52,228 bases of DNA, taken from the IMG/VR virus record IMGVR_UViG_3300007276_000008, positions 1-52,228 of that record. The stretch is one strand, 5' to 3'. A program made the position numbers and the translations under genes. Numbering within the stretch: the stretch's first letter is position 1; every line of letters starts with the position of its first letter. The DNA comes from a virus. Its lineage: Duplodnaviria > Caudoviricetes. The notes beneath the pieces are model-generated. The model was not told where the DNA came from. It did not search any database and worked only from the letters and a program-made list of their open reading frames with translations. This document shows positions 1-52,228 of the stretch, in pieces.

Positions 1-123
1 TTAAGCACAAATACCGTATCCATATTTTATCAAAAGCAACAGCGGCATGACGAGGAGTTATTGCACCAAGCAGCATTAATTGAATATAATAAGGAACGCG
101 CTGATAGGATAGCTGAACGCAAA
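1..123. repeat. Terminal direct repeat, left copy (probably circular-assembly overlap)
   Basis: Bases 1-123 are identical to 52106-52228. Confidence 0.95.
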
Positions 124-198
124 AGCATGGAAGCAAAAGCGTATTATGACAATATGATATTGAAATTGGAATTGCAAAAATGTAAAAACAGCCTTTAA

Positions 199-426
199 AT
201 GGAAAAGCATGTTATTATAAAAAAAAGCAAGTGGATTGATAAAATATTAGCAAAGCAAACAAAATTTAGGAAAAACAACCTAAATAAATTAGCTTTACAA
301 ATGATAAAAGACGTGCCTTTGCACGAACGCAAAAGGATTGACAAATTAGATATTTTAGTAGGAATTGACACAGCAGAAAACAAACTACAAGGATATTTGA
401 CATATAAAAACGGAATGTTATATTAA
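199..426 (+). CDS. Hypothetical protein, 75 aa
   Basis: Starts immediately after the stop of the junction-spanning ORF; co-oriented. Confidence 0.7.
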   Translation: MEKHVIIKKSKWIDKILAKQTKFRKNNLNKLALQMIKDVPLHERKRIDKLDILVGIDTAENKLQGYLTYKNGMLY

Positions 427-443
427 TTTAAAAACGAGTAAAA

Positions 444-866
444 ATGGCAGATTTAGTTTACAACAGCTTTAAAAGGGACATTATGGACGGCACCCTTGAT
501 TTAAGCACGCAAGACATCAAAGTGATGTTGGTCACAAGTGGGTATACACCTAATATTGATACGGACGAATTTATTGATGACGTTACCAATGAGGTAGTAG
601 GAACAGGATATACGGCAGGAGGACAGTCGTTAGCATCGAAAACGGTGGTGGTAGATGATACAAATGACAGAGGTGTTTTTGATTCAGCAAACCCTGAATG
701 GACAACGGCTACAATCACAGCGCGTGGTGCTGTTTTGTATTATGACACAGGCACACCTGCAACATCTCCTTTAATTGGTTATTGGGATTTTGGAACGGAC
801 CAAACGTCAACCGCAGGAACCTTTACAATTAACATCAATGTAGTTGGAATTTTGACATTGACATAG
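444..866 (+). CDS. Putative virion/tail protein
   Basis: T/G/D-rich beta-type sequence (IKVMLV..EVVGTGYTAGG..ITARGAVLY..PLIGYWDFG) of the kind found before tail-fibre-like genes. Confidence 0.6.
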   Translation: MADLVYNSFKRDIMDGTLDLSTQDIKVMLVTSGYTPNIDTDEFIDDVTNEVVGTGYTAGGQSLASKTVVVDDTNDRGVFDSANPEWTTATITARGAVLYYDTGTPATSPLIGYWDFGTDQTSTAGTFTININVVGILTLT

Positions 867-890
867 TAAGTGTAATCACCAAGTATTATA

Positions 891-912
891 CCCTTAATTT
901 TAGCATTAAGGG
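891..912. other. Intergenic hairpin
   Basis: CCCTTAA-N8-TTAAGGG inverted repeat with no strong U tract. Confidence 0.4.
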
Positions 913-930
913 TTTACCTTAATCACTATT

Positions 931-3105
931 ATGGCGCAGTTTCTTAGACCTTCATCAGACATAACGACTACAAATATAACCGGAACATTTGCCGATGTTG
1001 ATGAAACGTCTCCAAATGATTCCGATTTTGTTGTTAGTCCTGATAATACTGCTGCCGTTTATGAAACGCTTTTAAGCAGTGCAATAGACCCAGGTGTTAA
1101 TACAGGCCATACGATAAGAATACGCCATGCAAAAGCTGACACAGGCACACCTCCAAGCACTGATGGAAATACACAACTTGCTGATTTTGACTTATATCAA
1201 GGTGCCACATTAATTGCAAATTTAGGTAACAATGTTACATTAGGCGCTTGGACAACAAGGACAATAAATATTACCACAATTGCCGCCTCTGCAATTACAG
1301 ATTATTCAGATTTAAGGATTAGAATTACAATTCCAGCAAGTGGAGGTGGTTCTCCAACTATTCGTAGAGGTGCAGCTGTTTCTTGGATTGAAATGGAAGT
1401 GCCTGATAACGTTGTTAATGTTACGGTTAATTCGGGTGTTTTCAGTATGACAGTCGACCAAAAACTAATGAGAGTTATTGGGGAGGCAGTTTATGAAGCC
1501 AAACCTCTTACAGTAACGTCGGCGCTTCAAACAGCAACAGTAACATCAGGAGTAGGTGTTACAGTTAATGTAGGAATTTTAAATGCTGATTTCGTATTAC
1601 AATCCTCGACAGTAACGGCAGGAGATGTCAATATTGATGTAGGCATTTTAAACGCTGTTTTTAGCTTATTAGCTACAACTGAAATAGGTGATGCTAATTA
1701 TACAATTGGTGAAGATGCAGAACTAAATGTTAATGCCGATATTAGAACAGTAACAGTAACGACAACAAGCAATGTTTCAATTGATGTTGCAACTTTATCC
1801 GCTGAATTTAAAATATTACCGGTAACAATTACCACAATAAGCAATGTCAATTTTTTTGTACGAACTTTTTCTCTCAAATTGGCTTTACAAACTGCAACGG
1901 TAATCGGTGATGCTAATTATACAAACAAGGAATTGACTGCTGATTTTTTCCTTGCTCCTACAACGGTTTCAACGGCAGGAAATGTCAATATTAGCGTAGG
2001 TGTTTTAAATGCTAATTTTACACTTTTATTATCTGAGCCTTTTGGACAAAGGAACGTTTCAGTCAATACAGGTGTTTTAAGCGCGTCATTTACCTTAAAC
2101 GCTGCGACAGTTTCAGCAGTAGACAATGTCTCATTTAATGCAGGTATATTGTCCGCAACTTTTACACAACAGTCGGCAACAGTAACAGCAACGGAAAACA
2201 TCAGTATTGATGCAAACGTTTTAAACGCTGTTTTTAGTTTACAAGCTGCAACGGTTGAAACAGCAGGAAACGTCACAATATCCGTTAACACCTTAGAAGC
2301 TGTCTTAGCGCTTTTACCAACAGCCGTTGAAGCAAGTGCTACCACAGCGCCAAACGTTTTAGACGCGGCATTTGTGCTTCAAACAGCAACAGTTTCAACA
2401 GCAGGTAACGTTACAATTAGCGTAGGTATATTAAATGCGAATTTTAGCTTAGAAACTGCGACAGTAACAGCGAATGAAAATACAAGCATTAACGTAGGCG
2501 TATTAAGCGTGTTATTTTCGTTAGAAGCAGCGACCGTTTCTACTGCTGGAAATGTGACAATTAATGTAAACACCTTAAATGCCAATTTAAGTTTACAAGC
2601 GCCTACAATAACAGCAACAAAAAGCGTGGTTATAAATGTTGGCATATTAACTGCTGACTTTACAATATTAAGCGCAAATATAAAAATTGACAAAAGCATT
2701 GACGCCAATGTATTAAACGGATTATTTGTTTTACACGCTGCGACAGTATCCACATCAGGAGGCGTTGTAATTAACGTTGGTACAAATAGTGCGGATATTG
2801 AATTGCAACCGGTAGTTATTACTATCCAAGCAAATGTAGCGGTAAATGAATTAATTGCTGAATTTGGAATATTACCGGTAGTAGTAACAGCAGGTGGAGC
2901 ACCTAGCAGGTTAACGGGCTGTATTATTATTGACTATGTTAAACCTGAATTATATGCAGTTACAATAAAACAACCTAAAAAATATATTGTTATATTTGTA
3001 GAAACTACTGAAAGTCCAATAGTTTACAAAAGCCCTAAAAAATACAGCGTTACCTATTTGGAACCTGCGCTGCAACAAATAACAGTTTTAAAACCTTGCA
3101 AATAA
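931..3105 (+). CDS. Putative tail fibre/adhesin-like protein with ~28-aa repeats
   Basis: More than a dozen repeats resembling NVTISVGILNANFSLETATVTA; V/T/A/N-rich; lies in the tail region. Confidence 0.6.
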   Translation: MAQFLRPSSDITTTNITGTFADVDETSPNDSDFVVSPDNTAAVYETLLSSAIDPGVNTGHTIRIRHAKADTGTPPSTDGNTQLADFDLYQGATLIANLGNNVTLGAWTTRTINITTIAASAITDYSDLRIRITIPASGGGSPTIRRGAAVSWIEMEVPDNVVNVTVNSGVFSMTVDQKLMRVIGEAVYEAKPLTVTSALQTATVTSGVGVTVNVGILNADFVLQSSTVTAGDVNIDVGILNAVFSLLATTEIGDANYTIGEDAELNVNADIRTVTVTTTSNVSIDVATLSAEFKILPVTITTISNVNFFVRTFSLKLALQTATVIGDANYTNKELTADFFLAPTTVSTAGNVNISVGVLNANFTLLLSEPFGQRNVSVNTGVLSASFTLNAATVSAVDNVSFNAGILSATFTQQSATVTATENISIDANVLNAVFSLQAATVETAGNVTISVNTLEAVLALLPTAVEASATTAPNVLDAAFVLQTATVSTAGNVTISVGILNANFSLETATVTANENTSINVGVLSVLFSLEAATVSTAGNVTINVNTLNANLSLQAPTITATKSVVINVGILTADFTILSANIKIDKSIDANVLNGLFVLHAATVSTSGGVVINVGTNSADIELQPVVITIQANVAVNELIAEFGILPVVVTAGGAPSRLTGCIIIDYVKPELYAVTIKQPKKYIVIFVETTESPIVYKSPKKYSVTYLEPALQQITVLKPCK

Positions 3106-3464
3106 TGACAACAATAACCAGAAAAATAGGTGCGTTTCACAATTTAGAATTCAAAATAGATTTAACGCAATACGGCAAAACGTCAAGTGATATTGAGGAT
3201 TATATTTTTAGCGTAAAAGCGCGCAAAAGCGACGCGGATAATTTGCTATTGCTTAAAAAGGAAACTACCGGAGGCATTACTGCTTCAGGAACGGATATAA
3301 TTACAGCATTGGTTAGTTGGCCGTATGATGAATATGACAACTTTAAACCAGGCGAATACCTAGCAGGATTATTTATTAAATTTACGGGTGATGCAGTTGC
3401 AGACGAAAACGTTTCGCAAACATTTGTCCTACAAATAACCGATGACTTTTTAAAAGATAACTAA
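3096..3464 (+). CDS. Putative baseplate/tail-associated Ig-like protein (start may be 3105)
   Basis: Beta-strand pattern reminiscent of BppU N-terminal-type domains; position after the fibre-like gene. Confidence 0.4.
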   Translation: MQIMTTITRKIGAFHNLEFKIDLTQYGKTSSDIEDYIFSVKARKSDADNLLLLKKETTGGITASGTDIITALVSWPYDEYDNFKPGEYLAGLFIKFTGDAVADENVSQTFVLQITDDFLKDN

Positions 3465-3466
3465 AA

Positions 3467-3910
3467 ATGAGCAGTTTAAAACAATCAGATTTTATTATTA
3501 GCCACCAAGCAGTACCGGTGGTAATTATTGACAGGATACACGACCACCACTTTGTAGTGCTGCAAAAGGTTGATGATTTAGCGCCTTTTGATGTTTATCC
3601 TAGTTTAAAAAGTTGTTACCGACCTTATGTTTGGGAAATTGCAAGAGGCAGGAGTGGTAATAGCCAACATACATTTGGTGAACGGGCAATCAATATACTA
3701 GATGAAAAAGGTGCATGCGATATTACATGTGAAAATTTTGAACGCAATAAGGACGCGCTTTTGGACTTACTAATTAGGAACACACCGTACCTAAGGTTTG
3801 CGGTTTACAACAGCTTTATCCATGCTGATTACAAAAATACGCACAACGGAAAACGATTATTATTTACATCTAACAGTTCAAGTAAATGGACGTTCGTTAA
3901 ATTTGTGTAA
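3467..3910 (+). CDS. Endolysin, peptidase M15 family
   Basis: SCYRP..SQH..ACD..FIHAD matches the M15 zinc-peptidase motif order; followed by membrane proteins. Confidence 0.8.
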   Translation: MSSLKQSDFIISHQAVPVVIIDRIHDHHFVVLQKVDDLAPFDVYPSLKSCYRPYVWEIARGRSGNSQHTFGERAINILDEKGACDITCENFERNKDALLDLLIRNTPYLRFAVYNSFIHADYKNTHNGKRLLFTSNSSSKWTFVKFV

Positions 3911-3949
3911 ATTTGTTATTATATTTTATTACTAATTAAATACTTTATT

Positions 3950-4321
3950 ATGAAAAATTTGAAACTAATTTTATTTTCAATGCTATTTTTAGCAGTAGGA
4001 ATGACTGGATTTGCAATGACGCAAGACGCTCCAGCACCGTCACTAGAACCCTCAACTATTGTAGGGTATTTGGCTCCGTTTATCACTTTAGGAGTAACAG
4101 CATTAATCCGTTGGGCAAAGCCTATGATGGGCTCAGGCATTACAATTATGGTTGTTGCCGGCTTATCCGTAGCAGTTGCCTGGATAGCTAATTTAACGTC
4201 AGATATGGACGGTGTAGCTTTCTTCATGCAGGTATTATACGGTTTATTGGCGATTGTTATTAACCAAATATACCGTGCTTTAAATGGCGGTAATGCTAAA
4301 TTTGCGCGTGCAAAAAGCTAA
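3950..4321 (+). CDS. Putative holin/membrane protein
   Basis: N-terminal signal-like segment, about 3 hydrophobic helices and a basic C-terminus; adjacent to the endolysin. Confidence 0.6.
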   Translation: MKNLKLILFSMLFLAVGMTGFAMTQDAPAPSLEPSTIVGYLAPFITLGVTALIRWAKPMMGSGITIMVVAGLSVAVAWIANLTSDMDGVAFFMQVLYGLLAIVINQIYRALNGGNAKFARAKS

Positions 4322-4328
4322 CTAACCA

Positions 4329-4357
4329 GGCGCACTGTAAAAGGTGCGCTTTTTTTA
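4329..4357 (+). terminator. Intrinsic terminator
   Basis: GGCGCAC-TGTAAAAG-GTGCGCT followed by a T run. Confidence 0.65.
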
Positions 4358-4704
4358 TGAAAACAAAATGGTACATAATAATAGGAGTAGTGATAGCGTC
4401 AATTATTGCTATATACCTATACAAGGGAGGCAGCAAAAGCCTTTTAGACATGGTTAAGGAACCTGAAATTGCTAAGATTAAGCAATTAAACGCAAAAATA
4501 GACAGTTTAAAGGCGTCGTTAATTATAAGCAAAGCAATACACGAAAACGACAAAGCGCTGTTGGAAAAGCAAAAAGAATCATTAAATATTGCACTATCAC
4601 ACCTAATTAAAAAGCAAAAGCAAAATGAAACAGATATTATTAATTATTCTGGTGACTTTAACAGGCGTTTCCGTCAGTTCTCAGTCCTTGCCAATACAAA
4701 CTAG
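4357..4704 (+). CDS. Putative i-spanin-like protein
   Basis: One N-terminal TM segment followed by a coiled coil; in the lysis cassette; overlaps the next gene. Confidence 0.5.
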   Translation: MKTKWYIIIGVVIASIIAIYLYKGGSKSLLDMVKEPEIAKIKQLNAKIDSLKASLIISKAIHENDKALLEKQKESLNIALSHLIKKQKQNETDIINYSGDFNRRFRQFSVLANTN

Positions 4705-5047
4705 GTACCAAGGAGAAAACGCTGTAATTATTAGCGAGGCTCAAATGGACAATTTAAGTTTAAAGGTATTGGAATTAGCTTTGGCCAAAAATAAATTAGC
4801 AACTTTTCAAATTCAATTTAATTTGCTGCAAAAGGATTTGGCATTAATGCAAAGCAAATCCACATATTTGGAAGCGCTATCAAACAGCCAAGCGGATATA
4901 ATTACTTCCTTACAAGAGGTAGCACAAAGCCAGGATAGGATTAACGAGGCTGAACAAATAAATTTAAAACAAAAAAACAAAAACAAGTGGGTCAGCTACC
5001 TAGTTGGTTTTGCAGTGGGTGCGACCGCTGTTTTAGTACTTAATTAA
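4625..5047 (+). CDS. Putative spanin partner (secreted coiled coil with C-terminal TM)
   Basis: Signal peptide (..VSS/Q), coiled coil and hydrophobic C-terminus; overlaps the previous gene by 80 nt. Confidence 0.45.
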   Translation: MKQILLIILVTLTGVSVSSQSLPIQTRYQGENAVIISEAQMDNLSLKVLELALAKNKLATFQIQFNLLQKDLALMQSKSTYLEALSNSQADIITSLQEVAQSQDRINEAEQINLKQKNKNKWVSYLVGFAVGATAVLVLN

Positions 5048-5215
5048 ATGGACCTAATATTTCTACTTTGCGGCATTATATTGTTTACCAGATGGGTTGT
5101 GTTGAAAATTTTTAATGCAATTTTTTTAAGTAATAAGCCGCTAAAAGCCAAGGAAATACATTATCATTACCATGATAACAGGCAAATCAACATACTTGAT
5201 ACGGAAGTAAATTGA
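5048..5215 (+). CDS. Small membrane protein, 55 aa (not in ORF track)
   Basis: MDLIFLLCGIILFTRWVV..; starts right after the previous stop. Confidence 0.5.
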   Translation: MDLIFLLCGIILFTRWVVLKIFNAIFLSNKPLKAKEIHYHYHDNRQINILDTEVN

Positions 5216-5276
5216 AAATTAATTGCTATATTTACAATTGAAATGCAATTATTTCTATATTTTAAGTTGGTTAGAA

Positions 5277-5313
5277 TAGGCCGCTCTTTTACTAGGGTGG
5301 CTTATTTTTTTTT
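5277..5313 (+). terminator. Intrinsic terminator
   Basis: TAGGCCGCTC-N8-GGGTGGCTTA followed by a long T run. Confidence 0.7.
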
Positions 5314-5331
5314 GATTATTTTAAAAAAACA

Positions 5332-5364
5332 TTTGGTAGGTATAAAGATAAGTTATATATTTAC
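5332..5364 (+). promoter_or_regulatory. Repeated cassette promoter (Bacteroidota-like -33/-7)
   Basis: TTTGGTAG..TATATTTAC; one of about 13 similar copies. Confidence 0.75.
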
Positions 5365-5388
5365 AGTGTTAAACAAAAACAAAACATC

Positions 5389-5559
5389 ATGACAACGCAA
5401 AACAAAATAGACAATTTAAACTTAAAAGCAGACGCACTAGCAGAAAGAGCAAGCATTTTAGAAAAAAAAGGAGACAACGTAGGCGCAATGAATTGCTGGA
5501 TAGAGGAAAAAAAATTAGTTGAGCGTATTGAAAACTTAGAATTATTATTAACACTTTAA
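5389..5559 (+). CDS. Hypothetical protein, 56 aa (not in ORF track)
   Basis: MTTQNKIDNLNLK..; AAAACATCATG start context directly after the promoter. Confidence 0.7.
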   Translation: MTTQNKIDNLNLKADALAERASILEKKGDNVGAMNCWIEEKKLVERIENLELLLTL

Positions 5560-5569
5560 AATAAAAATC

Positions 5570-5722
5570 ATGTCAAACATCACAAATTTACAAGCACGCG
5601 CAGAAGAATTAGCCATTAATGTATGGATAGGAACACCTGCACAAATAGAGGAAAGAAAAAAGGATTTTGTAGCAGCAAACGGAGGCACAGGAATTGACTA
5701 CATGCTGAAGTATATGCATTAA
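5570..5722 (+). CDS. Hypothetical protein, 50 aa (not in ORF track)
   Basis: MSNITNLQARAEEL..; A-rich start; followed by a hairpin. Confidence 0.65.
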   Translation: MSNITNLQARAEELAINVWIGTPAQIEERKKDFVAANGGTGIDYMLKYMH

Positions 5723-5777
5723 AAAAATATGCGGGTGTAAAAGCCCGCAAAAAAACAAACATTAAAAACCAAACATT

Positions 5778-6017
5778 ATGTCACAATTTGAAACAGTAGG
5801 ATACGTCGTTGATTATTATATAGGTAATAAATACCAAGGGCACATAAGTATACCAGAACCAGACAGAGCAATAACAGGTTATGAAGGGCGCAAAAGAGCA
5901 ACTTTAAATGAACCCGTAACACTTACAAAAGGCACAAAGTTAAACACGCTTAAAAAGGGCTCGCACGTTGTAACGGAGTTAATTCCTATAAATGGGCGTA
6001 TAAAATTGCAGTGCTAA
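5778..6017 (+). CDS. Hypothetical protein
   Basis: ORF with an A-rich start context. Confidence 0.65.
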   Translation: MSQFETVGYVVDYYIGNKYQGHISIPEPDRAITGYEGRKRATLNEPVTLTKGTKLNTLKKGSHVVTELIPINGRIKLQC

Positions 6018-6034
6018 AAAAAACTTAAAAAAAA

Positions 6035-6214
6035 ATGAAAGCAAAATTTTATAGCAAACCAGAAAACGTATTATTTTATGACCCACTTACAAGATTATTA
6101 GCAAGGATATTTGGTGCTAAATACTTTGTAATTAAATGTAGGGTTTGTGGAAAGATACCTACTGAAATATACGGTGGAGTTTGTTTAGACCACAAAACTA
6201 AAGAAAATAATTAA
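6035..6214 (+). CDS. Small putative Zn-binding protein, 59 aa (not in ORF track)
   Basis: CRVC..CLDH motif; A-rich start. Confidence 0.5.
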   Translation: MKAKFYSKPENVLFYDPLTRLLARIFGAKYFVIKCRVCGKIPTEIYGGVCLDHKTKENN

Positions 6215-6303
6215 TAACTAAAATAGAAAAAGATGAAAATCCTAGTCATACTGGCACTTATCGTCATGTTGGTCACTTTATTAGAAAAAAAGTGGTAAAA
6301 TGT

Positions 6304-6336
6304 TATGGTAGTTATAAAGATAAGTTATATATTTAC
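6304..6336 (+). promoter_or_regulatory. Repeated cassette promoter
   Basis: TATGGTAGTTATAAAGATAAGTTATATATTTAC. Confidence 0.7.
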
Positions 6337-6375
6337 AGTGTTGCAATAAAGCAATAACAATTAAAACATCACATT

Positions 6376-6633
6376 ATGACAACTGAAACACTTAACATCA
6401 ACTACGCAGGAACAGCAAACAACGGAGAATACAGCATTATATATGTTGAAACACAATTTATGTTAGACGCTCCAGAAATCGGATTAACTTTTGAGGTTTG
6501 GGAAGAGGACGTTGACAGCCAGGAATTTAAAACTGCATATGACAACGCACTAATTGAATTCGCGCAAACGTTAAGAGCGCAATACGAGGCAAAATTTAAC
6601 GGAATAGTAAACATAGTATTTGAAGGACTATAA
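6376..6633 (+). CDS. Acidic hypothetical protein
   Basis: Follows the promoter and an ACATCAC start motif; rich in D/E. Confidence 0.7.
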   Translation: MTTETLNINYAGTANNGEYSIIYVETQFMLDAPEIGLTFEVWEEDVDSQEFKTAYDNALIEFAQTLRAQYEAKFNGIVNIVFEGL

Positions 6634-6640
6634 TAGTAAA

Positions 6641-6670
6641 CAGCAGGTGTAACAGCCTGCTGCTTTTTTT
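6641..6670 (+). terminator. Intrinsic terminator
   Basis: CAGCAGG-TGTAACAG-CCTGCTG followed by a T run. Confidence 0.7.
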
Positions 6671-6691
6671 AATTAACTTAATTTATACATC

Positions 6692-6967
6692 ATGCAAAAA
6701 TTAGCAAACAGCCTTAAAGGCAAAAAAACTGAAACAACTTTGCGCAACGGCAAAAAACTACAAGGGTACGTGGCAGAGGTAGAGGAAAGGACTTTTCTGT
6801 CAATGGGATTAGACTTAAATATGTCGCCCGAAATTAACACCTGGTCCTTAGTGATTAAGCACTACGATACCAAAATGAAAAGGACAGTTGACTTAGGGCA
6901 TAAGAAGCCCCTGACAGTAGACAATGTTAATGCAGCAATGCCATTGCACAAAGTAAGGTTCATCTAA
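6692..6967 (+). CDS. Hypothetical protein
   Basis: ACATCATG start context. Confidence 0.7.
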   Translation: MQKLANSLKGKKTETTLRNGKKLQGYVAEVEERTFLSMGLDLNMSPEINTWSLVIKHYDTKMKRTVDLGHKKPLTVDNVNAAMPLHKVRFI

Positions 6968-6974
6968 CAGTAAG

Positions 6975-7005
6975 GAGGGCGTAAAAGCCCTCTTTATTTT
7001 TTTTT
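6975..7005 (+). terminator. Intrinsic terminator
   Basis: GAGGGC-GTAAAA-GCCCTC followed by a T run. Confidence 0.75.
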
Positions 7006-7024
7006 AATTTTTTTTTAAAAAACG

Positions 7025-7057
7025 TTTGGTAGTTATAAAGATAATATATATATTTAC
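7025..7057 (+). promoter_or_regulatory. Repeated cassette promoter
   Basis: TTTGGTAGTTATAAAGATAA..TATATTTAC. Confidence 0.75.
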
Positions 7058-7094
7058 AGTGTTGCAATGAAGCAGCAAACAAAAAACATCACAA

Positions 7095-7463
7095 ATGAAA
7101 ACTTTAATTAATATCACAGCGCAGTACCAAGAGAATTATGCACATTACAACGGTGGGCAACATTGGAAAAATAAAGGAACAACAATATTCCAAGTAAAGG
7201 TAAACGACGGTTGTTTAATGTTCGACAATGATACCGTTGTCATAGCTATTAAAAAAATATTGTTAAACGAGTGCAATGCTTTATGTCGTTACACTTACAT
7301 CAGCCACGAGGCTATTTATAGTACTCCAGTAATTATTGAGGATAAAGTATTTGACAAAGCATATTTGCAAGCAGCGGAGGAGCGCGAGGAGCGCGAGGAA
7401 AAGGAGTTAATAGAAGGTGACTATCCTGAGTACCAAGACCCTGCTAACCATTGGGATAGATAA
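7095..7463 (+). CDS. Hypothetical protein
   Basis: Follows the promoter; ACATCACAAATG start. Confidence 0.7.
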   Translation: MKTLINITAQYQENYAHYNGGQHWKNKGTTIFQVKVNDGCLMFDNDTVVIAIKKILLNECNALCRYTYISHEAIYSTPVIIEDKVFDKAYLQAAEEREEREEKELIEGDYPEYQDPANHWDR

Positions 7464-7469
7464 TAATAG

Positions 7470-7494
7470 ACGAGGGTTTAAAAGCCCTCGTTTT
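7470..7494 (+). terminator. Intrinsic terminator
   Basis: ACGAGGG-TTTAAAAG-CCCTCGT followed by TTT. Confidence 0.65.
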
Positions 7495-7508
7495 AATATA
7501 CAGCAATT

Positions 7509-7631
7509 ATGAAAATGGACTATTGCAATAAGTGCTTAACAGTTACAGCCTGGAAAAGCAAAACAAACAACAAGCCAACATATTCGTATTCATATAAGGA
7601 ATGCGTTATGTGCAAAACAAAAAAGAAATGA
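7509..7631 (+). CDS. Small Zn-ribbon protein, 40 aa (not in ORF track)
   Basis: CNKC..CVMC; ATGA overlap with the next ORF. Confidence 0.5.
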   Translation: MKMDYCNKCLTVTAWKSKTNNKPTYSYSYKECVMCKTKKK

Positions 7632-7807
7632 GAACTATTTTTATCACTCACGGAGGGCACAACTTCCAGGAAGAGAATTCAGAAACGGGTAGGATAAGCA
7701 AGTGTACCAATTGCGGCATACAAGGCGTACCTACCTCATTAACCACAATTGAACTAACGGAGTTTTATTTGCAAGAGGCAATAGACCAATGTGGTTCGCA
7801 AACTTAA
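7628..7807 (+). CDS. Hypothetical protein (CxxC); track start 7601
   Basis: ATGA coupling suggests a start at 7628. Confidence 0.5.
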   Translation: MRTIFITHGGHNFQEENSETGRISKCTNCGIQGVPTSLTTIELTEFYLQEAIDQCGSQT

Positions 7808-7812
7808 AAACA

Positions 7813-8052
7813 ATGGAACAAAAAACAACAGTTAAACGAACAAACAAAGTACAGCAAGTTTTAAACCACTTAAAAGCGCATGGGCAAATTACTTCCATGC
7901 ATGCAATTAACCTTTATTCGGCTACCAGATTAGCTGCAATTATTTTTGTCTTACGGGAACGAGGACACAATATTGAAACTAAAATGGTAAAAAAATTAGA
8001 CATAAATGGCTGGCCGTGCCAATATGCACTGTATCTTTATTCAAATAAATAA
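7813..8052 (+). CDS. Winged helix-turn-helix DNA-binding protein (track start 7789)
   Basis: VLNHLK..ITSMHA..RLAAIIFVLRERGHNIET is a phage wHTH pattern. Confidence 0.7.
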   Translation: MEQKTTVKRTNKVQQVLNHLKAHGQITSMHAINLYSATRLAAIIFVLRERGHNIETKMVKKLDINGWPCQYALYLYSNK

Positions 8053-8057
8053 CAGCA

Positions 8058-9557
8058 TTGGAACAGGATAAAATTATAAACTTCCAACCTCAAAAGGGTT
8101 ACCAATTAAGCGCTTTAAGCAGCTCTGCCGATATTGTAATTGGCGGAGGTGCTGCAGGCGTAGGCAAAACCTTTACACTATTATACGAATACCTTAGGAA
8201 TAAGGACGTTAACAATTTTGGTGCAGTTATATTTAGACGCACCTCTCCACAAATAAGGGCTCAGGGAGGGCTATGGGACGCGTCAACGGAGTTATATAGT
8301 TATGTTTTAGATGCTGAACCTAAGCAAACAACGCTGGAGTGGAATTTTGGTGATACGTCAAAGCTAAAATTTAGCCACTTGGAATATGAAAAAAACATAT
8401 ATGACTGGCAGGGTTCTGAAATACCGTTTATTGGCTTTGATGAATTAACGCACTTTTCACAAAAAATGTTTTTTTATATGCTAACAAGGAATAGGTCTAC
8501 TTGTGGTGTAAAACCTTATATAAGGGCTACCTGCAACCCTGACCCTGATAGTTGGGTATCTGAACTAATTGAATGGTGGATAGGCGAAGACGGCTTTCCT
8601 ATACCCGAACGCGAGGGCGTGCTGCGATACTTTGCAAAGGACGGTGACACATTTATTTGGGGCGATACGGAACAGGAATGCGTTGACAAGGCATGGTATT
8701 TTTTAAAGCCATTAGTGGAGCGCAGCAACATTGACCCAAAACACTTTGTAAAATCACTTACATTTATTGGTGGTGATATTTATGACAACAAGGCACTGCT
8801 AGACACCAACCCTGATTACCTAGCAAATTTAGCATCACAGGATGAACAAACCAGGTTGCAGCTATTAGAAGGAAATTGGAAAGTAGCATTAAACCCACAG
8901 GACGTTTATCCATACCTTGCGTTTAAGGACTTTTTTACTAACAAGTGGGTTCCTACAGGACTAAAATGTATTTCAGTAGATGTGGCTATGTCAGGTGCCG
9001 ACAAATTGATTATAATGTACTTTGACGGCAAGCGCTTGGAGGATATTGCAGTAATACCAAAGTCAAGTGGAAAAGACGTGCTGGACCAAATACAGTTAAT
9101 GCAAAACAAATATGGTGTACCTAATAGCAAAGTGACGTATGATGCAAATGGAGTAGGTGCATTTATAGGAGGGCAGGACAATGCATTTATACCTGGCTCA
9201 GAAGCATTTTTTAATAATGGGCGCATGAACTTTCAAGCTAATGACCCTAGGAAGTTTAAAAATTTAAAGGCGCAGTGCTATTTCTTAGATGGCGAGGACG
9301 AGGAACAATACATTTCTGAAAAAGTTGCAAACACCATGTATGACAATAAAATGACAGTTAGGCAAAGGTTTTTATTTGAGCGTAAAGCAATAAAGAAAAA
9401 AGCATTAATTGACGAGGAGCCGCTGCAAACAATTAAAAAAGATGAAATGAAAGAGAAGTGGTTAAGTGGCGACAGTCCAGATTTAATGGACGCGTATATG
9501 CAAAAGCGCCTATTTTACTTGGATAGGTACGAAAGTTTAGACGTTGATTGGAATTAA
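8058..9557 (+). CDS. terL: Terminase large subunit
   Basis: Walker A GGAAGVGKT, Walker B FIGFDE, coupling motif ATCNP, RNase H-like nuclease (SVDVA..YDANGVG..SPDLMDA); TTG start. Confidence 0.93.
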   Translation: MEQDKIINFQPQKGYQLSALSSSADIVIGGGAAGVGKTFTLLYEYLRNKDVNNFGAVIFRRTSPQIRAQGGLWDASTELYSYVLDAEPKQTTLEWNFGDTSKLKFSHLEYEKNIYDWQGSEIPFIGFDELTHFSQKMFFYMLTRNRSTCGVKPYIRATCNPDPDSWVSELIEWWIGEDGFPIPEREGVLRYFAKDGDTFIWGDTEQECVDKAWYFLKPLVERSNIDPKHFVKSLTFIGGDIYDNKALLDTNPDYLANLASQDEQTRLQLLEGNWKVALNPQDVYPYLAFKDFFTNKWVPTGLKCISVDVAMSGADKLIIMYFDGKRLEDIAVIPKSSGKDVLDQIQLMQNKYGVPNSKVTYDANGVGAFIGGQDNAFIPGSEAFFNNGRMNFQANDPRKFKNLKAQCYFLDGEDEEQYISEKVANTMYDNKMTVRQRFLFERKAIKKKALIDEEPLQTIKKDEMKEKWLSGDSPDLMDAYMQKRLFYLDRYESLDVDWN

Positions 9558-9580
9558 TTTTGAAGTTTTTTTGAATATTG

Positions 9581-9612
9581 TTTGGTAGTATTAAAATAAA
9601 CTGTATCTTTAC
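9581..9612 (+). promoter_or_regulatory. Repeated cassette promoter
   Basis: TTTGGTAGTATTAAAATAA..TATCTTTAC. Confidence 0.75.
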
Positions 9613-9640
9613 AGTGTTAAACAATATAAAACATCACAAA

Positions 9641-9907
9641 ATGAATTACTTTATCACATTAGGAAAAAACGCAAAGCAAAACGAAGCAGGACAAATAATC
9701 CAAGTGCCACAAGTGTTAAAAGCATTTACCAGTAAGTGGGAAAGAGAAGTTGGAGAAACAATTAATTATGAAGGAGAGCGTTGGTTAGTAATGGCAACGG
9801 AATTTGACACAAAGCAAGAGGCTCAAAATTGGGTAACTGAAACTGCAAATTTATACGTGCAAAAAAATTACTGGAATGCGTCAACAAAAATAAAAGCAAA
9901 TTTTTAA
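9641..9907 (+). CDS. Hypothetical protein (start 9641 rather than 9578)
   Basis: ACATCACAAAATG start lies downstream of the promoter. Confidence 0.7.
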   Translation: MNYFITLGKNAKQNEAGQIIQVPQVLKAFTSKWEREVGETINYEGERWLVMATEFDTKQEAQNWVTETANLYVQKNYWNASTKIKANF

Positions 9908-9919
9908 AACATCACAATT

Positions 9920-10216
9920 ATGAAAACTTTCAAAATCACATTAGACACCAAAAGGTATTACGATTCAATTGAAGCTGCTACATTTTCCATAGTGAATCCA
10001 AACGGAGGAGAAGTTACAATTAGCAAAATTAGAAAAAACAGATTTCCAAGCAAGCACCAAATATTATTGCACAGGATATTTGACAATGCAAGCAAAAAAA
10101 TAGAAAACGCTATTACACGCGAAGAAGGACTTATGATTGTTGAAATGGGCAAAATGAGTACTATGAACCCAACTAAGTTTTACAAGTTTTATTCAGAACA
10201 AAAAGTGTGGATATAA
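9920..10216 (+). CDS. Hypothetical protein
   Basis: ACATCACAATTATG start context. Confidence 0.7.
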   Translation: MKTFKITLDTKRYYDSIEAATFSIVNPNGGEVTISKIRKNRFPSKHQILLHRIFDNASKKIENAITREEGLMIVEMGKMSTMNPTKFYKFYSEQKVWI

Positions 10217-10248
10217 TTAGGTCGCATTAAAATAAATGTTATCTTTAC
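10217..10248 (+). promoter_or_regulatory. Promoter variant upstream of the folE operon
   Basis: TTAGG..ATTAAAATAA..TATCTTTAC with the same spacing as the repeated promoter. Confidence 0.55.
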
Positions 10249-10298
10249 AAAGTAATAATAAAAACATCAGCAGTTTGAAGCATTTCAAAAAAATATAT

Positions 10299-10348
10299 AA
10301 GGCAGTGGATTATAAAGGTTGTGATGTACCTTTGTTTGAAGCTGCCTT
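10299..10348 (+). ncRNA. Structured leader or candidate antisense RNA
   Basis: Outer stem AAGGCAGT/GCTGCCTT, inner stem ATAAAGGT/ACCTTTGT, loop TGTGATGT complementary to ACATCACA. Confidence 0.4.
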
Positions 10349-10372
10349 TCTTCATTTAAACCAAATAAAAAT

Positions 10373-10921
10373 ATGAGCAAAAACGACAAGCAAGTAGCAG
10401 AATATCACATGCGTGAATTCTTAACTGCAATGGGTCAGGACGTGACGCGTGAAGGGTTGCAGGAAACACCTAAAAGGTACGTCAAGTTTATGGAGGAGTT
10501 TTTAAGCCCTCCTAAGTTTAATTTCACAACGTTTGACAGCGAGGGTTATGATGAAATGGTATTAGTAAACAATATACCTTTCTTCTCGTTCTGCGAGCAC
10601 CATATAGCACCGTTTTTTGGTGTTGGTCATATTGCATATATTCCGGACAAAAAAATAGTAGGTATTAGCAAGTTACCAAGGACATTGGATATGTTTTCGC
10701 AGCAGCTACAAAACCAGGAAAGGATTACCGAACAAGTTGCAGCAAAAATAATGGAGGAATTAAACCCACGAGGCGTTGCCGTAGTGCTAAAAGCGCGTCA
10801 CATGTGTATGGAGATGCGAGGTGTAAAAAAACATGACACATGGACTACGACAAGCAAAATGGTAGGTGCTTTCAAAGAGGACTTAATTTGCAGGAATGAA
10901 TTTTTAAATTTAATCAAATGA
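10373..10921 (+). CDS. folE: GTP cyclohydrolase I
   Basis: ETPKR, FSFCEHHIAPF, GISKLPR, QERIT and HMCMEMRGV motifs. Confidence 0.97.
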   Translation: MSKNDKQVAEYHMREFLTAMGQDVTREGLQETPKRYVKFMEEFLSPPKFNFTTFDSEGYDEMVLVNNIPFFSFCEHHIAPFFGVGHIAYIPDKKIVGISKLPRTLDMFSQQLQNQERITEQVAAKIMEELNPRGVAVVLKARHMCMEMRGVKKHDTWTTTSKMVGAFKEDLICRNEFLNLIK

Positions 10922-11259
10922 AAATGAATATAGTTGTTAAATTAGAATTAGAGGGTTTGCACCATTGGCCAAATTGTCCATTGCCTGAAGTTGCATATTT
11001 AAAGGATTTGCATAGGCATATTTTCCACATAGTTGCCAAAAAGGAAGTAATGCATTCTGACAGAGATGTGGAAATTATAATGTTTAAAAAACTACTAAAA
11101 GTATATTTGGTAAAACAATATTGGGATACGGATTATAAGTGCTGCAATTTTAGAACATTAAGTTGTGAAGCTATTGCGGAGGAATTATTAACAACATTTA
11201 AACTAACCTTTTGCAGCGTTTTAGAGGATAACGAAAACGGTGCTGAAATAACAAACTAA
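10918..11259 (+). CDS. dpdL: QueD-like T-fold protein, DpdL-like (proposed CDG decarboxylase)
   Basis: EGLHHW..LKDLHRHIF fits the LxxxHRHxF signature I recall for DpdL; C-terminal SCEAIAE..EDNENG; coupled to folE. Confidence 0.7.
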   Translation: MKMNIVVKLELEGLHHWPNCPLPEVAYLKDLHRHIFHIVAKKEVMHSDRDVEIIMFKKLLKVYLVKQYWDTDYKCCNFRTLSCEAIAEELLTTFKLTFCSVLEDNENGAEITN

Positions 11260-11260
11260 C

Positions 11261-12271
11261 ATGACAGACGATATCAAAAAGCAAATTGATGACATAGCTT
11301 TAAACTTGCCAGAATTTGCGTTTAAAAAAATTGACCAACATTTGCTGCTTGAAGAAATCACATCAGGCAAAAACATTAAAACAGCAAAGCTACCTAGGAT
11401 ATACCAAATGGAAACCACGTCACGCTGTAATTTAGCCTGCCCGTTTTGTCCACGCACTACGGATTTGGTTGCAAACGGAGTAAGGGATTTAAAATCCACT
11501 ATGCCATTTGAGGACTTTGTAAAAGTGTTGGATAAGATGCCTTGGTTAAAGTCACTTGAACTGTTTCACTTTGGTGAACCTTTTATGCAAAAGGATTTTG
11601 AAAGGTACGTGCAGGAATGTACTGACAGAGGTATTTATACAGTTGTAGCAAGTAATTTATTACCGGCAACTCCAGCAAAAATAGACAAGGTTTTTGCAGC
11701 AGGATTAGACTTTTTAGTAATGGACGTTGACAGCTTAGACCCTGAGAAATACGCATCAATGCGCGTAAACGGTAAGTTGGAGAGGCTGCAACCTATTGTA
11801 GAATACATTTTAAACCACCCTGAGCGCCCTTATACAGTTGCGCAAACTATTAACATAGACGGTGTAAAAGAATACACTGAAGAGGAGTTTTTGAAGTGGA
11901 GTAATGGTGCAATGCCAGATGAAATACGATATAAATTCCTGGACAGTTTTAGAGGTGAGATAGCACCTGAAAAAGGTACACTAGGACCTGATGATGTTTG
12001 CAAGGAAGCATTTTACGGATTTACAGTGCATGTAAACGGAAACGTCGTAGTTTGTGACAGGGATTGGGGGGGTGAGAATGTGATGGGTAATATATTTGAG
12101 CAAACAGTTGACGAGATATGGTGGGGAGATAAGTTTCAGGAGTTTAGGCGCCAAATGTTATCTGACGAGAAACCTGACATGTGTAAAAAGTGTCCGGAGG
12201 GTCGTTTGTTTAATGCGCGCAGCCAGGACCACATACAGGTAAACATGTTTAAAGGATTAGAAGTTGAATAA
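11261..12271 (+). CDS. Radical SAM enzyme with SPASM/twitch domain
   Basis: CNLACPFC (CxxxCxxC), FGEP, and C-terminal C..GNVVVC..GNIFEQTVDEIW..CKKC. Confidence 0.92.
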   Translation: MTDDIKKQIDDIALNLPEFAFKKIDQHLLLEEITSGKNIKTAKLPRIYQMETTSRCNLACPFCPRTTDLVANGVRDLKSTMPFEDFVKVLDKMPWLKSLELFHFGEPFMQKDFERYVQECTDRGIYTVVASNLLPATPAKIDKVFAAGLDFLVMDVDSLDPEKYASMRVNGKLERLQPIVEYILNHPERPYTVAQTINIDGVKEYTEEEFLKWSNGAMPDEIRYKFLDSFRGEIAPEKGTLGPDDVCKEAFYGFTVHVNGNVVVCDRDWGGENVMGNIFEQTVDEIWWGDKFQEFRRQMLSDEKPDMCKKCPEGRLFNARSQDHIQVNMFKGLEVE

Positions 12272-12287
12272 ATAAAAACCAAACCAA

Positions 12288-13289
12288 ATGAAAATATTTT
12301 ATATTGCACTTGAAAACATTGAACAGCGTTATACACCAATGATGAATAATGCGCTGTATGATTTAGTTGACAAAGTAATTTACCCGGAATTTAATTATCC
12401 TGAGGTAATTGAAACGGGACAATTTTTAGACGTAAACAAAACCATAATTTTTAAGTCCTTGCAGTTGCATGATATTGCTCAACTGTTTTACAAAAACGAG
12501 GTTGAAAGTGGTGATGTCTTTTTAGTAGGTGACATATTTTTTCCTGGCATTGAATCCATAAAGTATATGTCTGAACTACAAAATTTAGACGTAAAAATTT
12601 ATGCATTTAATTACGCAGGCAGGAGTGACAAAACTGACTTTGTTCGCAAGCTAGGCAAGTGGGCTGATTATAGTGAACAAGGTTACCACGAGATATGTGA
12701 CCGTATATTTGTTGGCAGCGAATTCCACAAACAAAATGTAGTTAGCTACTTTAATATTGACCCTAACAAAGTAATGGTTACCGGTTATATATGGGATAGG
12801 AGTTTTGTTGCAAGTATTTACAACGTCAAAACGCCTACGGGTGACCAAGTTATATGGCCACACCGTTTGAGCAAGGAGAAGGGCTTAAATGACTTAATAT
12901 CCTATGCAGTTTTAAACCCTAAGCAAAAAATAGTTGTAACAAGCTGCGGCAATAAGGTTGACATGCGTTTACCTGACAACGTTGAATACAAATATAATTT
13001 GACAAAAGCTGAATATTATGAAGAATTAGCATGGTCCAAATATTACCTAAGTACTGCATACCAGGAAACGTTCGGATACACTTTGCAAGAGGCAATACAT
13101 TTTGGTTGCGAAATTGCAGTACCAAACAGGGCATGCTATCCTGAAATGGTACCAAGTGAATGTTTATACGACAAAATTGAGGACGTTAAATTTCACAAAG
13201 TGCCAAAATACCACACTGAAAAGTGGAACAATAATGCAAAAAATATATTAACCATAATCACTAAAGATGCATATAATAGTCGCAGGTAG
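12288..13289 (+). CDS. Glycosyltransferase, GT-B fold (GT4-like)
   Basis: HRLSKEKG and ETFGYTLQEA (E-x7-E)..YPE motifs. Confidence 0.88.
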   Translation: MKIFYIALENIEQRYTPMMNNALYDLVDKVIYPEFNYPEVIETGQFLDVNKTIIFKSLQLHDIAQLFYKNEVESGDVFLVGDIFFPGIESIKYMSELQNLDVKIYAFNYAGRSDKTDFVRKLGKWADYSEQGYHEICDRIFVGSEFHKQNVVSYFNIDPNKVMVTGYIWDRSFVASIYNVKTPTGDQVIWPHRLSKEKGLNDLISYAVLNPKQKIVVTSCGNKVDMRLPDNVEYKYNLTKAEYYEELAWSKYYLSTAYQETFGYTLQEAIHFGCEIAVPNRACYPEMVPSECLYDKIEDVKFHKVPKYHTEKWNNNAKNILTIITKDAYNSRR

Positions 13290-14064
13290 TAACACAAATA
13301 ATTCAGCCGGAATGTGTAAGGAGTTAGGGCTGTTTAAATTACATAGTATTTTAAATGAGAAAAAGGATATTGAGAATTGGGACGACAAGCACTTTTTAAT
13401 GGTTGACAGCGGTGCTCATAGTTGGAATAAGGCTCACATGCACCACGTTGGAATGAAGGGTAAAACAAAGCTACCTGACCCTAAAGTGTTTTTGGAAACT
13501 TACATTAAATTTATTAAAAAGCACGCGCACAAAAAATTGGTGTTTGTGGAGTTTGATGTGTATGGCAATTTACCGTATGATTATATCACTGCAAAGTATA
13601 ATGAAATAAAAGCAATACCTGGCAACTTTAAAATAATGCGCGTGTACCACCAAATGCTTGACGGAGGGTCATTACGCGTGTTAAAGGAGTGGATAAATGA
13701 GGGGCAGGATTATATAGGAGTAGGTGCTGATTGCGCGCCAATATTTGATGACGTGTTCGCACTTACAAAAGATAAAGTAAAACTCCACGGATTTGCAATG
13801 ACAAAGCTACCTTATATTACCAAATATCCGTTTTGGAGTGTTGACAGCACCTCGCCTTTAAGCACTGTAATTTTTGGTAGGTACAGCAAACCGGTATTTA
13901 ACTTTAAAGGGCGCGTTGACGTGCATAAAGAAAAGTCAATTGAATGCTTTCACGAGGATACGGAAAGGCTTAGGAACGCACTAATTGAAACAAAAGAAAC
14001 TGAAGATTATATAACAGCATTATGGAAAAAACGACAAGTAATATGGGAAGAATTGAAGTATTAG
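13267..14064 (+). CDS. dpdA: DNA 7-deazaguanine transglycosylase (DpdA/TGT-like)
   Basis: LMVDSGAHS, EFDV, RVYH, YIGVG, KLHGFAMT and SVDSTS motifs of the TGT-like barrel; clustered with folE/queD/queE. Confidence 0.85.
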   Translation: MHIIVAGSNTNNSAGMCKELGLFKLHSILNEKKDIENWDDKHFLMVDSGAHSWNKAHMHHVGMKGKTKLPDPKVFLETYIKFIKKHAHKKLVFVEFDVYGNLPYDYITAKYNEIKAIPGNFKIMRVYHQMLDGGSLRVLKEWINEGQDYIGVGADCAPIFDDVFALTKDKVKLHGFAMTKLPYITKYPFWSVDSTSPLSTVIFGRYSKPVFNFKGRVDVHKEKSIECFHEDTERLRNALIETKETEDYITALWKKRQVIWEELKY

Positions 14065-14534
14065 ACATCAACAGCATTAAGTCAGCAGGCTTTAATGTAA
14101 AAAACAAAATTGGCGAACACTTACAAAGCAAGCATGTCAGTTTAATTAAGCAGCATGGCCAAATTAAATTAATTGTGGTTGCACATGTTGAAGGCAATAC
14201 AGTTGTAATAGACGGTGACAAGTATTTAGAAACGTGTAAGGAAGCAGGGTTGTCAAGCGTAAATTGCAAGTCCTTAGGGCATATCACACCTGAAGCTGCA
14301 ATTATATATAGGTTGTTTTTAAACTACCACGAGCAGCGCTTAGACTACATAGGCGTCGCTGAAGCCATGCAGCCATTAAAAGGAAATAAAACGGATAGTG
14401 AACGCATAAGTATACGCACAGGCATACCGTTTAAGGATATTGAAAGGTTTTGTGACTTAATTGATTTTGATTGGAGCCAATACCTAAAGCTAGACGACAA
14501 CAATGCACAAATAGACATGTTCCAAGGTTTATAA
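14043..14534 (+). CDS. ParB/Srx-like N-terminal domain protein, degenerate (track start 14022)
   Basis: SLIKQHGQIKLIVV..VVIDGDKY resembles the ParB-N fold without the GxxR arginine; possible HTH at the C-terminus. Confidence 0.6.
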   Translation: MGRIEVLDINSIKSAGFNVKNKIGEHLQSKHVSLIKQHGQIKLIVVAHVEGNTVVIDGDKYLETCKEAGLSSVNCKSLGHITPEAAIIYRLFLNYHEQRLDYIGVAEAMQPLKGNKTDSERISIRTGIPFKDIERFCDLIDFDWSQYLKLDDNNAQIDMFQGL

Positions 14535-14561
14535 TTTTTTTTGAAGTTTTTTTGTTTTATG

Positions 14562-14593
14562 TTTGGCAGTATTAAAATATTGTATATCTTTAC
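14562..14593 (+). promoter_or_regulatory. Repeated cassette promoter
   Basis: TTTGGCAGTATTAAAATA..TATCTTTAC. Confidence 0.75.
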
Positions 14594-14628
14594 AGTGTAA
14601 TAATAAATTAACTTAAAATTAAAACATC

Positions 14629-14778
14629 ATGAAAAATTTAACAGCAGACGATTTAAAAAGATTATGGTTATTAGCTGATACCAGAGCAGAAGAATGCAAT
14701 GAGGGCAGCAAAACAAAAAAAATATACTCAGAATTATCTGACAAAGTTTGGAACGAATTACAACTAAAAAACAAATAA
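14629..14778 (+). CDS. Hypothetical protein, 49 aa (not in ORF track)
   Basis: MKNLTADDLKRLW..; AAAACATCATG start. Confidence 0.65.
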   Translation: MKNLTADDLKRLWLLADTRAEECNEGSKTKKIYSELSDKVWNELQLKNK

Positions 14779-14783
14779 ACATC

Positions 14784-14966
14784 ATGAACACGACAAGCAA
14801 ATTATTAGAAAAATTATTCGGTCAAGGAAAAAACGCATTTCACAACATGAAAAAATTAGGTGTTAAATCCTATGCTGTTGACAATAACGGTCAAGCCCGA
14901 TTATTTATGTTAAACGGTAAAACAGTTTTTGCAAATACCGTTAATGGTGAATTAAAACGAAACTAA
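14784..14966 (+). CDS. Hypothetical protein (start 14784 rather than 14748)
   Basis: AAACATCATG start context. Confidence 0.65.
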   Translation: MNTTSKLLEKLFGQGKNAFHNMKKLGVKSYAVDNNGQARLFMLNGKTVFANTVNGELKRN

Positions 14967-14975
14967 ACTAACAAC

Positions 14976-14997
14976 GGGCCGCTTCTGGTGGCCCTTT
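14976..14997 (+). terminator. Hairpin/possible terminator
   Basis: GGGCCGC-TTCTG-GTGGCCC-TTT. Confidence 0.5.
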
Positions 14998-15031
14998 AAA
15001 ACTTCTTATTAACTTTCTAAATTCAAATTAA

Positions 15032-15250
15032 ATGAAAAAACTATTAGCAGTATTAATCCTATTACCAACCTTATTAGGTTGCAGCATTTTAAAATCAATT
15101 AACTATGTAACCGTTTGCGCTGAACCGGGTACTATTGTTGAAATATCTAGATACGGTAAGTATAAGGCAAACAACAAAGCAGTGACAAAAAAAGTGGCTG
15201 ATAGTTTATGTTTAAATATTGCATTTAAGCAATACAAAAACAGACAGTAA
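15032..15250 (+). CDS. Small lipoprotein
   Basis: MKKLLAVLILLPTLLG-C lipobox. Confidence 0.65.
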   Translation: MKKLLAVLILLPTLLGCSILKSINYVTVCAEPGTIVEISRYGKYKANNKAVTKKVADSLCLNIAFKQYKNRQ

Positions 15251-15747
15251 TGGCATTCAAAAGCAGCAAATTATTCAGCGGGTATTCCGTAGCATTAAGG
15301 CAACATAAGGCACAGCATAGCCACTGCCAATTATTGCACGGATACGCGCTTGAATTTTACATTGAATTTGAACCAATACCAAAATTTGAAAAAAACGCAT
15401 CTGAACCGTCTGGTTGGGAAGAGATGCCAGGTGAATTAGACGAAATGAATTGGGTAGTTGATTTTGGAGGTTTTAAGCGTAATGGCTTAAAGGAGTGGAT
15501 GGACAGCATGTTTGACCATACTGTTTTAATTGAGAAAGATGACCCTTATTTGGACTACTTTTTAGGAATGAATGGTGAGGGTATTGCAAAAGTAATTCCG
15601 TTGGATATGATGGGCGCTGAAGCACTTGCAAAACTTGTCTACGATAAATTTAATGACGTATTAAGTAAAACAGATGGCGGGCGCTGTCGTGTTATTAAAG
15701 TTGAATGCCGCGAAAACAAAAATAATAAAGGAATTTATACAAGATGA
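15250..15747 (+). CDS. queD: 6-carboxy-5,6,7,8-tetrahydropterin synthase
   Basis: HCQLLHGY (CxxxHG), VVDFG, FDHTVL and GAEALA motifs. Confidence 0.92.
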   Translation: MAFKSSKLFSGYSVALRQHKAQHSHCQLLHGYALEFYIEFEPIPKFEKNASEPSGWEEMPGELDEMNWVVDFGGFKRNGLKEWMDSMFDHTVLIEKDDPYLDYFLGMNGEGIAKVIPLDMMGAEALAKLVYDKFNDVLSKTDGGRCRVIKVECRENKNNKGIYTR

Positions 15748-16004
15748 AAACACTAAAAGCACCAAACGAGGTGATATTGTCAATTTGGGAAACTGAACTC
15801 AAATTAAGGAATAAAAACAACGAAATCCAATGCGTGGTTAATGTAGGTACTACAATTGACGTTGGTGACGTTATTATAGGAGGTATGATGGACGGAGGTG
15901 TTAGTACTTACGAAGTTTTAGAAATAGTGGAAACGCGTCCTGCTGCATTAAGTAACAAAACACTTTACAAACTAAAAACCCATTGGGCTAAAAAAGCAAA
16001 CTAA
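15744..16004 (+). CDS. Hypothetical protein between queD and queE
   Basis: Translationally coupled on both sides. Confidence 0.65.
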   Translation: MKTLKAPNEVILSIWETELKLRNKNNEIQCVVNVGTTIDVGDVIIGGMMDGGVSTYEVLEIVETRPAALSNKTLYKLKTHWAKKAN

Positions 16005-16699
16005 TGAAGCAGCAATTAATAGTCGCAGAAAAGTTTTACAGTATACAAGGCGAGGGCGTTACCTCAGGAATTCCTGCTGTATTTTTACGCCTAAGCGCGT
16101 GTAATTTATTATGCAAATCAGAGCATTGGATATGTGATTCGATAGCAAGCTGGCAGCCTAAGGGTACAAAAACGCCTTATGACGAGGTATTAACCGGTGA
16201 GCTTTTGGAGCAGCTACAAAAAGGCGCGCACTTAGTTATCACAGGAGGTGAACCTTTATTGCAACAAAAGCATATTGTGAAATACATAACTTGGTTTTTA
16301 GTTAAACATGGATTTAAACCAATTATTGAAATTGAAACCAATGGTACGCTGCTACCAAACGAGCATTTAATAGGATACGTGGATTATTGGAATTGCTCGC
16401 CTAAATTAGCAAACAGTGGTGAAACGCATAAAAGGCGCGTGAACAAAATTGCTATACGGGAACTAAACAAGCATAACACCATATTCAAGTTTGTTATAAC
16501 TGAAAAAACTGACTTTCTTAATATTTTACAGGACTATGACATTATTGATATGAAAAAATTAGTGCTGATGCCTGGTGGAGATACGCGTTTTAAGTTAGCA
16601 AAAACCAGACCAATTGTAGCTGAACTATGTAAGGAAATGGGACTCCGTTACAGTGACAGGTTGCAAGTTGTAATATGGAATGAATCTTTAGGAGTATAA
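16004..16699 (+). CDS. queE: 7-carboxy-7-deazaguanine synthase (radical SAM)
   Basis: FYSIQGEG, FLRLSACNLLC..CDS (Cx3Cx6C variant), ITGGEPL, IETNGT and SPK motifs. Confidence 0.95.
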   Translation: MKQQLIVAEKFYSIQGEGVTSGIPAVFLRLSACNLLCKSEHWICDSIASWQPKGTKTPYDEVLTGELLEQLQKGAHLVITGGEPLLQQKHIVKYITWFLVKHGFKPIIEIETNGTLLPNEHLIGYVDYWNCSPKLANSGETHKRRVNKIAIRELNKHNTIFKFVITEKTDFLNILQDYDIIDMKKLVLMPGGDTRFKLAKTRPIVAELCKEMGLRYSDRLQVVIWNESLGV

Positions 16700-16732
16700 T
16701 TTGGCGCATGTTTATAAAAGCGTTATATTTAC
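16700..16732 (+). promoter_or_regulatory. Promoter of the recombination operon
   Basis: TTTGG..TATATTTAC with matching spacing. Confidence 0.65.
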
Positions 16733-16759
16733 ATTGTAATAATAAAAACCAATAGTTAT

Positions 16760-17569
16760 ATGAGTAATTTAAGCACAGACGTCGTTGACGTCAAAAAGCC
16801 CGCAATGTCTATTTTTAACGACATGGAGTCGTTTGCAAACGGACAGCGCATGGCGCAGGTATTGACGCAAAGCAATATCGTACCACAGGGCTATCAAAAC
16901 AACTTACCAAATGTAATGGTAGCGTTGGAATTAGCAAACCGGGTTGGCGTCAGTCCAATTATGGTAATGCAAAATTTAGATATTATTAAAGGAAAGCCAA
17001 GTTGGTCAAGTACTTTTATAATTGCAGTTTTAAACAGTTGCGGTCGTTTTTCACAATTACGTTTTAAATTTGAAGGCACAAAAGGCACACCAGAATACGG
17101 TTGTATTGCATGGGCTACGGATTTAAAAACAGGTGAAACACTTGAAAGTCCAATAGTTGATTGGAAAATGGTACACGCTGAAGGGTGGGTAAACAAAACA
17201 GGAAGCAAGTGGAAAACCATGCCTGATTTAATGTTTCATTACCGTGCCGCAAGTTTCTTTGGTCGCATTTATGCATCAGATATATTAAAAGGAATGCAAA
17301 GCGCTGACGAGGTGTTAGACGTTGCCAATACAGCAATTGAAGTTGAAGTAACTGACGAGGAGTTGGAGCGTATAAAAACATTTATTGCAAAAGCTGAAAC
17401 AGTTAAAAAGCTAGACCAAATAAAGTCACAAATTGGTAATTCCAAATACGAGGAGCTCCTGGATTATTTTGAGGAACGTGAAAAGGAAATCATATTTGAT
17501 GCTGAAGTAAACGAACCTATTATTGTTGAGGGGCAAAGTGAAACTATCCAATTCCCTAAAAACAATTAA
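16760..17569 (+). CDS. RecT/Bet-like single-strand annealing protein
   Basis: VPQGYQ..VMQNLDIIKGKPSWSS..SKWKTMPDLM..RAASFFGR; directly upstream of an exonuclease. Confidence 0.75.
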   Translation: MSNLSTDVVDVKKPAMSIFNDMESFANGQRMAQVLTQSNIVPQGYQNNLPNVMVALELANRVGVSPIMVMQNLDIIKGKPSWSSTFIIAVLNSCGRFSQLRFKFEGTKGTPEYGCIAWATDLKTGETLESPIVDWKMVHAEGWVNKTGSKWKTMPDLMFHYRAASFFGRIYASDILKGMQSADEVLDVANTAIEVEVTDEELERIKTFIAKAETVKKLDQIKSQIGNSKYEELLDYFEEREKEIIFDAEVNEPIIVEGQSETIQFPKNN

Positions 17570-17571
17570 TT

Positions 17572-18639
17572 ATGGCTAATATATTTGACGAATATAAATT
17601 TAGATGCAGTTCACTAGGTAAAATCATGCCTGGTGTACCAAAGCCCTTAACAGCAAACCAACAATCAACTTTTGATAAATTGCAGTTAATTAGAGATGGA
17701 GTAGGCGAACGCTTAACACCTAAGCAAATGGAATTAATGAATAAGCTAGGTGAGCAGTTTGCAAAGGACGAAAAACCCTTAACGGATAAGCAGGTTATTA
17801 CTTATAATGAATTAATGCTTAAGGCACAAACTCCGGTTAGTTTATCGGATTCACAAATTATTTTATATGGTGATTTATTAGCGCGTAAAACTGCAAAGCC
17901 AATATTGACTTCTGGAGTAAAAAAGTATTTAACCAAATTAGTTTGGGAACATTTAAGCAACCGTTCCACGTACTTACAAAACAAGTATTTAACTAAAGGT
18001 AATGTCGTAGAGGAAAAAAGTATGACAGCTTATGCAAACCAAAAGGATAGTTTAATACTTAAAAACCAGGATACAAAAGAAAACGATTATATTTCCGGTA
18101 CATGTGATATAGCACGTTATAAAATTAGGGATATAAAATCAAGCTGGAATTGGCAAACATTTCCACTGACCGAGGATACTATTCCAACAAGTGATTATGA
18201 ATGGCAATTAGACGGTTATATGTGGTTGTGGCAGTTGCAGCGTGGTGAATTAATTTACTGTTTAGTTGACACGCCTTTTGACTTAGTTGATGACGAGGTA
18301 CGCAAATTGGATTGGAAGTATAAAATAATGTCTATTGGAGGTGAGGTAAAGGAGGAGTGCATAGACCTTGTTGTAGAAGTAGTTAGTGGGCTCATTTACA
18401 CGTTTAAAGGACTGGAGGAGTATTGCGCACAAAGCACGCAAATAAATTTAGAATGGTTCGTAGGGCGTTTTAAAGAGGTGCCTGAAGAAATACGCGTAAA
18501 AGTGTTTCAGCACAATATGGAAGAGGAGCGTATTGACCAACTAAAAATAATGATTGAATTAGCGCGTGAATACATGAACAAAATTGTAGATGAAATTGGC
18601 GACAACGCCTTTATACTACATGAAGCAGTATTAAAATAA
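17572..18639 (+). CDS. YqaJ/lambda-Exo-like PD-(D/E)xK exonuclease
   Basis: RCSSLGKIM, KGNVVEE, GTCDI..DIKSSW and YEWQLDGYMWL motifs. Confidence 0.82.
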   Translation: MANIFDEYKFRCSSLGKIMPGVPKPLTANQQSTFDKLQLIRDGVGERLTPKQMELMNKLGEQFAKDEKPLTDKQVITYNELMLKAQTPVSLSDSQIILYGDLLARKTAKPILTSGVKKYLTKLVWEHLSNRSTYLQNKYLTKGNVVEEKSMTAYANQKDSLILKNQDTKENDYISGTCDIARYKIRDIKSSWNWQTFPLTEDTIPTSDYEWQLDGYMWLWQLQRGELIYCLVDTPFDLVDDEVRKLDWKYKIMSIGGEVKEECIDLVVEVVSGLIYTFKGLEEYCAQSTQINLEWFVGRFKEVPEEIRVKVFQHNMEEERIDQLKIMIELAREYMNKIVDEIGDNAFILHEAVLK

Positions 18640-18956
18640 TGGCACAAAAATACACCAAATTATATTACGCGGCTTTTGACATACCGTTGCACCAAGACAG
18701 TTTTGTACCAAGCGAACTGTCTGGCGCACGGGCTGTTGACATACACCATATTTGCACGCGTGAACACAGGATTGAAAACTTAATGGCATTAACGCGTCAG
18801 GAGCATATGGACGTGGGTGAGGTCAAGCGTGTTACATGGAAGCTATTGCGCACTCACAGGAGTTTTTTAATTGATAAGGGTGTACCTTTTGATGATGCTT
18901 GGTTTCAAGAAAAGTTAAATGAATATAATCCATTTGCAAAGCAAAATGAAATATAA
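18639..18956 (+). CDS. HNH-like endonuclease
   Basis: VDIHHI..IENLMALTRQEH. Confidence 0.7.
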   Translation: MAQKYTKLYYAAFDIPLHQDSFVPSELSGARAVDIHHICTREHRIENLMALTRQEHMDVGEVKRVTWKLLRTHRSFLIDKGVPFDDAWFQEKLNEYNPFAKQNEI

Positions 18957-19278
18957 AATTGACATAAAACCGTTCAGCATTAATGGCGCATATAGGGGCA
19001 AAATCACAAAAACATTTAAGCTCAAACAGTATGAACGCGATTTAGCTTTTTTGCTACCAAGTAAAAAAATAGACTTTAAAGGCGAGGAGTTAATGTTGGA
19101 AATTATTTTAGGCTTTAGCAGCAAGGGAAGTGATATTGACAACCCTCAAAAACCAATAATGGATGCCTTAGCAAAAAAATACAATTACAATGACAACCAA
19201 ATATATAGGTTAGTCCTTACAAAACTAATTGTACCTAAGGGTCAGGAATACTTTGAATTTAATTTAACAATAATATGA
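18946..19278 (+). CDS. rusA: RusA-like Holliday junction resolvase (track start 18919)
   Basis: PFSIN, DIDNPQKPIMDAL and NDNQI motifs. Confidence 0.8.
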   Translation: MKYKIDIKPFSINGAYRGKITKTFKLKQYERDLAFLLPSKKIDFKGEELMLEIILGFSSKGSDIDNPQKPIMDALAKKYNYNDNQIYRLVLTKLIVPKGQEYFEFNLTII

Positions 19279-19321
19279 TATTTAAAAAGCCAAACTTCAG
19301 GCATGATGTTATTATTACACC

Positions 19322-19352
19322 GCAGTAGGTTAGGCTTCCTGCTGCTTTTTTT
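19322..19352 (+). terminator. Intrinsic terminator
   Basis: GCAGTAGG-N8-CCTGCTGC followed by T7. Confidence 0.7.
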
Positions 19353-19372
19353 AACCAAAAAAAATATAAAAT

Positions 19373-19930
19373 ATGGATAATAAATTAGTTAACACCGACT
19401 TAAATTTACGGAGGATATTTAATGTAGTAGAATTCGTAAGTAACATTGATATAGGCGAAAAAACGAGGAAGCGCGTTACAGTGTATAACAAATGGATATT
19501 TTACAAATTAGCAAAAAAATACACGGATTTTAGTTTAGTAACAATTGGCGGGTTTTGTCAAGTTGACCATGTTTCAGTGCTGCATGGATTAAAGGAGTTT
19601 GAAAACGAGCATATTTATAAGCACTTAAAAGACAACTACCTTAAATGCGTTACGATAATTGAAATGATAAGCGATAGGAACTTCGTTTATCCCGCTGAAG
19701 CTATTGTTTTTAACCGTCGTAGGCCAACTATTGCAAAAATAATAACGGACGTGGAGACCGTGCTAAATGAATACGAGGCTGAAATGGCATTTTATAAGCA
19801 TAACTTTTATGAGGATTATCCAAATTTATATAGGCTAATGACTGAGGCTAAGCCTGAGAAATTAAAGGAGTTTGATAATTTTAATGCAAGACATTTTTTA
19901 AAAACAATTATAACACCTAACAAGGAATGA
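19373..19930 (+). CDS. DnaA domain IV-like HTH protein
   Basis: SLVTIGGFCQVDHVSVLHGLK resembles the DnaA C-terminal SLxxIG..DHxTV motif. Confidence 0.65.
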   Translation: MDNKLVNTDLNLRRIFNVVEFVSNIDIGEKTRKRVTVYNKWIFYKLAKKYTDFSLVTIGGFCQVDHVSVLHGLKEFENEHIYKHLKDNYLKCVTIIEMISDRNFVYPAEAIVFNRRRPTIAKIITDVETVLNEYEAEMAFYKHNFYEDYPNLYRLMTEAKPEKLKEFDNFNARHFLKTIITPNKE

Positions 19931-20685
19931 ATAATACGTGGGTAAAACTACATAGGAGTATGATTAATTGGGAGTGGTTTGATGAGGATAACTGTTTGCG
20001 GCTTTTAATTTATTTAATTATTTCCGTAAATTATGAAGATAAAAAGTGGCGAGGTAATGTTATAAAAAAGGGTCAAATAGCATGCAGTTTGGCAAAGCTA
20101 TCCGAGTCAAATAACATGTCGGTACAAACTTTGCGAACAACGCTGAATAGGCTAGAGGATTCGGGAGAGGTAACACTGCAATCAACAAGCAAATTTACTA
20201 TCATAACCCTAGTTAAATGGGACAAAATGCAACAAACCCAACAAGCAACTAACAAACAACTAACAAACAACCAACAAACAACTAACAAACAATCAACAAA
20301 GACTAAAGAAGTAAAGAAAGAAAGAAATAAAGAAAATAAAAAAAATATAACAAAAAAAAGTTTGTTTAATTTCCGGAAAAGTTTAATCCAACTTGGTGTT
20401 GAGGAAATTGTCGCAGCTGATTACATGCTGGTCAGAAAAAACAAAAAAGCAACCAACAGTGAAACGGCGTTTAATGCGCTAAAAAAGCAAATGGAATTAT
20501 CAAACCTATCCAACAATGAAATTATAAAAATTTGCGCTGAAAACAGTTGGTCTGGGTTTAAAAGCCAATGGCTTAAAAATTTAAACAGCAAAAATAACAA
20601 CCAGGAAATCCCTATAAACCAGCGCTACGGCAAGGACAGCAACTATGACAAACTGTCTGAGCAGCTTAAAAAACTGAATAATTAA
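19927..20685 (+). CDS. Replication initiator (lambda O/DnaD-like organisation)
   Basis: WVKLHR N-terminus, wHTH, low-complexity linker with DNA repeats; upstream of a DnaC-like ATPase. Confidence 0.75.
   Translation: MNNTWVKLHRSMINWEWFDEDNCLRLLIYLIISVNYEDKKWRGNVIKKGQIACSLAKLSESNNMSVQTLRTTLNRLEDSGEVTLQSTSKFTIITLVKWDKMQQTQQATNKQLTNNQQTTNKQSTKTKEVKKERNKENKKNITKKSLFNFRKSLIQLGVEEIVAADYMLVRKNKKATNSETAFNALKKQMELSNLSNNEIIKICAENSWSGFKSQWLKNLNSKNNNQEIPINQRYGKDSNYDKLSEQLKKLNN
20246..20300 (+). repeat. Five tandem 11-bp repeats; putative iterons/origin
   Basis: CAACTAACAAA three times plus CAACCAACAAA and CAATCAACAAA; followed by an A-rich tract. Confidence 0.65.
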
Positions 20686-20702
20686 TTTAAAAAACCAAAA
20701 AC

Positions 20703-20891
20703 ATGGAAAGAGGTAAAGGTGAAACATTTGCGCAATATAAAGCACGCAGAAAGCTGCAACAAGGTAATATTAAGCGTCATAGACGCGGCAAATGGTTTTT
20801 CATAAGTAAGACGTTAAAAGGAAGTCAAACGTTCACGAGAGAGGGTCTAATGAAGTCAAAGGAGGCTGAAAAAGCACAAAGCAATGGATAA
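20703..20891 (+). CDS. Small basic hypothetical protein
   Basis: K/R-rich ORF overlapping the next start. Confidence 0.6.
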   Translation: MERGKGETFAQYKARRKLQQGNIKRHRRGKWFFISKTLKGSQTFTREGLMKSKEAEKAQSNG

Positions 20892-21516
20892 AATAAATTT
20901 AGACAGCATTTTAAATAGCAAGGAATATCCTAAAAGCCGCGTGCCTATTGAATATGTCACAAAAAGAATGAAGGAATTAGGTTATGTTTTTAGTAAGGAA
21001 AATAAAGATATTGCGCTTTTGGTAGTTTGGTATTTTTTGCGTGACCCACTTTTTTTAGAAAGCAAATTAGTAAAAAACGGAAACTCCTTTGGTAAGGGAT
21101 TAATAATTTACGGCACGTATGGAATAGGTAAAAGCATGCTATTTGAAACGCTTCATAAAATAGGCAAGGAATTAATTTTAGAAAGAGGAATATCCGACTT
21201 ATGGTTTGTAACATGTTCAGCCGCTGCTTATGTGGAGGATTATATGCAGCATGACGGTACGCGCTTAGGCATTAAGGAAATGTATAAAGGCAAACTATAT
21301 ATAGACGATTTAGGCTTTGAAAAAAAAGTATACAATAAAACGGAATTACTTTCGGATATACTGTTTGAACGCAACCGCGCAAAAACTATGACGTTTGTCA
21401 CTACCAACTTAACACCACACGAGGTGTTTGAACGCTATGGGCAAAGGATAGCGGATAGGATACCTGAAATGTTTAATGTTATACAGTGGGAGGGTGAAAG
21501 TTTACGTAAATTTTAA
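20884..21516 (+). CDS. DnaC/IstB-like AAA+ helicase loader
   Basis: Walker A GTYGIGKS, Walker B YIDDLG, TTNL and RYGQRIADR motifs. Confidence 0.85.
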   Translation: MDKINLDSILNSKEYPKSRVPIEYVTKRMKELGYVFSKENKDIALLVVWYFLRDPLFLESKLVKNGNSFGKGLIIYGTYGIGKSMLFETLHKIGKELILERGISDLWFVTCSAAAYVEDYMQHDGTRLGIKEMYKGKLYIDDLGFEKKVYNKTELLSDILFERNRAKTMTFVTTNLTPHEVFERYGQRIADRIPEMFNVIQWEGESLRKF

Positions 21517-21533
21517 AAAAAAACATTTTATTA

Positions 21534-21565
21534 TTTGGTAGTATTAAAATAAAGTATATCTTTAC
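21534..21565 (+). promoter_or_regulatory. Repeated cassette promoter
   Basis: TTTGGTAGTATTAAAATAA..TATCTTTAC. Confidence 0.75.
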
Positions 21566-21594
21566 AGAGTAATAATAATTTAAAATCAAACATC

Positions 21595-21723
21595 ATGAAC
21601 AATCAAAAATTAATTCAAGTTTTACAAAATCATTATGATAATGGTAAAATCAGTAGCAACCAATTTATTCAAGCGATTAAAGATTTAAACAGCGACTCAG
21701 TTATTCAAGCGATTAAAAATTAA
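21595..21723 (+). CDS. Hypothetical protein, 42 aa (not in ORF track)
   Basis: AAACATCATG start; internal duplication TTATTCAAGCGATTAAA. Confidence 0.55.
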   Translation: MNNQKLIQVLQNHYDNGKISSNQFIQAIKDLNSDSVIQAIKN

Positions 21724-21728
21724 ACATC

Positions 21729-22193
21729 ATGAAACAAACAAAAAAACAAGCAGCGGCTGAACGGGTTAGAAACCTTATCGCTCAAATGGAACAAAACACA
21801 TTTCTATTTCCTAAAGGGTGGTCCGACACTATACAAATGACGCATTTTGAATGGGCTTACCGAGCGTATCATGCAGGGCATGTCGGAGATGCGCGCTACC
21901 ACAATGTAGAAATTTTTCTTTTAGGTAAAAAGATAATGGAAATTGCTTTTCGAGGTAATAAAATAGAGGTGCAGCAAGATTTATCACAAAAAGCTGTTAC
22001 CATTGATGAAGTAGAATATTATATTACGGAAATTTACAATGAAATGCACACCTTTAAAAACCATGCTTCTGGAGTTCGTGAAATAAGAAAAAAACTTGTT
22101 GACAAGCTGCAAAGTATTAAGCAGTTAAATAACGAGGTGCAGGATTTGAAACAGCAAATTTGTCATTCAAAACAACATAAACATCATGGATAA
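21729..22193 (+). CDS. Hypothetical protein
   Basis: AAACATCATG start; C-terminal coiled coil. Confidence 0.7.
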   Translation: MKQTKKQAAAERVRNLIAQMEQNTFLFPKGWSDTIQMTHFEWAYRAYHAGHVGDARYHNVEIFLLGKKIMEIAFRGNKIEVQQDLSQKAVTIDEVEYYITEIYNEMHTFKNHASGVREIRKKLVDKLQSIKQLNNEVQDLKQQICHSKQHKHHG

Positions 22194-22203
22194 AAACAAA
22201 GCA

Positions 22204-22263
22204 GAGGAGTATGGTAAGCGTGTGGTCGTATCGCGTTGTAAGGTTCGAGTCCTTGCCTCCTCC
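22204..22263 (+). ncRNA. tRNA-like element (T-arm plus acceptor-like stem, no proper D-arm)
   Basis: AAGG-TTCGAGT-CCTT T-arm and GAGGAG/CTCCTC closing stem. Confidence 0.4.
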
Positions 22264-22284
22264 CTAATATTAAATTGATAAAAA

Positions 22285-22512
22285 ATGAGTAGAAACAAAT
22301 ACAAAACGCATGCCAAAAAAACGGAGAAGCAAGGCGATGATAGTTTTGCAGCCAAAGCAGCATTTTTCTCCTTAGTAGGTTTAGTCTTAATAATTGTATT
22401 TTTAAAATTCAGAGAAATGAGCCCCGAACACCAACTTACAGCAACCGTTATCATTATCGCATGCAGTTTGGCTGCATTTATATATATTAAACTTAAAAAC
22501 CCTTTAGAATGA
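22285..22512 (+). CDS. Small two-TM membrane protein
   Basis: Two hydrophobic segments. Confidence 0.6.
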   Translation: MSRNKYKTHAKKTEKQGDDSFAAKAAFFSLVGLVLIIVFLKFREMSPEHQLTATVIIIACSLAAFIYIKLKNPLE

Positions 22513-22652
22513 AGAAACCAATTAAAAAGCATTAACAGCAAAAACAGAGGCATGATAACAGTAATTGACAGCGACACGCAATTAACAATTGGCCTAGTAG
22601 TTTGCATGCTGGTAATATTAGTAGGCTATTATATTAAAAGCATATTAAAAAA

Positions 22653-22841
22653 ATGAGAATGCAAATAACAACCAAGGAAGTCCATAAGAATGGGCGTGTG
22701 GACGTAATCACACCAGAACAGGAAATTGACTGTTGGACAGTAGGACACGCAACTGAAGTAATATTCCAACTATTGGATACTATCGCAGTACTAAAAAAAT
22801 TTATAGACGACAAGGAAGCGCTAAAAACAAAAACAAAATGA
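22653..22841 (+). CDS. Hypothetical protein
   Basis: Coupled to the next ORF. Confidence 0.55.
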   Translation: MRMQITTKEVHKNGRVDVITPEQEIDCWTVGHATEVIFQLLDTIAVLKKFIDDKEALKTKTK

Positions 22842-23089
22842 AAAAAATATTTATATTATTATTACCTATTACATGTTTGTTAGGATGTGATACCGATGAT
22901 TCATATTCTACTAGATGCGAGGAGTTATTGAATCACTTCAGGATGGAAGTTCTTTACACGGAACTCACATATGACCAAGCTATAGATAGCGCTATAATTC
23001 GCGAGATATATGAAGATTATTATGACGCTGGTACAGACCATGGGTGCGTAGTTAGGGATAAGTATACTGAACTTAATTTTTTAAGATAA
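22838..23089 (+). CDS. Small lipoprotein
   Basis: MKKIFILLLPITCLLG-CDTDD lipobox followed by an acidic stretch. Confidence 0.65.
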   Translation: MKKIFILLLPITCLLGCDTDDSYSTRCEELLNHFRMEVLYTELTYDQAIDSAIIREIYEDYYDAGTDHGCVVRDKYTELNFLR

Positions 23090-23118
23090 TAAATGTATAA
23101 AAACTAAAACACAAAAAT

Positions 23119-23271
23119 ATGGCAATAAAAGTAAAGGCAGACGGAGAACCAAACGTTTGGATAATATTTGACGACAAGGATAATTGGTTAGCAAAGGTAC
23201 AGTTTAATGGTGAAGTAACAGTGCCAACGCAACAAGAGCTCTTAAATGTAGTTATACAGGCATTAATTTAA
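23119..23271 (+). CDS. Hypothetical protein, 50 aa (not in ORF track)
   Basis: MAIKVKADGEPNVW..; A-rich start. Confidence 0.55.
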   Translation: MAIKVKADGEPNVWIIFDDKDNWLAKVQFNGEVTVPTQQELLNVVIQALI

Positions 23272-23351
23272 AAAACACCAATCTAGTGCAAGGCAAGCAG
23301 CCTAAACCTGATAACAAATAAAGTATTATATTAAAAAGGAATTACGATACT

Positions 23352-23927
23352 ATGGAACTACTACCTAAAGAAATAGCAAAGGACTTTAAAAGCAAAAGAC
23401 AAATACTATTTATTCAAGAATACGTAAAAGACCGTAATGGTACACAGGCAGCAATAAGGGCAGGATATACTAAAAAAAATGCAAAAGTGTCAGCGTCACA
23501 ACTGCTAACGAAGCCTAACATACAAAAGGGTATTAACTACCTTTATGAGCAAATTAGGATTAGAAATGAGGTGGGAATTGATGAAGTCATAGCTGTCTTA
23601 GCGTCACAATTACGGTTTGATATTGCGGAGTTGTTTGATGAGAATGACAATTTAAAAAGCGTTCATGACATACCTTTGCACATGCGTAATAGTATAGAAG
23701 AGATAACGGTAAACGAGATATGGGAACATGACAGGGACGGCAATAGGATACAAACGGGCGTCACTAAAAAGATTAAAACAGCAAGCAGGCAAGGTGCTGC
23801 TAAAATGTTATTGCAGCACTTAGGCGCGTTCGCAAAGCATAACAAGCAAAAGCGTACTCAGGTAGCAGTTTTTAACATGCCTGACAATAATAGGGTAATA
23901 AATGTAAAAGAAAATGAAGAAAATTAA
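23352..23927 (+). CDS. terS: Terminase small subunit
   Basis: RQILFIQEYVKDRNGTQAAIRAGY..ASQLLTKPNI is the classic TerS HTH signature. Confidence 0.92.
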   Translation: MELLPKEIAKDFKSKRQILFIQEYVKDRNGTQAAIRAGYTKKNAKVSASQLLTKPNIQKGINYLYEQIRIRNEVGIDEVIAVLASQLRFDIAELFDENDNLKSVHDIPLHMRNSIEEITVNEIWEHDRDGNRIQTGVTKKIKTASRQGAAKMLLQHLGAFAKHNKQKRTQVAVFNMPDNNRVINVKENEEN

Positions 23928-24013
23928 AAAAAAATTATCCTAGTGTTTACGGAGCCTGAGTCAGCATTATACACGCGATAGACAAAAAAGATTTGAATTA
24001 TTTTTAGATAATG

Positions 24014-24046
24014 TTTGGCAGTTAGTAAGATAAGTTATATATTTAC
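24014..24046 (+). promoter_or_regulatory. Repeated promoter driving the non-coding unit
   Basis: TTTGGCAGTTAGTAAGATAAGTTATATATTTAC. Confidence 0.75.
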
Positions 24047-24102
24047 AGTGTTAAACAGTAATAAAAGTTCTTAAACATATTGAAACAACAAAGCAAGTAA
24101 AC

Positions 24103-24201
24103 TGGTAACGATTGGCGTCTGACCTCAACACTATCTTATAACTTGCTTTTTTAAATAACAGTTGAATTGGTAACGATGGGCGTCTGACCTCCACACTATC
24201 T
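24103..24201 (+). repeat. Two 34-nt direct repeats (24103-24136 and 24168-24201)
   Basis: TGGTAACGAT(T/G)GGCGTCTGACCTC(A/C)ACACTATCT; 32/34 identical. Confidence 0.9.
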
Positions 24202-24940
24202 CAGGAACTGTAAATTAAAAACCCTGGACAAACTTTGTATTTGGCAGTAACATTTAAAACAAACTTGGTGGAAACCTCTTCGGAGATAAAACAATTCCAA
24301 TGGAAACAACAAAATGTGAATAGCTGAATGTTTGGAAACAAATTTACGAAAGGAGCAAATTAGGAAAGTTGCAAGATGCAGCAAGTACGACGCTAGGGTT
24401 TTTTTTTTAAATATATAATTTTAGCAATAGTAAGTAAGTGGTTATTCGGAATAGCACCACGTAAAACTATACACCGAGGAAAAAAGTAGGCTATATTGCA
24501 AAATTACAATTTAAAAAGTGCGCTGAATTATTTGTTATTACAGTAAGGAAAGTAGGATAATTTTTTTAGGAAAATTTTAAGGTAGCGTTATTAGAGTTAC
24601 AACGTTAAAAGGTCGTTCCTTTTTAGGCTCATGCACCATTATAAGTCTTATAAGTACTGAATTATTAACTATACAGTAGGCGCGCTTTTTTACAAACTTA
24701 AAAAAGTGCAACGGAGTTGATGCGCTTTGGTTATAACTGCAATGTAAAGACATTATAAGTTTCAAGCTAATGGACAAACAGTCCTACACCTTAGGGTTTA
24801 TGTTAGTGTTCCTTATAAGCAGCCAAAGAGAAGTAAATGACTAATTACCATTTGCAGCATTTAAACAAGTACGAAGTCGGCCACTTCACGATTATAGCAC
24901 GGAAATATAGGCCAATGCATTCCCCAGATTAATAGCAGTT

Positions 24941-24970
24941 AAGGCTCACTTTAAATAGTGGGCTTTTTCT
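24941..24970 (+). terminator. Intrinsic terminator of the non-coding unit
   Basis: AAGGCTCACT-TTAAAT-AGTGGGCTTT followed by TTCT. Confidence 0.75.
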
Positions 24971-25116
24971 GTTTAGGAAAGTTTTCAAGAAAATGTTTGG
25001 TAGTTGTAAAGATAGTTCGTAATTTTATTGTTGGTGCTCTGCTCTGAAATTTGCATGCTCCATTATTACTATATATATATAGTGTAAAAATTAATTTGCT
25101 TTTTTTCATAAATAAA

Positions 25117-25148
25117 TTTGGCAGTATTAAAATAATTGCTATCTTTAC
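25117..25148 (+). promoter_or_regulatory. Repeated cassette promoter
   Basis: TTTGGCAGTATTAAAATAA..TATCTTTAC. Confidence 0.75.
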
Positions 25149-25189
25149 AGTGTTGCAATATTGCAGCTATAATTTAAACATCACGCATC

Positions 25190-25615
25190 ATGAAAACATC
25201 AGCACAAATTGTTCAAGATTTAAAATCAGAATTAGACAACTCCATTAACCATTTGCAAAAAGACATTTCGCATCATATGGAGAGATTAAACAGCAACTTT
25301 TTATTCAACGCCAAATGGGTGTTTGAGGATACGCTAAAAAGCAACCTTAAATTAAAGGAATTAAGTTTGTTATTGGAAACACTACACCAAGAGGATATTA
25401 CAAAGTCCAACGGAGAGGTTTTAAAGGGTACAGACCAGAACAGACTACTTTGGTTCAGACAAGCTGTAAAACACTTAGAAGCGTTTACCTCTAAAAGCCA
25501 CAACGTAATGAGCAGCTCAACCTGTTCAGTTACTAACTTACAAACCACATTGACATTTATGGTTAAGTTAGAGGTTCAAGAGGAAATGAATCACTTACTA
25601 AATTTTTACTCATAA
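25190..25615 (+). CDS. Hypothetical helical protein
   Basis: Follows the promoter; ACATCAC..CATCATG start. Confidence 0.7.
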   Translation: MKTSAQIVQDLKSELDNSINHLQKDISHHMERLNSNFLFNAKWVFEDTLKSNLKLKELSLLLETLHQEDITKSNGEVLKGTDQNRLLWFRQAVKHLEAFTSKSHNVMSSSTCSVTNLQTTLTFMVKLEVQEEMNHLLNFYS

Positions 25616-25812
25616 TGTATGTCAAAAACGACAAGGTTAGTTATACAATTTCCGAACTAAACGGAGGCGGGGAGTGGGTTCAAGTGCAATACCAAGGAAC
25701 TATTTCCCGCATAATCCAAGCGCCAAACGGGCTACAAATAATGGAAACTAACCACGGGCATAAACTGCATATAAGGAACTCAAAACTAAACAACGATGAC
25801 AAATCCATATAA
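25615..25812 (+). CDS. Hypothetical protein
   Basis: TAATG coupling. Confidence 0.6.
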   Translation: MYVKNDKVSYTISELNGGGEWVQVQYQGTISRIIQAPNGLQIMETNHGHKLHIRNSKLNNDDKSI

Positions 25813-26083
25813 AACTAGGTGTTCGTGCTGTTCAGCGCATGTATCGTTAACAGCGCGCGACTTACCAGGCAATAACGATAGTGAAGGTAATTTGTGTGAA
25901 TGCTGCTACGGTGAGCATGAATTGCAAGCATGGCTGGAGATGCATAACATGTTTGATTTAATTGCAAAAGCAATAAGGAGCCCTATAAGCGCTTTAAAAT
26001 GGCAATACAGCTCAGACGCTGCAAAATGGTATCACTGCCAACAGTTAATGCGGAGAGGTGTAATAAAGTGGCAAATATCATAA
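25796..26083 (+). CDS. Cys-rich putative Zn-finger protein
   Basis: CSCC..CECC. Confidence 0.6.
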   Translation: MTNPYKTRCSCCSAHVSLTARDLPGNNDSEGNLCECCYGEHELQAWLEMHNMFDLIAKAIRSPISALKWQYSSDAAKWYHCQQLMRRGVIKWQIS

Positions 26084-26092
26084 AACAAAATT

Positions 26093-26314
26093 ATGAAAAT
26101 TAAATTAGTAGAGGAAACAGAAGAAACTATTAGAAAAAGGAACAATGAAAGACTTGTTTTAGAAAGTATGGAATTGCACGAAATGATTGACATAGGTGAT
26201 AGGTTTAATAGCTATAAGGTTATGCGTGTCCATGGTGGTTGGCTATACACATATCACAGATTAGACAAAAGTATAATGACAACAACATTTGTTCCTTTTA
26301 ATCAAAATGGTTAG
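26093..26314 (+). CDS. Hypothetical protein
   Basis: A-rich start; co-oriented. Confidence 0.65.
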   Translation: MKIKLVEETEETIRKRNNERLVLESMELHEMIDIGDRFNSYKVMRVHGGWLYTYHRLDKSIMTTTFVPFNQNG

Positions 26315-26319
26315 TAGTT

Positions 26320-26475
26320 ATGAAAGAATTACAAAAATTAAAAGAGGAAGTAAAAGAAGCAAGGCAATTAATGGTTTGGCATAGACCTAATAAAGATGCG
26401 ATAGGTACAATGTATTACTATTGGGAAGAAAAAAAAGACAATGCTTTGCGTAAAATAAATGAGTTAAGAAATTAA
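26320..26475 (+). CDS. Hypothetical protein, 51 aa (not in ORF track)
   Basis: MKELQKLKEEVKEARQ..; fills the gap between neighbouring genes. Confidence 0.55.
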   Translation: MKELQKLKEEVKEARQLMVWHRPNKDAIGTMYYYWEEKKDNALRKINELRN

Positions 26476-26492
26476 ACTAAACAAATAGAACA

Positions 26493-26879
26493 ATGAAACT
26501 AACAGAAAAGTGTAAAAAGGATTTTGAGAAGTGGTATTTTAAACATCATGTAACAACAACTAAAAAGTTTAAAGATTTATACCCACATGAGTATCATGAA
26601 ATATATGATTGGTTTTATGGTATTGATTTGTCTTTTCAATACGGAGTGTATGTAGACTTCTTTGATAGTGTTGGAATTATAATTGATATTCAACCTTTAT
26701 TAGATTATGATGATAAACAATATACTAATATTTATAGTGTTTATGGAAATATAATTAAGTTAAATTTTCCACAAGAAGAGAATTATAACAGAAACCCTTT
26801 TGAATGCAAAACACGCCAAGAAGCAAGAACAAAAGCAATAGAAAAAGCTGATGAAATATTTAATTCACTAAACAAATAG
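26493..26879 (+). CDS. Hypothetical phage protein
   Basis: Aromatic-rich; flanked by a 21-bp direct repeat. Confidence 0.7.
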   Translation: MKLTEKCKKDFEKWYFKHHVTTTKKFKDLYPHEYHEIYDWFYGIDLSFQYGVYVDFFDSVGIIIDIQPLLDYDDKQYTNIYSVYGNIIKLNFPQEENYNRNPFECKTRQEARTKAIEKADEIFNSLNK

Positions 26880-26883
26880 AACA

Positions 26884-27171
26884 ATGACACAACTAACATT
26901 TGAACAGTATTTATGTGAAAGATTTAATTGTATTAGGTCAGTATTACAAAATGAGATAACTAAAAATCCAACTAAAGTAATTTCTTATGGAACTGACTAT
27001 GCGAATAATAATTTTGAACACCGGGTAAATGAGATAAGTGATGAAGCTATTGAAAAAGGGTTAGATGCACATAAAGAATCTGAAATGAAGTATAGTTATG
27101 ATATGGAAAAAAGACAAGAGGGTGCGAAATGGTTTAAAGAACAACTAATAAAAAATAAGCATAATGGCTGA
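26884..27171 (+). CDS. Hypothetical protein
   Basis: Co-oriented; overlaps the next gene. Confidence 0.65.
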   Translation: MTQLTFEQYLCERFNCIRSVLQNEITKNPTKVISYGTDYANNNFEHRVNEISDEAIEKGLDAHKESEMKYSYDMEKRQEGAKWFKEQLIKNKHNG

Positions 27172-27571
27172 ATTAAAACTACAAGGTCCTAAGATGCATT
27201 CTGACATAACTAAAAAATTAAACAGCATAAACAAGCCACAAACATACCTCCACAACAAATTAAGCATATCGCGTTCAACGCTGTGGCGCTTAAATGTAGG
27301 TAGGCCAATAACGCTTGAAACCTTTATGCTGCTACTAGGTTGGTTGGATGCGCCTGCTGACAAATATATAAACAGCGGGAGGACAAATGGGAGGACAATA
27401 TATGTTACGGAAACAAGCAACCAGGAATTAAAGGAGCGATGGGGTGTTCCATGCTATTACAAAAGCAAAGTATATATCAGATGCAATGCCGCAAAAATAA
27501 TTAATTGGGATAAAGCCGTTGTTTACGGTGCTTTAGAACTGCTAACCAAAAATAATGTGGAAATAATTTAA
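27164..27571 (+). CDS. XRE-like HTH protein
   Basis: QTYLHNKLSISRSTLWRLNVGRPITLETFMLLLGWL. Confidence 0.65.
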   Translation: MAELKLQGPKMHSDITKKLNSINKPQTYLHNKLSISRSTLWRLNVGRPITLETFMLLLGWLDAPADKYINSGRTNGRTIYVTETSNQELKERWGVPCYYKSKVYIRCNAAKIINWDKAVVYGALELLTKNNVEII

Positions 27572-27578
27572 AAAAAGC

Positions 27579-27610
27579 CTTGGCAGTGTAAAAATGTTTT
27601 ATATCTTTAC
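27579..27610 (+). promoter_or_regulatory. Repeated cassette promoter
   Basis: CTTGGCAGT..TATCTTTAC. Confidence 0.7.
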
Positions 27611-27641
27611 AGTGTAATAATAACTAAAAATATATAAAATT

Positions 27642-28577
27642 ATGTCAACAACAACAAAAAATCAAGCAGCAAAGTCAGGAAACAGTGTAGAAGCAGTAAT
27701 GGCAACTACCAACGCTGACAGCAAAAACATCGCAACGGTTGAAGCTCAACTATATGATGTAGTAAAAATGAAAATGAGAAGTCCTAAAACGGGATTTAGA
27801 GCAGCACAAAATTCTTTTGGTATTTGGAAAGCAGAAGGAGGTGACTGTTTAGGAGTTGTAGGAAAAGGTACTATACCAACGCAACCAAAATTTTTATTAA
27901 GCGCAGTATTAAACACCGCACTCCAAACACCAGGAGTATTTGACTTGTCAACTTTAAAGTTTAGAGAACGTAATGGTGGCAGCCGAATTGAATTTAGTGT
28001 AAAAATGGCTCCAATAGTTGTGCCTACAAAACTAAAAGTGGACGACGTTACGGAAGTGGAATTATTATTTTCAACGTCATACAACAATGAGCAAGCAAAC
28101 AGGATTGAAATGTTAACCACTAGATGTGTTTGCGACAACCAAATGGTAATGAAATTCCGCTCCTCTTCCTTAACAGTTAAAAACACAAAAAACTCCGAAG
28201 GGCAAATTGAAAAGTACTTTTACGATATTGCTAAAATATTAGACGAGGTGGATGTGGTAACAGAGGAGATGATAAAGTTAGCAGGTACAAAAGTAAACGA
28301 CAATGATATTGAGCGCTTAATTTGCAAAACATTTGAATTGCATACCAACGTTGAAGACCGTAAAAGTAGAGAAATCAACAGACACATAAGCATAATGGAA
28401 AGCGTTAATTTAGAAATTGAGCGCACAGGAAAAACAGCGTTTGGATTGATGCAAGGAATAACGCACTACATTAACCATGTAGTAGGCGCAGACAAAGACG
28501 CTGACTATTGCGTTACAGGAAACGGTAATAAGTGGGCGCAGCGCATGCAAAAACACCTTATGCCAATGGTTAAATAG
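27642..28577 (+). CDS. DUF932-like phage/plasmid protein
   Basis: LGVVG..Q, GGSRI, TSYN..RCVCDNQM and TAFGLMQGITHYINH match the family pattern. Confidence 0.75.
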   Translation: MSTTTKNQAAKSGNSVEAVMATTNADSKNIATVEAQLYDVVKMKMRSPKTGFRAAQNSFGIWKAEGGDCLGVVGKGTIPTQPKFLLSAVLNTALQTPGVFDLSTLKFRERNGGSRIEFSVKMAPIVVPTKLKVDDVTEVELLFSTSYNNEQANRIEMLTTRCVCDNQMVMKFRSSSLTVKNTKNSEGQIEKYFYDIAKILDEVDVVTEEMIKLAGTKVNDNDIERLICKTFELHTNVEDRKSREINRHISIMESVNLEIERTGKTAFGLMQGITHYINHVVGADKDADYCVTGNGNKWAQRMQKHLMPMVK

Positions 28578-28597
28578 CAACTAACCAAAACAGTATT

Positions 28598-28629
28598 AAA
28601 AGCAGCGTTTCAAAAGCGCTGCTTTTTTT
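28598..28629 (+). terminator. Intrinsic terminator
   Basis: AAAAGCAGCG-N8-CGCTGCTTTT followed by a T run. Confidence 0.75.
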
Positions 28630-28682
28630 GTTGCATGATATAATAATATTGCATACCTTTACACAAATCAAAATTAATTTAT

Positions 28683-28862
28683 ATGAAGCATATTATCGTA
28701 ATACAAAAAGACAGGCAAGTAGAAACCTATGGCAGTTTAACCGGCGCATGTAAAGCGCACAAGGATTTCCAATACCATTCAATTAAGATGCTGTCGTTTC
28801 CTTTTGAACACAAAGGTTGGGTATTCCACAAAACAGACCATAACATAAAAATTGTAAAGTAG
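28683..28862 (+). CDS. Small hypothetical protein, 59 aa, possibly DNA-binding (not in ORF track)
   Basis: ETYGSLTGACKAH.. resembles small NUMOD/HTH-like modules. Confidence 0.55.
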   Translation: MKHIIVIQKDRQVETYGSLTGACKAHKDFQYHSIKMLSFPFEHKGWVFHKTDHNIKIVK

Positions 28863-29043
28863 TTATACAATATTAGCGCAGCGCTTAATTCAAGCTGAAA
28901 TTATTGCCCTCAATAAAAGCCTAGCTAGGTTAAGCGCAGCGGCTAATAGAGAAACAAACTTAAAAGCGCATAATATAACACCCACAAAGCAAAACCCTCT
29001 TAAAAGGGCTCTTTTAGCAATATGAAATTATTTTTAAATAATA

Positions 29044-29076
29044 TTTGGTAGTTAGTAAAATATGTTATATGTTTAC
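29044..29076 (+). promoter_or_regulatory. Repeated cassette promoter
   Basis: TTTGGTAGTTAGTAA..TATGTTTAC. Confidence 0.7.
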
Positions 29077-29114
29077 AACGTTGTAACAAAGCAACACCAA
29101 AAACATCACATTTT

Positions 29115-29471
29115 ATGTCACTTACTTTTCACACACCAACGTCACATTTAGCAGAAGGCTACAAATCATGGGAGTCGCAAACAAACTACGAAGGCAATCA
29201 GTCCGTAGGCGTGTTCCGTTTACCAAATGTATACGCTGATTATTTTTTATATGAAGCTCCAGAATTCCAAGTTTGCGCAGCAGGCGAAAAAGTGTTTCGC
29301 TTTGAAACTGAAAAAGCGCGCATCGCACAAATAAGTCCTTTAATCAAAATTAACATGACAACGGGCGCACTGCATTTTTTAAATCCTGATTTAATTATGG
29401 AGGACGAGATAGTGTTTGAAGGCCGCAGTGTAAAACCATTATTTATTAACATAAACAGCAACCAAAAATGA
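29115..29471 (+). CDS. Hypothetical protein
   Basis: ACATCAC start motif after the promoter. Confidence 0.7.
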   Translation: MSLTFHTPTSHLAEGYKSWESQTNYEGNQSVGVFRLPNVYADYFLYEAPEFQVCAAGEKVFRFETEKARIAQISPLIKINMTTGALHFLNPDLIMEDEIVFEGRSVKPLFININSNQK

Positions 29472-29776
29472 ATCGCGAGGAAATTTTAGAATATATCCAA
29501 TATCGTGCCAGCGGCATCGGACAAGCAAAGGACTACACCTATAAAAAGTTTTACGAGGAGATGCTCGCATTGCACGCGATAGAGACCGAGGTGTATACGC
29601 CTGAAGCAATAAATGAAGCACTTAGCCTTTTTAATGGGTATTGGGCTAACGATTACACTGTTTGTGACGAGATAGCATACAAATATAAGTATAACAAAAA
29701 ACGGTTCACGAGCGCTGTTTATAAGCGTGCAAAGGAAGTGGAAGCGCTGCAAAAAATAAAAAGCAAAAAAAATTAA
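29468..29776 (+). CDS. Hypothetical protein
   Basis: ATGA-type overlap with the previous gene. Confidence 0.65.
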   Translation: MNREEILEYIQYRASGIGQAKDYTYKKFYEEMLALHAIETEVYTPEAINEALSLFNGYWANDYTVCDEIAYKYKYNKKRFTSAVYKRAKEVEALQKIKSKKN

Positions 29777-29783
29777 TAATTTG

Positions 29784-29815
29784 CTTGGTAGTATTAAAAT
29801 AAACATTATCTTTAC
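29784..29815 (+). promoter_or_regulatory. Repeated cassette promoter
   Basis: CTTGGTAGTATTAAAATAA..TATCTTTAC. Confidence 0.75.
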
Positions 29816-29850
29816 AGTGTAATAATATTTTAACCCTTAATTTTTACATC

Positions 29851-30027
29851 ATGGATTCACATTTAGATATTGGAAATAACCCAAACAGTCACTTCGAAAA
29901 CGACTATGTAATTGTAAACTTGAACACCGAGGAAATCACTTGGAAGCCTGGAAAGTATACTCCTAAAATGGCAATCCAAATACAATTTTGGTTAGACGTA
30001 AGAAATAATGTAAACTCAAAAAACTAA
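29851..30027 (+). CDS. Hypothetical protein, 58 aa (not in ORF track)
   Basis: ACATCATG start; MDSHLDIGNNPNS.. Confidence 0.6.
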   Translation: MDSHLDIGNNPNSHFENDYVIVNLNTEEITWKPGKYTPKMAIQIQFWLDVRNNVNSKN

Positions 30028-30032
30028 ACATC

Positions 30033-30311
30033 ATGACAACTTTAGAAAAAGAATTAGTAGTATTTAGAAAAGAAAAAATAGTAAGGCTAAAAGCATTCAA
30101 AGCAGCTATACAAGGCAGCGAAATGGATTTTATGCGCAATGACATCCGCTTCAAAGGCAATATTGTTAAGGAGCGCAAATTAATAATCACACCAAAAATA
30201 GGCTTTTTCACATGCACTGCATTAAGGATACTAGGTGAGGAAGCAGAAAAAGCAAGTTTGCAATTTTGGATTGAAAGCGCAGACAATGTACCAACTTTAA
30301 AAATAATGTAA
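30033..30311 (+). CDS. Hypothetical protein
   Basis: AAACATCATG start. Confidence 0.65.
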   Translation: MTTLEKELVVFRKEKIVRLKAFKAAIQGSEMDFMRNDIRFKGNIVKERKLIITPKIGFFTCTALRILGEEAEKASLQFWIESADNVPTLKIM

Positions 30312-30312
30312 T

Positions 30313-30525
30313 ATGGCAATTGAAACAATCACACAGGAAGGAAAAGAGGTATTTGAATACCTAAATGTTTTACGGGATAGCGGTGTCACCAACATGTTTG
30401 GAGCCGCACCGTATATCCAACGCAAATTTGGAATACAAAAAAATGCAGCGCGCGAACACTTACAAAATTGGATGGTGCATTACAACCCAAAAGGGTATAG
30501 TCATTTAACAGTTGTAAACCCTTAG
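30313..30525 (+). CDS. Small phage protein
   Basis: YLNVLRDSGVTNMFGAAPYI motif, familiar from small phage hypotheticals. Confidence 0.7.
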   Translation: MAIETITQEGKEVFEYLNVLRDSGVTNMFGAAPYIQRKFGIQKNAAREHLQNWMVHYNPKGYSHLTVVNP

Positions 30526-30528
30526 CAT

Positions 30529-30843
30529 ATGAAACCCTCAGATGATACAGACGAGCCAGTAGATTGGACCTTACTGCATCAGCAGCGCAAACAAGCAAGG
30601 CTTGACAAGTGGCTAAAAGTATTGCCGCAGTTGCACCACATAACCCTAATAAAGCATATTGAAGCAGATTTGTATGTTATACACTTACCTCAATTAGGAA
30701 AATGTGATTTTAGTGTAAAGTCAGATAAAATAAAAGTTGTGGTAAAAGATGAAACGCGTGTTAATGCATATAAGTTGATTTTAAACTGCCTGGGTTTATA
30801 CGAGCTGGAGGGTCAGCTGCTTAAAAAAGACATTTCAGGCTAG
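30529..30843 (+). CDS. Hypothetical protein
   Basis: Last ORF before the head operon. Confidence 0.6.
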   Translation: MKPSDDTDEPVDWTLLHQQRKQARLDKWLKVLPQLHHITLIKHIEADLYVIHLPQLGKCDFSVKSDKIKVVVKDETRVNAYKLILNCLGLYELEGQLLKKDISG

Positions 30844-30909
30844 GGCACCAGCAATAAAGATATAGACTATTTTTATATTTACCAAATAATTTAAAAGAAA
30901 ACTTTCCAA

Positions 30910-31008
30910 GCAAAAGAAAGGCTCACAAATTAATGCAAGCCTTATAACCCTTTTACCATGATATTTTTGCTAAGGATGCTGGTCCTTGCCCTACTGAGCG
31001 AAGTAGTC
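30910..31008 (-). ncRNA. Candidate ~100-nt small RNA on the minus strand
   Basis: Minus-strand TATATTTG -7 box (31020-31013), two hairpins and a terminator whose G-U pairs form only on the minus strand. Confidence 0.4.
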
Positions 31009-31029
31009 GAAGCAAATATAATAAAAAAT

Positions 31030-31060
31030 ATTGGAATTACAGGAAATTTGTTTAGATTTG
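31030..31060 (+). promoter_or_regulatory. Putative promoter of the structural operon
   Basis: TTG..TAGATTTG, a canonical Bacteroidota TAnnTTTG -7 box that differs from the cassette promoters. Confidence 0.55.
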
Positions 31061-31099
31061 TAGCTAAACGGCAAAGGACTGCTTTGAAAATTATTATAA

Positions 31100-32818
31100 G
31101 TGTCTAAACAATTCCTAGTAGATAATGTCAATAGTACTGCTTTGGTGGAAGCCCGCAAGCAGGCTAAACAAATAGCCTATCTAACACAATCATCCATACA
31201 ACAAGAAATTACCGCTGCATACCTAAACCAATGGGCTGAACGCAATTTTGTAGGTACGGATTATTTTTTAAATTGGGTAAAAGCTGTTTTACGAACTGAA
31301 AATTTCCTACACTTTTATAAGTACTTTAGGCATCCTATTGCAAGTTCAGCAGTTATAAACAACAAAATTTTGCCAGCATTGGAACGCGTTTTTTTTGCTG
31401 ATGACAGTTACTTTAGGTACAATATTGGTAATGAAGAGGTAACAAGTGTAGAGGAACTAGGCAGTCCTGAGTTTGATGAAGTAGTATTTGAAGCAGTTAT
31501 ATTTAGGCATAATGACATATTTTGGTATGACTACGAGGATATAAACAAGCCTATACGCAAACTAATTGATATTGAAAATGTATACGCAATTGATTGTGGT
31601 AGGAATGACATTTACCAAATTGCTATTAAGGGCGTGCATGAGGGCAAAGCAGTAATAATTTATGCAAACCAAACGGAGTATATTATTTATAATTACGCTT
31701 TTGAACCTTTAGCAGTTATACCACACGATTTAGGATTATGCCCGGCTGACTTTGTTAGCAAAGACCCGTTAAATTCCAAAAAAAATAATGTAGTAAGGAA
31801 AAGTTTATTTTCATATTCAATTGAAAAGCTAGAGGAGTACGTATTCCTAAAAACATTGCAGCGCATGACAGAGGCAAATGGCGCCATTCCAATTACTACG
31901 GAAATAAAATCTGACAAAAAGAAAACAGAAGGTGAGCAAGCAAAAGCGCTACCCGCTGAGCCAATGTCTACCGCACTTATAAAAGGTCACAATGGCGAGA
32001 TAGCCGGCAACGTTTTAGGACAGCAAAGCGACAACGTATTAATGGCTGGAACGCGTATTAAAATACCACCTATTAGGAAGCAAGACGGTTCATATGATAT
32101 GGACGCAATTAAGCATTTCGTCAACTTTTTTTACACGCCAATTGAAGCGTTGGAATACCTAAATTCACGCGTTGAAAACATTGAAAAGGATTTAATGATT
32201 GACTTAATTGGTGATTATAGCGAAGACAATGAAGCAGCAAAAAACGTTTTACAAGTAAGTAAAGGATTTAAAAGCAAGCAAGACAAGTTACGGAAGCAGT
32301 CAGAATTGATGTCGTGGTTGCGCACGCGCTCGGATAAAAAAATGCTGCTTATGCTATTAGCCAACCAAAATATAACAGTAGAAGGCACGTACGGAACTGA
32401 TTTCTTTTTGGAAAGCCAACAGGAATTGTATAAAATGTTTGCTGAAAGTCCAAATGCAATTGAGCGCAAAAGCATATTAATTAGGTTAGTAAGGAACAGG
32501 AATAAGGACAATATTAAGCGAGGGGAGAAGGACGAATTAATGTATAAATTATTGCCTTTTGCAAGCGATATTGACTTTGACAAAGCATTAGAATATAACA
32601 AAGTAGGAGATATAACTTTTCAAATGCAAACAAGGATGGACTATTATTTGTCTATTTTTGAAAGCAGGTACGGTGATATTTGTTACTTTTACAACATGTT
32701 AGAAAGTGAAGAAAGCGTAAGGTTAGTAACCATTTCTAATTTATTAATTAACATAATAAAAGAATATTATGAAAAACCAGAAATCCCAGAAGGCAGTGTT
32801 ACACCTGAGAGTGTATAG
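31100..32818 (+). CDS. Putative portal protein
   Basis: 572 aa, first gene of the head operon, IPHDLGLCPA motif (like portal H.lG.vP); GTG start. Confidence 0.7.
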   Translation: MSKQFLVDNVNSTALVEARKQAKQIAYLTQSSIQQEITAAYLNQWAERNFVGTDYFLNWVKAVLRTENFLHFYKYFRHPIASSAVINNKILPALERVFFADDSYFRYNIGNEEVTSVEELGSPEFDEVVFEAVIFRHNDIFWYDYEDINKPIRKLIDIENVYAIDCGRNDIYQIAIKGVHEGKAVIIYANQTEYIIYNYAFEPLAVIPHDLGLCPADFVSKDPLNSKKNNVVRKSLFSYSIEKLEEYVFLKTLQRMTEANGAIPITTEIKSDKKKTEGEQAKALPAEPMSTALIKGHNGEIAGNVLGQQSDNVLMAGTRIKIPPIRKQDGSYDMDAIKHFVNFFYTPIEALEYLNSRVENIEKDLMIDLIGDYSEDNEAAKNVLQVSKGFKSKQDKLRKQSELMSWLRTRSDKKMLLMLLANQNITVEGTYGTDFFLESQQELYKMFAESPNAIERKSILIRLVRNRNKDNIKRGEKDELMYKLLPFASDIDFDKALEYNKVGDITFQMQTRMDYYLSIFESRYGDICYFYNMLESEESVRLVTISNLLINIIKEYYEKPEIPEGSVTPESV

Positions 32819-33344
32819 TCCTTATGGCTCACAAAGGACTGTGGCACGCAATAATGCAGGCGCGGTTCTCAATGAAAATCAAATCATTAAGTTAGAGCAT
32901 GACACGTTAGAATACCTAAATTTCCTTAAGCATGTGAAATATTTAGGATACGTGGAAATTACTGTTGAAAAAGCTACAAGACGCAAAAAGAAGGGCGGTT
33001 ATGCTGACATTGAAACAAGTTTAAAGGACTATCAATTTGAAGTAGACAAGCACTTTTTAGGCCCTGATGAGGCAGCGTTAAGGTTAAAGCAAACGACAGC
33101 AGATGAAAAAACAAAAACGTCAACAACACCTCAAACAAAAAACGACAGCGAAGGAGAAGTTGCAGCAGCAGCGCCACAAGTTGAGGCAGCAGAAGATGAG
33201 GAAAGTGCTGTAATTGATTACGACAAAATGTCAATAGTTGAATTAAAAAAGCTATATTACGACACAGCAGGTAGACCAGCGCATGGCACGTGGAATACTA
33301 AGGCAAAGTTAATTGCCAAAATAAAAGAAAAAACAAACGAATAA
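32769..33344 (+). CDS. Head-region hypothetical protein with possible C-terminal HeH/Rho-N-like module
   Basis: Acidic linker then YDKMSIVELKKL..KAKLIAKI. Confidence 0.55.
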   Translation: MKNQKSQKAVLHLRVYSPYGSQRTVARNNAGAVLNENQIIKLEHDTLEYLNFLKHVKYLGYVEITVEKATRRKKKGGYADIETSLKDYQFEVDKHFLGPDEAALRLKQTTADEKTKTSTTPQTKNDSEGEVAAAAPQVEAAEDEESAVIDYDKMSIVELKKLYYDTAGRPAHGTWNTKAKLIAKIKEKTNE

Positions 33345-33358
33345 AATCATAAAGGACT

Positions 33359-34258
33359 ATGGAATTATCAAGTGAATTTATAGAGGCGCAAGGATTAAGC
33401 GCTGAACAAGTGACAGCAATCACAGGTTTTGGCTCAGAAACTATTGCAACATTGAAGCAGGAGTGGGATACCAAAGCAAATGACAACGCTGAAAAAATTA
33501 TAGGAGGCGCAATAACGCATTTCCAAACTGAAAACAAAATTGAAGTACCACGTAACCAAGGTGAAAAGTACGGTGACTATATGAAGCGCGCAGCAGGAGT
33601 TATGCTCCAAGCAAAGGCAGACGAATTAGCTGCATTAAAGGACGAATACACTAACAAGGTAAAAGGCTTTACAGGTGGTGCGGATTTGAAAGCACAAATT
33701 GAAACATTAACAAAGGAGAAGGATACGCTGCTTCAAAAATATGCTGATTTTGATACCATTTCAGAAAAAGCACAAAAATACGATAGCACTGCAAAGGAAT
33801 TATCAAGCGCCAAAATACAAATAGCATTTGGTAATATTAAACCTAAATTTCCTGACAATGTAAACAAGTATGAAGCTGATGCAAAGTGGGCAATATTCAA
33901 AAACGATGTTTTGGATAAGTTTACAATTGAATTAGTAGATGGCAAAGCAGTTGCAGTGGATAAGGAAAATCCACACAACATTAAGCAGTTAGATGATTTA
34001 TTAGCTGCTGATGCACAAATAACTGAATTGGCAAAAGGACGCCAACAGCCAGGCACAGGAGTAACGGTTGATGGTGATATGGTAACATATAAAGGAGTAC
34101 CATTTGAGGTTCCTGAAAAAGCAACAACAAAAGAAGTAAGTATATTAATTAAGGACTATTTGGCTAAAAAAGGAGTTGATTCAACCAACCCTAATTACGC
34201 TAATGAATTCGCAAAATTAAACAAAGCTATTCTGAAGCGAGAGACCGCAACAGCATAA
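33359..34258 (+). CDS. Putative capsid scaffolding protein
   Basis: Coiled-coil, charged protein directly upstream of the capsid gene. Confidence 0.65.
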   Translation: MELSSEFIEAQGLSAEQVTAITGFGSETIATLKQEWDTKANDNAEKIIGGAITHFQTENKIEVPRNQGEKYGDYMKRAAGVMLQAKADELAALKDEYTNKVKGFTGGADLKAQIETLTKEKDTLLQKYADFDTISEKAQKYDSTAKELSSAKIQIAFGNIKPKFPDNVNKYEADAKWAIFKNDVLDKFTIELVDGKAVAVDKENPHNIKQLDDLLAADAQITELAKGRQQPGTGVTVDGDMVTYKGVPFEVPEKATTKEVSILIKDYLAKKGVDSTNPNYANEFAKLNKAILKRETATA

Positions 34259-34310
34259 ACAAAGGAAGCAGGAAAGACCTTGTAATTATTAACAATTAAT
34301 TTTTAAAACT

Positions 34311-35390
34311 ATGGCATTATTAGATGCAACAGATTGGAATGACATCCAGATGACAGACGCAACAAACGACAAGCGTTTTTCTGAATTAGGTATGTCAAAC
34401 GCTGTAAAGAAATCAACACCGTTTGTGGACTATGTTTCACCTTCGGCAAAGTTGGCTTTACAAGAGGCGTCAAGTCTGAGAGCAGTTCAAATACCAGTTT
34501 TAAAGGACCAAACAGTTTCAGTGGTACAAACGCCAGGGTTTAATTTTATCCCTAGCAATTTACCTGAATCAGCACAATATTCATTTACTGCGGTTGACAT
34601 TTTCACAGGATTTAGACATTATCCTGCGCAATTTGCTAACAACACAATGGATTCTGATTGGACAAAACAGCAAGTAATGAAAAACGTTGCCTTTGCTGCT
34701 GGAAACACTGTTGAAAGTCTTTTAACAACGACTATGGAAGCGCGCAAAACTCAGGCACTAAGCTACTTGACACAAGTTAGTCAAGGAGATGGAACTTTTG
34801 TTTTTGATGGAGGTACTGATACCTTACAAGTAAACAAAGCAGCACAAAAAGAAACTATGTTTCAAAACTTACAAACGTTAATGGCAGCCAACGAGCTTGG
34901 AGGAAATTACCAAATTGTAACTAACAGAGGCGGTTTAGCAGTGCAAAAAAGTGAAGCGATGAAATATGGCGCAAACAACGAAAAAAACATAGCAGCATTA
35001 GGTCTTATGGACCCTTCGAGAGTGCATGAAACAGGTAATATATCTCCTGGGTCTGACATTTTCAACGGCTATTTTTTACGAGATGGAGCAATTGGAATGT
35101 TTGAAAACTATCCTTTTGACTTTAGAAACAACACAACAACTGCTGATGGGCGTGCTTGGAGTGTTTCTGATATGGATATCCCGTTTACTAATTTACGTGC
35201 AAACGTTTATGTAAACAACGAGGCAACGGAAGCAAGTGCTTTGGTTGGAGCTGGAAACGACACTAACTTAACAATGACAACATTTTCCGAAATGGCGTTA
35301 TGGTTTAGGTTTTACATCGTTTACCGTTATAATGGAGACATTGCAACGCGTGCAAATGATATCGTAAAAATTAAAGGTTTAACTTCATAA
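34311..35390 (+). CDS. Putative major capsid protein
   Basis: 359 aa; position after the scaffold; composition typical of an HK97-fold capsid. Confidence 0.72.
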   Translation: MALLDATDWNDIQMTDATNDKRFSELGMSNAVKKSTPFVDYVSPSAKLALQEASSLRAVQIPVLKDQTVSVVQTPGFNFIPSNLPESAQYSFTAVDIFTGFRHYPAQFANNTMDSDWTKQQVMKNVAFAAGNTVESLLTTTMEARKTQALSYLTQVSQGDGTFVFDGGTDTLQVNKAAQKETMFQNLQTLMAANELGGNYQIVTNRGGLAVQKSEAMKYGANNEKNIAALGLMDPSRVHETGNISPGSDIFNGYFLRDGAIGMFENYPFDFRNNTTTADGRAWSVSDMDIPFTNLRANVYVNNEATEASALVGAGNDTNLTMTTFSEMALWFRFYIVYRYNGDIATRANDIVKIKGLTS

Positions 35391-35403
35391 AAAACGAAAA
35401 CAC

Positions 35404-35838
35404 ATGTATTATATTACAGATGAAAACGGAGATAGAATCCCGGTACAGGAAGGTGGAATTCGCAAAAATGTGGAGATTATTACCGCCAATAGAACGTTAT
35501 TACCAAATGAAAGCGGTATAGTTATTGGAGTAGGAACGGATGCTTTAGAAGTTGCCTTACCGGCAACAGAAAAAGGGTTGGTTTACACTTTAGTCAATAC
35601 AGGCGCAGCAGGTAACAACTTAATGGCTTTATCACCAGTCGCGGCTGATGGTATTGCAGGAACTGTAACCTTAGCATCAACGGTTGTTGTGCTAGATGGT
35701 ACAGTTGACAAGGACGCAATTAACACAAAAGCAACTTCTCAAACAGGAGATTCAATTACCGTTTTAGGTACAGGAGTCACTGGAGTTGGAGCATGGGTTG
35801 TGGTTGCATCAACAGGTATTTATGCTCAGGAGGCATAA
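35404..35838 (+). CDS. Putative capsid decoration/minor virion protein
   Basis: VALPATEKGLVYTLVN beta pattern; follows the capsid gene. Confidence 0.5.
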   Translation: MYYITDENGDRIPVQEGGIRKNVEIITANRTLLPNESGIVIGVGTDALEVALPATEKGLVYTLVNTGAAGNNLMALSPVAADGIAGTVTLASTVVVLDGTVDKDAINTKATSQTGDSITVLGTGVTGVGAWVVVASTGIYAQEA

Positions 35839-35864
35839 TAATTTAAAATCATAAGTTTTATCAC

Positions 35865-37001
35865 ATGTTAGTAAGTATATCAGAGGATTTTTCAACAAGT
35901 ATCGTATTGGATAGTGACCTTTTAAGCGTACCTGACTCAGGTTTGTTTTTAAACAGTGGCGCGCATCCAACACTAACTTTGGAGAACATAATCGCTTTTT
36001 TACATACCAACAACCAAGGCTTTAACGCATGGACTTCGTCTGACACGTATAACAAGTATAAAGACAGCAGAAATAAGTCTGACCTAGTAGTTTACAAGCA
36101 AAGTATTTATCAGTCGCTTAGAACAGCTAATTTAAACAATTTGCCAAATGCGGTGGATTCAGTTTATTGGGTGCAAACTAACATTGATAGTATTAAGCTA
36201 AAAACACTAATTTATCAAGTAATTGATAAGGTCAAATCTGATTTAAGTTTAACCAAGCGCTTAATTAACAGTCAAAAAATATATGACATTGGAAGCAATG
36301 TAGCAACTTTGCCAAATGATTATGCAGCTTTTGTTATACAAGCAAAAGGAAGTGATTACGTTTCGTTTAAATTAAACAGCGTTTCAATTCAAAAGGACGG
36401 TACCACGCCAATTAATTTGTATATTATCAACTCGGGAGTATTAGTTGACACGTTGACGATAACTCCAAATAATAAAGCAGTTAATTGGACCACGTTGGAT
36501 TATGAATTCAGCGGCTCAGGTACTTGGACTATTGCAATTGACAGCACTGACGTCTATTTAGGAAACACGCAAATTGACCCTTTAAAGTATGATGGATTTA
36601 CCATTAATACTGCAATAGGTGTTGGTGATGCGCCAGAAGATGCTGTATACAGTTACAGCACAAATGGAATAGGCATTGGGTTAGATATTAGTGCTTATGC
36701 TGATGCTGACGCTTATTTAACCAATAATATAAGTCACTTAGGTAACTTATTTAGAGCGTGCTTTGAATACACTATATTCCAAATGTTTTTACATAATCCG
36801 AACAACGTGAGCAATAGGGCTGAGCGCATTCAAATGAATGAGGATTTATTAATCGCGGAGTTAAAAAACTTGAACGGGAATACAGTTGCAGCAAGGTACC
36901 AAACGGAACTAAAAAGGGCAAGACAAGCATTGGATAAGACTTATGATACTAAATTATCTCCTGATAATAATGATGATTTTATAATTGAATTAACAGCGTA
37001 A
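35865..37001 (+). CDS. Putative head-tail connector/neck protein
   Basis: Position; helical ends with an inserted beta-rich region. Confidence 0.45.
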   Translation: MLVSISEDFSTSIVLDSDLLSVPDSGLFLNSGAHPTLTLENIIAFLHTNNQGFNAWTSSDTYNKYKDSRNKSDLVVYKQSIYQSLRTANLNNLPNAVDSVYWVQTNIDSIKLKTLIYQVIDKVKSDLSLTKRLINSQKIYDIGSNVATLPNDYAAFVIQAKGSDYVSFKLNSVSIQKDGTTPINLYIINSGVLVDTLTITPNNKAVNWTTLDYEFSGSGTWTIAIDSTDVYLGNTQIDPLKYDGFTINTAIGVGDAPEDAVYSYSTNGIGIGLDISAYADADAYLTNNISHLGNLFRACFEYTIFQMFLHNPNNVSNRAERIQMNEDLLIAELKNLNGNTVAARYQTELKRARQALDKTYDTKLSPDNNDDFIIELTA

Positions 37002-37550
37002 ATGAATAACCTAAAGGACAATTTATACGGTATTGATATTGAGATACAGGAAATCCAAATATCACTTTACGAATACCTTAAAAGCACATGGTCCATAGAG
37101 GATACGGATTTGCTTGATGGTTACGGAAGGATATACCGCAATAATAGTTCAGAGGGTAAAGTCATACCTGAAGTATACAATGCAGCAACAAAAAATTACC
37201 ACGAGGTATACTATAACAGTAAATCATGTTTCTTTTTTATTGATGCTAACAATCAGGAGGGTGATGGTTTTGCTTATGACAGTGTTATTGACATTGTTTT
37301 TATGCTTAATTTAAACCAAATACATGTTAAGGAAAATGAGCGCACTGATGAAAAAGCGTTTACCCAAATAATACAGCACTTAAGGAGTGACTATGAAGGC
37401 ACATTAATACCGCCTTTTAACCATATTAAGCGCATTGAAAATGTATTAAGCGGGTTTGACATTACAAAGTTGCAGACAAATGATTTGCAACCGTTACACG
37501 TTTTCAGCATAAGGTGCAATTTAGAATATTTCATTAATGATAAATGCTAA
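37002..37550 (+). CDS. Putative tail terminator/completion protein
   Basis: Position before the tail tube gene; acidic alpha/beta pattern. Confidence 0.45.
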   Translation: MNNLKDNLYGIDIEIQEIQISLYEYLKSTWSIEDTDLLDGYGRIYRNNSSEGKVIPEVYNAATKNYHEVYYNSKSCFFFIDANNQEGDGFAYDSVIDIVFMLNLNQIHVKENERTDEKAFTQIIQHLRSDYEGTLIPPFNHIKRIENVLSGFDITKLQTNDLQPLHVFSIRCNLEYFINDKC

Positions 37551-37749
37551 CAATATGAGCAAAAAAAGCAGTAACGAAGCAACAGCTTCAACAAGTAAAA
37601 CGAAGCATGTTTTATTAGTTAATTTTGGAACTAAAAAAGGTACAAAACGGAACCCTGGAAACGGAGAACCAAAGTACAAAGCAGGTAGCAAAATTGACTT
37701 AACAGACGAGCAAGTTTTAACATTTAGAAACCTTAAATACATTAAATAA
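37537..37749 (+). CDS. Small basic hypothetical protein
   Basis: Between the neck and tail tube genes. Confidence 0.55.
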   Translation: MINANNMSKKSSNEATASTSKTKHVLLVNFGTKKGTKRNPGNGEPKYKAGSKIDLTDEQVLTFRNLKYIK

Positions 37750-37751
37750 AA

Positions 37752-38675
37752 ATGGCACTATTAAGCACATTATTAAACCTCGGTTCATGTGGAGCCGACG
37801 GAGTATTGGGTACAGGTACGCACGGTTGTAAACCGTTCTTCAAGAAGACATATTCACTTTGGTTAACGCCAGCAGGTTTTGAATATGACGGAACGGAGAC
37901 ATGGGATACGACATACATTAACACGTTAATTAATGCAGGTACATTGATTGTGGTTAGAGGCATTAGCCAACCAGAAAACCAATCAACGGACAACACATTA
38001 ACTGACATTGGAGGTGGCGTCGAAATACTCGAAGACGAGGGTCTTTACAAGTTCAAATATGACTTTGTAAAAGGACTTTATTGGAATTCAATTTTAGCAA
38101 GTTTGACTGGTTACGGCCAATACGATGTAGCTTTTGTTGATACACAAGGAAACATATTTGGAACAGTAGGTGCAACGGAAGGCAATTGGAAAGGCTTTAC
38201 AACAGCACAAATTTCGCACAACCCAATGGCATTTGGAGACACGCAAACAGGAAGAGAATCCATAGTGATACAATATCCTGAGCGCAGTGAAATAGACACT
38301 GACTTTGTATTTATACAAAAAACAGCAGTGTTTAATCCTAAGCAAATTGACGGGATTAACGAGGTGAAATTAGCCTACGCAAACGCTCCAGCGGATACGG
38401 ATACCACGGTAACTGTAACAGCTGTAAGAAAACAGGATAACAACGCTTTTACCGGCGCTGATTATAATGATTTCGGAGTGGTAGTTGATTCAACTAACAA
38501 TGTTTTAACATCAGGTGATGACAGCGCAGTAACTGGAACCTATGTTTTAACCCTTACAACAGCTTTATCAAGTGCTGAAAGTGTAGTAACCCAATTAGGG
38601 ACTACCGCAGTACCAGGTGTAGCCGTAGGGACGCGAAACTATAAGTCAAACGTTATTACAGCAATCGTTCCTTAA
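37752..38675 (+). CDS. Putative major tail (tube) protein with C-terminal Ig-like domain
   Basis: T/G/D-rich, 307 aa, followed by a terminator and upstream of the tape measure gene. Confidence 0.65.
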   Translation: MALLSTLLNLGSCGADGVLGTGTHGCKPFFKKTYSLWLTPAGFEYDGTETWDTTYINTLINAGTLIVVRGISQPENQSTDNTLTDIGGGVEILEDEGLYKFKYDFVKGLYWNSILASLTGYGQYDVAFVDTQGNIFGTVGATEGNWKGFTTAQISHNPMAFGDTQTGRESIVIQYPERSEIDTDFVFIQKTAVFNPKQIDGINEVKLAYANAPADTDTTVTVTAVRKQDNNAFTGADYNDFGVVVDSTNNVLTSGDDSAVTGTYVLTLTTALSSAESVVTQLGTTAVPGVAVGTRNYKSNVITAIVP

Positions 38676-38700
38676 AAAAAGGAGGACTATTTATCTAATA

Positions 38701-38730
38701 AAGCCTGGTCTTAATAGGCTAGGCTTTTTT
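38701..38730 (+). terminator. Intrinsic terminator
   Basis: AAGCCTGGTC-N6-GGCTAGGCTT followed by a T run. Confidence 0.7.
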
Positions 38731-38740
38731 GTATTAAACA

Positions 38741-39214
38741 ATGGTTGAAGTACTTGAACCTTATAATATTGCCTTAATACGCATGCAAGAGGATATACCT
38801 TTTATATTGCAGCGCATATTTACGGAAAAAAGTGAGATAATTGTCAATTTATTGTTTGAACAGCAACTATCCGTTGGACTTGATGGTGATGGTAGGGAAA
38901 TAGGTAGGTATAGCCGTTATACGGAATTAATTGCACGTTATGAACTACCTAGGCCAATAAAACCAAAAGAGGCGGGTGAACTATACAATTTTGAGTGGAC
39001 AGGAGATTGGAAAAGTAAAATGAAAGCTATTTTTTCAAACGAACGAGAATATGAGATATTAAGCAGTGATGGCAAGCATAAGGAATTAATTGTCAAATAC
39101 GGAGATGAAATTGTAAAACCAAGCGTAGACCTAAATGCATTTATAAACAAAAACATATTAAAGCCTGGACTTTACCAGGAATTTGTAAACCGATTAAACA
39201 ACGCAACAAAATGA
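38741..39214 (+). CDS. Putative tail completion/virion morphogenesis protein
   Basis: GLDGDG..YS..YT..L..TGDW pattern resembling neck/morphogenesis families; position. Confidence 0.5.
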   Translation: MVEVLEPYNIALIRMQEDIPFILQRIFTEKSEIIVNLLFEQQLSVGLDGDGREIGRYSRYTELIARYELPRPIKPKEAGELYNFEWTGDWKSKMKAIFSNEREYEILSSDGKHKELIVKYGDEIVKPSVDLNAFINKNILKPGLYQEFVNRLNNATK

Positions 39215-40041
39215 AAAATATATTATTAATTTTTATAGTATTAGCAGCTTATTTAGGACAAGCGCAAACAGTGGACCAATTTAGCTATTATGAGCGCATT
39301 ATAAACGACTCATATGGCGATAATGCAAAAATATACAGTAAAGGTAAAACCCTGCGAAAGTTTGGGAGAAACAATGATTTAGACACTGATGTCGAGGAGC
39401 AAATATGGGAACAAGGTGGATTTGAAATTATGGCAACGTCAAACAGCATTGACACTATGAGCAGTTCAAGCGGAAGTGATACGCAAACTGTAACAATTGA
39501 AGGGCATTATTATGATGCTGACAATAACTTAATTTTTAGCATTCAGACAGCAATTTTAACGGGTCAAACGAAAGTCACTTTAGCCACACCATTATCGCGT
39601 GCGACAAGGGTTTATAATACAGGCAGTACGGATTTAGTAGGCAATGTTTACGTATATGAGGACGGTGCAATTACAGCAGGCGTTCCTGACGATGCTGCGA
39701 CTATCCATTTGTTTGCAACTGCAGGAAACCAACAAAGCTCAAAAGCAGCAACATCAACTTCATCTACGGATTATTGGGTTATTGTTAGGGTAAAATTTAC
39801 AGTTGAAAAAACACAAACGTCAACGGTGGATTTTAAGGTACAAATTAGGGAGGCAAATGGTGTTTGGAGGTCGCAATTATTTGCAAGTTTAGCCGGTGCG
39901 CAAGGAACGTACCAAGTTGACTTAACCAATACGCCAATTATTATGAAGCCTAATTCAGACATTAGGGTATTAGGAACTTCCAGTACCAATAATGTGATAG
40001 GAGGCGCGGAAATAGGAGGTTTTTTAGCAAAAGTTTTATAA
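39211..40041 (+). CDS. Beta-rich protein with Sec signal peptide in the tail operon
   Basis: MKNILLIFIVLAAYLGQA/Q; S/T/G-rich body. Confidence 0.6.
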   Translation: MKNILLIFIVLAAYLGQAQTVDQFSYYERIINDSYGDNAKIYSKGKTLRKFGRNNDLDTDVEEQIWEQGGFEIMATSNSIDTMSSSSGSDTQTVTIEGHYYDADNNLIFSIQTAILTGQTKVTLATPLSRATRVYNTGSTDLVGNVYVYEDGAITAGVPDDAATIHLFATAGNQQSSKAATSTSSTDYWVIVRVKFTVEKTQTSTVDFKVQIREANGVWRSQLFASLAGAQGTYQVDLTNTPIIMKPNSDIRVLGTSSTNNVIGGAEIGGFLAKVL

Positions 40042-40640
40042 TGCTATACAGTGGAACGCATGACATGCCAATATACCATTACACTAAATGTTTGGTAAAC
40101 GACGAATTACGTTATATGGTAATAGGTTGGAATGAACGCGACGAGGTTGTGCTTCCAAAAGACACTGAGGAAATATGGTTTGATATTTTTAACTCCTTTT
40201 GCACAAAAACAAGCACTAATGATACTGACACTTATTACGCCTTAATAAATGAATTAGACTATTTGCGCAGGCGCTACAAAATGGTGGAAATATTAGTTAA
40301 GGAATTAAACGAAAATAATAGAGAAACTTACGGATATGAAATTAGTCAGTGGGAATTTAGTATATTAGCAACTCCTATAAGTGAACAAAAAAAACATTTT
40401 GAAAAGCAGTTTAGGATAGCCAACCAGGATATTGAATTAAAACAAAGCGAAGTTGACAAGTGGTTAGAGGAAAACGACACAGGCGAGCCGGTAAAATTGT
40501 ATAAGAAAAAAATTAGGTTGGAGCGCATCACAGGGCTCACAATTGATATAAAAACATGTGTTCTAGACGAATGGATAGAAATTATTAGCGAGGCTGATAC
40601 CATTAACGAGGAATACTCAAAAGCGCACGCAAATGGCTAA
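40041..40640 (+). CDS. Putative tail assembly chaperone
   Basis: Acidic helical protein immediately before the tape measure gene. Confidence 0.45.
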   Translation: MLYSGTHDMPIYHYTKCLVNDELRYMVIGWNERDEVVLPKDTEEIWFDIFNSFCTKTSTNDTDTYYALINELDYLRRRYKMVEILVKELNENNRETYGYEISQWEFSILATPISEQKKHFEKQFRIANQDIELKQSEVDKWLEENDTGEPVKLYKKKIRLERITGLTIDIKTCVLDEWIEIISEADTINEEYSKAHANG

Positions 40641-43600
40641 AAATCCAATTACCGTAATTGAGGAAAGTAAACAGGAATTATCAGCCTTAAACCAAGTTTT
40701 AACAAGCACCAATACCTTAATACTTGAGATATCAGCCAATACACGCAAAGTAGGCAAGGACTTTTTTAATGTTAAAAACCCAAAGCAAGCAAATGATGCA
40801 TTGGCAAAACGAGCAAGCGCTGAAAGTAAGGTATTAACACTAATTAGGGAAAAGGAAAAGATTAACAAAAGGTTAGCAGCAGGAGAAGCCAAAATTGCAG
40901 TGGCTATGACCTCGTCTAACAAACAATTAGCGCAGCAACGGTTTGAACTACAGGAGTTGAATAGACGTGCAAAACAAGCAGCCGTTTTATCCTCAAGTTT
41001 GTCAACGGAATACCAAAAGCAAAGTGTCAGATTAATACAGTTACGAACAAAGTATAAGGACGTCGCATTAACGCAAGGAGAATCCTCAAAAGCTGCTAGG
41101 GTATTACAGCGTGAAATCCAAAAATTAGATTTAAGGCTTAAAAGCGTTGATGGCAATGTAGGGCAATTCCAAAGGAGCGTTGGTAATTACGGTAAAGCGC
41201 TTAACGGTGCAGTTGGTGCAGCAAAAAAAATGGCAGGCGCATTAGGCTTAATGGGTGGTGCTTTTTTAGCAATTAGAATAGGACGAGATGCAATAAAAGT
41301 AATAAAGGACTTTGACAAAGCAAATGCCACATTGGCGTCAGTATTACAATTATCCAGGGAGGAAACACGAGGGTTGGCAGATGATGCGCAGCGCTTAGGT
41401 AGTATAACAGTAAAAACAGCACAGGAGGTGACTGAACTCCAAACAGCTTATGCGCGTTTAGGCTTTAACCAAACTGAAATAATTGATTTAACGGAAGCCA
41501 CAATACAAGGCTCCATTGCTTTAAATAGTGAACTAGGCGCGACAGCTGAATTAACAGGTGCGTTGGTAAATACGTTTGATGAATTTGGCACAAATGACGC
41601 ACCACAAATATTGGATATTTTATCCTTAGCAACGGCAAAATCCGCTTTAAACTTTCAAAAATTACAAGCAGGTTTACCAATAGTTGCAGGAGCAGCCAAT
41701 GCAGCAGGTGTACCGTTTACAAAGTTAGTGGCATTATTAGGAAAACTATCAGATGCAGGTATTGATGTCAGTAGTTCATCAACAGCGCTAAGGAATATAT
41801 TTATTGAGGCAGCGTCACAAGGATTAAATTACGAACAAATTTTAGATAAAATAAAAAGCAGCCAGGATAAGCTAACAGCATCCAACGATGAATTTGGTAA
41901 ACGTGCCGCAGTTTCAGCCACTGTTTTAGCTGCAAATATAGCCGCTACCAACGAATTAGACGTTGCCTTACAAAATGCAGCAGGAACGGCGCAAAGCATG
42001 GCAGATAAGGAGTTAGACACCTTAGACGGTGCTTTACAGCTATTAAAGTCAGCATGGCAAGGGTTTATACTAGGTGCAGACGGCTCAACGGGCGCTGCGG
42101 CTAAATTAAAAAGTGGTATCCAATTTTTAGCAGCAAATTTAGACAGGATATTAAAAGTAATAATATTTGGCACAAAAGCATGGGTGGCTTATAAAACTGC
42201 ATTACTATTAGCAAACGTTCAATCCAGGATATTTGCACTAACAGCATCGCAAACAGCAGCCGCAGCCACAGCACAAGCCGCAGCACAAACAGCAAATGCC
42301 GCAGCAACGACAGCAGCCACAACAGCTTGGCAGCGCTTTAATTTAGCATTAAAAGCAAACATCATAGGAATATTGATTGGTTTAGCTATTGGCCTTTATA
42401 CTGCAATACAAAGCCTTTATACTTCCTTAGAAGATAGCGTAAAAGCAACGGACGAGGCGACGCGCGCATTTTTAGACCACGAACACGCGCTAAAAGCATC
42501 AGCAAATTCCACCAATACGCTGCTTGATAGGTATGATGAATTAACTAAAAAGCAAAAAGAAAATAAGGACGGTGCAAAACTTACAACAGCCGAGCAAAAG
42601 GATTTAGACGGAATAATAGTGCAATTAGCAAAGGATTATCCTAAAGCAACAGGCGAGATTGACAAAAATACTGGAGCATTAATTATAAACACCGAACAAA
42701 TTCGTAATAATTTAGCAGCGCAGGCTGGTGACATAAACAGCGCGCAAAAAAAGGCGCAGTTGTTAAAGGAAAATACTAATGAATTAAATTTGTTAGAAAT
42801 GGCCCAAGAACGTTTAAATAAAACGGAGCGCGAGGGTGAAGCAGAAAAAATAGATAACATTGGTTTTGTTATACGCGAAGAAGGTAAACTTTACAAAGCA
42901 AAATTCCAAGCACAAACGAAATCATTTATAGCCACTAGGGAATTAAGCGTGGCAGAAATTGATGCGGTAAATGCGGCAGTAGACGGCAATAGGGAATTAA
43001 TTGCAACAAAAAAGGATTTTATACGTGAATTAAATGGCGAGAAAACGTCCAAGCAAATTAACAATGAATTAACGGAAATTGAAAATAATTTAAAAGCTGA
43101 AAGCAAAAAACTAACAGACGAGGAAATTGACGTTGTGGCAAAATATAATGCTGAAATTGAAAAGCAAACGGATATCCTTAAAAAATTACGCGCACCTTTA
43201 CAAGAGGAGGGAGGTAAAATAAACCCGTTAGACGAACAAGGTATAAAGGACGCTACAAAAGCACTAAACAACGCCAAAGCAGCGTTAAAAGAAATAACAG
43301 GTACCACAAAAGACAAAGACAAGGACAAGGATAACAGCGCGGGCAAACGGACAATTGATTACCAATATAAAATAGACGAGGAAAGTTTAGAACAAGCTAT
43401 TGCAGCAGACGAGGAAATTGCAACAGCTATTGACAACAACTTAAAAGATAGGCTTAAAGGCTTAGAGGACTTTGAAGCAAAATCTAAGGAGCTAGTAGAC
43501 CTACGAAAAACGAAAGAAAAAGAAGATGTAAAAAGCAGCGTATTATCAGCAAAAGCAAAAGCCAAAGCCCTTGAATATATTGAACTGAAATACAAAGTTG

Positions 43601-44940
43601 TCTATACCAAAATACAAGAGGACAAGCAAAAAATAGCCGAAAAAATAATCAAAGACAGCATTGATGCCGCTAAGGATTTTAAAACATTTGAGGAAACAGA
43701 ATTAAGGCAAGCAAACGAAAAAGAGCTGCAAATTCGTAAAGATGCTTATGTAAAAGCTATTGAAGCTGCTGGCGATAATAAAGAGGCATTAAAAAAAGTA
43801 GAAGACGAATATACTGCTGATATTTTAGAAATAAAATTAAGGCAAGAATTAGCGATATTAGCACAGAAAAAAAAGTTCTTAGAAGCGCAATTAAAATTTG
43901 TTGTAGACCCTAAGAAACGCAAATTGATTGCGCAACAAATTGCAGGTATTGAAATTGCAATGAGCACGCTAAAAACTGATTCGCAAATTAAAGACCTTAA
44001 ACGTTTAAGAAACGCGCAGCAGGAAATAGATGATTTCAAACGCGACTCCTTAGCAGGTGCGTCAACAGTATTAGCCAATACCTTAAATATTGACGCCAAT
44101 AATTTAAACATATTTTTACAAGGTGTTGTAGACGGATTTGATTCAGCCCTTGAGGGAATTTCAGCAGCTGCATTGGTTGCTGGAGATATTGTGAATGCTG
44201 TCTTTGAAGCTAAAATAGCCATGTATGACCAGGATATTGAAAAAAACAAAGCCTATTATGATGCACTTTTAGACAACGAGGAATTAACGGATAAGCAGCG
44301 TACGGCATTAGAGGATAGAAAAGCAGCTAAGGAAGCTATTTTAGAGAAAAAGAAACGCGCAGCACGTAAAAAGCAAGCAGTATATGACAAGCTGTTTGGA
44401 GTGTTACAAGTTGGAATATCCACTGCCGTAGGTATACAAAAAGCTATCGCATCATTTCCATTAACTGCTGGTCAACCTTGGGTTAGTATTATTGCAGCGC
44501 TTGGCGCAATACAAACGGCAGCAATATTATCACAACCAATACCAAACTATGCCACAGGGCGTGATGGTGGTAAGGCTGAATATGCTTATGTTGGTGATGG
44601 TGGCCGTAGTGAGATAATTGAGAAACCAAATAAAGACATCTACGTCACTCCTAATAATCCTACATTAACTTACTTAGGTAAAGGTGACAAAGTTCACACA
44701 AGCCCACAAGCGTACCTTGACAGCGTATCTGATAAAGAATTATACAACAATATCCACAAGCATGTAGCCATAGGAAATTTACAAGGGCAAACGGGTAGGT
44801 ATTTATCAAACAGCACAGGCGCAAACAATAAGGAAATAGTAAAAGCAATTGAAAAAAACAAAGCAAGTGTAAAAGTTATCAATAATAATAATATAGGTGA
44901 GGAATTAAATTTTATCTTTAAACTGAACAGCACGTTATGA
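40633..44940 (+). CDS. Tail tape measure protein
   Basis: 1435 aa, A-rich coiled coil with TP901-type core (DAQRLGSIT..AYARLGF..LSDAGI..STALRNIF..LKSAWQG) and hydrophobic stretches. Confidence 0.92.
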   Translation: MAKNPITVIEESKQELSALNQVLTSTNTLILEISANTRKVGKDFFNVKNPKQANDALAKRASAESKVLTLIREKEKINKRLAAGEAKIAVAMTSSNKQLAQQRFELQELNRRAKQAAVLSSSLSTEYQKQSVRLIQLRTKYKDVALTQGESSKAARVLQREIQKLDLRLKSVDGNVGQFQRSVGNYGKALNGAVGAAKKMAGALGLMGGAFLAIRIGRDAIKVIKDFDKANATLASVLQLSREETRGLADDAQRLGSITVKTAQEVTELQTAYARLGFNQTEIIDLTEATIQGSIALNSELGATAELTGALVNTFDEFGTNDAPQILDILSLATAKSALNFQKLQAGLPIVAGAANAAGVPFTKLVALLGKLSDAGIDVSSSSTALRNIFIEAASQGLNYEQILDKIKSSQDKLTASNDEFGKRAAVSATVLAANIAATNELDVALQNAAGTAQSMADKELDTLDGALQLLKSAWQGFILGADGSTGAAAKLKSGIQFLAANLDRILKVIIFGTKAWVAYKTALLLANVQSRIFALTASQTAAAATAQAAAQTANAAATTAATTAWQRFNLALKANIIGILIGLAIGLYTAIQSLYTSLEDSVKATDEATRAFLDHEHALKASANSTNTLLDRYDELTKKQKENKDGAKLTTAEQKDLDGIIVQLAKDYPKATGEIDKNTGALIINTEQIRNNLAAQAGDINSAQKKAQLLKENTNELNLLEMAQERLNKTEREGEAEKIDNIGFVIREEGKLYKAKFQAQTKSFIATRELSVAEIDAVNAAVDGNRELIATKKDFIRELNGEKTSKQINNELTEIENNLKAESKKLTDEEIDVVAKYNAEIEKQTDILKKLRAPLQEEGGKINPLDEQGIKDATKALNNAKAALKEITGTTKDKDKDKDNSAGKRTIDYQYKIDEESLEQAIAADEEIATAIDNNLKDRLKGLEDFEAKSKELVDLRKTKEKEDVKSSVLSAKAKAKALEYIELKYKVVYTKIQEDKQKIAEKIIKDSIDAAKDFKTFEETELRQANEKELQIRKDAYVKAIEAAGDNKEALKKVEDEYTADILEIKLRQELAILAQKKKFLEAQLKFVVDPKKRKLIAQQIAGIEIAMSTLKTDSQIKDLKRLRNAQQEIDDFKRDSLAGASTVLANTLNIDANNLNIFLQGVVDGFDSALEGISAAALVAGDIVNAVFEAKIAMYDQDIEKNKAYYDALLDNEELTDKQRTALEDRKAAKEAILEKKKRAARKKQAVYDKLFGVLQVGISTAVGIQKAIASFPLTAGQPWVSIIAALGAIQTAAILSQPIPNYATGRDGGKAEYAYVGDGGRSEIIEKPNKDIYVTPNNPTLTYLGKGDKVHTSPQAYLDSVSDKELYNNIHKHVAIGNLQGQTGRYLSNSTGANNKEIVKAIEKNKASVKVINNNNIGEELNFIFKLNSTL

Positions 44941-47111
44941 GCCACCAAGTAGTCAAATTCAAATTAATAAACCACGACTCAGGTGCTATTTCTGGCAGCG
45001 GCTCAGACCCGTTTTTACCTACTGACCCTAAGGGTTATGAAAACAGTCAAAAAACGCTTAAAAGGAGTACCTCTAATTTTGGTGTATGGACTGAATTATC
45101 AAAGGATTTATTTTTTACAAAAGAAGGTGCGGACTTTTTAATTGATGCGTATACTGCAAAGTATATCCAAGCAAATGTCACACTTGAAGAATGGAGGCAG
45201 TTACCACACGAGGACGGCTTTTATTTATACAGCTCAGGCACATTTGATTTTAGTGAAATAGACATACAAAAATTAGGAGTAAAAATACCATTTAAAACCG
45301 GTGGACTACATACAATAATTGAATCACAATTGACACAGGATTTTGAATTGCAGCGCTTAACAAGTTTAAAAGGCGAGGTTTTGCCACCGTTGGAATTAAA
45401 AGACATACAACTAACAAGCCGGGCAATATTTTTATTAAGCCAATGGACTATTGAGGAGGGCAGTTTTTTAGGTATTGACCCACCAGGTGAGGGTTATTTT
45501 GGCTATGCCGGGCAATGGCGTACTCCAATGCTTAACATATTATCCAACAGTGATGCCGCCAACGTGGCGCCCGTATTGCAGGAATTTATACCATGGACAC
45601 TTTCAGGAAGTTTTGTACCTGAAGATTTAGCACCTGAGCCAATACATTTTTTTTATTTCCAAGTTGATTTAGCAAAAACAGTTAGGGTCTTAAATACAGC
45701 AACCTTAGAGGTTTTTGGTAGAAATGGCCAAAGCGTCAGTCTGTATATAATGCATACCGCGTTGGACTATTCGGTTACGGAGTTTAGGGAAATTTTTAGC
45801 TATCCATATAGTGCAGGAGATAGCATAAGGCAATATCCTATAAATGTTGATGAGGAGTTTGATTTAATTGAGGGAGATAGCTTGATGTGGGTTTATAACA
45901 TTGTAGCCAATGCTAGCGCCGGAGGCCAAGTTCAATGGGCCAGGTTTAGTGATTATGAAATGTCATTAACAGAAGACAGTGTAGTGGACGACACTACCAC
46001 AAAAGGGCTTTTAATACATGAGGCTGGTGAACGTTTAATGGAAATACTAACGGGTGAAACGGGCAGGTATTATAGTGAATTTTATGGTCGCACGGATATT
46101 GGATATGATGCTGATGGTGAATTTAGTTACACTGGATTAACTTATGGCTTTTGGATTAGACAATTTTTTGAAAAGCAAATAACGCTTAATTGCAAGGAAT
46201 TATTTGAAACTACCAATGCACTGCATGCAACAGGTTGGACAATTGATACAATAGACGGAGTTGAAGTTTTAGTCCACGAGGATTTAAAATATTTTTTCCA
46301 ACAGCGCACTTTAATTAAGATACCTGGACAAGTAAGTAAGTATATGAAAAAGCCTGCTAAGGAATTTGTATATCCAAATGCTGAATGGGGGTACGACAAG
46401 GGTGGAGAGGACTATGATGAGGCGCATGGATTAGATGAATACAATGGTAAAATAAACCACACGCATCCATTTGATAGGGTGCAAAAAGGATTAAAAGTAA
46501 CAAGTCCTTCAAGGGGAGATAAATATGGTGCTGAATTTGCTAGACGCAGGCCAAAGGAAACTTATCCACGCGAGGATACGTCATATGATAGTGACAAATG
46601 GGTATTGGATTTAAAAGAGGGATTAGGTACTTTTTTACAGGAACGCACCTGGGAGGATGATTACGAGGAAGCGCCGGTAAATGTATACAGCCCTGAAACT
46701 GCTACTAATTTAAGGATAACACCTTTTAGGAATAGTGAGCGACATGAATGGTGGTATAGTGGTAGTATGAAAGCGTTTCAAGACGAGGTTATACGCTTTT
46801 CAAGTAACATAGGAAACAGCAGTTTAGGAACAAAAAAAGTTGGTGAAGTTATACGTTATGAGGACGGCAACAAAAACATAAACGAGCTTGAAAAACCACG
46901 CGTGCAATTTGAGTGGATAACATTTTCTTATCCCTTAAATTACGAACTATTAAACCAAGTATATGGCAGGACTAACATTGACGGCAGGAGTGTACCAAAT
47001 TACTTTGGATTAGTGGAATACTACAATGACAAAAACCAAAAAGAATACGGATATTTATTTCAATTAGAGCCTTCAAAAGAGGGTAAATGGAAACTATTAA
47101 AAGCATCATAA
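44937..47111 (+). CDS. Putative tail tip/baseplate hub protein
   Basis: 724 aa directly after the tape measure gene. Confidence 0.55.
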   Translation: MSHQVVKFKLINHDSGAISGSGSDPFLPTDPKGYENSQKTLKRSTSNFGVWTELSKDLFFTKEGADFLIDAYTAKYIQANVTLEEWRQLPHEDGFYLYSSGTFDFSEIDIQKLGVKIPFKTGGLHTIIESQLTQDFELQRLTSLKGEVLPPLELKDIQLTSRAIFLLSQWTIEEGSFLGIDPPGEGYFGYAGQWRTPMLNILSNSDAANVAPVLQEFIPWTLSGSFVPEDLAPEPIHFFYFQVDLAKTVRVLNTATLEVFGRNGQSVSLYIMHTALDYSVTEFREIFSYPYSAGDSIRQYPINVDEEFDLIEGDSLMWVYNIVANASAGGQVQWARFSDYEMSLTEDSVVDDTTTKGLLIHEAGERLMEILTGETGRYYSEFYGRTDIGYDADGEFSYTGLTYGFWIRQFFEKQITLNCKELFETTNALHATGWTIDTIDGVEVLVHEDLKYFFQQRTLIKIPGQVSKYMKKPAKEFVYPNAEWGYDKGGEDYDEAHGLDEYNGKINHTHPFDRVQKGLKVTSPSRGDKYGAEFARRRPKETYPREDTSYDSDKWVLDLKEGLGTFLQERTWEDDYEEAPVNVYSPETATNLRITPFRNSERHEWWYSGSMKAFQDEVIRFSSNIGNSSLGTKKVGEVIRYEDGNKNINELEKPRVQFEWITFSYPLNYELLNQVYGRTNIDGRSVPNYFGLVEYYNDKNQKEYGYLFQLEPSKEGKWKLLKAS

Positions 47112-47112
47112 T

Positions 47113-49152
47113 ATGGCAAGCACATTATATTTCACGGTCAACAGTTTACCCGCATTAGACGAGGAGTTTTATGTTGATGTTACAATAGACGCGTCAACTA
47201 TACAAACCCTGAGAGAAACTTTCAAATTAACTAGACGCCTAATAGGACAAAGCGCAATAGGTACTTCCGTAGCTGAATGCACAAATAACCTTTATACAGC
47301 AATAATGGCTGATTATAATAGTTATGGATTATATACAATCACTTATAATTTTGTAGCAGGCACAATAACAGTAACAGCCAATAATCCAAGTGTGGAATTT
47401 GCTGTAACAAGCAACACCACGGGAGGCGCAGTAACAGTATCTGTCACAAATGATGCAACGGATGCGATATCCGTAACAAGCGTTACAGGCGCTGAAGCTT
47501 TTTCAGACCCTTGTGATAACGTATTGCTAACAGTTACAACAAACGTCCAAGCGGATAATATTACATCGCCAATATCCTCTCCTATATTTGCTAACCCTTT
47601 TGACATAACAGTTGCAAGGAGTCCAACTAACATGTATTTGGTAGCAAACTTAGGCAGCACAACGGCAACTTATCCATTCCGATGCCCGCCTTTAGTTGCA
47701 TCTTATTTTGATATTGACATAACAAATAATCCAACAGGTGCAGGTGTCAGCGTGCAATCATTAAGCATTATGAGCGCAGGTGCTGGACCACTATTATTAA
47801 CTTTAGAATACAGCTTGGACAACGTGCTTTGGCAAACGGGAAACAGTTGGAGTGGTTTAGCTGCTGATGACTATACTGTTTATATTAGGGACGGACTTGG
47901 CTGCCAAATATCAATTGATTTTACGGTAGAGGCTTTTAATCCTAACTATATTGACTATGACCCTATTGCTGATATTAGCAAAATTAATCCTTTTGCCTTT
48001 AAAAAAGCTGAAACCATTAGTGACTGCGGCACGCAATTAAACCCGCTTAACACTTTATCATATGAAGAGAATACGCTGCTAAACAACAAAACGTTCAAAC
48101 AAATTTTTCAAACGTGTGACAATATTAGCACGCAATTAAAAACCAATTATGATACCGTAACTGCAAACCTAATTGACTGCGACGCAACCGAAACGCCAAT
48201 TACTGTAATTAAAAAGACGGATAACATGGGTAAGACAGACGTTCGTGACTGTAAAATATATTTGAGTGCTGGTAGTAGTGTTTGGATTTACTTTACAGTA
48301 GGCAACACGTATGACCCTGATACACTAATTGCAAATGGCAGTTATGATACCGGTGGTAATTTACCAACTTTTATAAATGAGGGAGATGCTGTCAGTTTAG
48401 AGGGCTTTGGTTGGGTAACAATTTTAGAAGTATTTCCAAGCACACCTGGTTTAACCTCAACAGCACGCGCAAAAACGTCACTAGAGGATATTGACGGTAT
48501 TTACACGAATGGTCAAACAATAAAATTAACAAGTGTCTACAATGTAGTAAATTATGAACGTTATGAATTTGATTTAGATATGAGCGCACTGCTTGGAGAT
48601 TATTACATTCAAGTGGATTTAACGCATGTAGAATTTGCTGCATGTACCTTAGTAAGTGAATGGTTTAATGTAAAAGCGCAGCAGCCAAAACACCATTTAA
48701 TTGAATATTATAATAGTGAAAATAATGAGATTAATTTTGGTACAGGAATAACGTTTAAATTAAGGATACCTTATATTAAGCAAATGACGTTTCAACCTGC
48801 AACGGAAAAGGATACTTATATTACTGATACGCAAACGGTAAGCCTGGAAAGTAGAGGGCGTGAACAATATGCAATAACCTTTTTTCCAATGCCTACAATA
48901 ATGGCTAGGAAAATTGCAGCGGTAATGGAGCAGGATAAGTTAATGATAGGAGGTTTATTATATGTCACGGAAGAGGAAACAAGCATAAACCGTTTAGGAA
49001 GCACAAATTTATACAGCGTTGAAGCCGTAATAATACGTTCGGATTATGTGTTTGAAACGCAAACAGGAACGTCACTTGATGAAATATTAGCAATTGAAAG
49101 CGCATTCCTGGAATTAGATGAAAATTCAAGTGGATTATTAAAAATAGATTAA
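47113..49152 (+). CDS. Putative tail protein
   Basis: T-rich beta domains, including an SprB-like YTVYIRDGLGC segment; position. Confidence 0.55.
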   Translation: MASTLYFTVNSLPALDEEFYVDVTIDASTIQTLRETFKLTRRLIGQSAIGTSVAECTNNLYTAIMADYNSYGLYTITYNFVAGTITVTANNPSVEFAVTSNTTGGAVTVSVTNDATDAISVTSVTGAEAFSDPCDNVLLTVTTNVQADNITSPISSPIFANPFDITVARSPTNMYLVANLGSTTATYPFRCPPLVASYFDIDITNNPTGAGVSVQSLSIMSAGAGPLLLTLEYSLDNVLWQTGNSWSGLAADDYTVYIRDGLGCQISIDFTVEAFNPNYIDYDPIADISKINPFAFKKAETISDCGTQLNPLNTLSYEENTLLNNKTFKQIFQTCDNISTQLKTNYDTVTANLIDCDATETPITVIKKTDNMGKTDVRDCKIYLSAGSSVWIYFTVGNTYDPDTLIANGSYDTGGNLPTFINEGDAVSLEGFGWVTILEVFPSTPGLTSTARAKTSLEDIDGIYTNGQTIKLTSVYNVVNYERYEFDLDMSALLGDYYIQVDLTHVEFAACTLVSEWFNVKAQQPKHHLIEYYNSENNEINFGTGITFKLRIPYIKQMTFQPATEKDTYITDTQTVSLESRGREQYAITFFPMPTIMARKIAAVMEQDKLMIGGLLYVTEEETSINRLGSTNLYSVEAVIIRSDYVFETQTGTSLDEILAIESAFLELDENSSGLLKID

Positions 49153-49171
49153 AATTCAATACCTTTAAGAA

Positions 49172-50038
49172 ATGGGATTATTAGATGAAGTTTACAGTAT
49201 ATTAGCCAACTCCAAAAAAGGAAGTGAAGTGCCAACAGCTACATCGGTGTCTGGCAGTGATTGGATATTGTTTTGGAATACAAGTACAAACCAATTGGAA
49301 AAAATATTAAACAGCAACTATTCAGCCTCAATTAGTGTATGGGCGCCTATTACTTTTGGCACTGTAACAAGCGCAGGCACAACCACTACGGAAACAGAAA
49401 TAGCCAACTATATCAACGCTGTTGGTTTTACAGTTAATGACAATGAAATACCATTATTAAAACTAAATGTATATATCAACTTACAAGTGCAAAAGCGCAT
49501 TTATGTATTAAAATCCAACGCGCCAGGTGACTACGGTACAGCGGCAGCAAACGAAATAGCCTACACTGACATTGAAATTATAACTGAAAGCGCTTTTAAT
49601 ACGTTCTCAGATACCTCAGAAACAATTGATTTAGGAGATATTGGCTCAGATACTATTGAGGACCATTTGAACGCCTTAGTGGGCACCACACATGTTTTGT
49701 TAGATGACAAAATTTATATGTTTACATGTGTAAAGGACAGCCAAGCTGAAAGTTATTTATACGTAGGCCCTTTACCAAACACCCTAGGTGATGGAGGCAG
49801 CACTGCTACCGCCAGCATGTTTTATTTATTTGTAACACCTGGTTGGATATGGATAGCAGATTCCTGGGTACAAAAAGGAACAGGAAATAATAATACTACA
49901 ATATTAGAGGCTGATGATATTGTATTTTATAAGCCGGTAACATATAATGCAAACAAACTATCCTTAGTAGGTTGGAAATATGTTTCAGGAAACACAGGTT
50001 TACAAAGCAGCTATACTAAATTCTTAAATATCGCATAA
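49172..50038 (+). CDS. Putative tail-associated protein
   Basis: S/T-rich; tail region. Confidence 0.45.
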   Translation: MGLLDEVYSILANSKKGSEVPTATSVSGSDWILFWNTSTNQLEKILNSNYSASISVWAPITFGTVTSAGTTTTETEIANYINAVGFTVNDNEIPLLKLNVYINLQVQKRIYVLKSNAPGDYGTAAANEIAYTDIEIITESAFNTFSDTSETIDLGDIGSDTIEDHLNALVGTTHVLLDDKIYMFTCVKDSQAESYLYVGPLPNTLGDGGSTATASMFYLFVTPGWIWIADSWVQKGTGNNNTTILEADDIVFYKPVTYNANKLSLVGWKYVSGNTGLQSSYTKFLNIA

Positions 50039-51340
50039 ATGAAAAAACTAATTTTATTTGCTGCAATACTTTTTTGCAGTGTATTACAAGCGCAGGACTG
50101 GCACTTTAACGGTGTTATTATACCTGGACAAACAACAGACCCAACAGGCATAAATGCCGGGCAAATAACGTGGGATACGGACGACTTTAAGTTTAGGTAT
50201 TACAACGGTACAACGTGGGAGGATTTAACAAGTGAAACCTCATCTGAATGGTATGAATATACAGACACAAGGGCAGCGGATTTAGTTGTAAAAATAGGCG
50301 ATTATGACAGCTCTAGCAACGGTTTTCATACAATAACATCAGTAGAGGAACAGCTTTTCCAAGTAGTCAGTGATGCTTATGTAGGTGGTGCATTTACCGC
50401 AACTCCAATTTCCATGTCTATTTATGATGAAACAGGCGCAGGACCAGGAGGATTTACAGCAAGTTTTTCAAGTCAAAACACGGATATTACAGGAAATAGG
50501 GTTTATGATATTCCTGATGCAAGTGGCGTTTTAGCGCTTGAAGCTGATGCCTCAGGATTTACAGGAAATTTAACTACTTCGGATAATACTTTGCAGGAAA
50601 TTGCTGACGCTGTTGATGGGTTAGTTGTTGGAGGTGATGTGTCAGTAAACGGCACGCCCGTAGGAGGACAATTAGCAGTTTGGTGGACAGGTACACCTGC
50701 TACAATACGAGGAGATGGCGCTTTATGGTACACTGATGCGGCTGTCAAAGTATTAAGCGCAGGATTAGATGATACTGACCCGGGCAGTTTTAGAGGTTGG
50801 GGAGGTTCAGCAAGTGCAGGTGGTAGTGTTTTTTTGTATAGCGGTGCAACGGGCGACACTTTTACGGAGTATTACAAAATTGAAAACACGCAAGGAAATT
50901 TCAGCATAACGGATGAAACCGTTGATGTTTTAGAATACAATACACAGGACAATGATTGGATGATGTCTGACTACGGTGGAGGTACGGTTACAGCGGGTTA
51001 TCCCACATATAATTTGCAAGTAAACAGCCAAGGAGTAATAGTTGAAACGGGCGCAGTTTTAAATGATGTTAGCACATCACGCGCAATTATAAGCACTGAC
51101 TCTGAAAACATTATTACATTAAACAACGCGGGCGCAGTTGCAGTTACAATACCGTCAAATGCCGCAGTTGATTTTCCAATTGGAACTAAAATAACATTGA
51201 TAAATATAGGTGCAGGAACAGTGACAGTAGGTATAACTGACGACACATTAAGCAACAACGTTGGAGGCTTAACTTTAGCGCAGTATGACAAACGAACCCT
51301 AACAAAAATAACAGCGACCAACTGGATATTAGGATATTAA
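50039..51340 (+). CDS. Tail-fibre-like protein with N-terminal Sec signal peptide
   Basis: MKKLILFAAILFCSVLQA/Q; GQITWDTDDFKFRYYNGTTW; C-terminal VTIP..FPIGTKITLINIGAGTVTV..TNWILGY, a fibre-tip-like domain. Confidence 0.6.
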   Translation: MKKLILFAAILFCSVLQAQDWHFNGVIIPGQTTDPTGINAGQITWDTDDFKFRYYNGTTWEDLTSETSSEWYEYTDTRAADLVVKIGDYDSSSNGFHTITSVEEQLFQVVSDAYVGGAFTATPISMSIYDETGAGPGGFTASFSSQNTDITGNRVYDIPDASGVLALEADASGFTGNLTTSDNTLQEIADAVDGLVVGGDVSVNGTPVGGQLAVWWTGTPATIRGDGALWYTDAAVKVLSAGLDDTDPGSFRGWGGSASAGGSVFLYSGATGDTFTEYYKIENTQGNFSITDETVDVLEYNTQDNDWMMSDYGGGTVTAGYPTYNLQVNSQGVIVETGAVLNDVSTSRAIISTDSENIITLNNAGAVAVTIPSNAAVDFPIGTKITLINIGAGTVTVGITDDTLSNNVGGLTLAQYDKRTLTKITATNWILGY

Positions 51341-51393
51341 GTGCTTTTTAGATTTTTGATTTTGAGGGATTTCAAAAACCATAAAATAACATA

Positions 51394-51858
51394 ATGACAC
51401 CAAAGGAACAACAAGAATTTGCAGCAATTTTAGTTAAAGAAATGCAAGCATCAGCACCACCGGTAAAAACTGCCGAAAGTTTATTTTTAAACAATAAAAA
51501 CCTGCTGGATTTACTTTTTAAAGGCTTGCTAGGCTTATTAGTATGGATGGGCTCAGGTATGAAAACGGATTTAGAAAAAGTTATGACTGACGTAAACCAA
51601 ATAAAGGTTGAACGCAAATATGACCAAACTGAAGTTGCAGTATTTAAGGAAGCGCTAAAGGAGCCTAGGTACACGAGGGAGGACCATTTATTGGAAACCA
51701 AACCTTTAGTAAACAGCGTGGCCAGGAATACTGCTGAATTGCAAACAAGAAACCCGATTATAACTGATAATACCAATGCCATAATAGCATTAAAGTATGA
51801 CACGTCAAAAAACGCGGAAAACATTTCTGAAATATTAAAAATATTAAAAGCGAGATAA
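51394..51858 (+). CDS. Membrane-anchored coiled-coil protein
   Basis: Single hydrophobic segment LLFKGLLGLLVWMG followed by a coiled coil. Confidence 0.6.
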   Translation: MTPKEQQEFAAILVKEMQASAPPVKTAESLFLNNKNLLDLLFKGLLGLLVWMGSGMKTDLEKVMTDVNQIKVERKYDQTEVAVFKEALKEPRYTREDHLLETKPLVNSVARNTAELQTRNPIITDNTNAIIALKYDTSKNAENISEILKILKAR

Positions 51859-51860
51859 GT

Positions 51861-52004
51861 ATGAAAAGCGAGGGTTTAGGCGATACCGTAGAAAAGATAT
51901 TAAAACCAATTGTAAAGTTCACGTCGCGTTACAGTGCTGGTCCATGCGCCTTATGCGAGGAAAGGAAACAAAGTTTAAATAAAAAATTCCCGTATAAAAA
52001 ATGA
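51861..52004 (+). CDS. Small phage protein, 47 aa (not in ORF track)
   Basis: MKSEGLGDTVEKI..CALCEERKQSLNKKFPY; the GLGDT..CxxC..R..LN pattern is familiar from phage hypotheticals. Confidence 0.7.
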   Translation: MKSEGLGDTVEKILKPIVKFTSRYSAGPCALCEERKQSLNKKFPYKK

Positions 52005-52228
52005 ACGACAACAAACAACTAACAACAGCAAAACCATTGGAAACGCAGGAAGGTTTATTTATAATGAAATGGCGCAGTTTTGTTCCTATGATTATAGGCA
52101 TTATATTAAGCACAAATACCGTATCCATATTTTATCAAAAGCAACAGCGGCATGACGAGGAGTTATTGCACCAAGCAGCATTAATTGAATATAATAAGGA
52201 ACGCGCTGATAGGATAGCTGAACGCAAA
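52001..52228 (+). CDS. Membrane protein, ~100 aa, continuing across the junction to a stop at 196-198
   Basis: Open frame from ATG 52001 through the terminal repeat into 124-198; one TM segment. Confidence 0.7.
   Translation, partial: MNDNKQLTTAKPLETQEGLFIMKWRSFVPMIIGIILSTNTVSIFYQKQQRHDEELLHQAALIEYNKERADRIAERK
52106..52228. repeat. Terminal direct repeat, right copy
   Basis: Identical to 1-123. Confidence 0.95.

Follow-up and report, generated by a model that had tools for sequence, protein, structure and literature searches.

A candidate phage non-coding RNA with twin hairpins in a gene-free gap downstream of the small terminase gene

What does a phage make from one of its conserved promoters when that promoter stands before some 0.9 kb of DNA without a protein gene? 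Positions 24014-24970 of the window raise this question, the window being the whole stretch of DNA analysed here, a complete virus record of 52,228 nt (IMGVR_UViG_3300007276_000008) that has an exact 123-nt terminal repeat and carries nearly all of its long ORFs on the plus strand. A sequence-only reading of the locus had proposed a promoter-to-terminator unit giving rise to an array of about five structured RNAs. Our best reading is that of a new, unclassified phage ncRNA with twin hairpins, not of a five-RNA array, and with a function that we can only infer.

The gap, its promoters and its terminator

The large terminase TerL of the phage (8058-9557; Pfam Terminase_6N, 8.1e-23) has relatives of 34-64% identity at 16 loci in bacterial genomes; 15 of these are titled with taxa that we take to be placed in Bacteroidota (Aquimarina, Flavicella, Emticicia, Sphingobacterium, Dysgonomonas, Flavobacterium, Hymenobacter, Bacteroides and others), and one is labelled Gammaproteobacteria. 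Among deposited phages, the best full-length TerL matches are Bacteroides phages, at 34% identity. The gene starts of the phage lack Shine-Dalgarno motifs and lie in A-rich contexts, for example AAACATCA; Bacteroidota hosts likewise do without Shine-Dalgarno-led translation, and without the usual RNA chaperones Hfq and ProQ. To our knowledge, the ncRNAs of Bacteroidota phages are almost unstudied, and literature searches on these terms found no report of an RNA such as the one proposed here.

The gap at 23928-25189 (1262 nt) is the genome's largest stretch without a plus-strand ATG-ORF of at least 45 aa; the other long gaps by the same measure, of 413 and 757 nt, both fall inside ORFs that start with TTG or GTG. 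The earlier statement that no plus-strand ORF of 60 aa or more is present holds for the whole interval between 23927 and 25190, where the longest plus-strand ORFs have 30, 28 and 31 aa. Upstream stands the small terminase gene TerS (23352-23927; phrog_51, 1.2e-31), and downstream, at 25190, a gene for a product of 141 aa to which no function is assigned. An identical TerS occurs on 11 contigs, and the nearest other TerS relative is 46% identical. In all seven related records that have a TerS homologue (18 searched; read from coordinates), TerS lies directly upstream of TerL, and the locus context of the gap here is therefore lineage-specific.

By every coding test that we ran, the stretch is treated as non-coding, because its coding scores are negative or near zero and neither a family match nor a homologue was found. 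We trained a 3-periodic Markov model on 50 genes of this phage. For the flanking genes, read in their true frame, it scores +2 to +9 bits per 120 nt, apart from two negative windows where the downstream gene ends. Between 23900 and 25160, nearly all windows are negative in all six frames, with four exceptions at or just above zero; the highest reach +1.5 (minus strand, 24620) and +1.4 (one plus-strand frame, 24740), the latter in a frame interrupted by three stops. A decayed gene in 24578-24844 was considered and rejected, since a read-through translation of this segment, with X at the stops, has no homologue in an index of 5.8 billion proteins. Coding score, family searches and read-through search thus all bear out the earlier claim that the unit holds no protein gene.

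The promoter at 24014-24050 (plus strand) belongs to a conserved family with six members in the phage, recognised by pattern matches and a six-copy alignment: the pattern TTTGGNAGT-N15-25-TTTAYWGT has six matches in the window against 0.02 expected, and the copies can be aligned over about 50 nt. The sequence-only reading had placed a full copy of a repeated promoter here, correctly, as 24014-24049 is one of the six matches. The -33 TTTG of this copy lies at 24014-24017 and its -7 box, TATATTTA, at 24038-24045, the box agreeing at seven of eight positions with the Flavobacterium sigma-A consensus TAnnTTTG. By sequence, the copy has the features of a Bacteroidota sigma-A type promoter, namely a -7 box at -12 to -5 and an upstream TTTG. 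In its passage on this consensus, PMC9723704 sets the Flavobacterium box at -12 to -5, and from this placement transcription would start at about 24050.

Promoters of the same class also stand in front of protein operons at 7025, 9581, 14562 and 25117. Two copies lie just beyond the unit (24996-25151, plus strand; pattern matches and alignment) and are missing from the sequence-only reading: one, at 24996-25031, is degenerate in its -7 box and precedes an AT palindrome and a T7 run, and the other, at 25117-25151, is complete, stands before the gene at 25190 and presumably drives it. Because the downstream genes have these promoters of their own (24996 and 25117), a leader role for the unit is not needed.

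The unit ends in a strong intrinsic terminator at 24941-24970 (plus strand), in which a stem of ten pairs, four of them GC, occupies 24941-24966 and is followed, after its own TTT, by the T tail TTCTGTTT. It folds at -18.5 kcal/mol (z = -7.0), and none of 200 shuffles is as good. The earlier reading had described a clean terminator at this place, and a GC-containing hairpin directly before a T run is indeed what is found.

The twin hairpins

Hairpin 1 (24090-24149, plus strand), which is seen in the folds and in flank pairing statistics, has a 9-bp closing stem, 24090-24098/24141-24149, around a 37-nt core at 24100-24136, and a U run follows it. Judged against 20,000 random genome positions, a 9-bp Watson-Crick run between the flanks, in any register, has a P of about 1e-4. 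Hairpin 2 (24158-24211, plus strand), its paralogue by core identity, stem register and paired changes, has a 6-bp closing stem, 24158-24163/24206-24211, around a core at 24165-24201. The closing stem of hairpin 2 has another sequence than that of hairpin 1 and the same register (P = 1.5e-4 for the fixed register), such that in both copies the core is separated from the stem by 1 nt on its 5' side and by 4 nt on its 3' side. The 28-nt stretch between the repeats is made up of the inner arms of the two closing stems.

The two 37-nt cores, spaced 65 nt apart, are 92% identical, with three differences. In a gap-free alignment of 64 columns there are 18 differences, which fall on 3 of the 37 core columns against 15 of the 27 flank columns (Fisher p = 4.5e-5). 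In the core, the changes U24113 to G24178 and A24127 to C24192, two of the three there, together turn a U-A pair of the inner helix into G-C. In an 18-pair structure derived from these same sequences, and thus with covariation from two paralogous copies only, 94.4% of cells are paired and five pairs are changed on both sides, whereas sliding the partners by 1-3 columns as a control leaves 36-56% of cells paired and 0-1 pairs changed on both sides. The ensemble centroid of the 349-nt RNA retains both hairpins as well as a closing helix at 24217-24227/24393-24403. A covariance model of the hairpin pair finds only the two copies in the window, the next match, at 19 bits, being the antisense of copy 1. 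We believe that 24090-24149 and 24158-24211 are real paralogous hairpins. As the same 37-nt element stands twice on scaffolds of variable sequence, the arrangement has the pattern typical of elements that are read by a sequence-specific partner.

It could be argued that the gap is evolutionary debris, in which promoter and terminator modules have been duplicated and are decaying, and that it does nothing beyond insulating transcription. The gap does contain promoter segments in second copy: 24001-24045 recurs at 24983-25027, 24139-24158 at 25092-25111, and a partial -33 copy lies at 24239-24249. Neither relatives nor a folding signal were found. However, decay would not hold a 37-nt core at 92% identity while both closing stems re-pair in the same register, and we consider this explanation improbable.

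An element working at the level of DNA, such as a pac site, a replication priming site or an origin at the 37-nt repeats and A/T tracts, with transcription being incidental, also seems rather improbable to us. The small terminase gene ends 170 nt before the repeats and helicase-loader genes are 2.5 kb away, direct repeats in AT-rich DNA are a frequent form of terminase and initiator sites, and the two strands of the hairpin pair fold about equally well (z = -0.66 on the plus strand and -0.09 on the minus strand). Yet sites bound as double-stranded DNA need neither self-complementary flanks nor compensatory changes, and here there are two repeats only, with a strong promoter of their own and an RNA boundary downstream. 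A replication origin was rejected on the ground of GC skew, which makes no turn at the gap.

The RNA boundary and the sequence beyond it

Three metatranscriptomic RNA-Seq runs (X10, X12 and X13, under three study codes and maybe from one campaign) were chosen for holding this stretch. Compared over 20000-29000, their RNA contigs match the window without mismatch at 24070-24396 (X10), 24169-24398 (X12) and 24192-24396 (X13), and all three stop 1-3 nt before a run of ten Ts; 25 further letters of the X10 contig beyond 24396 are presumably Illumina adapter. A contig of the DNA run X11 (24328-24475) crosses the T10 run, and 97-100% of the stretch's words are present in six DNA runs. By the contigs of the three metatranscriptome runs, at least the first ~350 nt of the unit probably exist as RNA, with the proviso that strand, level and true ends are beyond the reach of assembled contigs and that DNA carry-over is possible. 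That these runs cover the stretch is to be expected from the way in which they were picked; the shared right-hand end of the RNA contigs was no part of the run selection, and a common stop at a point where the DNA continues is a weak hint of an RNA end.

Divided into 30 bins, the 9 kb compared is covered in 11, 8 and 3 of them by the three RNA runs, and 24410-24970 is represented by one 151-nt contig only (24750-24900, X10), the uncovered parts supporting no conclusion. Contig depths are 8.6, 14.2 and 3.2 for the RNA against 2-4.7 for the listed gene pieces, figures that allow no expression ranking.

The T10 run itself (24399-24408, plus strand), which by the contig ends is the 3' boundary of the metatranscriptome RNA, is the genome's longest T run. 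It does not qualify as an intrinsic terminator, as its local fold is -6.9 kcal/mol, against -14 to -19 kcal/mol for six canonical terminators of the phage, and no local hairpin abuts it. The sole helix that reaches the run is the long-range one at 24217-24227/24393-24403, and the RNA 3' end may therefore arise by unusual termination or by trimming back to this helix. The sequence-only reading had missed this boundary, which splits the unit at about 24400, and likewise that the first two of its domains are copies of each other.

The long-range helix closes a 3' domain of the RNA (24217-24403, plus strand), which is supported by the presence of the helix in both MFE and centroid structures and by the three RNA runs; its fold has a z of -0.98, and that of its interior is uncertain. 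The domain holds a UUCG-loop hairpin and three occurrences of TGGAAAC, against 0.09 expected in 24052-24400. Beyond it, the remaining 3' part of the unit (24410-24940, plus strand) was assessed by fold z-scores (-0.65, +0.36 and +0.53), by coding score, which is at or below about zero, and by the one RNA contig. It carries TTATAAG four times (24639, 24648, 24753 and 24813) against 0.16 expected, an over-representation that stands at about 0.02 once corrected for the 797 7-mers tested. Apart from this motif and duplicated promoter fragments, the part has no remarkable feature. These ~560 nt are without support as structured RNA or as coding sequence, and they are best seen as read-through tail, spacer or decayed sequence.

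How, then, does the array of five RNAs fare? The self-closing domains on which it was based are recovered, in that MFE folds do close 24090-24149, 24158-24211, 24217-24403 and 24417-24505, but their stability is no better than that of dinucleotide shuffles, the stretches folded around the domains having z-scores of -1.89, -0.51, -0.98, -0.65, +0.36 and +0.53. For the whole 919 nt, z is +1.24, with 18 of 20 shuffles as good, and for 24052-24400 it is +1.42, with 94 of 100 as good. A folding energy no better than that of dinucleotide-shuffled controls had been named by the earlier reading as something that would refute it, and for the unit as a whole this is the outcome. What survives of the array of structured RNAs is its first two domains, which are hairpins with compensatory changes from one copy to the other; domains 3-5 show no stability above shuffles. 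Nor did an Rfam search, which had also been suggested, place the unit in a known class: there are no matches at gathering score in the whole window, GOLLD, ROOL, Flavo-1, ribozymes and C4 being among the models searched, and with Rfam 15 at E values up to 10 the interval 23900-25200 gives four chance-level matches, none above one third of the gathering score. The earlier observation that none of the domains is a tRNA was right, for ARAGORN finds no tRNA or tmRNA gene in the whole window.

That one 0.9-kb transcript (24014-24970) is processed into about five separately folded RNAs, in the manner of a tRNA operon without tRNAs, is in our estimation very unlikely. A promoter and a strong terminator do bracket the stretch, the MFE folds self-close the named domains with A/T-rich linkers and T runs between them, and one RNA-run contig lies at 24750-24900. 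Against this, shuffles fold as well as domains 3-5 and the whole unit do, no Rfam match was obtained, there is no sign of processing between domains, and in all three runs the RNA contigs break off at about 24397, well short of the final terminator.

The ORF scan picked out two overlapping tiny ATG ORFs as candidates in the same tail (24770-24932, plus strand), one at 24770-24844 (24 aa) and one at 24837-24932 (31 aa), which overlap by 8 nt and of which the second stops 9 nt before the terminator. The first has a coding score of no more than +1.4, the second one of -12 to -17. Neither these ORFs nor the minus-strand ORFs of 47-66 aa have a significant Pfam or PHROG family, the tiny ORFs giving no match in Pfam and one weak match (E 0.02) in PHROG. 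A regulated leader with an attenuator at T10 and read-through expression of these two ORFs would suit their overlap, the closeness of the second to the terminator, the near-zero, not strongly negative, score of the first frame and the RNA-run contig over 24750-24900, but the 31-aa ORF is strongly negative, neither a significant family nor a homologue was found and ORFs this small are expected by chance in 900 nt, and we hold this reading to be very improbable.

A stand-alone RNA and its relations

On balance we lean towards a functional stand-alone ncRNA of about 350 nt, at about 24050-24400. In the model that we propose, the promoter at 24014-24050 would start transcription near 24050, and the first third of the gap would be an ncRNA gene. 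After about 350 nt the RNA would reach the helix 24217-24227/24393-24403 and, at 24399-24408, the T10 run; here most molecules would have their end, produced by termination or by trimming as far as the helix. From position +41 it would present two tandem hairpins of about 55-60 nt each, in which the same 37-nt element, composed of the apical loop CGUCUGACC and conserved internal loops, is carried on a closing stem of its own sequence. The duplicated element may serve as a pair of docking sites for a partner that reads its sequence, most probably a protein of host or phage; the RNA may then work in trans during the early or middle phase of infection, either as a decoy or as a regulator. The sequence at 24410-24940 would be a lower-level read-through tail or evolutionary debris, closed by the terminator at 24941-24970. 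What the data show are the promoter family, the hairpins with their paired changes and, by the contigs, the RNA and its 3' boundary. The start site, the way in which the end is made, the binding partner and the action in trans are points that we infer, and the mechanism of a two-site binding platform is put forward tentatively, as something possible and hardly probable.

Several observations speak against the stand-alone RNA: neither 24052-24400 (z = +1.42) nor the hairpin pair gives a thermodynamic signal, the covariation comes from two copies, the searches returned no homologue, the RNA evidence is that of assembled contigs, the T10 run has no local GC hairpin such as the canonical terminators possess, and no antisense target was found in the phage. 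When the phage's own transcripts were searched for such a target, ungapped pairing reached 26-27 at best, whereas 200 shuffled cores average 28.2 (sd 2.8), and an antisense regulator of the phage of the P1 c4 or P4 CI type was rejected, its pairing being not above that of shuffled cores. The anti-defence, sponge and ribozyme roles raised by the sequence-only reading are conjecture. A protein sponge of the CsrB/RsmZ type finds no echo in the GGA content, which is not enriched (16 GGA in 24052-24970 against 17.0 expected; 8 against 6.4 in 24052-24400).

A bolder version of the model would make this RNA a new class of counter-defence or host-takeover RNA of Bacteroidota phages: a twin-element decoy to which, soon after infection begins, a dimeric RNA-binding protein or nuclease of the host is lost, with the long-range helix and the U run protecting its 3' end, and with the rest of the gap holding further fast-evolving RNA modules of the same kind. 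We regard this as quite unlikely.

Stand-alone small stable phage RNAs include the T4 species 1 and 2 RNAs, the phi29 packaging RNA and the P1 c4 and P4 CI RNAs, and it is like these that the candidate RNA would probably work, while its anatomy resembles that of HK022 put or of T7 RNase III sites. In common with the stand-alone RNAs it has a size in the range of ~100-350 nt, its own strong promoter, a gene-free gap, an end at a U run and conserved sequence in hairpin loops. Unlike them, it has no Rfam match, and it has no complementary target in the phage, such as c4 and CI possess. In contrast to the phi29 packaging RNA, it does not lie beside the packaging ATPase, TerL being at 8058-9557, and no tRNAs adjoin it.

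The HK022 put RNA is a cis-acting antiterminator formed of two stem-loops just downstream of an early promoter. The likeness, by anatomy alone, lies in two tandem stem-loops about 40 nt after the start of a strong promoter, with several U-run sites after them; here, however, the first long U run is where the RNA contigs stop and not a site that they read through, the genes further on are served by promoters of their own, and the two hairpins are paralogues of each other. Similarly, the T7 early region carries RNase III processing hairpins that, like those described here, are imperfect, about 55-60 nt long, furnished with internal loops and shared sequence, and located inside a phage transcript, whereas here there are two copies only, both in one ncRNA and none between genes.

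GOLLD and ROOL are large ornate RNAs linked with phages (PMC12286853). A gene-free stretch of ~0.9 kb in a lake-water phage is of the GOLLD size class, but no match to GOLLD or ROOL was found up to E = 10, the fold is not above shuffles, and the RNA seen ends after about 350 nt.

Two direct repeats of 37 nt separated by 28 nt also bring to mind a phage mini CRISPR array or RNA anti-CRISPR, all the more as the repeats are closely preceded by the best sub-threshold Rfam match, CRISPR-DR22 (E 0.44; 19.4 bits, with a gathering score of 50). Here, however, the "spacer" pairs with sequences outside the repeats and closes each hairpin. A mini CRISPR array or repeat mimic was rejected, as the repeat had no match in species genomes (one exact pattern) and the spacer none, a 22-mer of the 28-nt inter-repeat stretch giving 0 matches in viral contigs. 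Pseudo-ToxI repeats in phage are mimics of a type III antitoxin, and these too are tandemly repeated RNA elements with a core of about 36 nt. In our case, by contrast, the period is 65 nt, the linkers are unrelated and the units are not head-to-tail repeats of 36 nt; a ToxI-like repeat was set aside on account of this period and of there being two copies only.

In the searches made, from which records very close to the window may be absent, the RNA appears to be an orphan. A blastn search of the stretch against 50,697 phage records gave no match, exact core patterns recovered 0 stretches from viral contigs (IMG/VR), and one exact core pattern with 24 fixed bases, which diverged repeats would escape, had 0 matches in 185,579 species genomes. 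A 17-base loop pattern recovered five stretches from viral contigs, in which the covariance model scores the seeded loop only, at E 0.83 or worse; a 21-mer of the third domain (24217-24403) had 0 matches in the same contigs. The hairpin covariance model (R1) found nothing in 18 TerL-related virus records, in 87 of 167 TerS-related loci (357,815 bases), in 13 Bacteroidota genomes with related prophage terminases or in 151 genomes sampled from the phylum. In the 18 TerL-related records, a BLAST search with the stretch yields matches of at most 34 nt, and the one examined lies inside an ORF. TerS and the downstream gene, as single-protein queries, had no relative in viral contigs, and the TerS alignments contain relatives of at most 47% identity only.

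The value of the locus is limited by the orphan status of the RNA, by the phage being uncultured and by a function that is only putative, and the claim of a five-part array fails. What the gap gives is a concrete, bounded candidate that has a promoter in front, a pair of sister hairpins inside and, in environmental RNA, an observed end. At the level of DNA, at least half of the stretch's sampled words are present in nine runs, all of them labelled freshwater metagenome, of which six may be the source sample.

Short repeated motifs and the promoter copy at 24996

Within the candidate non-coding RNA of about 350 nt (about 24050-24400 on the + strand), the motif TGGAAAC occurs three times between 24079 and 24345, against 0.09 occurrences expected, and ATTGAAACAACAAA at 24079 is found again as ATGGAAACAACAAA at 24300. 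Further 3' in the same gene-free unit, TTATAAG occurs four times in 181 nt (24639, 24648, 24753 and 24813) where 0.16 would be expected, an enrichment whose significance is marginal once corrected; this motif may serve as a binding site for a protein.

Beyond the terminator of the unit, the interval 24996-25106 carries a copy of the repeated phage promoter with a degenerate -7 box. Downstream of this copy come an AT palindrome (25062-25091) and seven consecutive T residues, directly ahead of a full promoter at 25117. The copy at 24996 may be defunct, or it may give rise to a transcript of approximately 70 nt.

Terminase genes and the terminal repeat

Approximately 14 kb separate the small terminase gene (TerS, 23352-23927) from the large one (TerL, 8058-9557), and the two are adjacent in all seven related virus records that have a TerS homologue, out of 18 searched. 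Small ORFs at 7601-8052 are located directly upstream of TerL and might include a second TerS. The record has an exact direct terminal repeat of 123 nt (1-123 and 52106-52228), which may mark a genuine terminus of the genome or result from overlap in the assembly.

7-Deazaguanine and recombination genes

The region 10373-16699 contains, as one set, genes for the synthesis and insertion of 7-deazaguanine: a GTP cyclohydrolase (phrog_2197, 8e-63), QueD-like (1e-30) and QueE-like (3e-52) proteins and, at 13267-14064, a queuine tRNA-ribosyltransferase-like protein (2e-12), together with radical SAM and glycosyltransferase-like proteins. This gene content suggests that guanines in the phage DNA are modified by the phage itself. 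The recombination module encoded within 16760-18639 pairs a RecT-like annealing protein (5e-71) with an exonuclease (8e-42), and DnaD-like and DnaC-like replication genes are found downstream of it.

Follow-up and report, generated by a model that had tools for sequence, protein, structure and literature searches.

The window, by which we mean the whole stretch of 52,228 nucleotides analysed here, is a complete 52-kb phage genome of freshwater source. Directly downstream of terS, which encodes the small terminase subunit, an ORF-free gap of 1.26 kb extends from 23928 to 25189 and contains, 160-280 bp downstream of terS, a pair of hairpins that an earlier note had picked out as a tandem RNA motif with no ORF behind it (Table 1). 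The latter claim was borne out, as the 400 nt that follow the promoter in front of the pair contain no start of an ATG ORF of at least 35 amino acids (AA), and the sole plus-strand ORFs behind that promoter are of 30 and 28 AA with TTG starts. Neither tRNA nor tmRNA genes were found in the window or at the Flaviramulus prophage locus described below, no cas-like family was found among those window ORFs that were scanned, and PF10902 (WYL_2) is absent from the window phage.

Table 1. Features of the hairpin locus and its surroundings, in window positions.
Feature	Position	Strand	Remarks
terS, small terminase subunit gene	23352..23927	+	PF03592 E = 1.7e-31, phrog_51 E = 1.2e-31
Promoter of RNA gene	24015..24047	+	one of a 10-copy phage promoter family
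Non-coding RNA, ~330-350 nt	24052..24398	+	start predicted from promoter, end from RNA-run contigs
Hairpin unit 1	24090..24149	+	9-bp closing stem, 42-nt conserved interior 24099-24140
Covarying inner pair	U24113-A24127	+	G24178-C24192 in unit 2, G-C in Flaviramulus copy
Hairpin unit 2	24158..24211	+	6-bp closing stem, 42-nt interior 24164-24205
3' domain of RNA	24212..24398	+	no recognised motif
T10 run	24399..24408	+	likely transcription stop; longest T run in genome
Next promoter-family copy	25118..25149	+	serves ORF 25190-25615

The promoter, which has TTTG as its -33-like element (24014-24017) and TATATTTA as its -7-like element (24038-24045), belongs to a family defined by the pattern TTGGYAG-N13-19-TATNTTTACA, which matched the window ten times, always on the plus strand, against 0.01 matches expected, and which may resemble the Bacteroidota promoter consensus, TTTG/TAnnTTTG. 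Nine of the ten copies have an ATG ORF within 24-41 nt behind them, whereas the copy in front of the hairpins has none within 400 nt. From the predicted start site to the first hairpin is a distance of about 40 nt, and a possible long-range pairing of 24211-24225 with 24395-24409 (an inverted repeat of 15 nt, 87%, also seen in the MFE fold) may close the 3' domain, for which no relatives were found among phage records or terL-homologue records. Seven T runs of at least eight occur in the genome and only one of them reaches ten; that T10 run has no local GC hairpin before it, unlike the T runs at 5305 and 6997. Because ORF 25190-25615 has its own promoter, the RNA is not simply the leader of that gene.

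Contigs from all three metatranscriptome runs, which come from 2017 freshwater studies and may represent one campaign, matched the stretch without a single differing letter (24070-24396, 24169-24398, and 24192-24396), and all of them end 1-3 nt short of the T10 run. The contig 24070-24396 runs unbroken through both hairpin units and is followed by an adapter-like loose end. Two of the three runs cover nothing further in a stretch of 4,001 nt, the uncovered parts of which are not evidence of silence. Such contigs give neither strand nor level, DNA can occur in RNA libraries, and contig ends are not RNA ends, so that the starts at 24169 and 24192 were not taken as 5' ends; we infer the plus strand from the promoter and the T run, as well as the exact ends of the RNA. 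The near-confinement of the RNA-run contigs to this stretch points to an expressed non-coding RNA with two hairpin modules in its 5' part. Very probably, the phage transcribes this RNA of about 330-350 nt independently, with two irregular hairpins of about 60-66 nt in its 5' half. In a DNA run almost no cover was seen at 24108-24375, a hole that proves nothing. Loose ends in the DNA run at 24057, 25117, and 25153 were considered as signs of strain mosaicism and rejected as such, since they are identical to what adjoins two other copies of the promoter, near 5356 and 14585, and therefore represent assembly jumps at a shared 31-mer rather than variants.

The core that the earlier note reported as recurring 65 nt apart is a direct repeat of 37 nt (24100-24136 and 24165-24201; 92% identical), and a 28-nt pattern drawn from it matched the window at these two copies and nowhere else, with 0.00 matches expected from 100 shuffles. 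The accompanying claim of only two differences, complementary to each other, holds over 34 nt (24103-24136) and fails over the full 37 nt, where C24102T is added to T24113G and A24127C. Each core also lies, as had been proposed, within a stem of its own and of different sequence. In unit 1, AAAGCAAGT (24090-24098) is paired with ACTTGCTTT (24141-24149), the 3' arm of which is overlapped by a U6 at 24147-24152, and in unit 2, ACAGTT (24158-24163) is paired with AACTGT (24206-24211) in a stem that can be extended to 24148-24163 with 24206-24221, AT-rich and with two mismatches (16 nt, 88%). The two stems are in register, each enclosing 42 nt. A flanking stem of at least 9 bp at a 42-nt gap occurs at one of 52,138 window positions, which is unit 1 itself, and one of at least 6 bp occurs at 21 of them.

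A third copy of the hairpin was found, as a single copy, in a prophage in a Flaviramulus genome. It has an unrelated closing stem of 10 bp, again around an interior of 42 nt, which is identical to that of unit 1 at 39 of 42 positions; a 10-bp stem at a 42-nt gap was found at one of 59,910 Flaviramulus positions. The copy lies between two genes of the prophage early operon, following the first ORF of this operon, which diverges from a cI-like repressor gene, and it is 3 kb downstream of the prophage terS-terL. Between the end of its closing stem and the ATG of a WYL_2-domain gene there are 15 nt, without a terminator. The motif aside, DNA likeness between the two phages amounts to 68-78% identity, nearly all of it in tail genes, and the proteins common to both are 32-68% identical. 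By blastp of the window phage against the prophage (E < 1e-3), only RecT, an exonuclease, a 105-AA protein, and tail proteins were matched, and the TerS proteins of the two gave no alignment at E < 1.

All copies found thus number three, in two related genomes, and for this reason the near-identity of the interiors could in part be due to common ancestry or exchange and not to function. The closing stems of these three copies are unrelated in sequence, made of Watson-Crick pairs only, and set around exactly 42 nt in each case. Seven of ten closing-stem pairs changed on both sides across the copies, and 94% of the closing-stem cells pair, as compared with 41-48% when the partner is slid, with none of 500 shuffles reaching the observed values. 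A homologue had been proposed as the place to look for further covariation, and the Flaviramulus copy shows it in its closing stem. With a third unrelated stem around the same interior and covariation on this scale, the claim of selection on RNA structure at the hairpin is supported.

Within the interior, one pair changes on both sides and the other ten are invariant, so the inner fold has the standing of a prediction. RNAalifold independently returned a matching structure, in which the covarying pair falls within a predicted inner helix (U-K-G-G / U-C-M-A) below the CGUCUGAC-containing tip, and the predicted upper part is a simple bulged rod with that tip and with no junction or pseudoknot. 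The folding energy was no better than that of shuffled sequences (z = -0.57 over 146 nt, z = +1.10 over 357 nt), and hence structural support comes from covariation and not from folding energy. We regard it as highly likely that the hairpin is a portable module, composed of a closing helix of free sequence and a nearly invariant upper part of 42 nt.

Searches for relatives returned the Flaviramulus copy and little else. Against Rfam 15 no part of the window reached the gathering score of any family, in agreement with the earlier view that this is not a recognised riboswitch or ribozyme. With E up to 10, nothing reached half the gathering score in 23900-25250, in 24050-24410, or in the Flaviramulus locus (6770-6870), no plus-strand match lay over any hairpin interior, and the small self-cleaving ribozyme families (hammerhead, twister, pistol, hatchet, hairpin, and HDV-like) gave no match. 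No close DNA relatives of the 2.1-kb region were found in 50,697 phage records, and the 131-nt pair used as a query returned chance matches only (E = 5) from phage records. Scans with motif patterns, as exact patterns only, gave no matches in viral contigs and none in metagenome contigs; one viral-contig match to a tandem-tip pattern was rejected as an unrelated coding repeat inside a 367-AA ORF. Relatives sought through terS, the 141-AA ORF, the portal, and tail-protein alignment led to no confirmed locus in viral contigs. The covariance-model search that the earlier note had recommended recovered the Flaviramulus copy alone, in one of 151 Flavobacteriaceae genomes, and found no match at E up to 1 in the 41 records obtained by a terL search (41 loci, 34-62% identity), in which no gap sequence was similar beyond chance either. 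Scores of this model for unit 1 (89.7 bits) and unit 2 (78.6 bits) are high by construction. A 33-nt pattern with up to three mismatches matched only the Flaviramulus prophage among 401 Flavobacteriaceae genomes, a sample that probably overlaps with the 151. Of 185,579 species, each represented by one genome, this prophage alone carried a 23-nt core pattern, once and outside any array. Homologues of WYL_2 occur in 33 phage records, and at the five other WYL_2 phage loci checked the hairpin was absent in every case (best E = 0.21, plain stems without the interior), so the prophage context gives no general clue. The motif was not found in the literature by words of 13-14 nt, the matches being unrelated judging by titles and abstracts.

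Coding on the minus strand and antisense roles were also considered and found no support. Between the minus-strand ORF 24051-24194 and the corresponding Flaviramulus ORF, 18 AA are alike solely through overlap with the motif, and the 65-nt period places the two units in different frames. For pairing within the phage itself, the longest complement to the plus strand is 12 nt, as compared with 11-19 nt for shuffled RNAs, and for the host no 18-nt site with up to three mismatches occurs elsewhere in the Flaviramulus genome on either strand.

The location of both loci raises the question of a site acting at the DNA level, such as an operator, a pac or cos site near terS, an origin element, or a cruciform, with transcription being incidental. 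In the window the pair follows terS at 160-280 bp and in the prophage the single copy follows terS-terL at 3 kb, and closing stems that are all Watson-Crick would form in DNA too. We nevertheless consider such a site very improbable: compensatory stem changes serve no purpose for a protein that binds the duplex, the TerS proteins do not align at E < 1 in spite of 93% identity at the site, dyad symmetry in the core is limited to GTCTGAC, the two predicted inner G-U pairs would mismatch in DNA or on the opposite strand, and the stretch appears enriched in RNA libraries.

The earlier note had also suggested mimicry of a CRISPR repeat or of a type III antitoxin, in which case the hairpin, as a Racr, a solitary unit, a mini-array, or an antitoxin repeat, would soak up a defence protein. 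Like Racrs as they have been described (PMC10651486), the RNA lies directly behind a promoter, has no link to cas genes, and turns up in RNA libraries, and the tandem cores have a repeat-spacer-repeat geometry of 37 + 28 nt. Neither form of the suggestion fared well, however. The core was never seen in an array and was found only in the prophage (185,579 species; 401 and 151 Flavobacteriaceae genomes), in scans that a CRISPR repeat less than about 85-90% alike would escape. The genome of the prophage host, the one known host, is without Cas1, and Rfam CRISPR-DR models matched nowhere on the core, the one weak match, of 19.4 bits where the gathering score is 50, lying next to it. The conserved 42 nt fills the space between the stems, unlike a repeat, and there is no head-to-tail array, no downstream toxin ORF, and no look-alike in the host. 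Mimicry of either kind therefore has, in our estimate, a very slim chance of being correct.

A somewhat less remote reading, still improbable, is that of a cis-acting antitermination signal of the put or nut type, by which the hairpins, alone or together with Nus factors or a phage protein, would let RNA polymerase pass terminators and the short RNA would be a terminated by-product. It would suit hairpins that come about 40 nt behind the presumed start of transcription and a prophage copy at the nutR/putR position, after the first ORF opposite the cI-like repressor gene. A boxA-like GUUCUUAAACA at 24067-24077, 12 nt before unit 1, would suit it also, with an 8/11 match to a 16S-leader element (common to 2/3 Flavobacteriaceae 16S leaders), but 8/11 is weak in AT-rich sequence and no comparable boxA precedes the prophage copy. 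The RNA contigs, moreover, stop at the T10 run right behind the hairpins, the next gene has its own promoter, and no shared N-like protein was found by blastp between the two phages.

RNase III cuts intercistronic sites of T7 early mRNA, and the hairpins could by analogy serve processing or stability, as bulged rods of about 23 bp that are cut or bound by a host endoribonuclease, which would release the 3' domain as a mature RNA and uncouple the two prophage cistrons. The predicted long irregular hairpin of about two helical turns and the intercistronic position of the prophage copy are consistent with this reading, and two of the three RNA contigs start inside unit 2 (24169 and 24192). Against this, contig ends are not RNA ends, these two starts differ from each other and have no loose end, and the remaining contig is unbroken through both units. 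RNase III needs little sequence, which would leave the 42-nt invariant block unexplained, and we consider this reading, with the release and uncoupling that it implies, unlikely.

In a further reading the interior would be a self-folding core with a P1 of free sequence, either a small-molecule aptamer, in tandem as some riboswitches are or serving as a ligand sponge, or a new small self-cleaving ribozyme. A variable P1 around a near-invariant core is the classic picture of such RNAs and the copies stand in tandem. Orphan ribozymes are typically found in phage and prophage intergenic regions, where these copies also lie, and no Rfam family matches them. The predicted structure is, however, a simple rod with no junction or pseudoknot, the window offers neither an expression platform nor a regulated ORF for an aptamer in a riboswitch, an RNA contig spans both units uncut, and the interior shows a single covariation. 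We therefore see a core of this kind as having a small probability.

The reading that we favour, tentatively, builds on the third copy, the position of which just before a gene suggests a binding site in RNA that can probably be re-used. It may be a protein-binding module that serves as a decoy in the phage RNA and as an operator before a gene in the prophage, a proposal to which we give somewhat less than an even chance. The upper part of the hairpin would be a sequence-specific binding site for a protein, two tandem sites in an abundant RNA would titrate that protein as a decoy or sponge in the fashion of CsrB/RsmZ, and in the prophage a single site near the start codon would let the same protein control the translation or stability of the mRNA. 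An interior identical at 39 of 42 positions amid DNA likeness of otherwise 68-78% counts as constraint and speaks for this proposal. An invariant block of 42 nt, on the other hand, exceeds what most protein sites need and would suit an aptamer or ribozyme core at least equally. No small protein is common to both phages beyond those of recombination and the tail, so the partner is more likely to be a host factor. To our knowledge, Bacteroidota are without RNA-binding regulators of the Hfq/CsrA type, and CsrA is not known there. The bolder version, in which the hairpin represents a new class of phage decoy, a high-affinity mimic that titrates a conserved RNA-binding or defence protein of Flavobacteriaceae, is deployed in two copies in an abundant early RNA, and is re-used singly in the prophage as a translational operator, is doubtful at present.

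Very little has been charted of the structured non-coding RNAs of Bacteroidota phages, and little is understood of how this phylum exerts post-transcriptional control. The hairpin described here is a compact and testable object, of about 60 nt with a covarying closing helix, of which two copies belong to an RNA found in environmental RNA libraries and one precedes a prophage gene. If the protein-binding proposal is true, its partner could turn out to be an RNA-binding protein or a defence factor of the host that phages target, whereas ligand binding or self-cleavage would make the hairpin a new aptamer or ribozyme class.

Among known systems, the resemblance to several is partial. ToxI antitoxins, in which repeats of 36 nt follow one another head to tail immediately ahead of a toxin gene, are, like the hairpins, repeated structured RNA units in or near phages; the phage units, however, are 65 nt apart with no ORF behind them, and the prophage copy is single. 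The T7 early region has RNase III hairpins that are irregular, about 50-60 nt long, and repeated between cistrons, whereas the upper 42 nt here are nearly invariant across two phages. In HK022, the two stem-loops of put RNA suppress termination through a cis effect on RNA polymerase. In lambda nut sites, boxA is followed by the boxB hairpin, with an N-like protein (PMC10250234). Common to put/nut and our copies are hairpins soon after an early promoter or first gene beside a repressor, with shared sequence and covarying stems, but the phage RNA appears to end at the T run and its boxA-like word is weak. As regards a riboswitch, with its conserved aptamer and expression platform in the 5' leader of a regulated gene, the window has no downstream ORF, and in the prophage the stem ends 15 nt before the ATG with no terminator.

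Racrs are phage-encoded, highly expressed small RNAs directly behind a promoter and unlinked to cas, for which protein titration was proposed (PMC10651486). Our RNA resembles them, or a solitary repeat unit, in its promoter-proximal position, in the lack of cas genes nearby, and in being a small RNA in libraries, and differs in that likeness to a host CRISPR repeat was not found and a covarying helix closes off the conserved block. It differs from a CRISPR mini-array as well, in which conservation would end at the repeat borders, since unit 1 and the Flaviramulus copy share the whole 42-nt interior and since, in all three copies, the flanking sequences pair in register. For CsrB/RsmZ RNAs, the differences are that the element is carried by a phage and has only two copies, of about 60 nt with a conserved part of 42 nt, rather than a short GGA loop. 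That type is defined by several copies of a protein-binding hairpin in an abundant RNA and by the same hairpin at translation starts of target mRNAs; observed here were two copies within an RNA seen in 3/3 runs and one copy before one start codon. The likeness comprises an independent, abundant non-coding RNA, a repeated hairpin, and the same hairpin near the start codon of an mRNA.

A repeat search of the window returned two direct copies of a 37-nt sequence, at 24100-24136 and 24165-24201, which are spaced by 65 nt and agree at 92%. A 28-nt core pattern had two matches in the window, both at these copies (expected 0.00 from 100 shuffles). The duplicated core with its own stem around each copy, as described in the earlier note from the sequence alone, agrees with the window sequence; the two complementary differences counted there hold over 34 nt, but the 37-nt repeat has three (C24102T, T24113G, and A24127C), of which the last two are complementary. 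That description missed that both closing stems are in register, with exactly 42 nt inside each (the interior), 35 of which are identical between the two copies, units 1 and 2. At this spacing a stem of at least 9 bp occurs at 1 of 52,138 window positions, which is unit 1 itself, and one of at least 6 bp at 21 positions; the unit 2 stem can be extended to 16 nt, AT-rich and with two mismatches.

The record is that of a complete virus (52,228 bp with terminal repeats) in which all large ORFs lie on the + strand and the hairpin pair occupies an ORF-free gap. The packaging genes are unusually split, with terL 14 kb from terS and the portal gene a further 7 kb on. Elsewhere, three adjacent ORFs at 11261-14064 gave weak PHROG matches to radical SAM, glycosyltransferase, and queuine tRNA-ribosyltransferase proteins (E = 1e-6 to 1e-12) and may form a DNA-base modification module.

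A promoter-like element, TTGGYAG-N13-19-TATNTTTACA, which we take to resemble the Bacteroidota TTTG/TAnnTTTG promoter consensus, had 10 matches, all on the + strand and confined to 5-30 kb of the window (expected 0.01). Nine are followed within 24-41 nt by an ATG ORF of at least 35 aa; the tenth, at 24015-24047, precedes the two hairpins, and the 400 nt after it contain no such ORF. A separate copy at 25118-25149 precedes ORF 25190, the next one downstream. A promoter-like copy, the hairpins, a run of ten T (T10), and a separate downstream promoter are the anatomy of a separate non-coding RNA gene. The promoter-like copies have up to 31 nt in common, and k-mer assemblies can jump between them, as in the DNA run X9. 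A perfect 15-bp inverted repeat (23928-23942 and 24553-24567), starting directly after the terS stop codon, brackets the promoter and RNA gene; it may show where a cassette was inserted, or it may have arisen by chance, the DNA being AT-rich. In the remainder of the gap (24409-25117), likewise free of ORFs, a hairpin at 24941-24966 resembles a terminator, a weaker copy of the promoter lies near 25020, and a 151-nt contig of the metatranscriptome run X10 covers 24750-24900; a second small RNA is possible there.

Coordinates of the features discussed (window positions unless another locus is named)
Feature	Position	Remark
terL	8058-9557	
terS (small terminase)	23352-23927	PF03592, E = 1.7e-31
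ORF-free gap with hairpin pair	23928-25189	starts directly after terS
Unit 1 closing stem	24090-24098 with 24141-24149	inverted repeat, 9 bp
Unit 2 closing stem	24158-24163 with 24206-24211	inverted repeat, 6 bp
T10	24399-24408	longest T run of the genome; about 350 nt downstream of 24015-24047
Portal gene	31100-32818	
Promoter-like copies, + strand	5333-5365, 7026-7058, 9582-9613, 14563-14594, 21535-21566, 24015-24047, 25118-25149, 27580-27611, 29045-29077, 29785-29816	
X10 RNA contig	24070-24396	no other letters
X14 RNA contig	24169-24398	no other letters
X15 RNA contig	24192-24396	no other letters
Prophage hairpin region (Flaviramulus)	L065 6118-7188	= G042:C5:270118-271188

The stretch was present in several freshwater DNA runs and partly in three metatranscriptome runs (X10, X14, and X15) from three studies, which share year and habitat and possibly one campaign. 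We compared the RNA-run contigs, which indicate neither strand nor level, over 22500-26500 (4,001 nt). The RNA with the two hairpins was almost the sole part of this 4-kb stretch present in the three libraries: X14 and X15 left the rest without cover, and X10 added two 151-nt contigs (23270-23420 and 24750-24900). All three RNA contigs end 1-3 nt short of T10, and the X10 letters past 24396, presumably Illumina adapter, suggest that many fragments end there. RNA libraries can contain DNA, but uniform carry-over would not pick out the same 330 nt three times. We regard it as very probable that a structured RNA is expressed here and that the hairpin is a module repeated within it. As to how the hairpins work, a role in nuclease processing or stability is unlikely.

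A third copy lies on a contig of an uncultured Flaviramulus sp., the sole place found by exact-pattern scan among 185,579 species with one genome each; scans of viral and metagenome contigs gave 0 places. Its 10-bp stem (AACACTGCTC / GAGCAGTGTT) is unrelated to either window stem and again encloses 42 nt, identical to unit 1 at 39/42 and to unit 2 at 36/42, and its covarying inner pair is G-C, as in unit 2. On the three-row alignment of these copies, both sides changed in 7 of 10 closing-helix pairs and 94% of cells paired, falling to 41-48% when the 3' partner was slid 1-3 columns; none of 500 column shuffles reached the observed values. Unguided RNAalifold predicted the same closing helix and inner rod, and the closing helix is thus well supported by the alignment. 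Within the 42 nt one pair covaries and ten other predicted pairs are invariant, so the inner fold is a prediction; we propose a possible extra pair between interior positions 1 and 39 (A-U, G-C, A-U), which would give a second covariation. Folding energy showed no excess over shuffles (z = -0.57 and +1.10). An aptamer or ribozyme core in this interior is, to the same degree as nuclease processing, an unlikely reading.

The Flaviramulus copy sits in a prophage, where terS and terL are followed by a minus-strand cI-like HTH gene and, diverging from it, a + strand operon of an 89-aa ORF (phrog_6004), the hairpin, a WYL_2 (PF10902) / SH3 beta-barrel ORF (phrog_1086) whose ATG is 15 nt past the closing stem, and a Bro-N gene. 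The hairpin is not generally tied to WYL_2 genes: the window phage has no PF10902 gene, and the hairpin was absent from all five other phage WYL_2 loci compared. In Bacteroides phage BS-TP2 a WYL_2 homologue is the first gene beside the regulator, which suggests a possible place for this family in the immunity region. The prophage is collinear with the window phage but only distantly related to it (protein identity 46% for the exonuclease, 44% for a 105-aa protein, and 36-68% for tail proteins). DNA similarity outside the motif is 68-78%, nearly all in tail genes, against 93-95% in the hairpin interior. Near the hairpin, the two phages have no small protein in common at E < 1e-3, nor among the + strand matches listed at E < 1, and their TerS proteins gave no alignment. 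A site in duplex DNA is unlikely, with little probability in our estimate, because compensatory changes in the flanks would serve no purpose there, dyad symmetry is missing from the core, and the TerS differ while the site is constant.

Several other identities were weighed. The motif is not a tRNA, an antisense role against genes of the phage itself had no support (complements were no longer than chance), and the Flaviramulus genome contains no near-match or complement of the RNA elsewhere. A tandem repeat at 920-990 of viral contig L064, with the 11-nt tip word twice, is a protein repeat in a 367-aa minus-strand ORF, unrelated to the motif. The earlier guess of a CRISPR-repeat mimic gained no support, as no array in the species and Flavobacteriaceae genomes scanned carries the core (a mimic less than about 85-90% identical to its model would escape), the prophage host has no Cas1, and the conserved block fills the inter-stem space. 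Nor is the locus a ToxI-like array, with two units 65 nt apart and no toxin ORF behind. An anti-defence mimic is given a very low probability. Two features lie just before unit 1, within 24067-24102. One is a weak, sub-threshold Rfam match to CRISPR-DR22 that includes AUUGAAAC; it scores 19.4 bits where the gathering score is 50 (E = 0.12-0.46), within chance for AT-rich sequence. An antitermination signal of the put/nut type could draw on a weak boxA-like word there (24067-24077, GUUCUUAAACA), matching at 8/11 an element in two of three Flavobacteriaceae 16S leaders compared and also within chance for such sequence, but transcription appears to stop at the T run that follows, and we consider this improbable.

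Four facts call for explanation: the closing helix is free in sequence around a near-invariant 42 nt; the RNA present almost alone in three libraries contains the hairpin twice; the prophage copy stands 15 nt ahead of a start codon; and the phages have no common protein to bind it. Their simplest reading, which we favour tentatively, is a module that would bind a host protein, the two copies in the RNA serving as a decoy and the single prophage copy as an operator before its gene. The hairpin is rare and narrowly distributed, with three copies in two related genomes across the viral, metagenome, and genome collections scanned. The earlier note did not recognise it as a known riboswitch or ribozyme, and it is absent from Rfam 15 and from the literature searched; as a new RNA motif it is well supported and testable. 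Phage non-coding RNAs with repeated hairpins are a known kind; the present hairpin is new among them.
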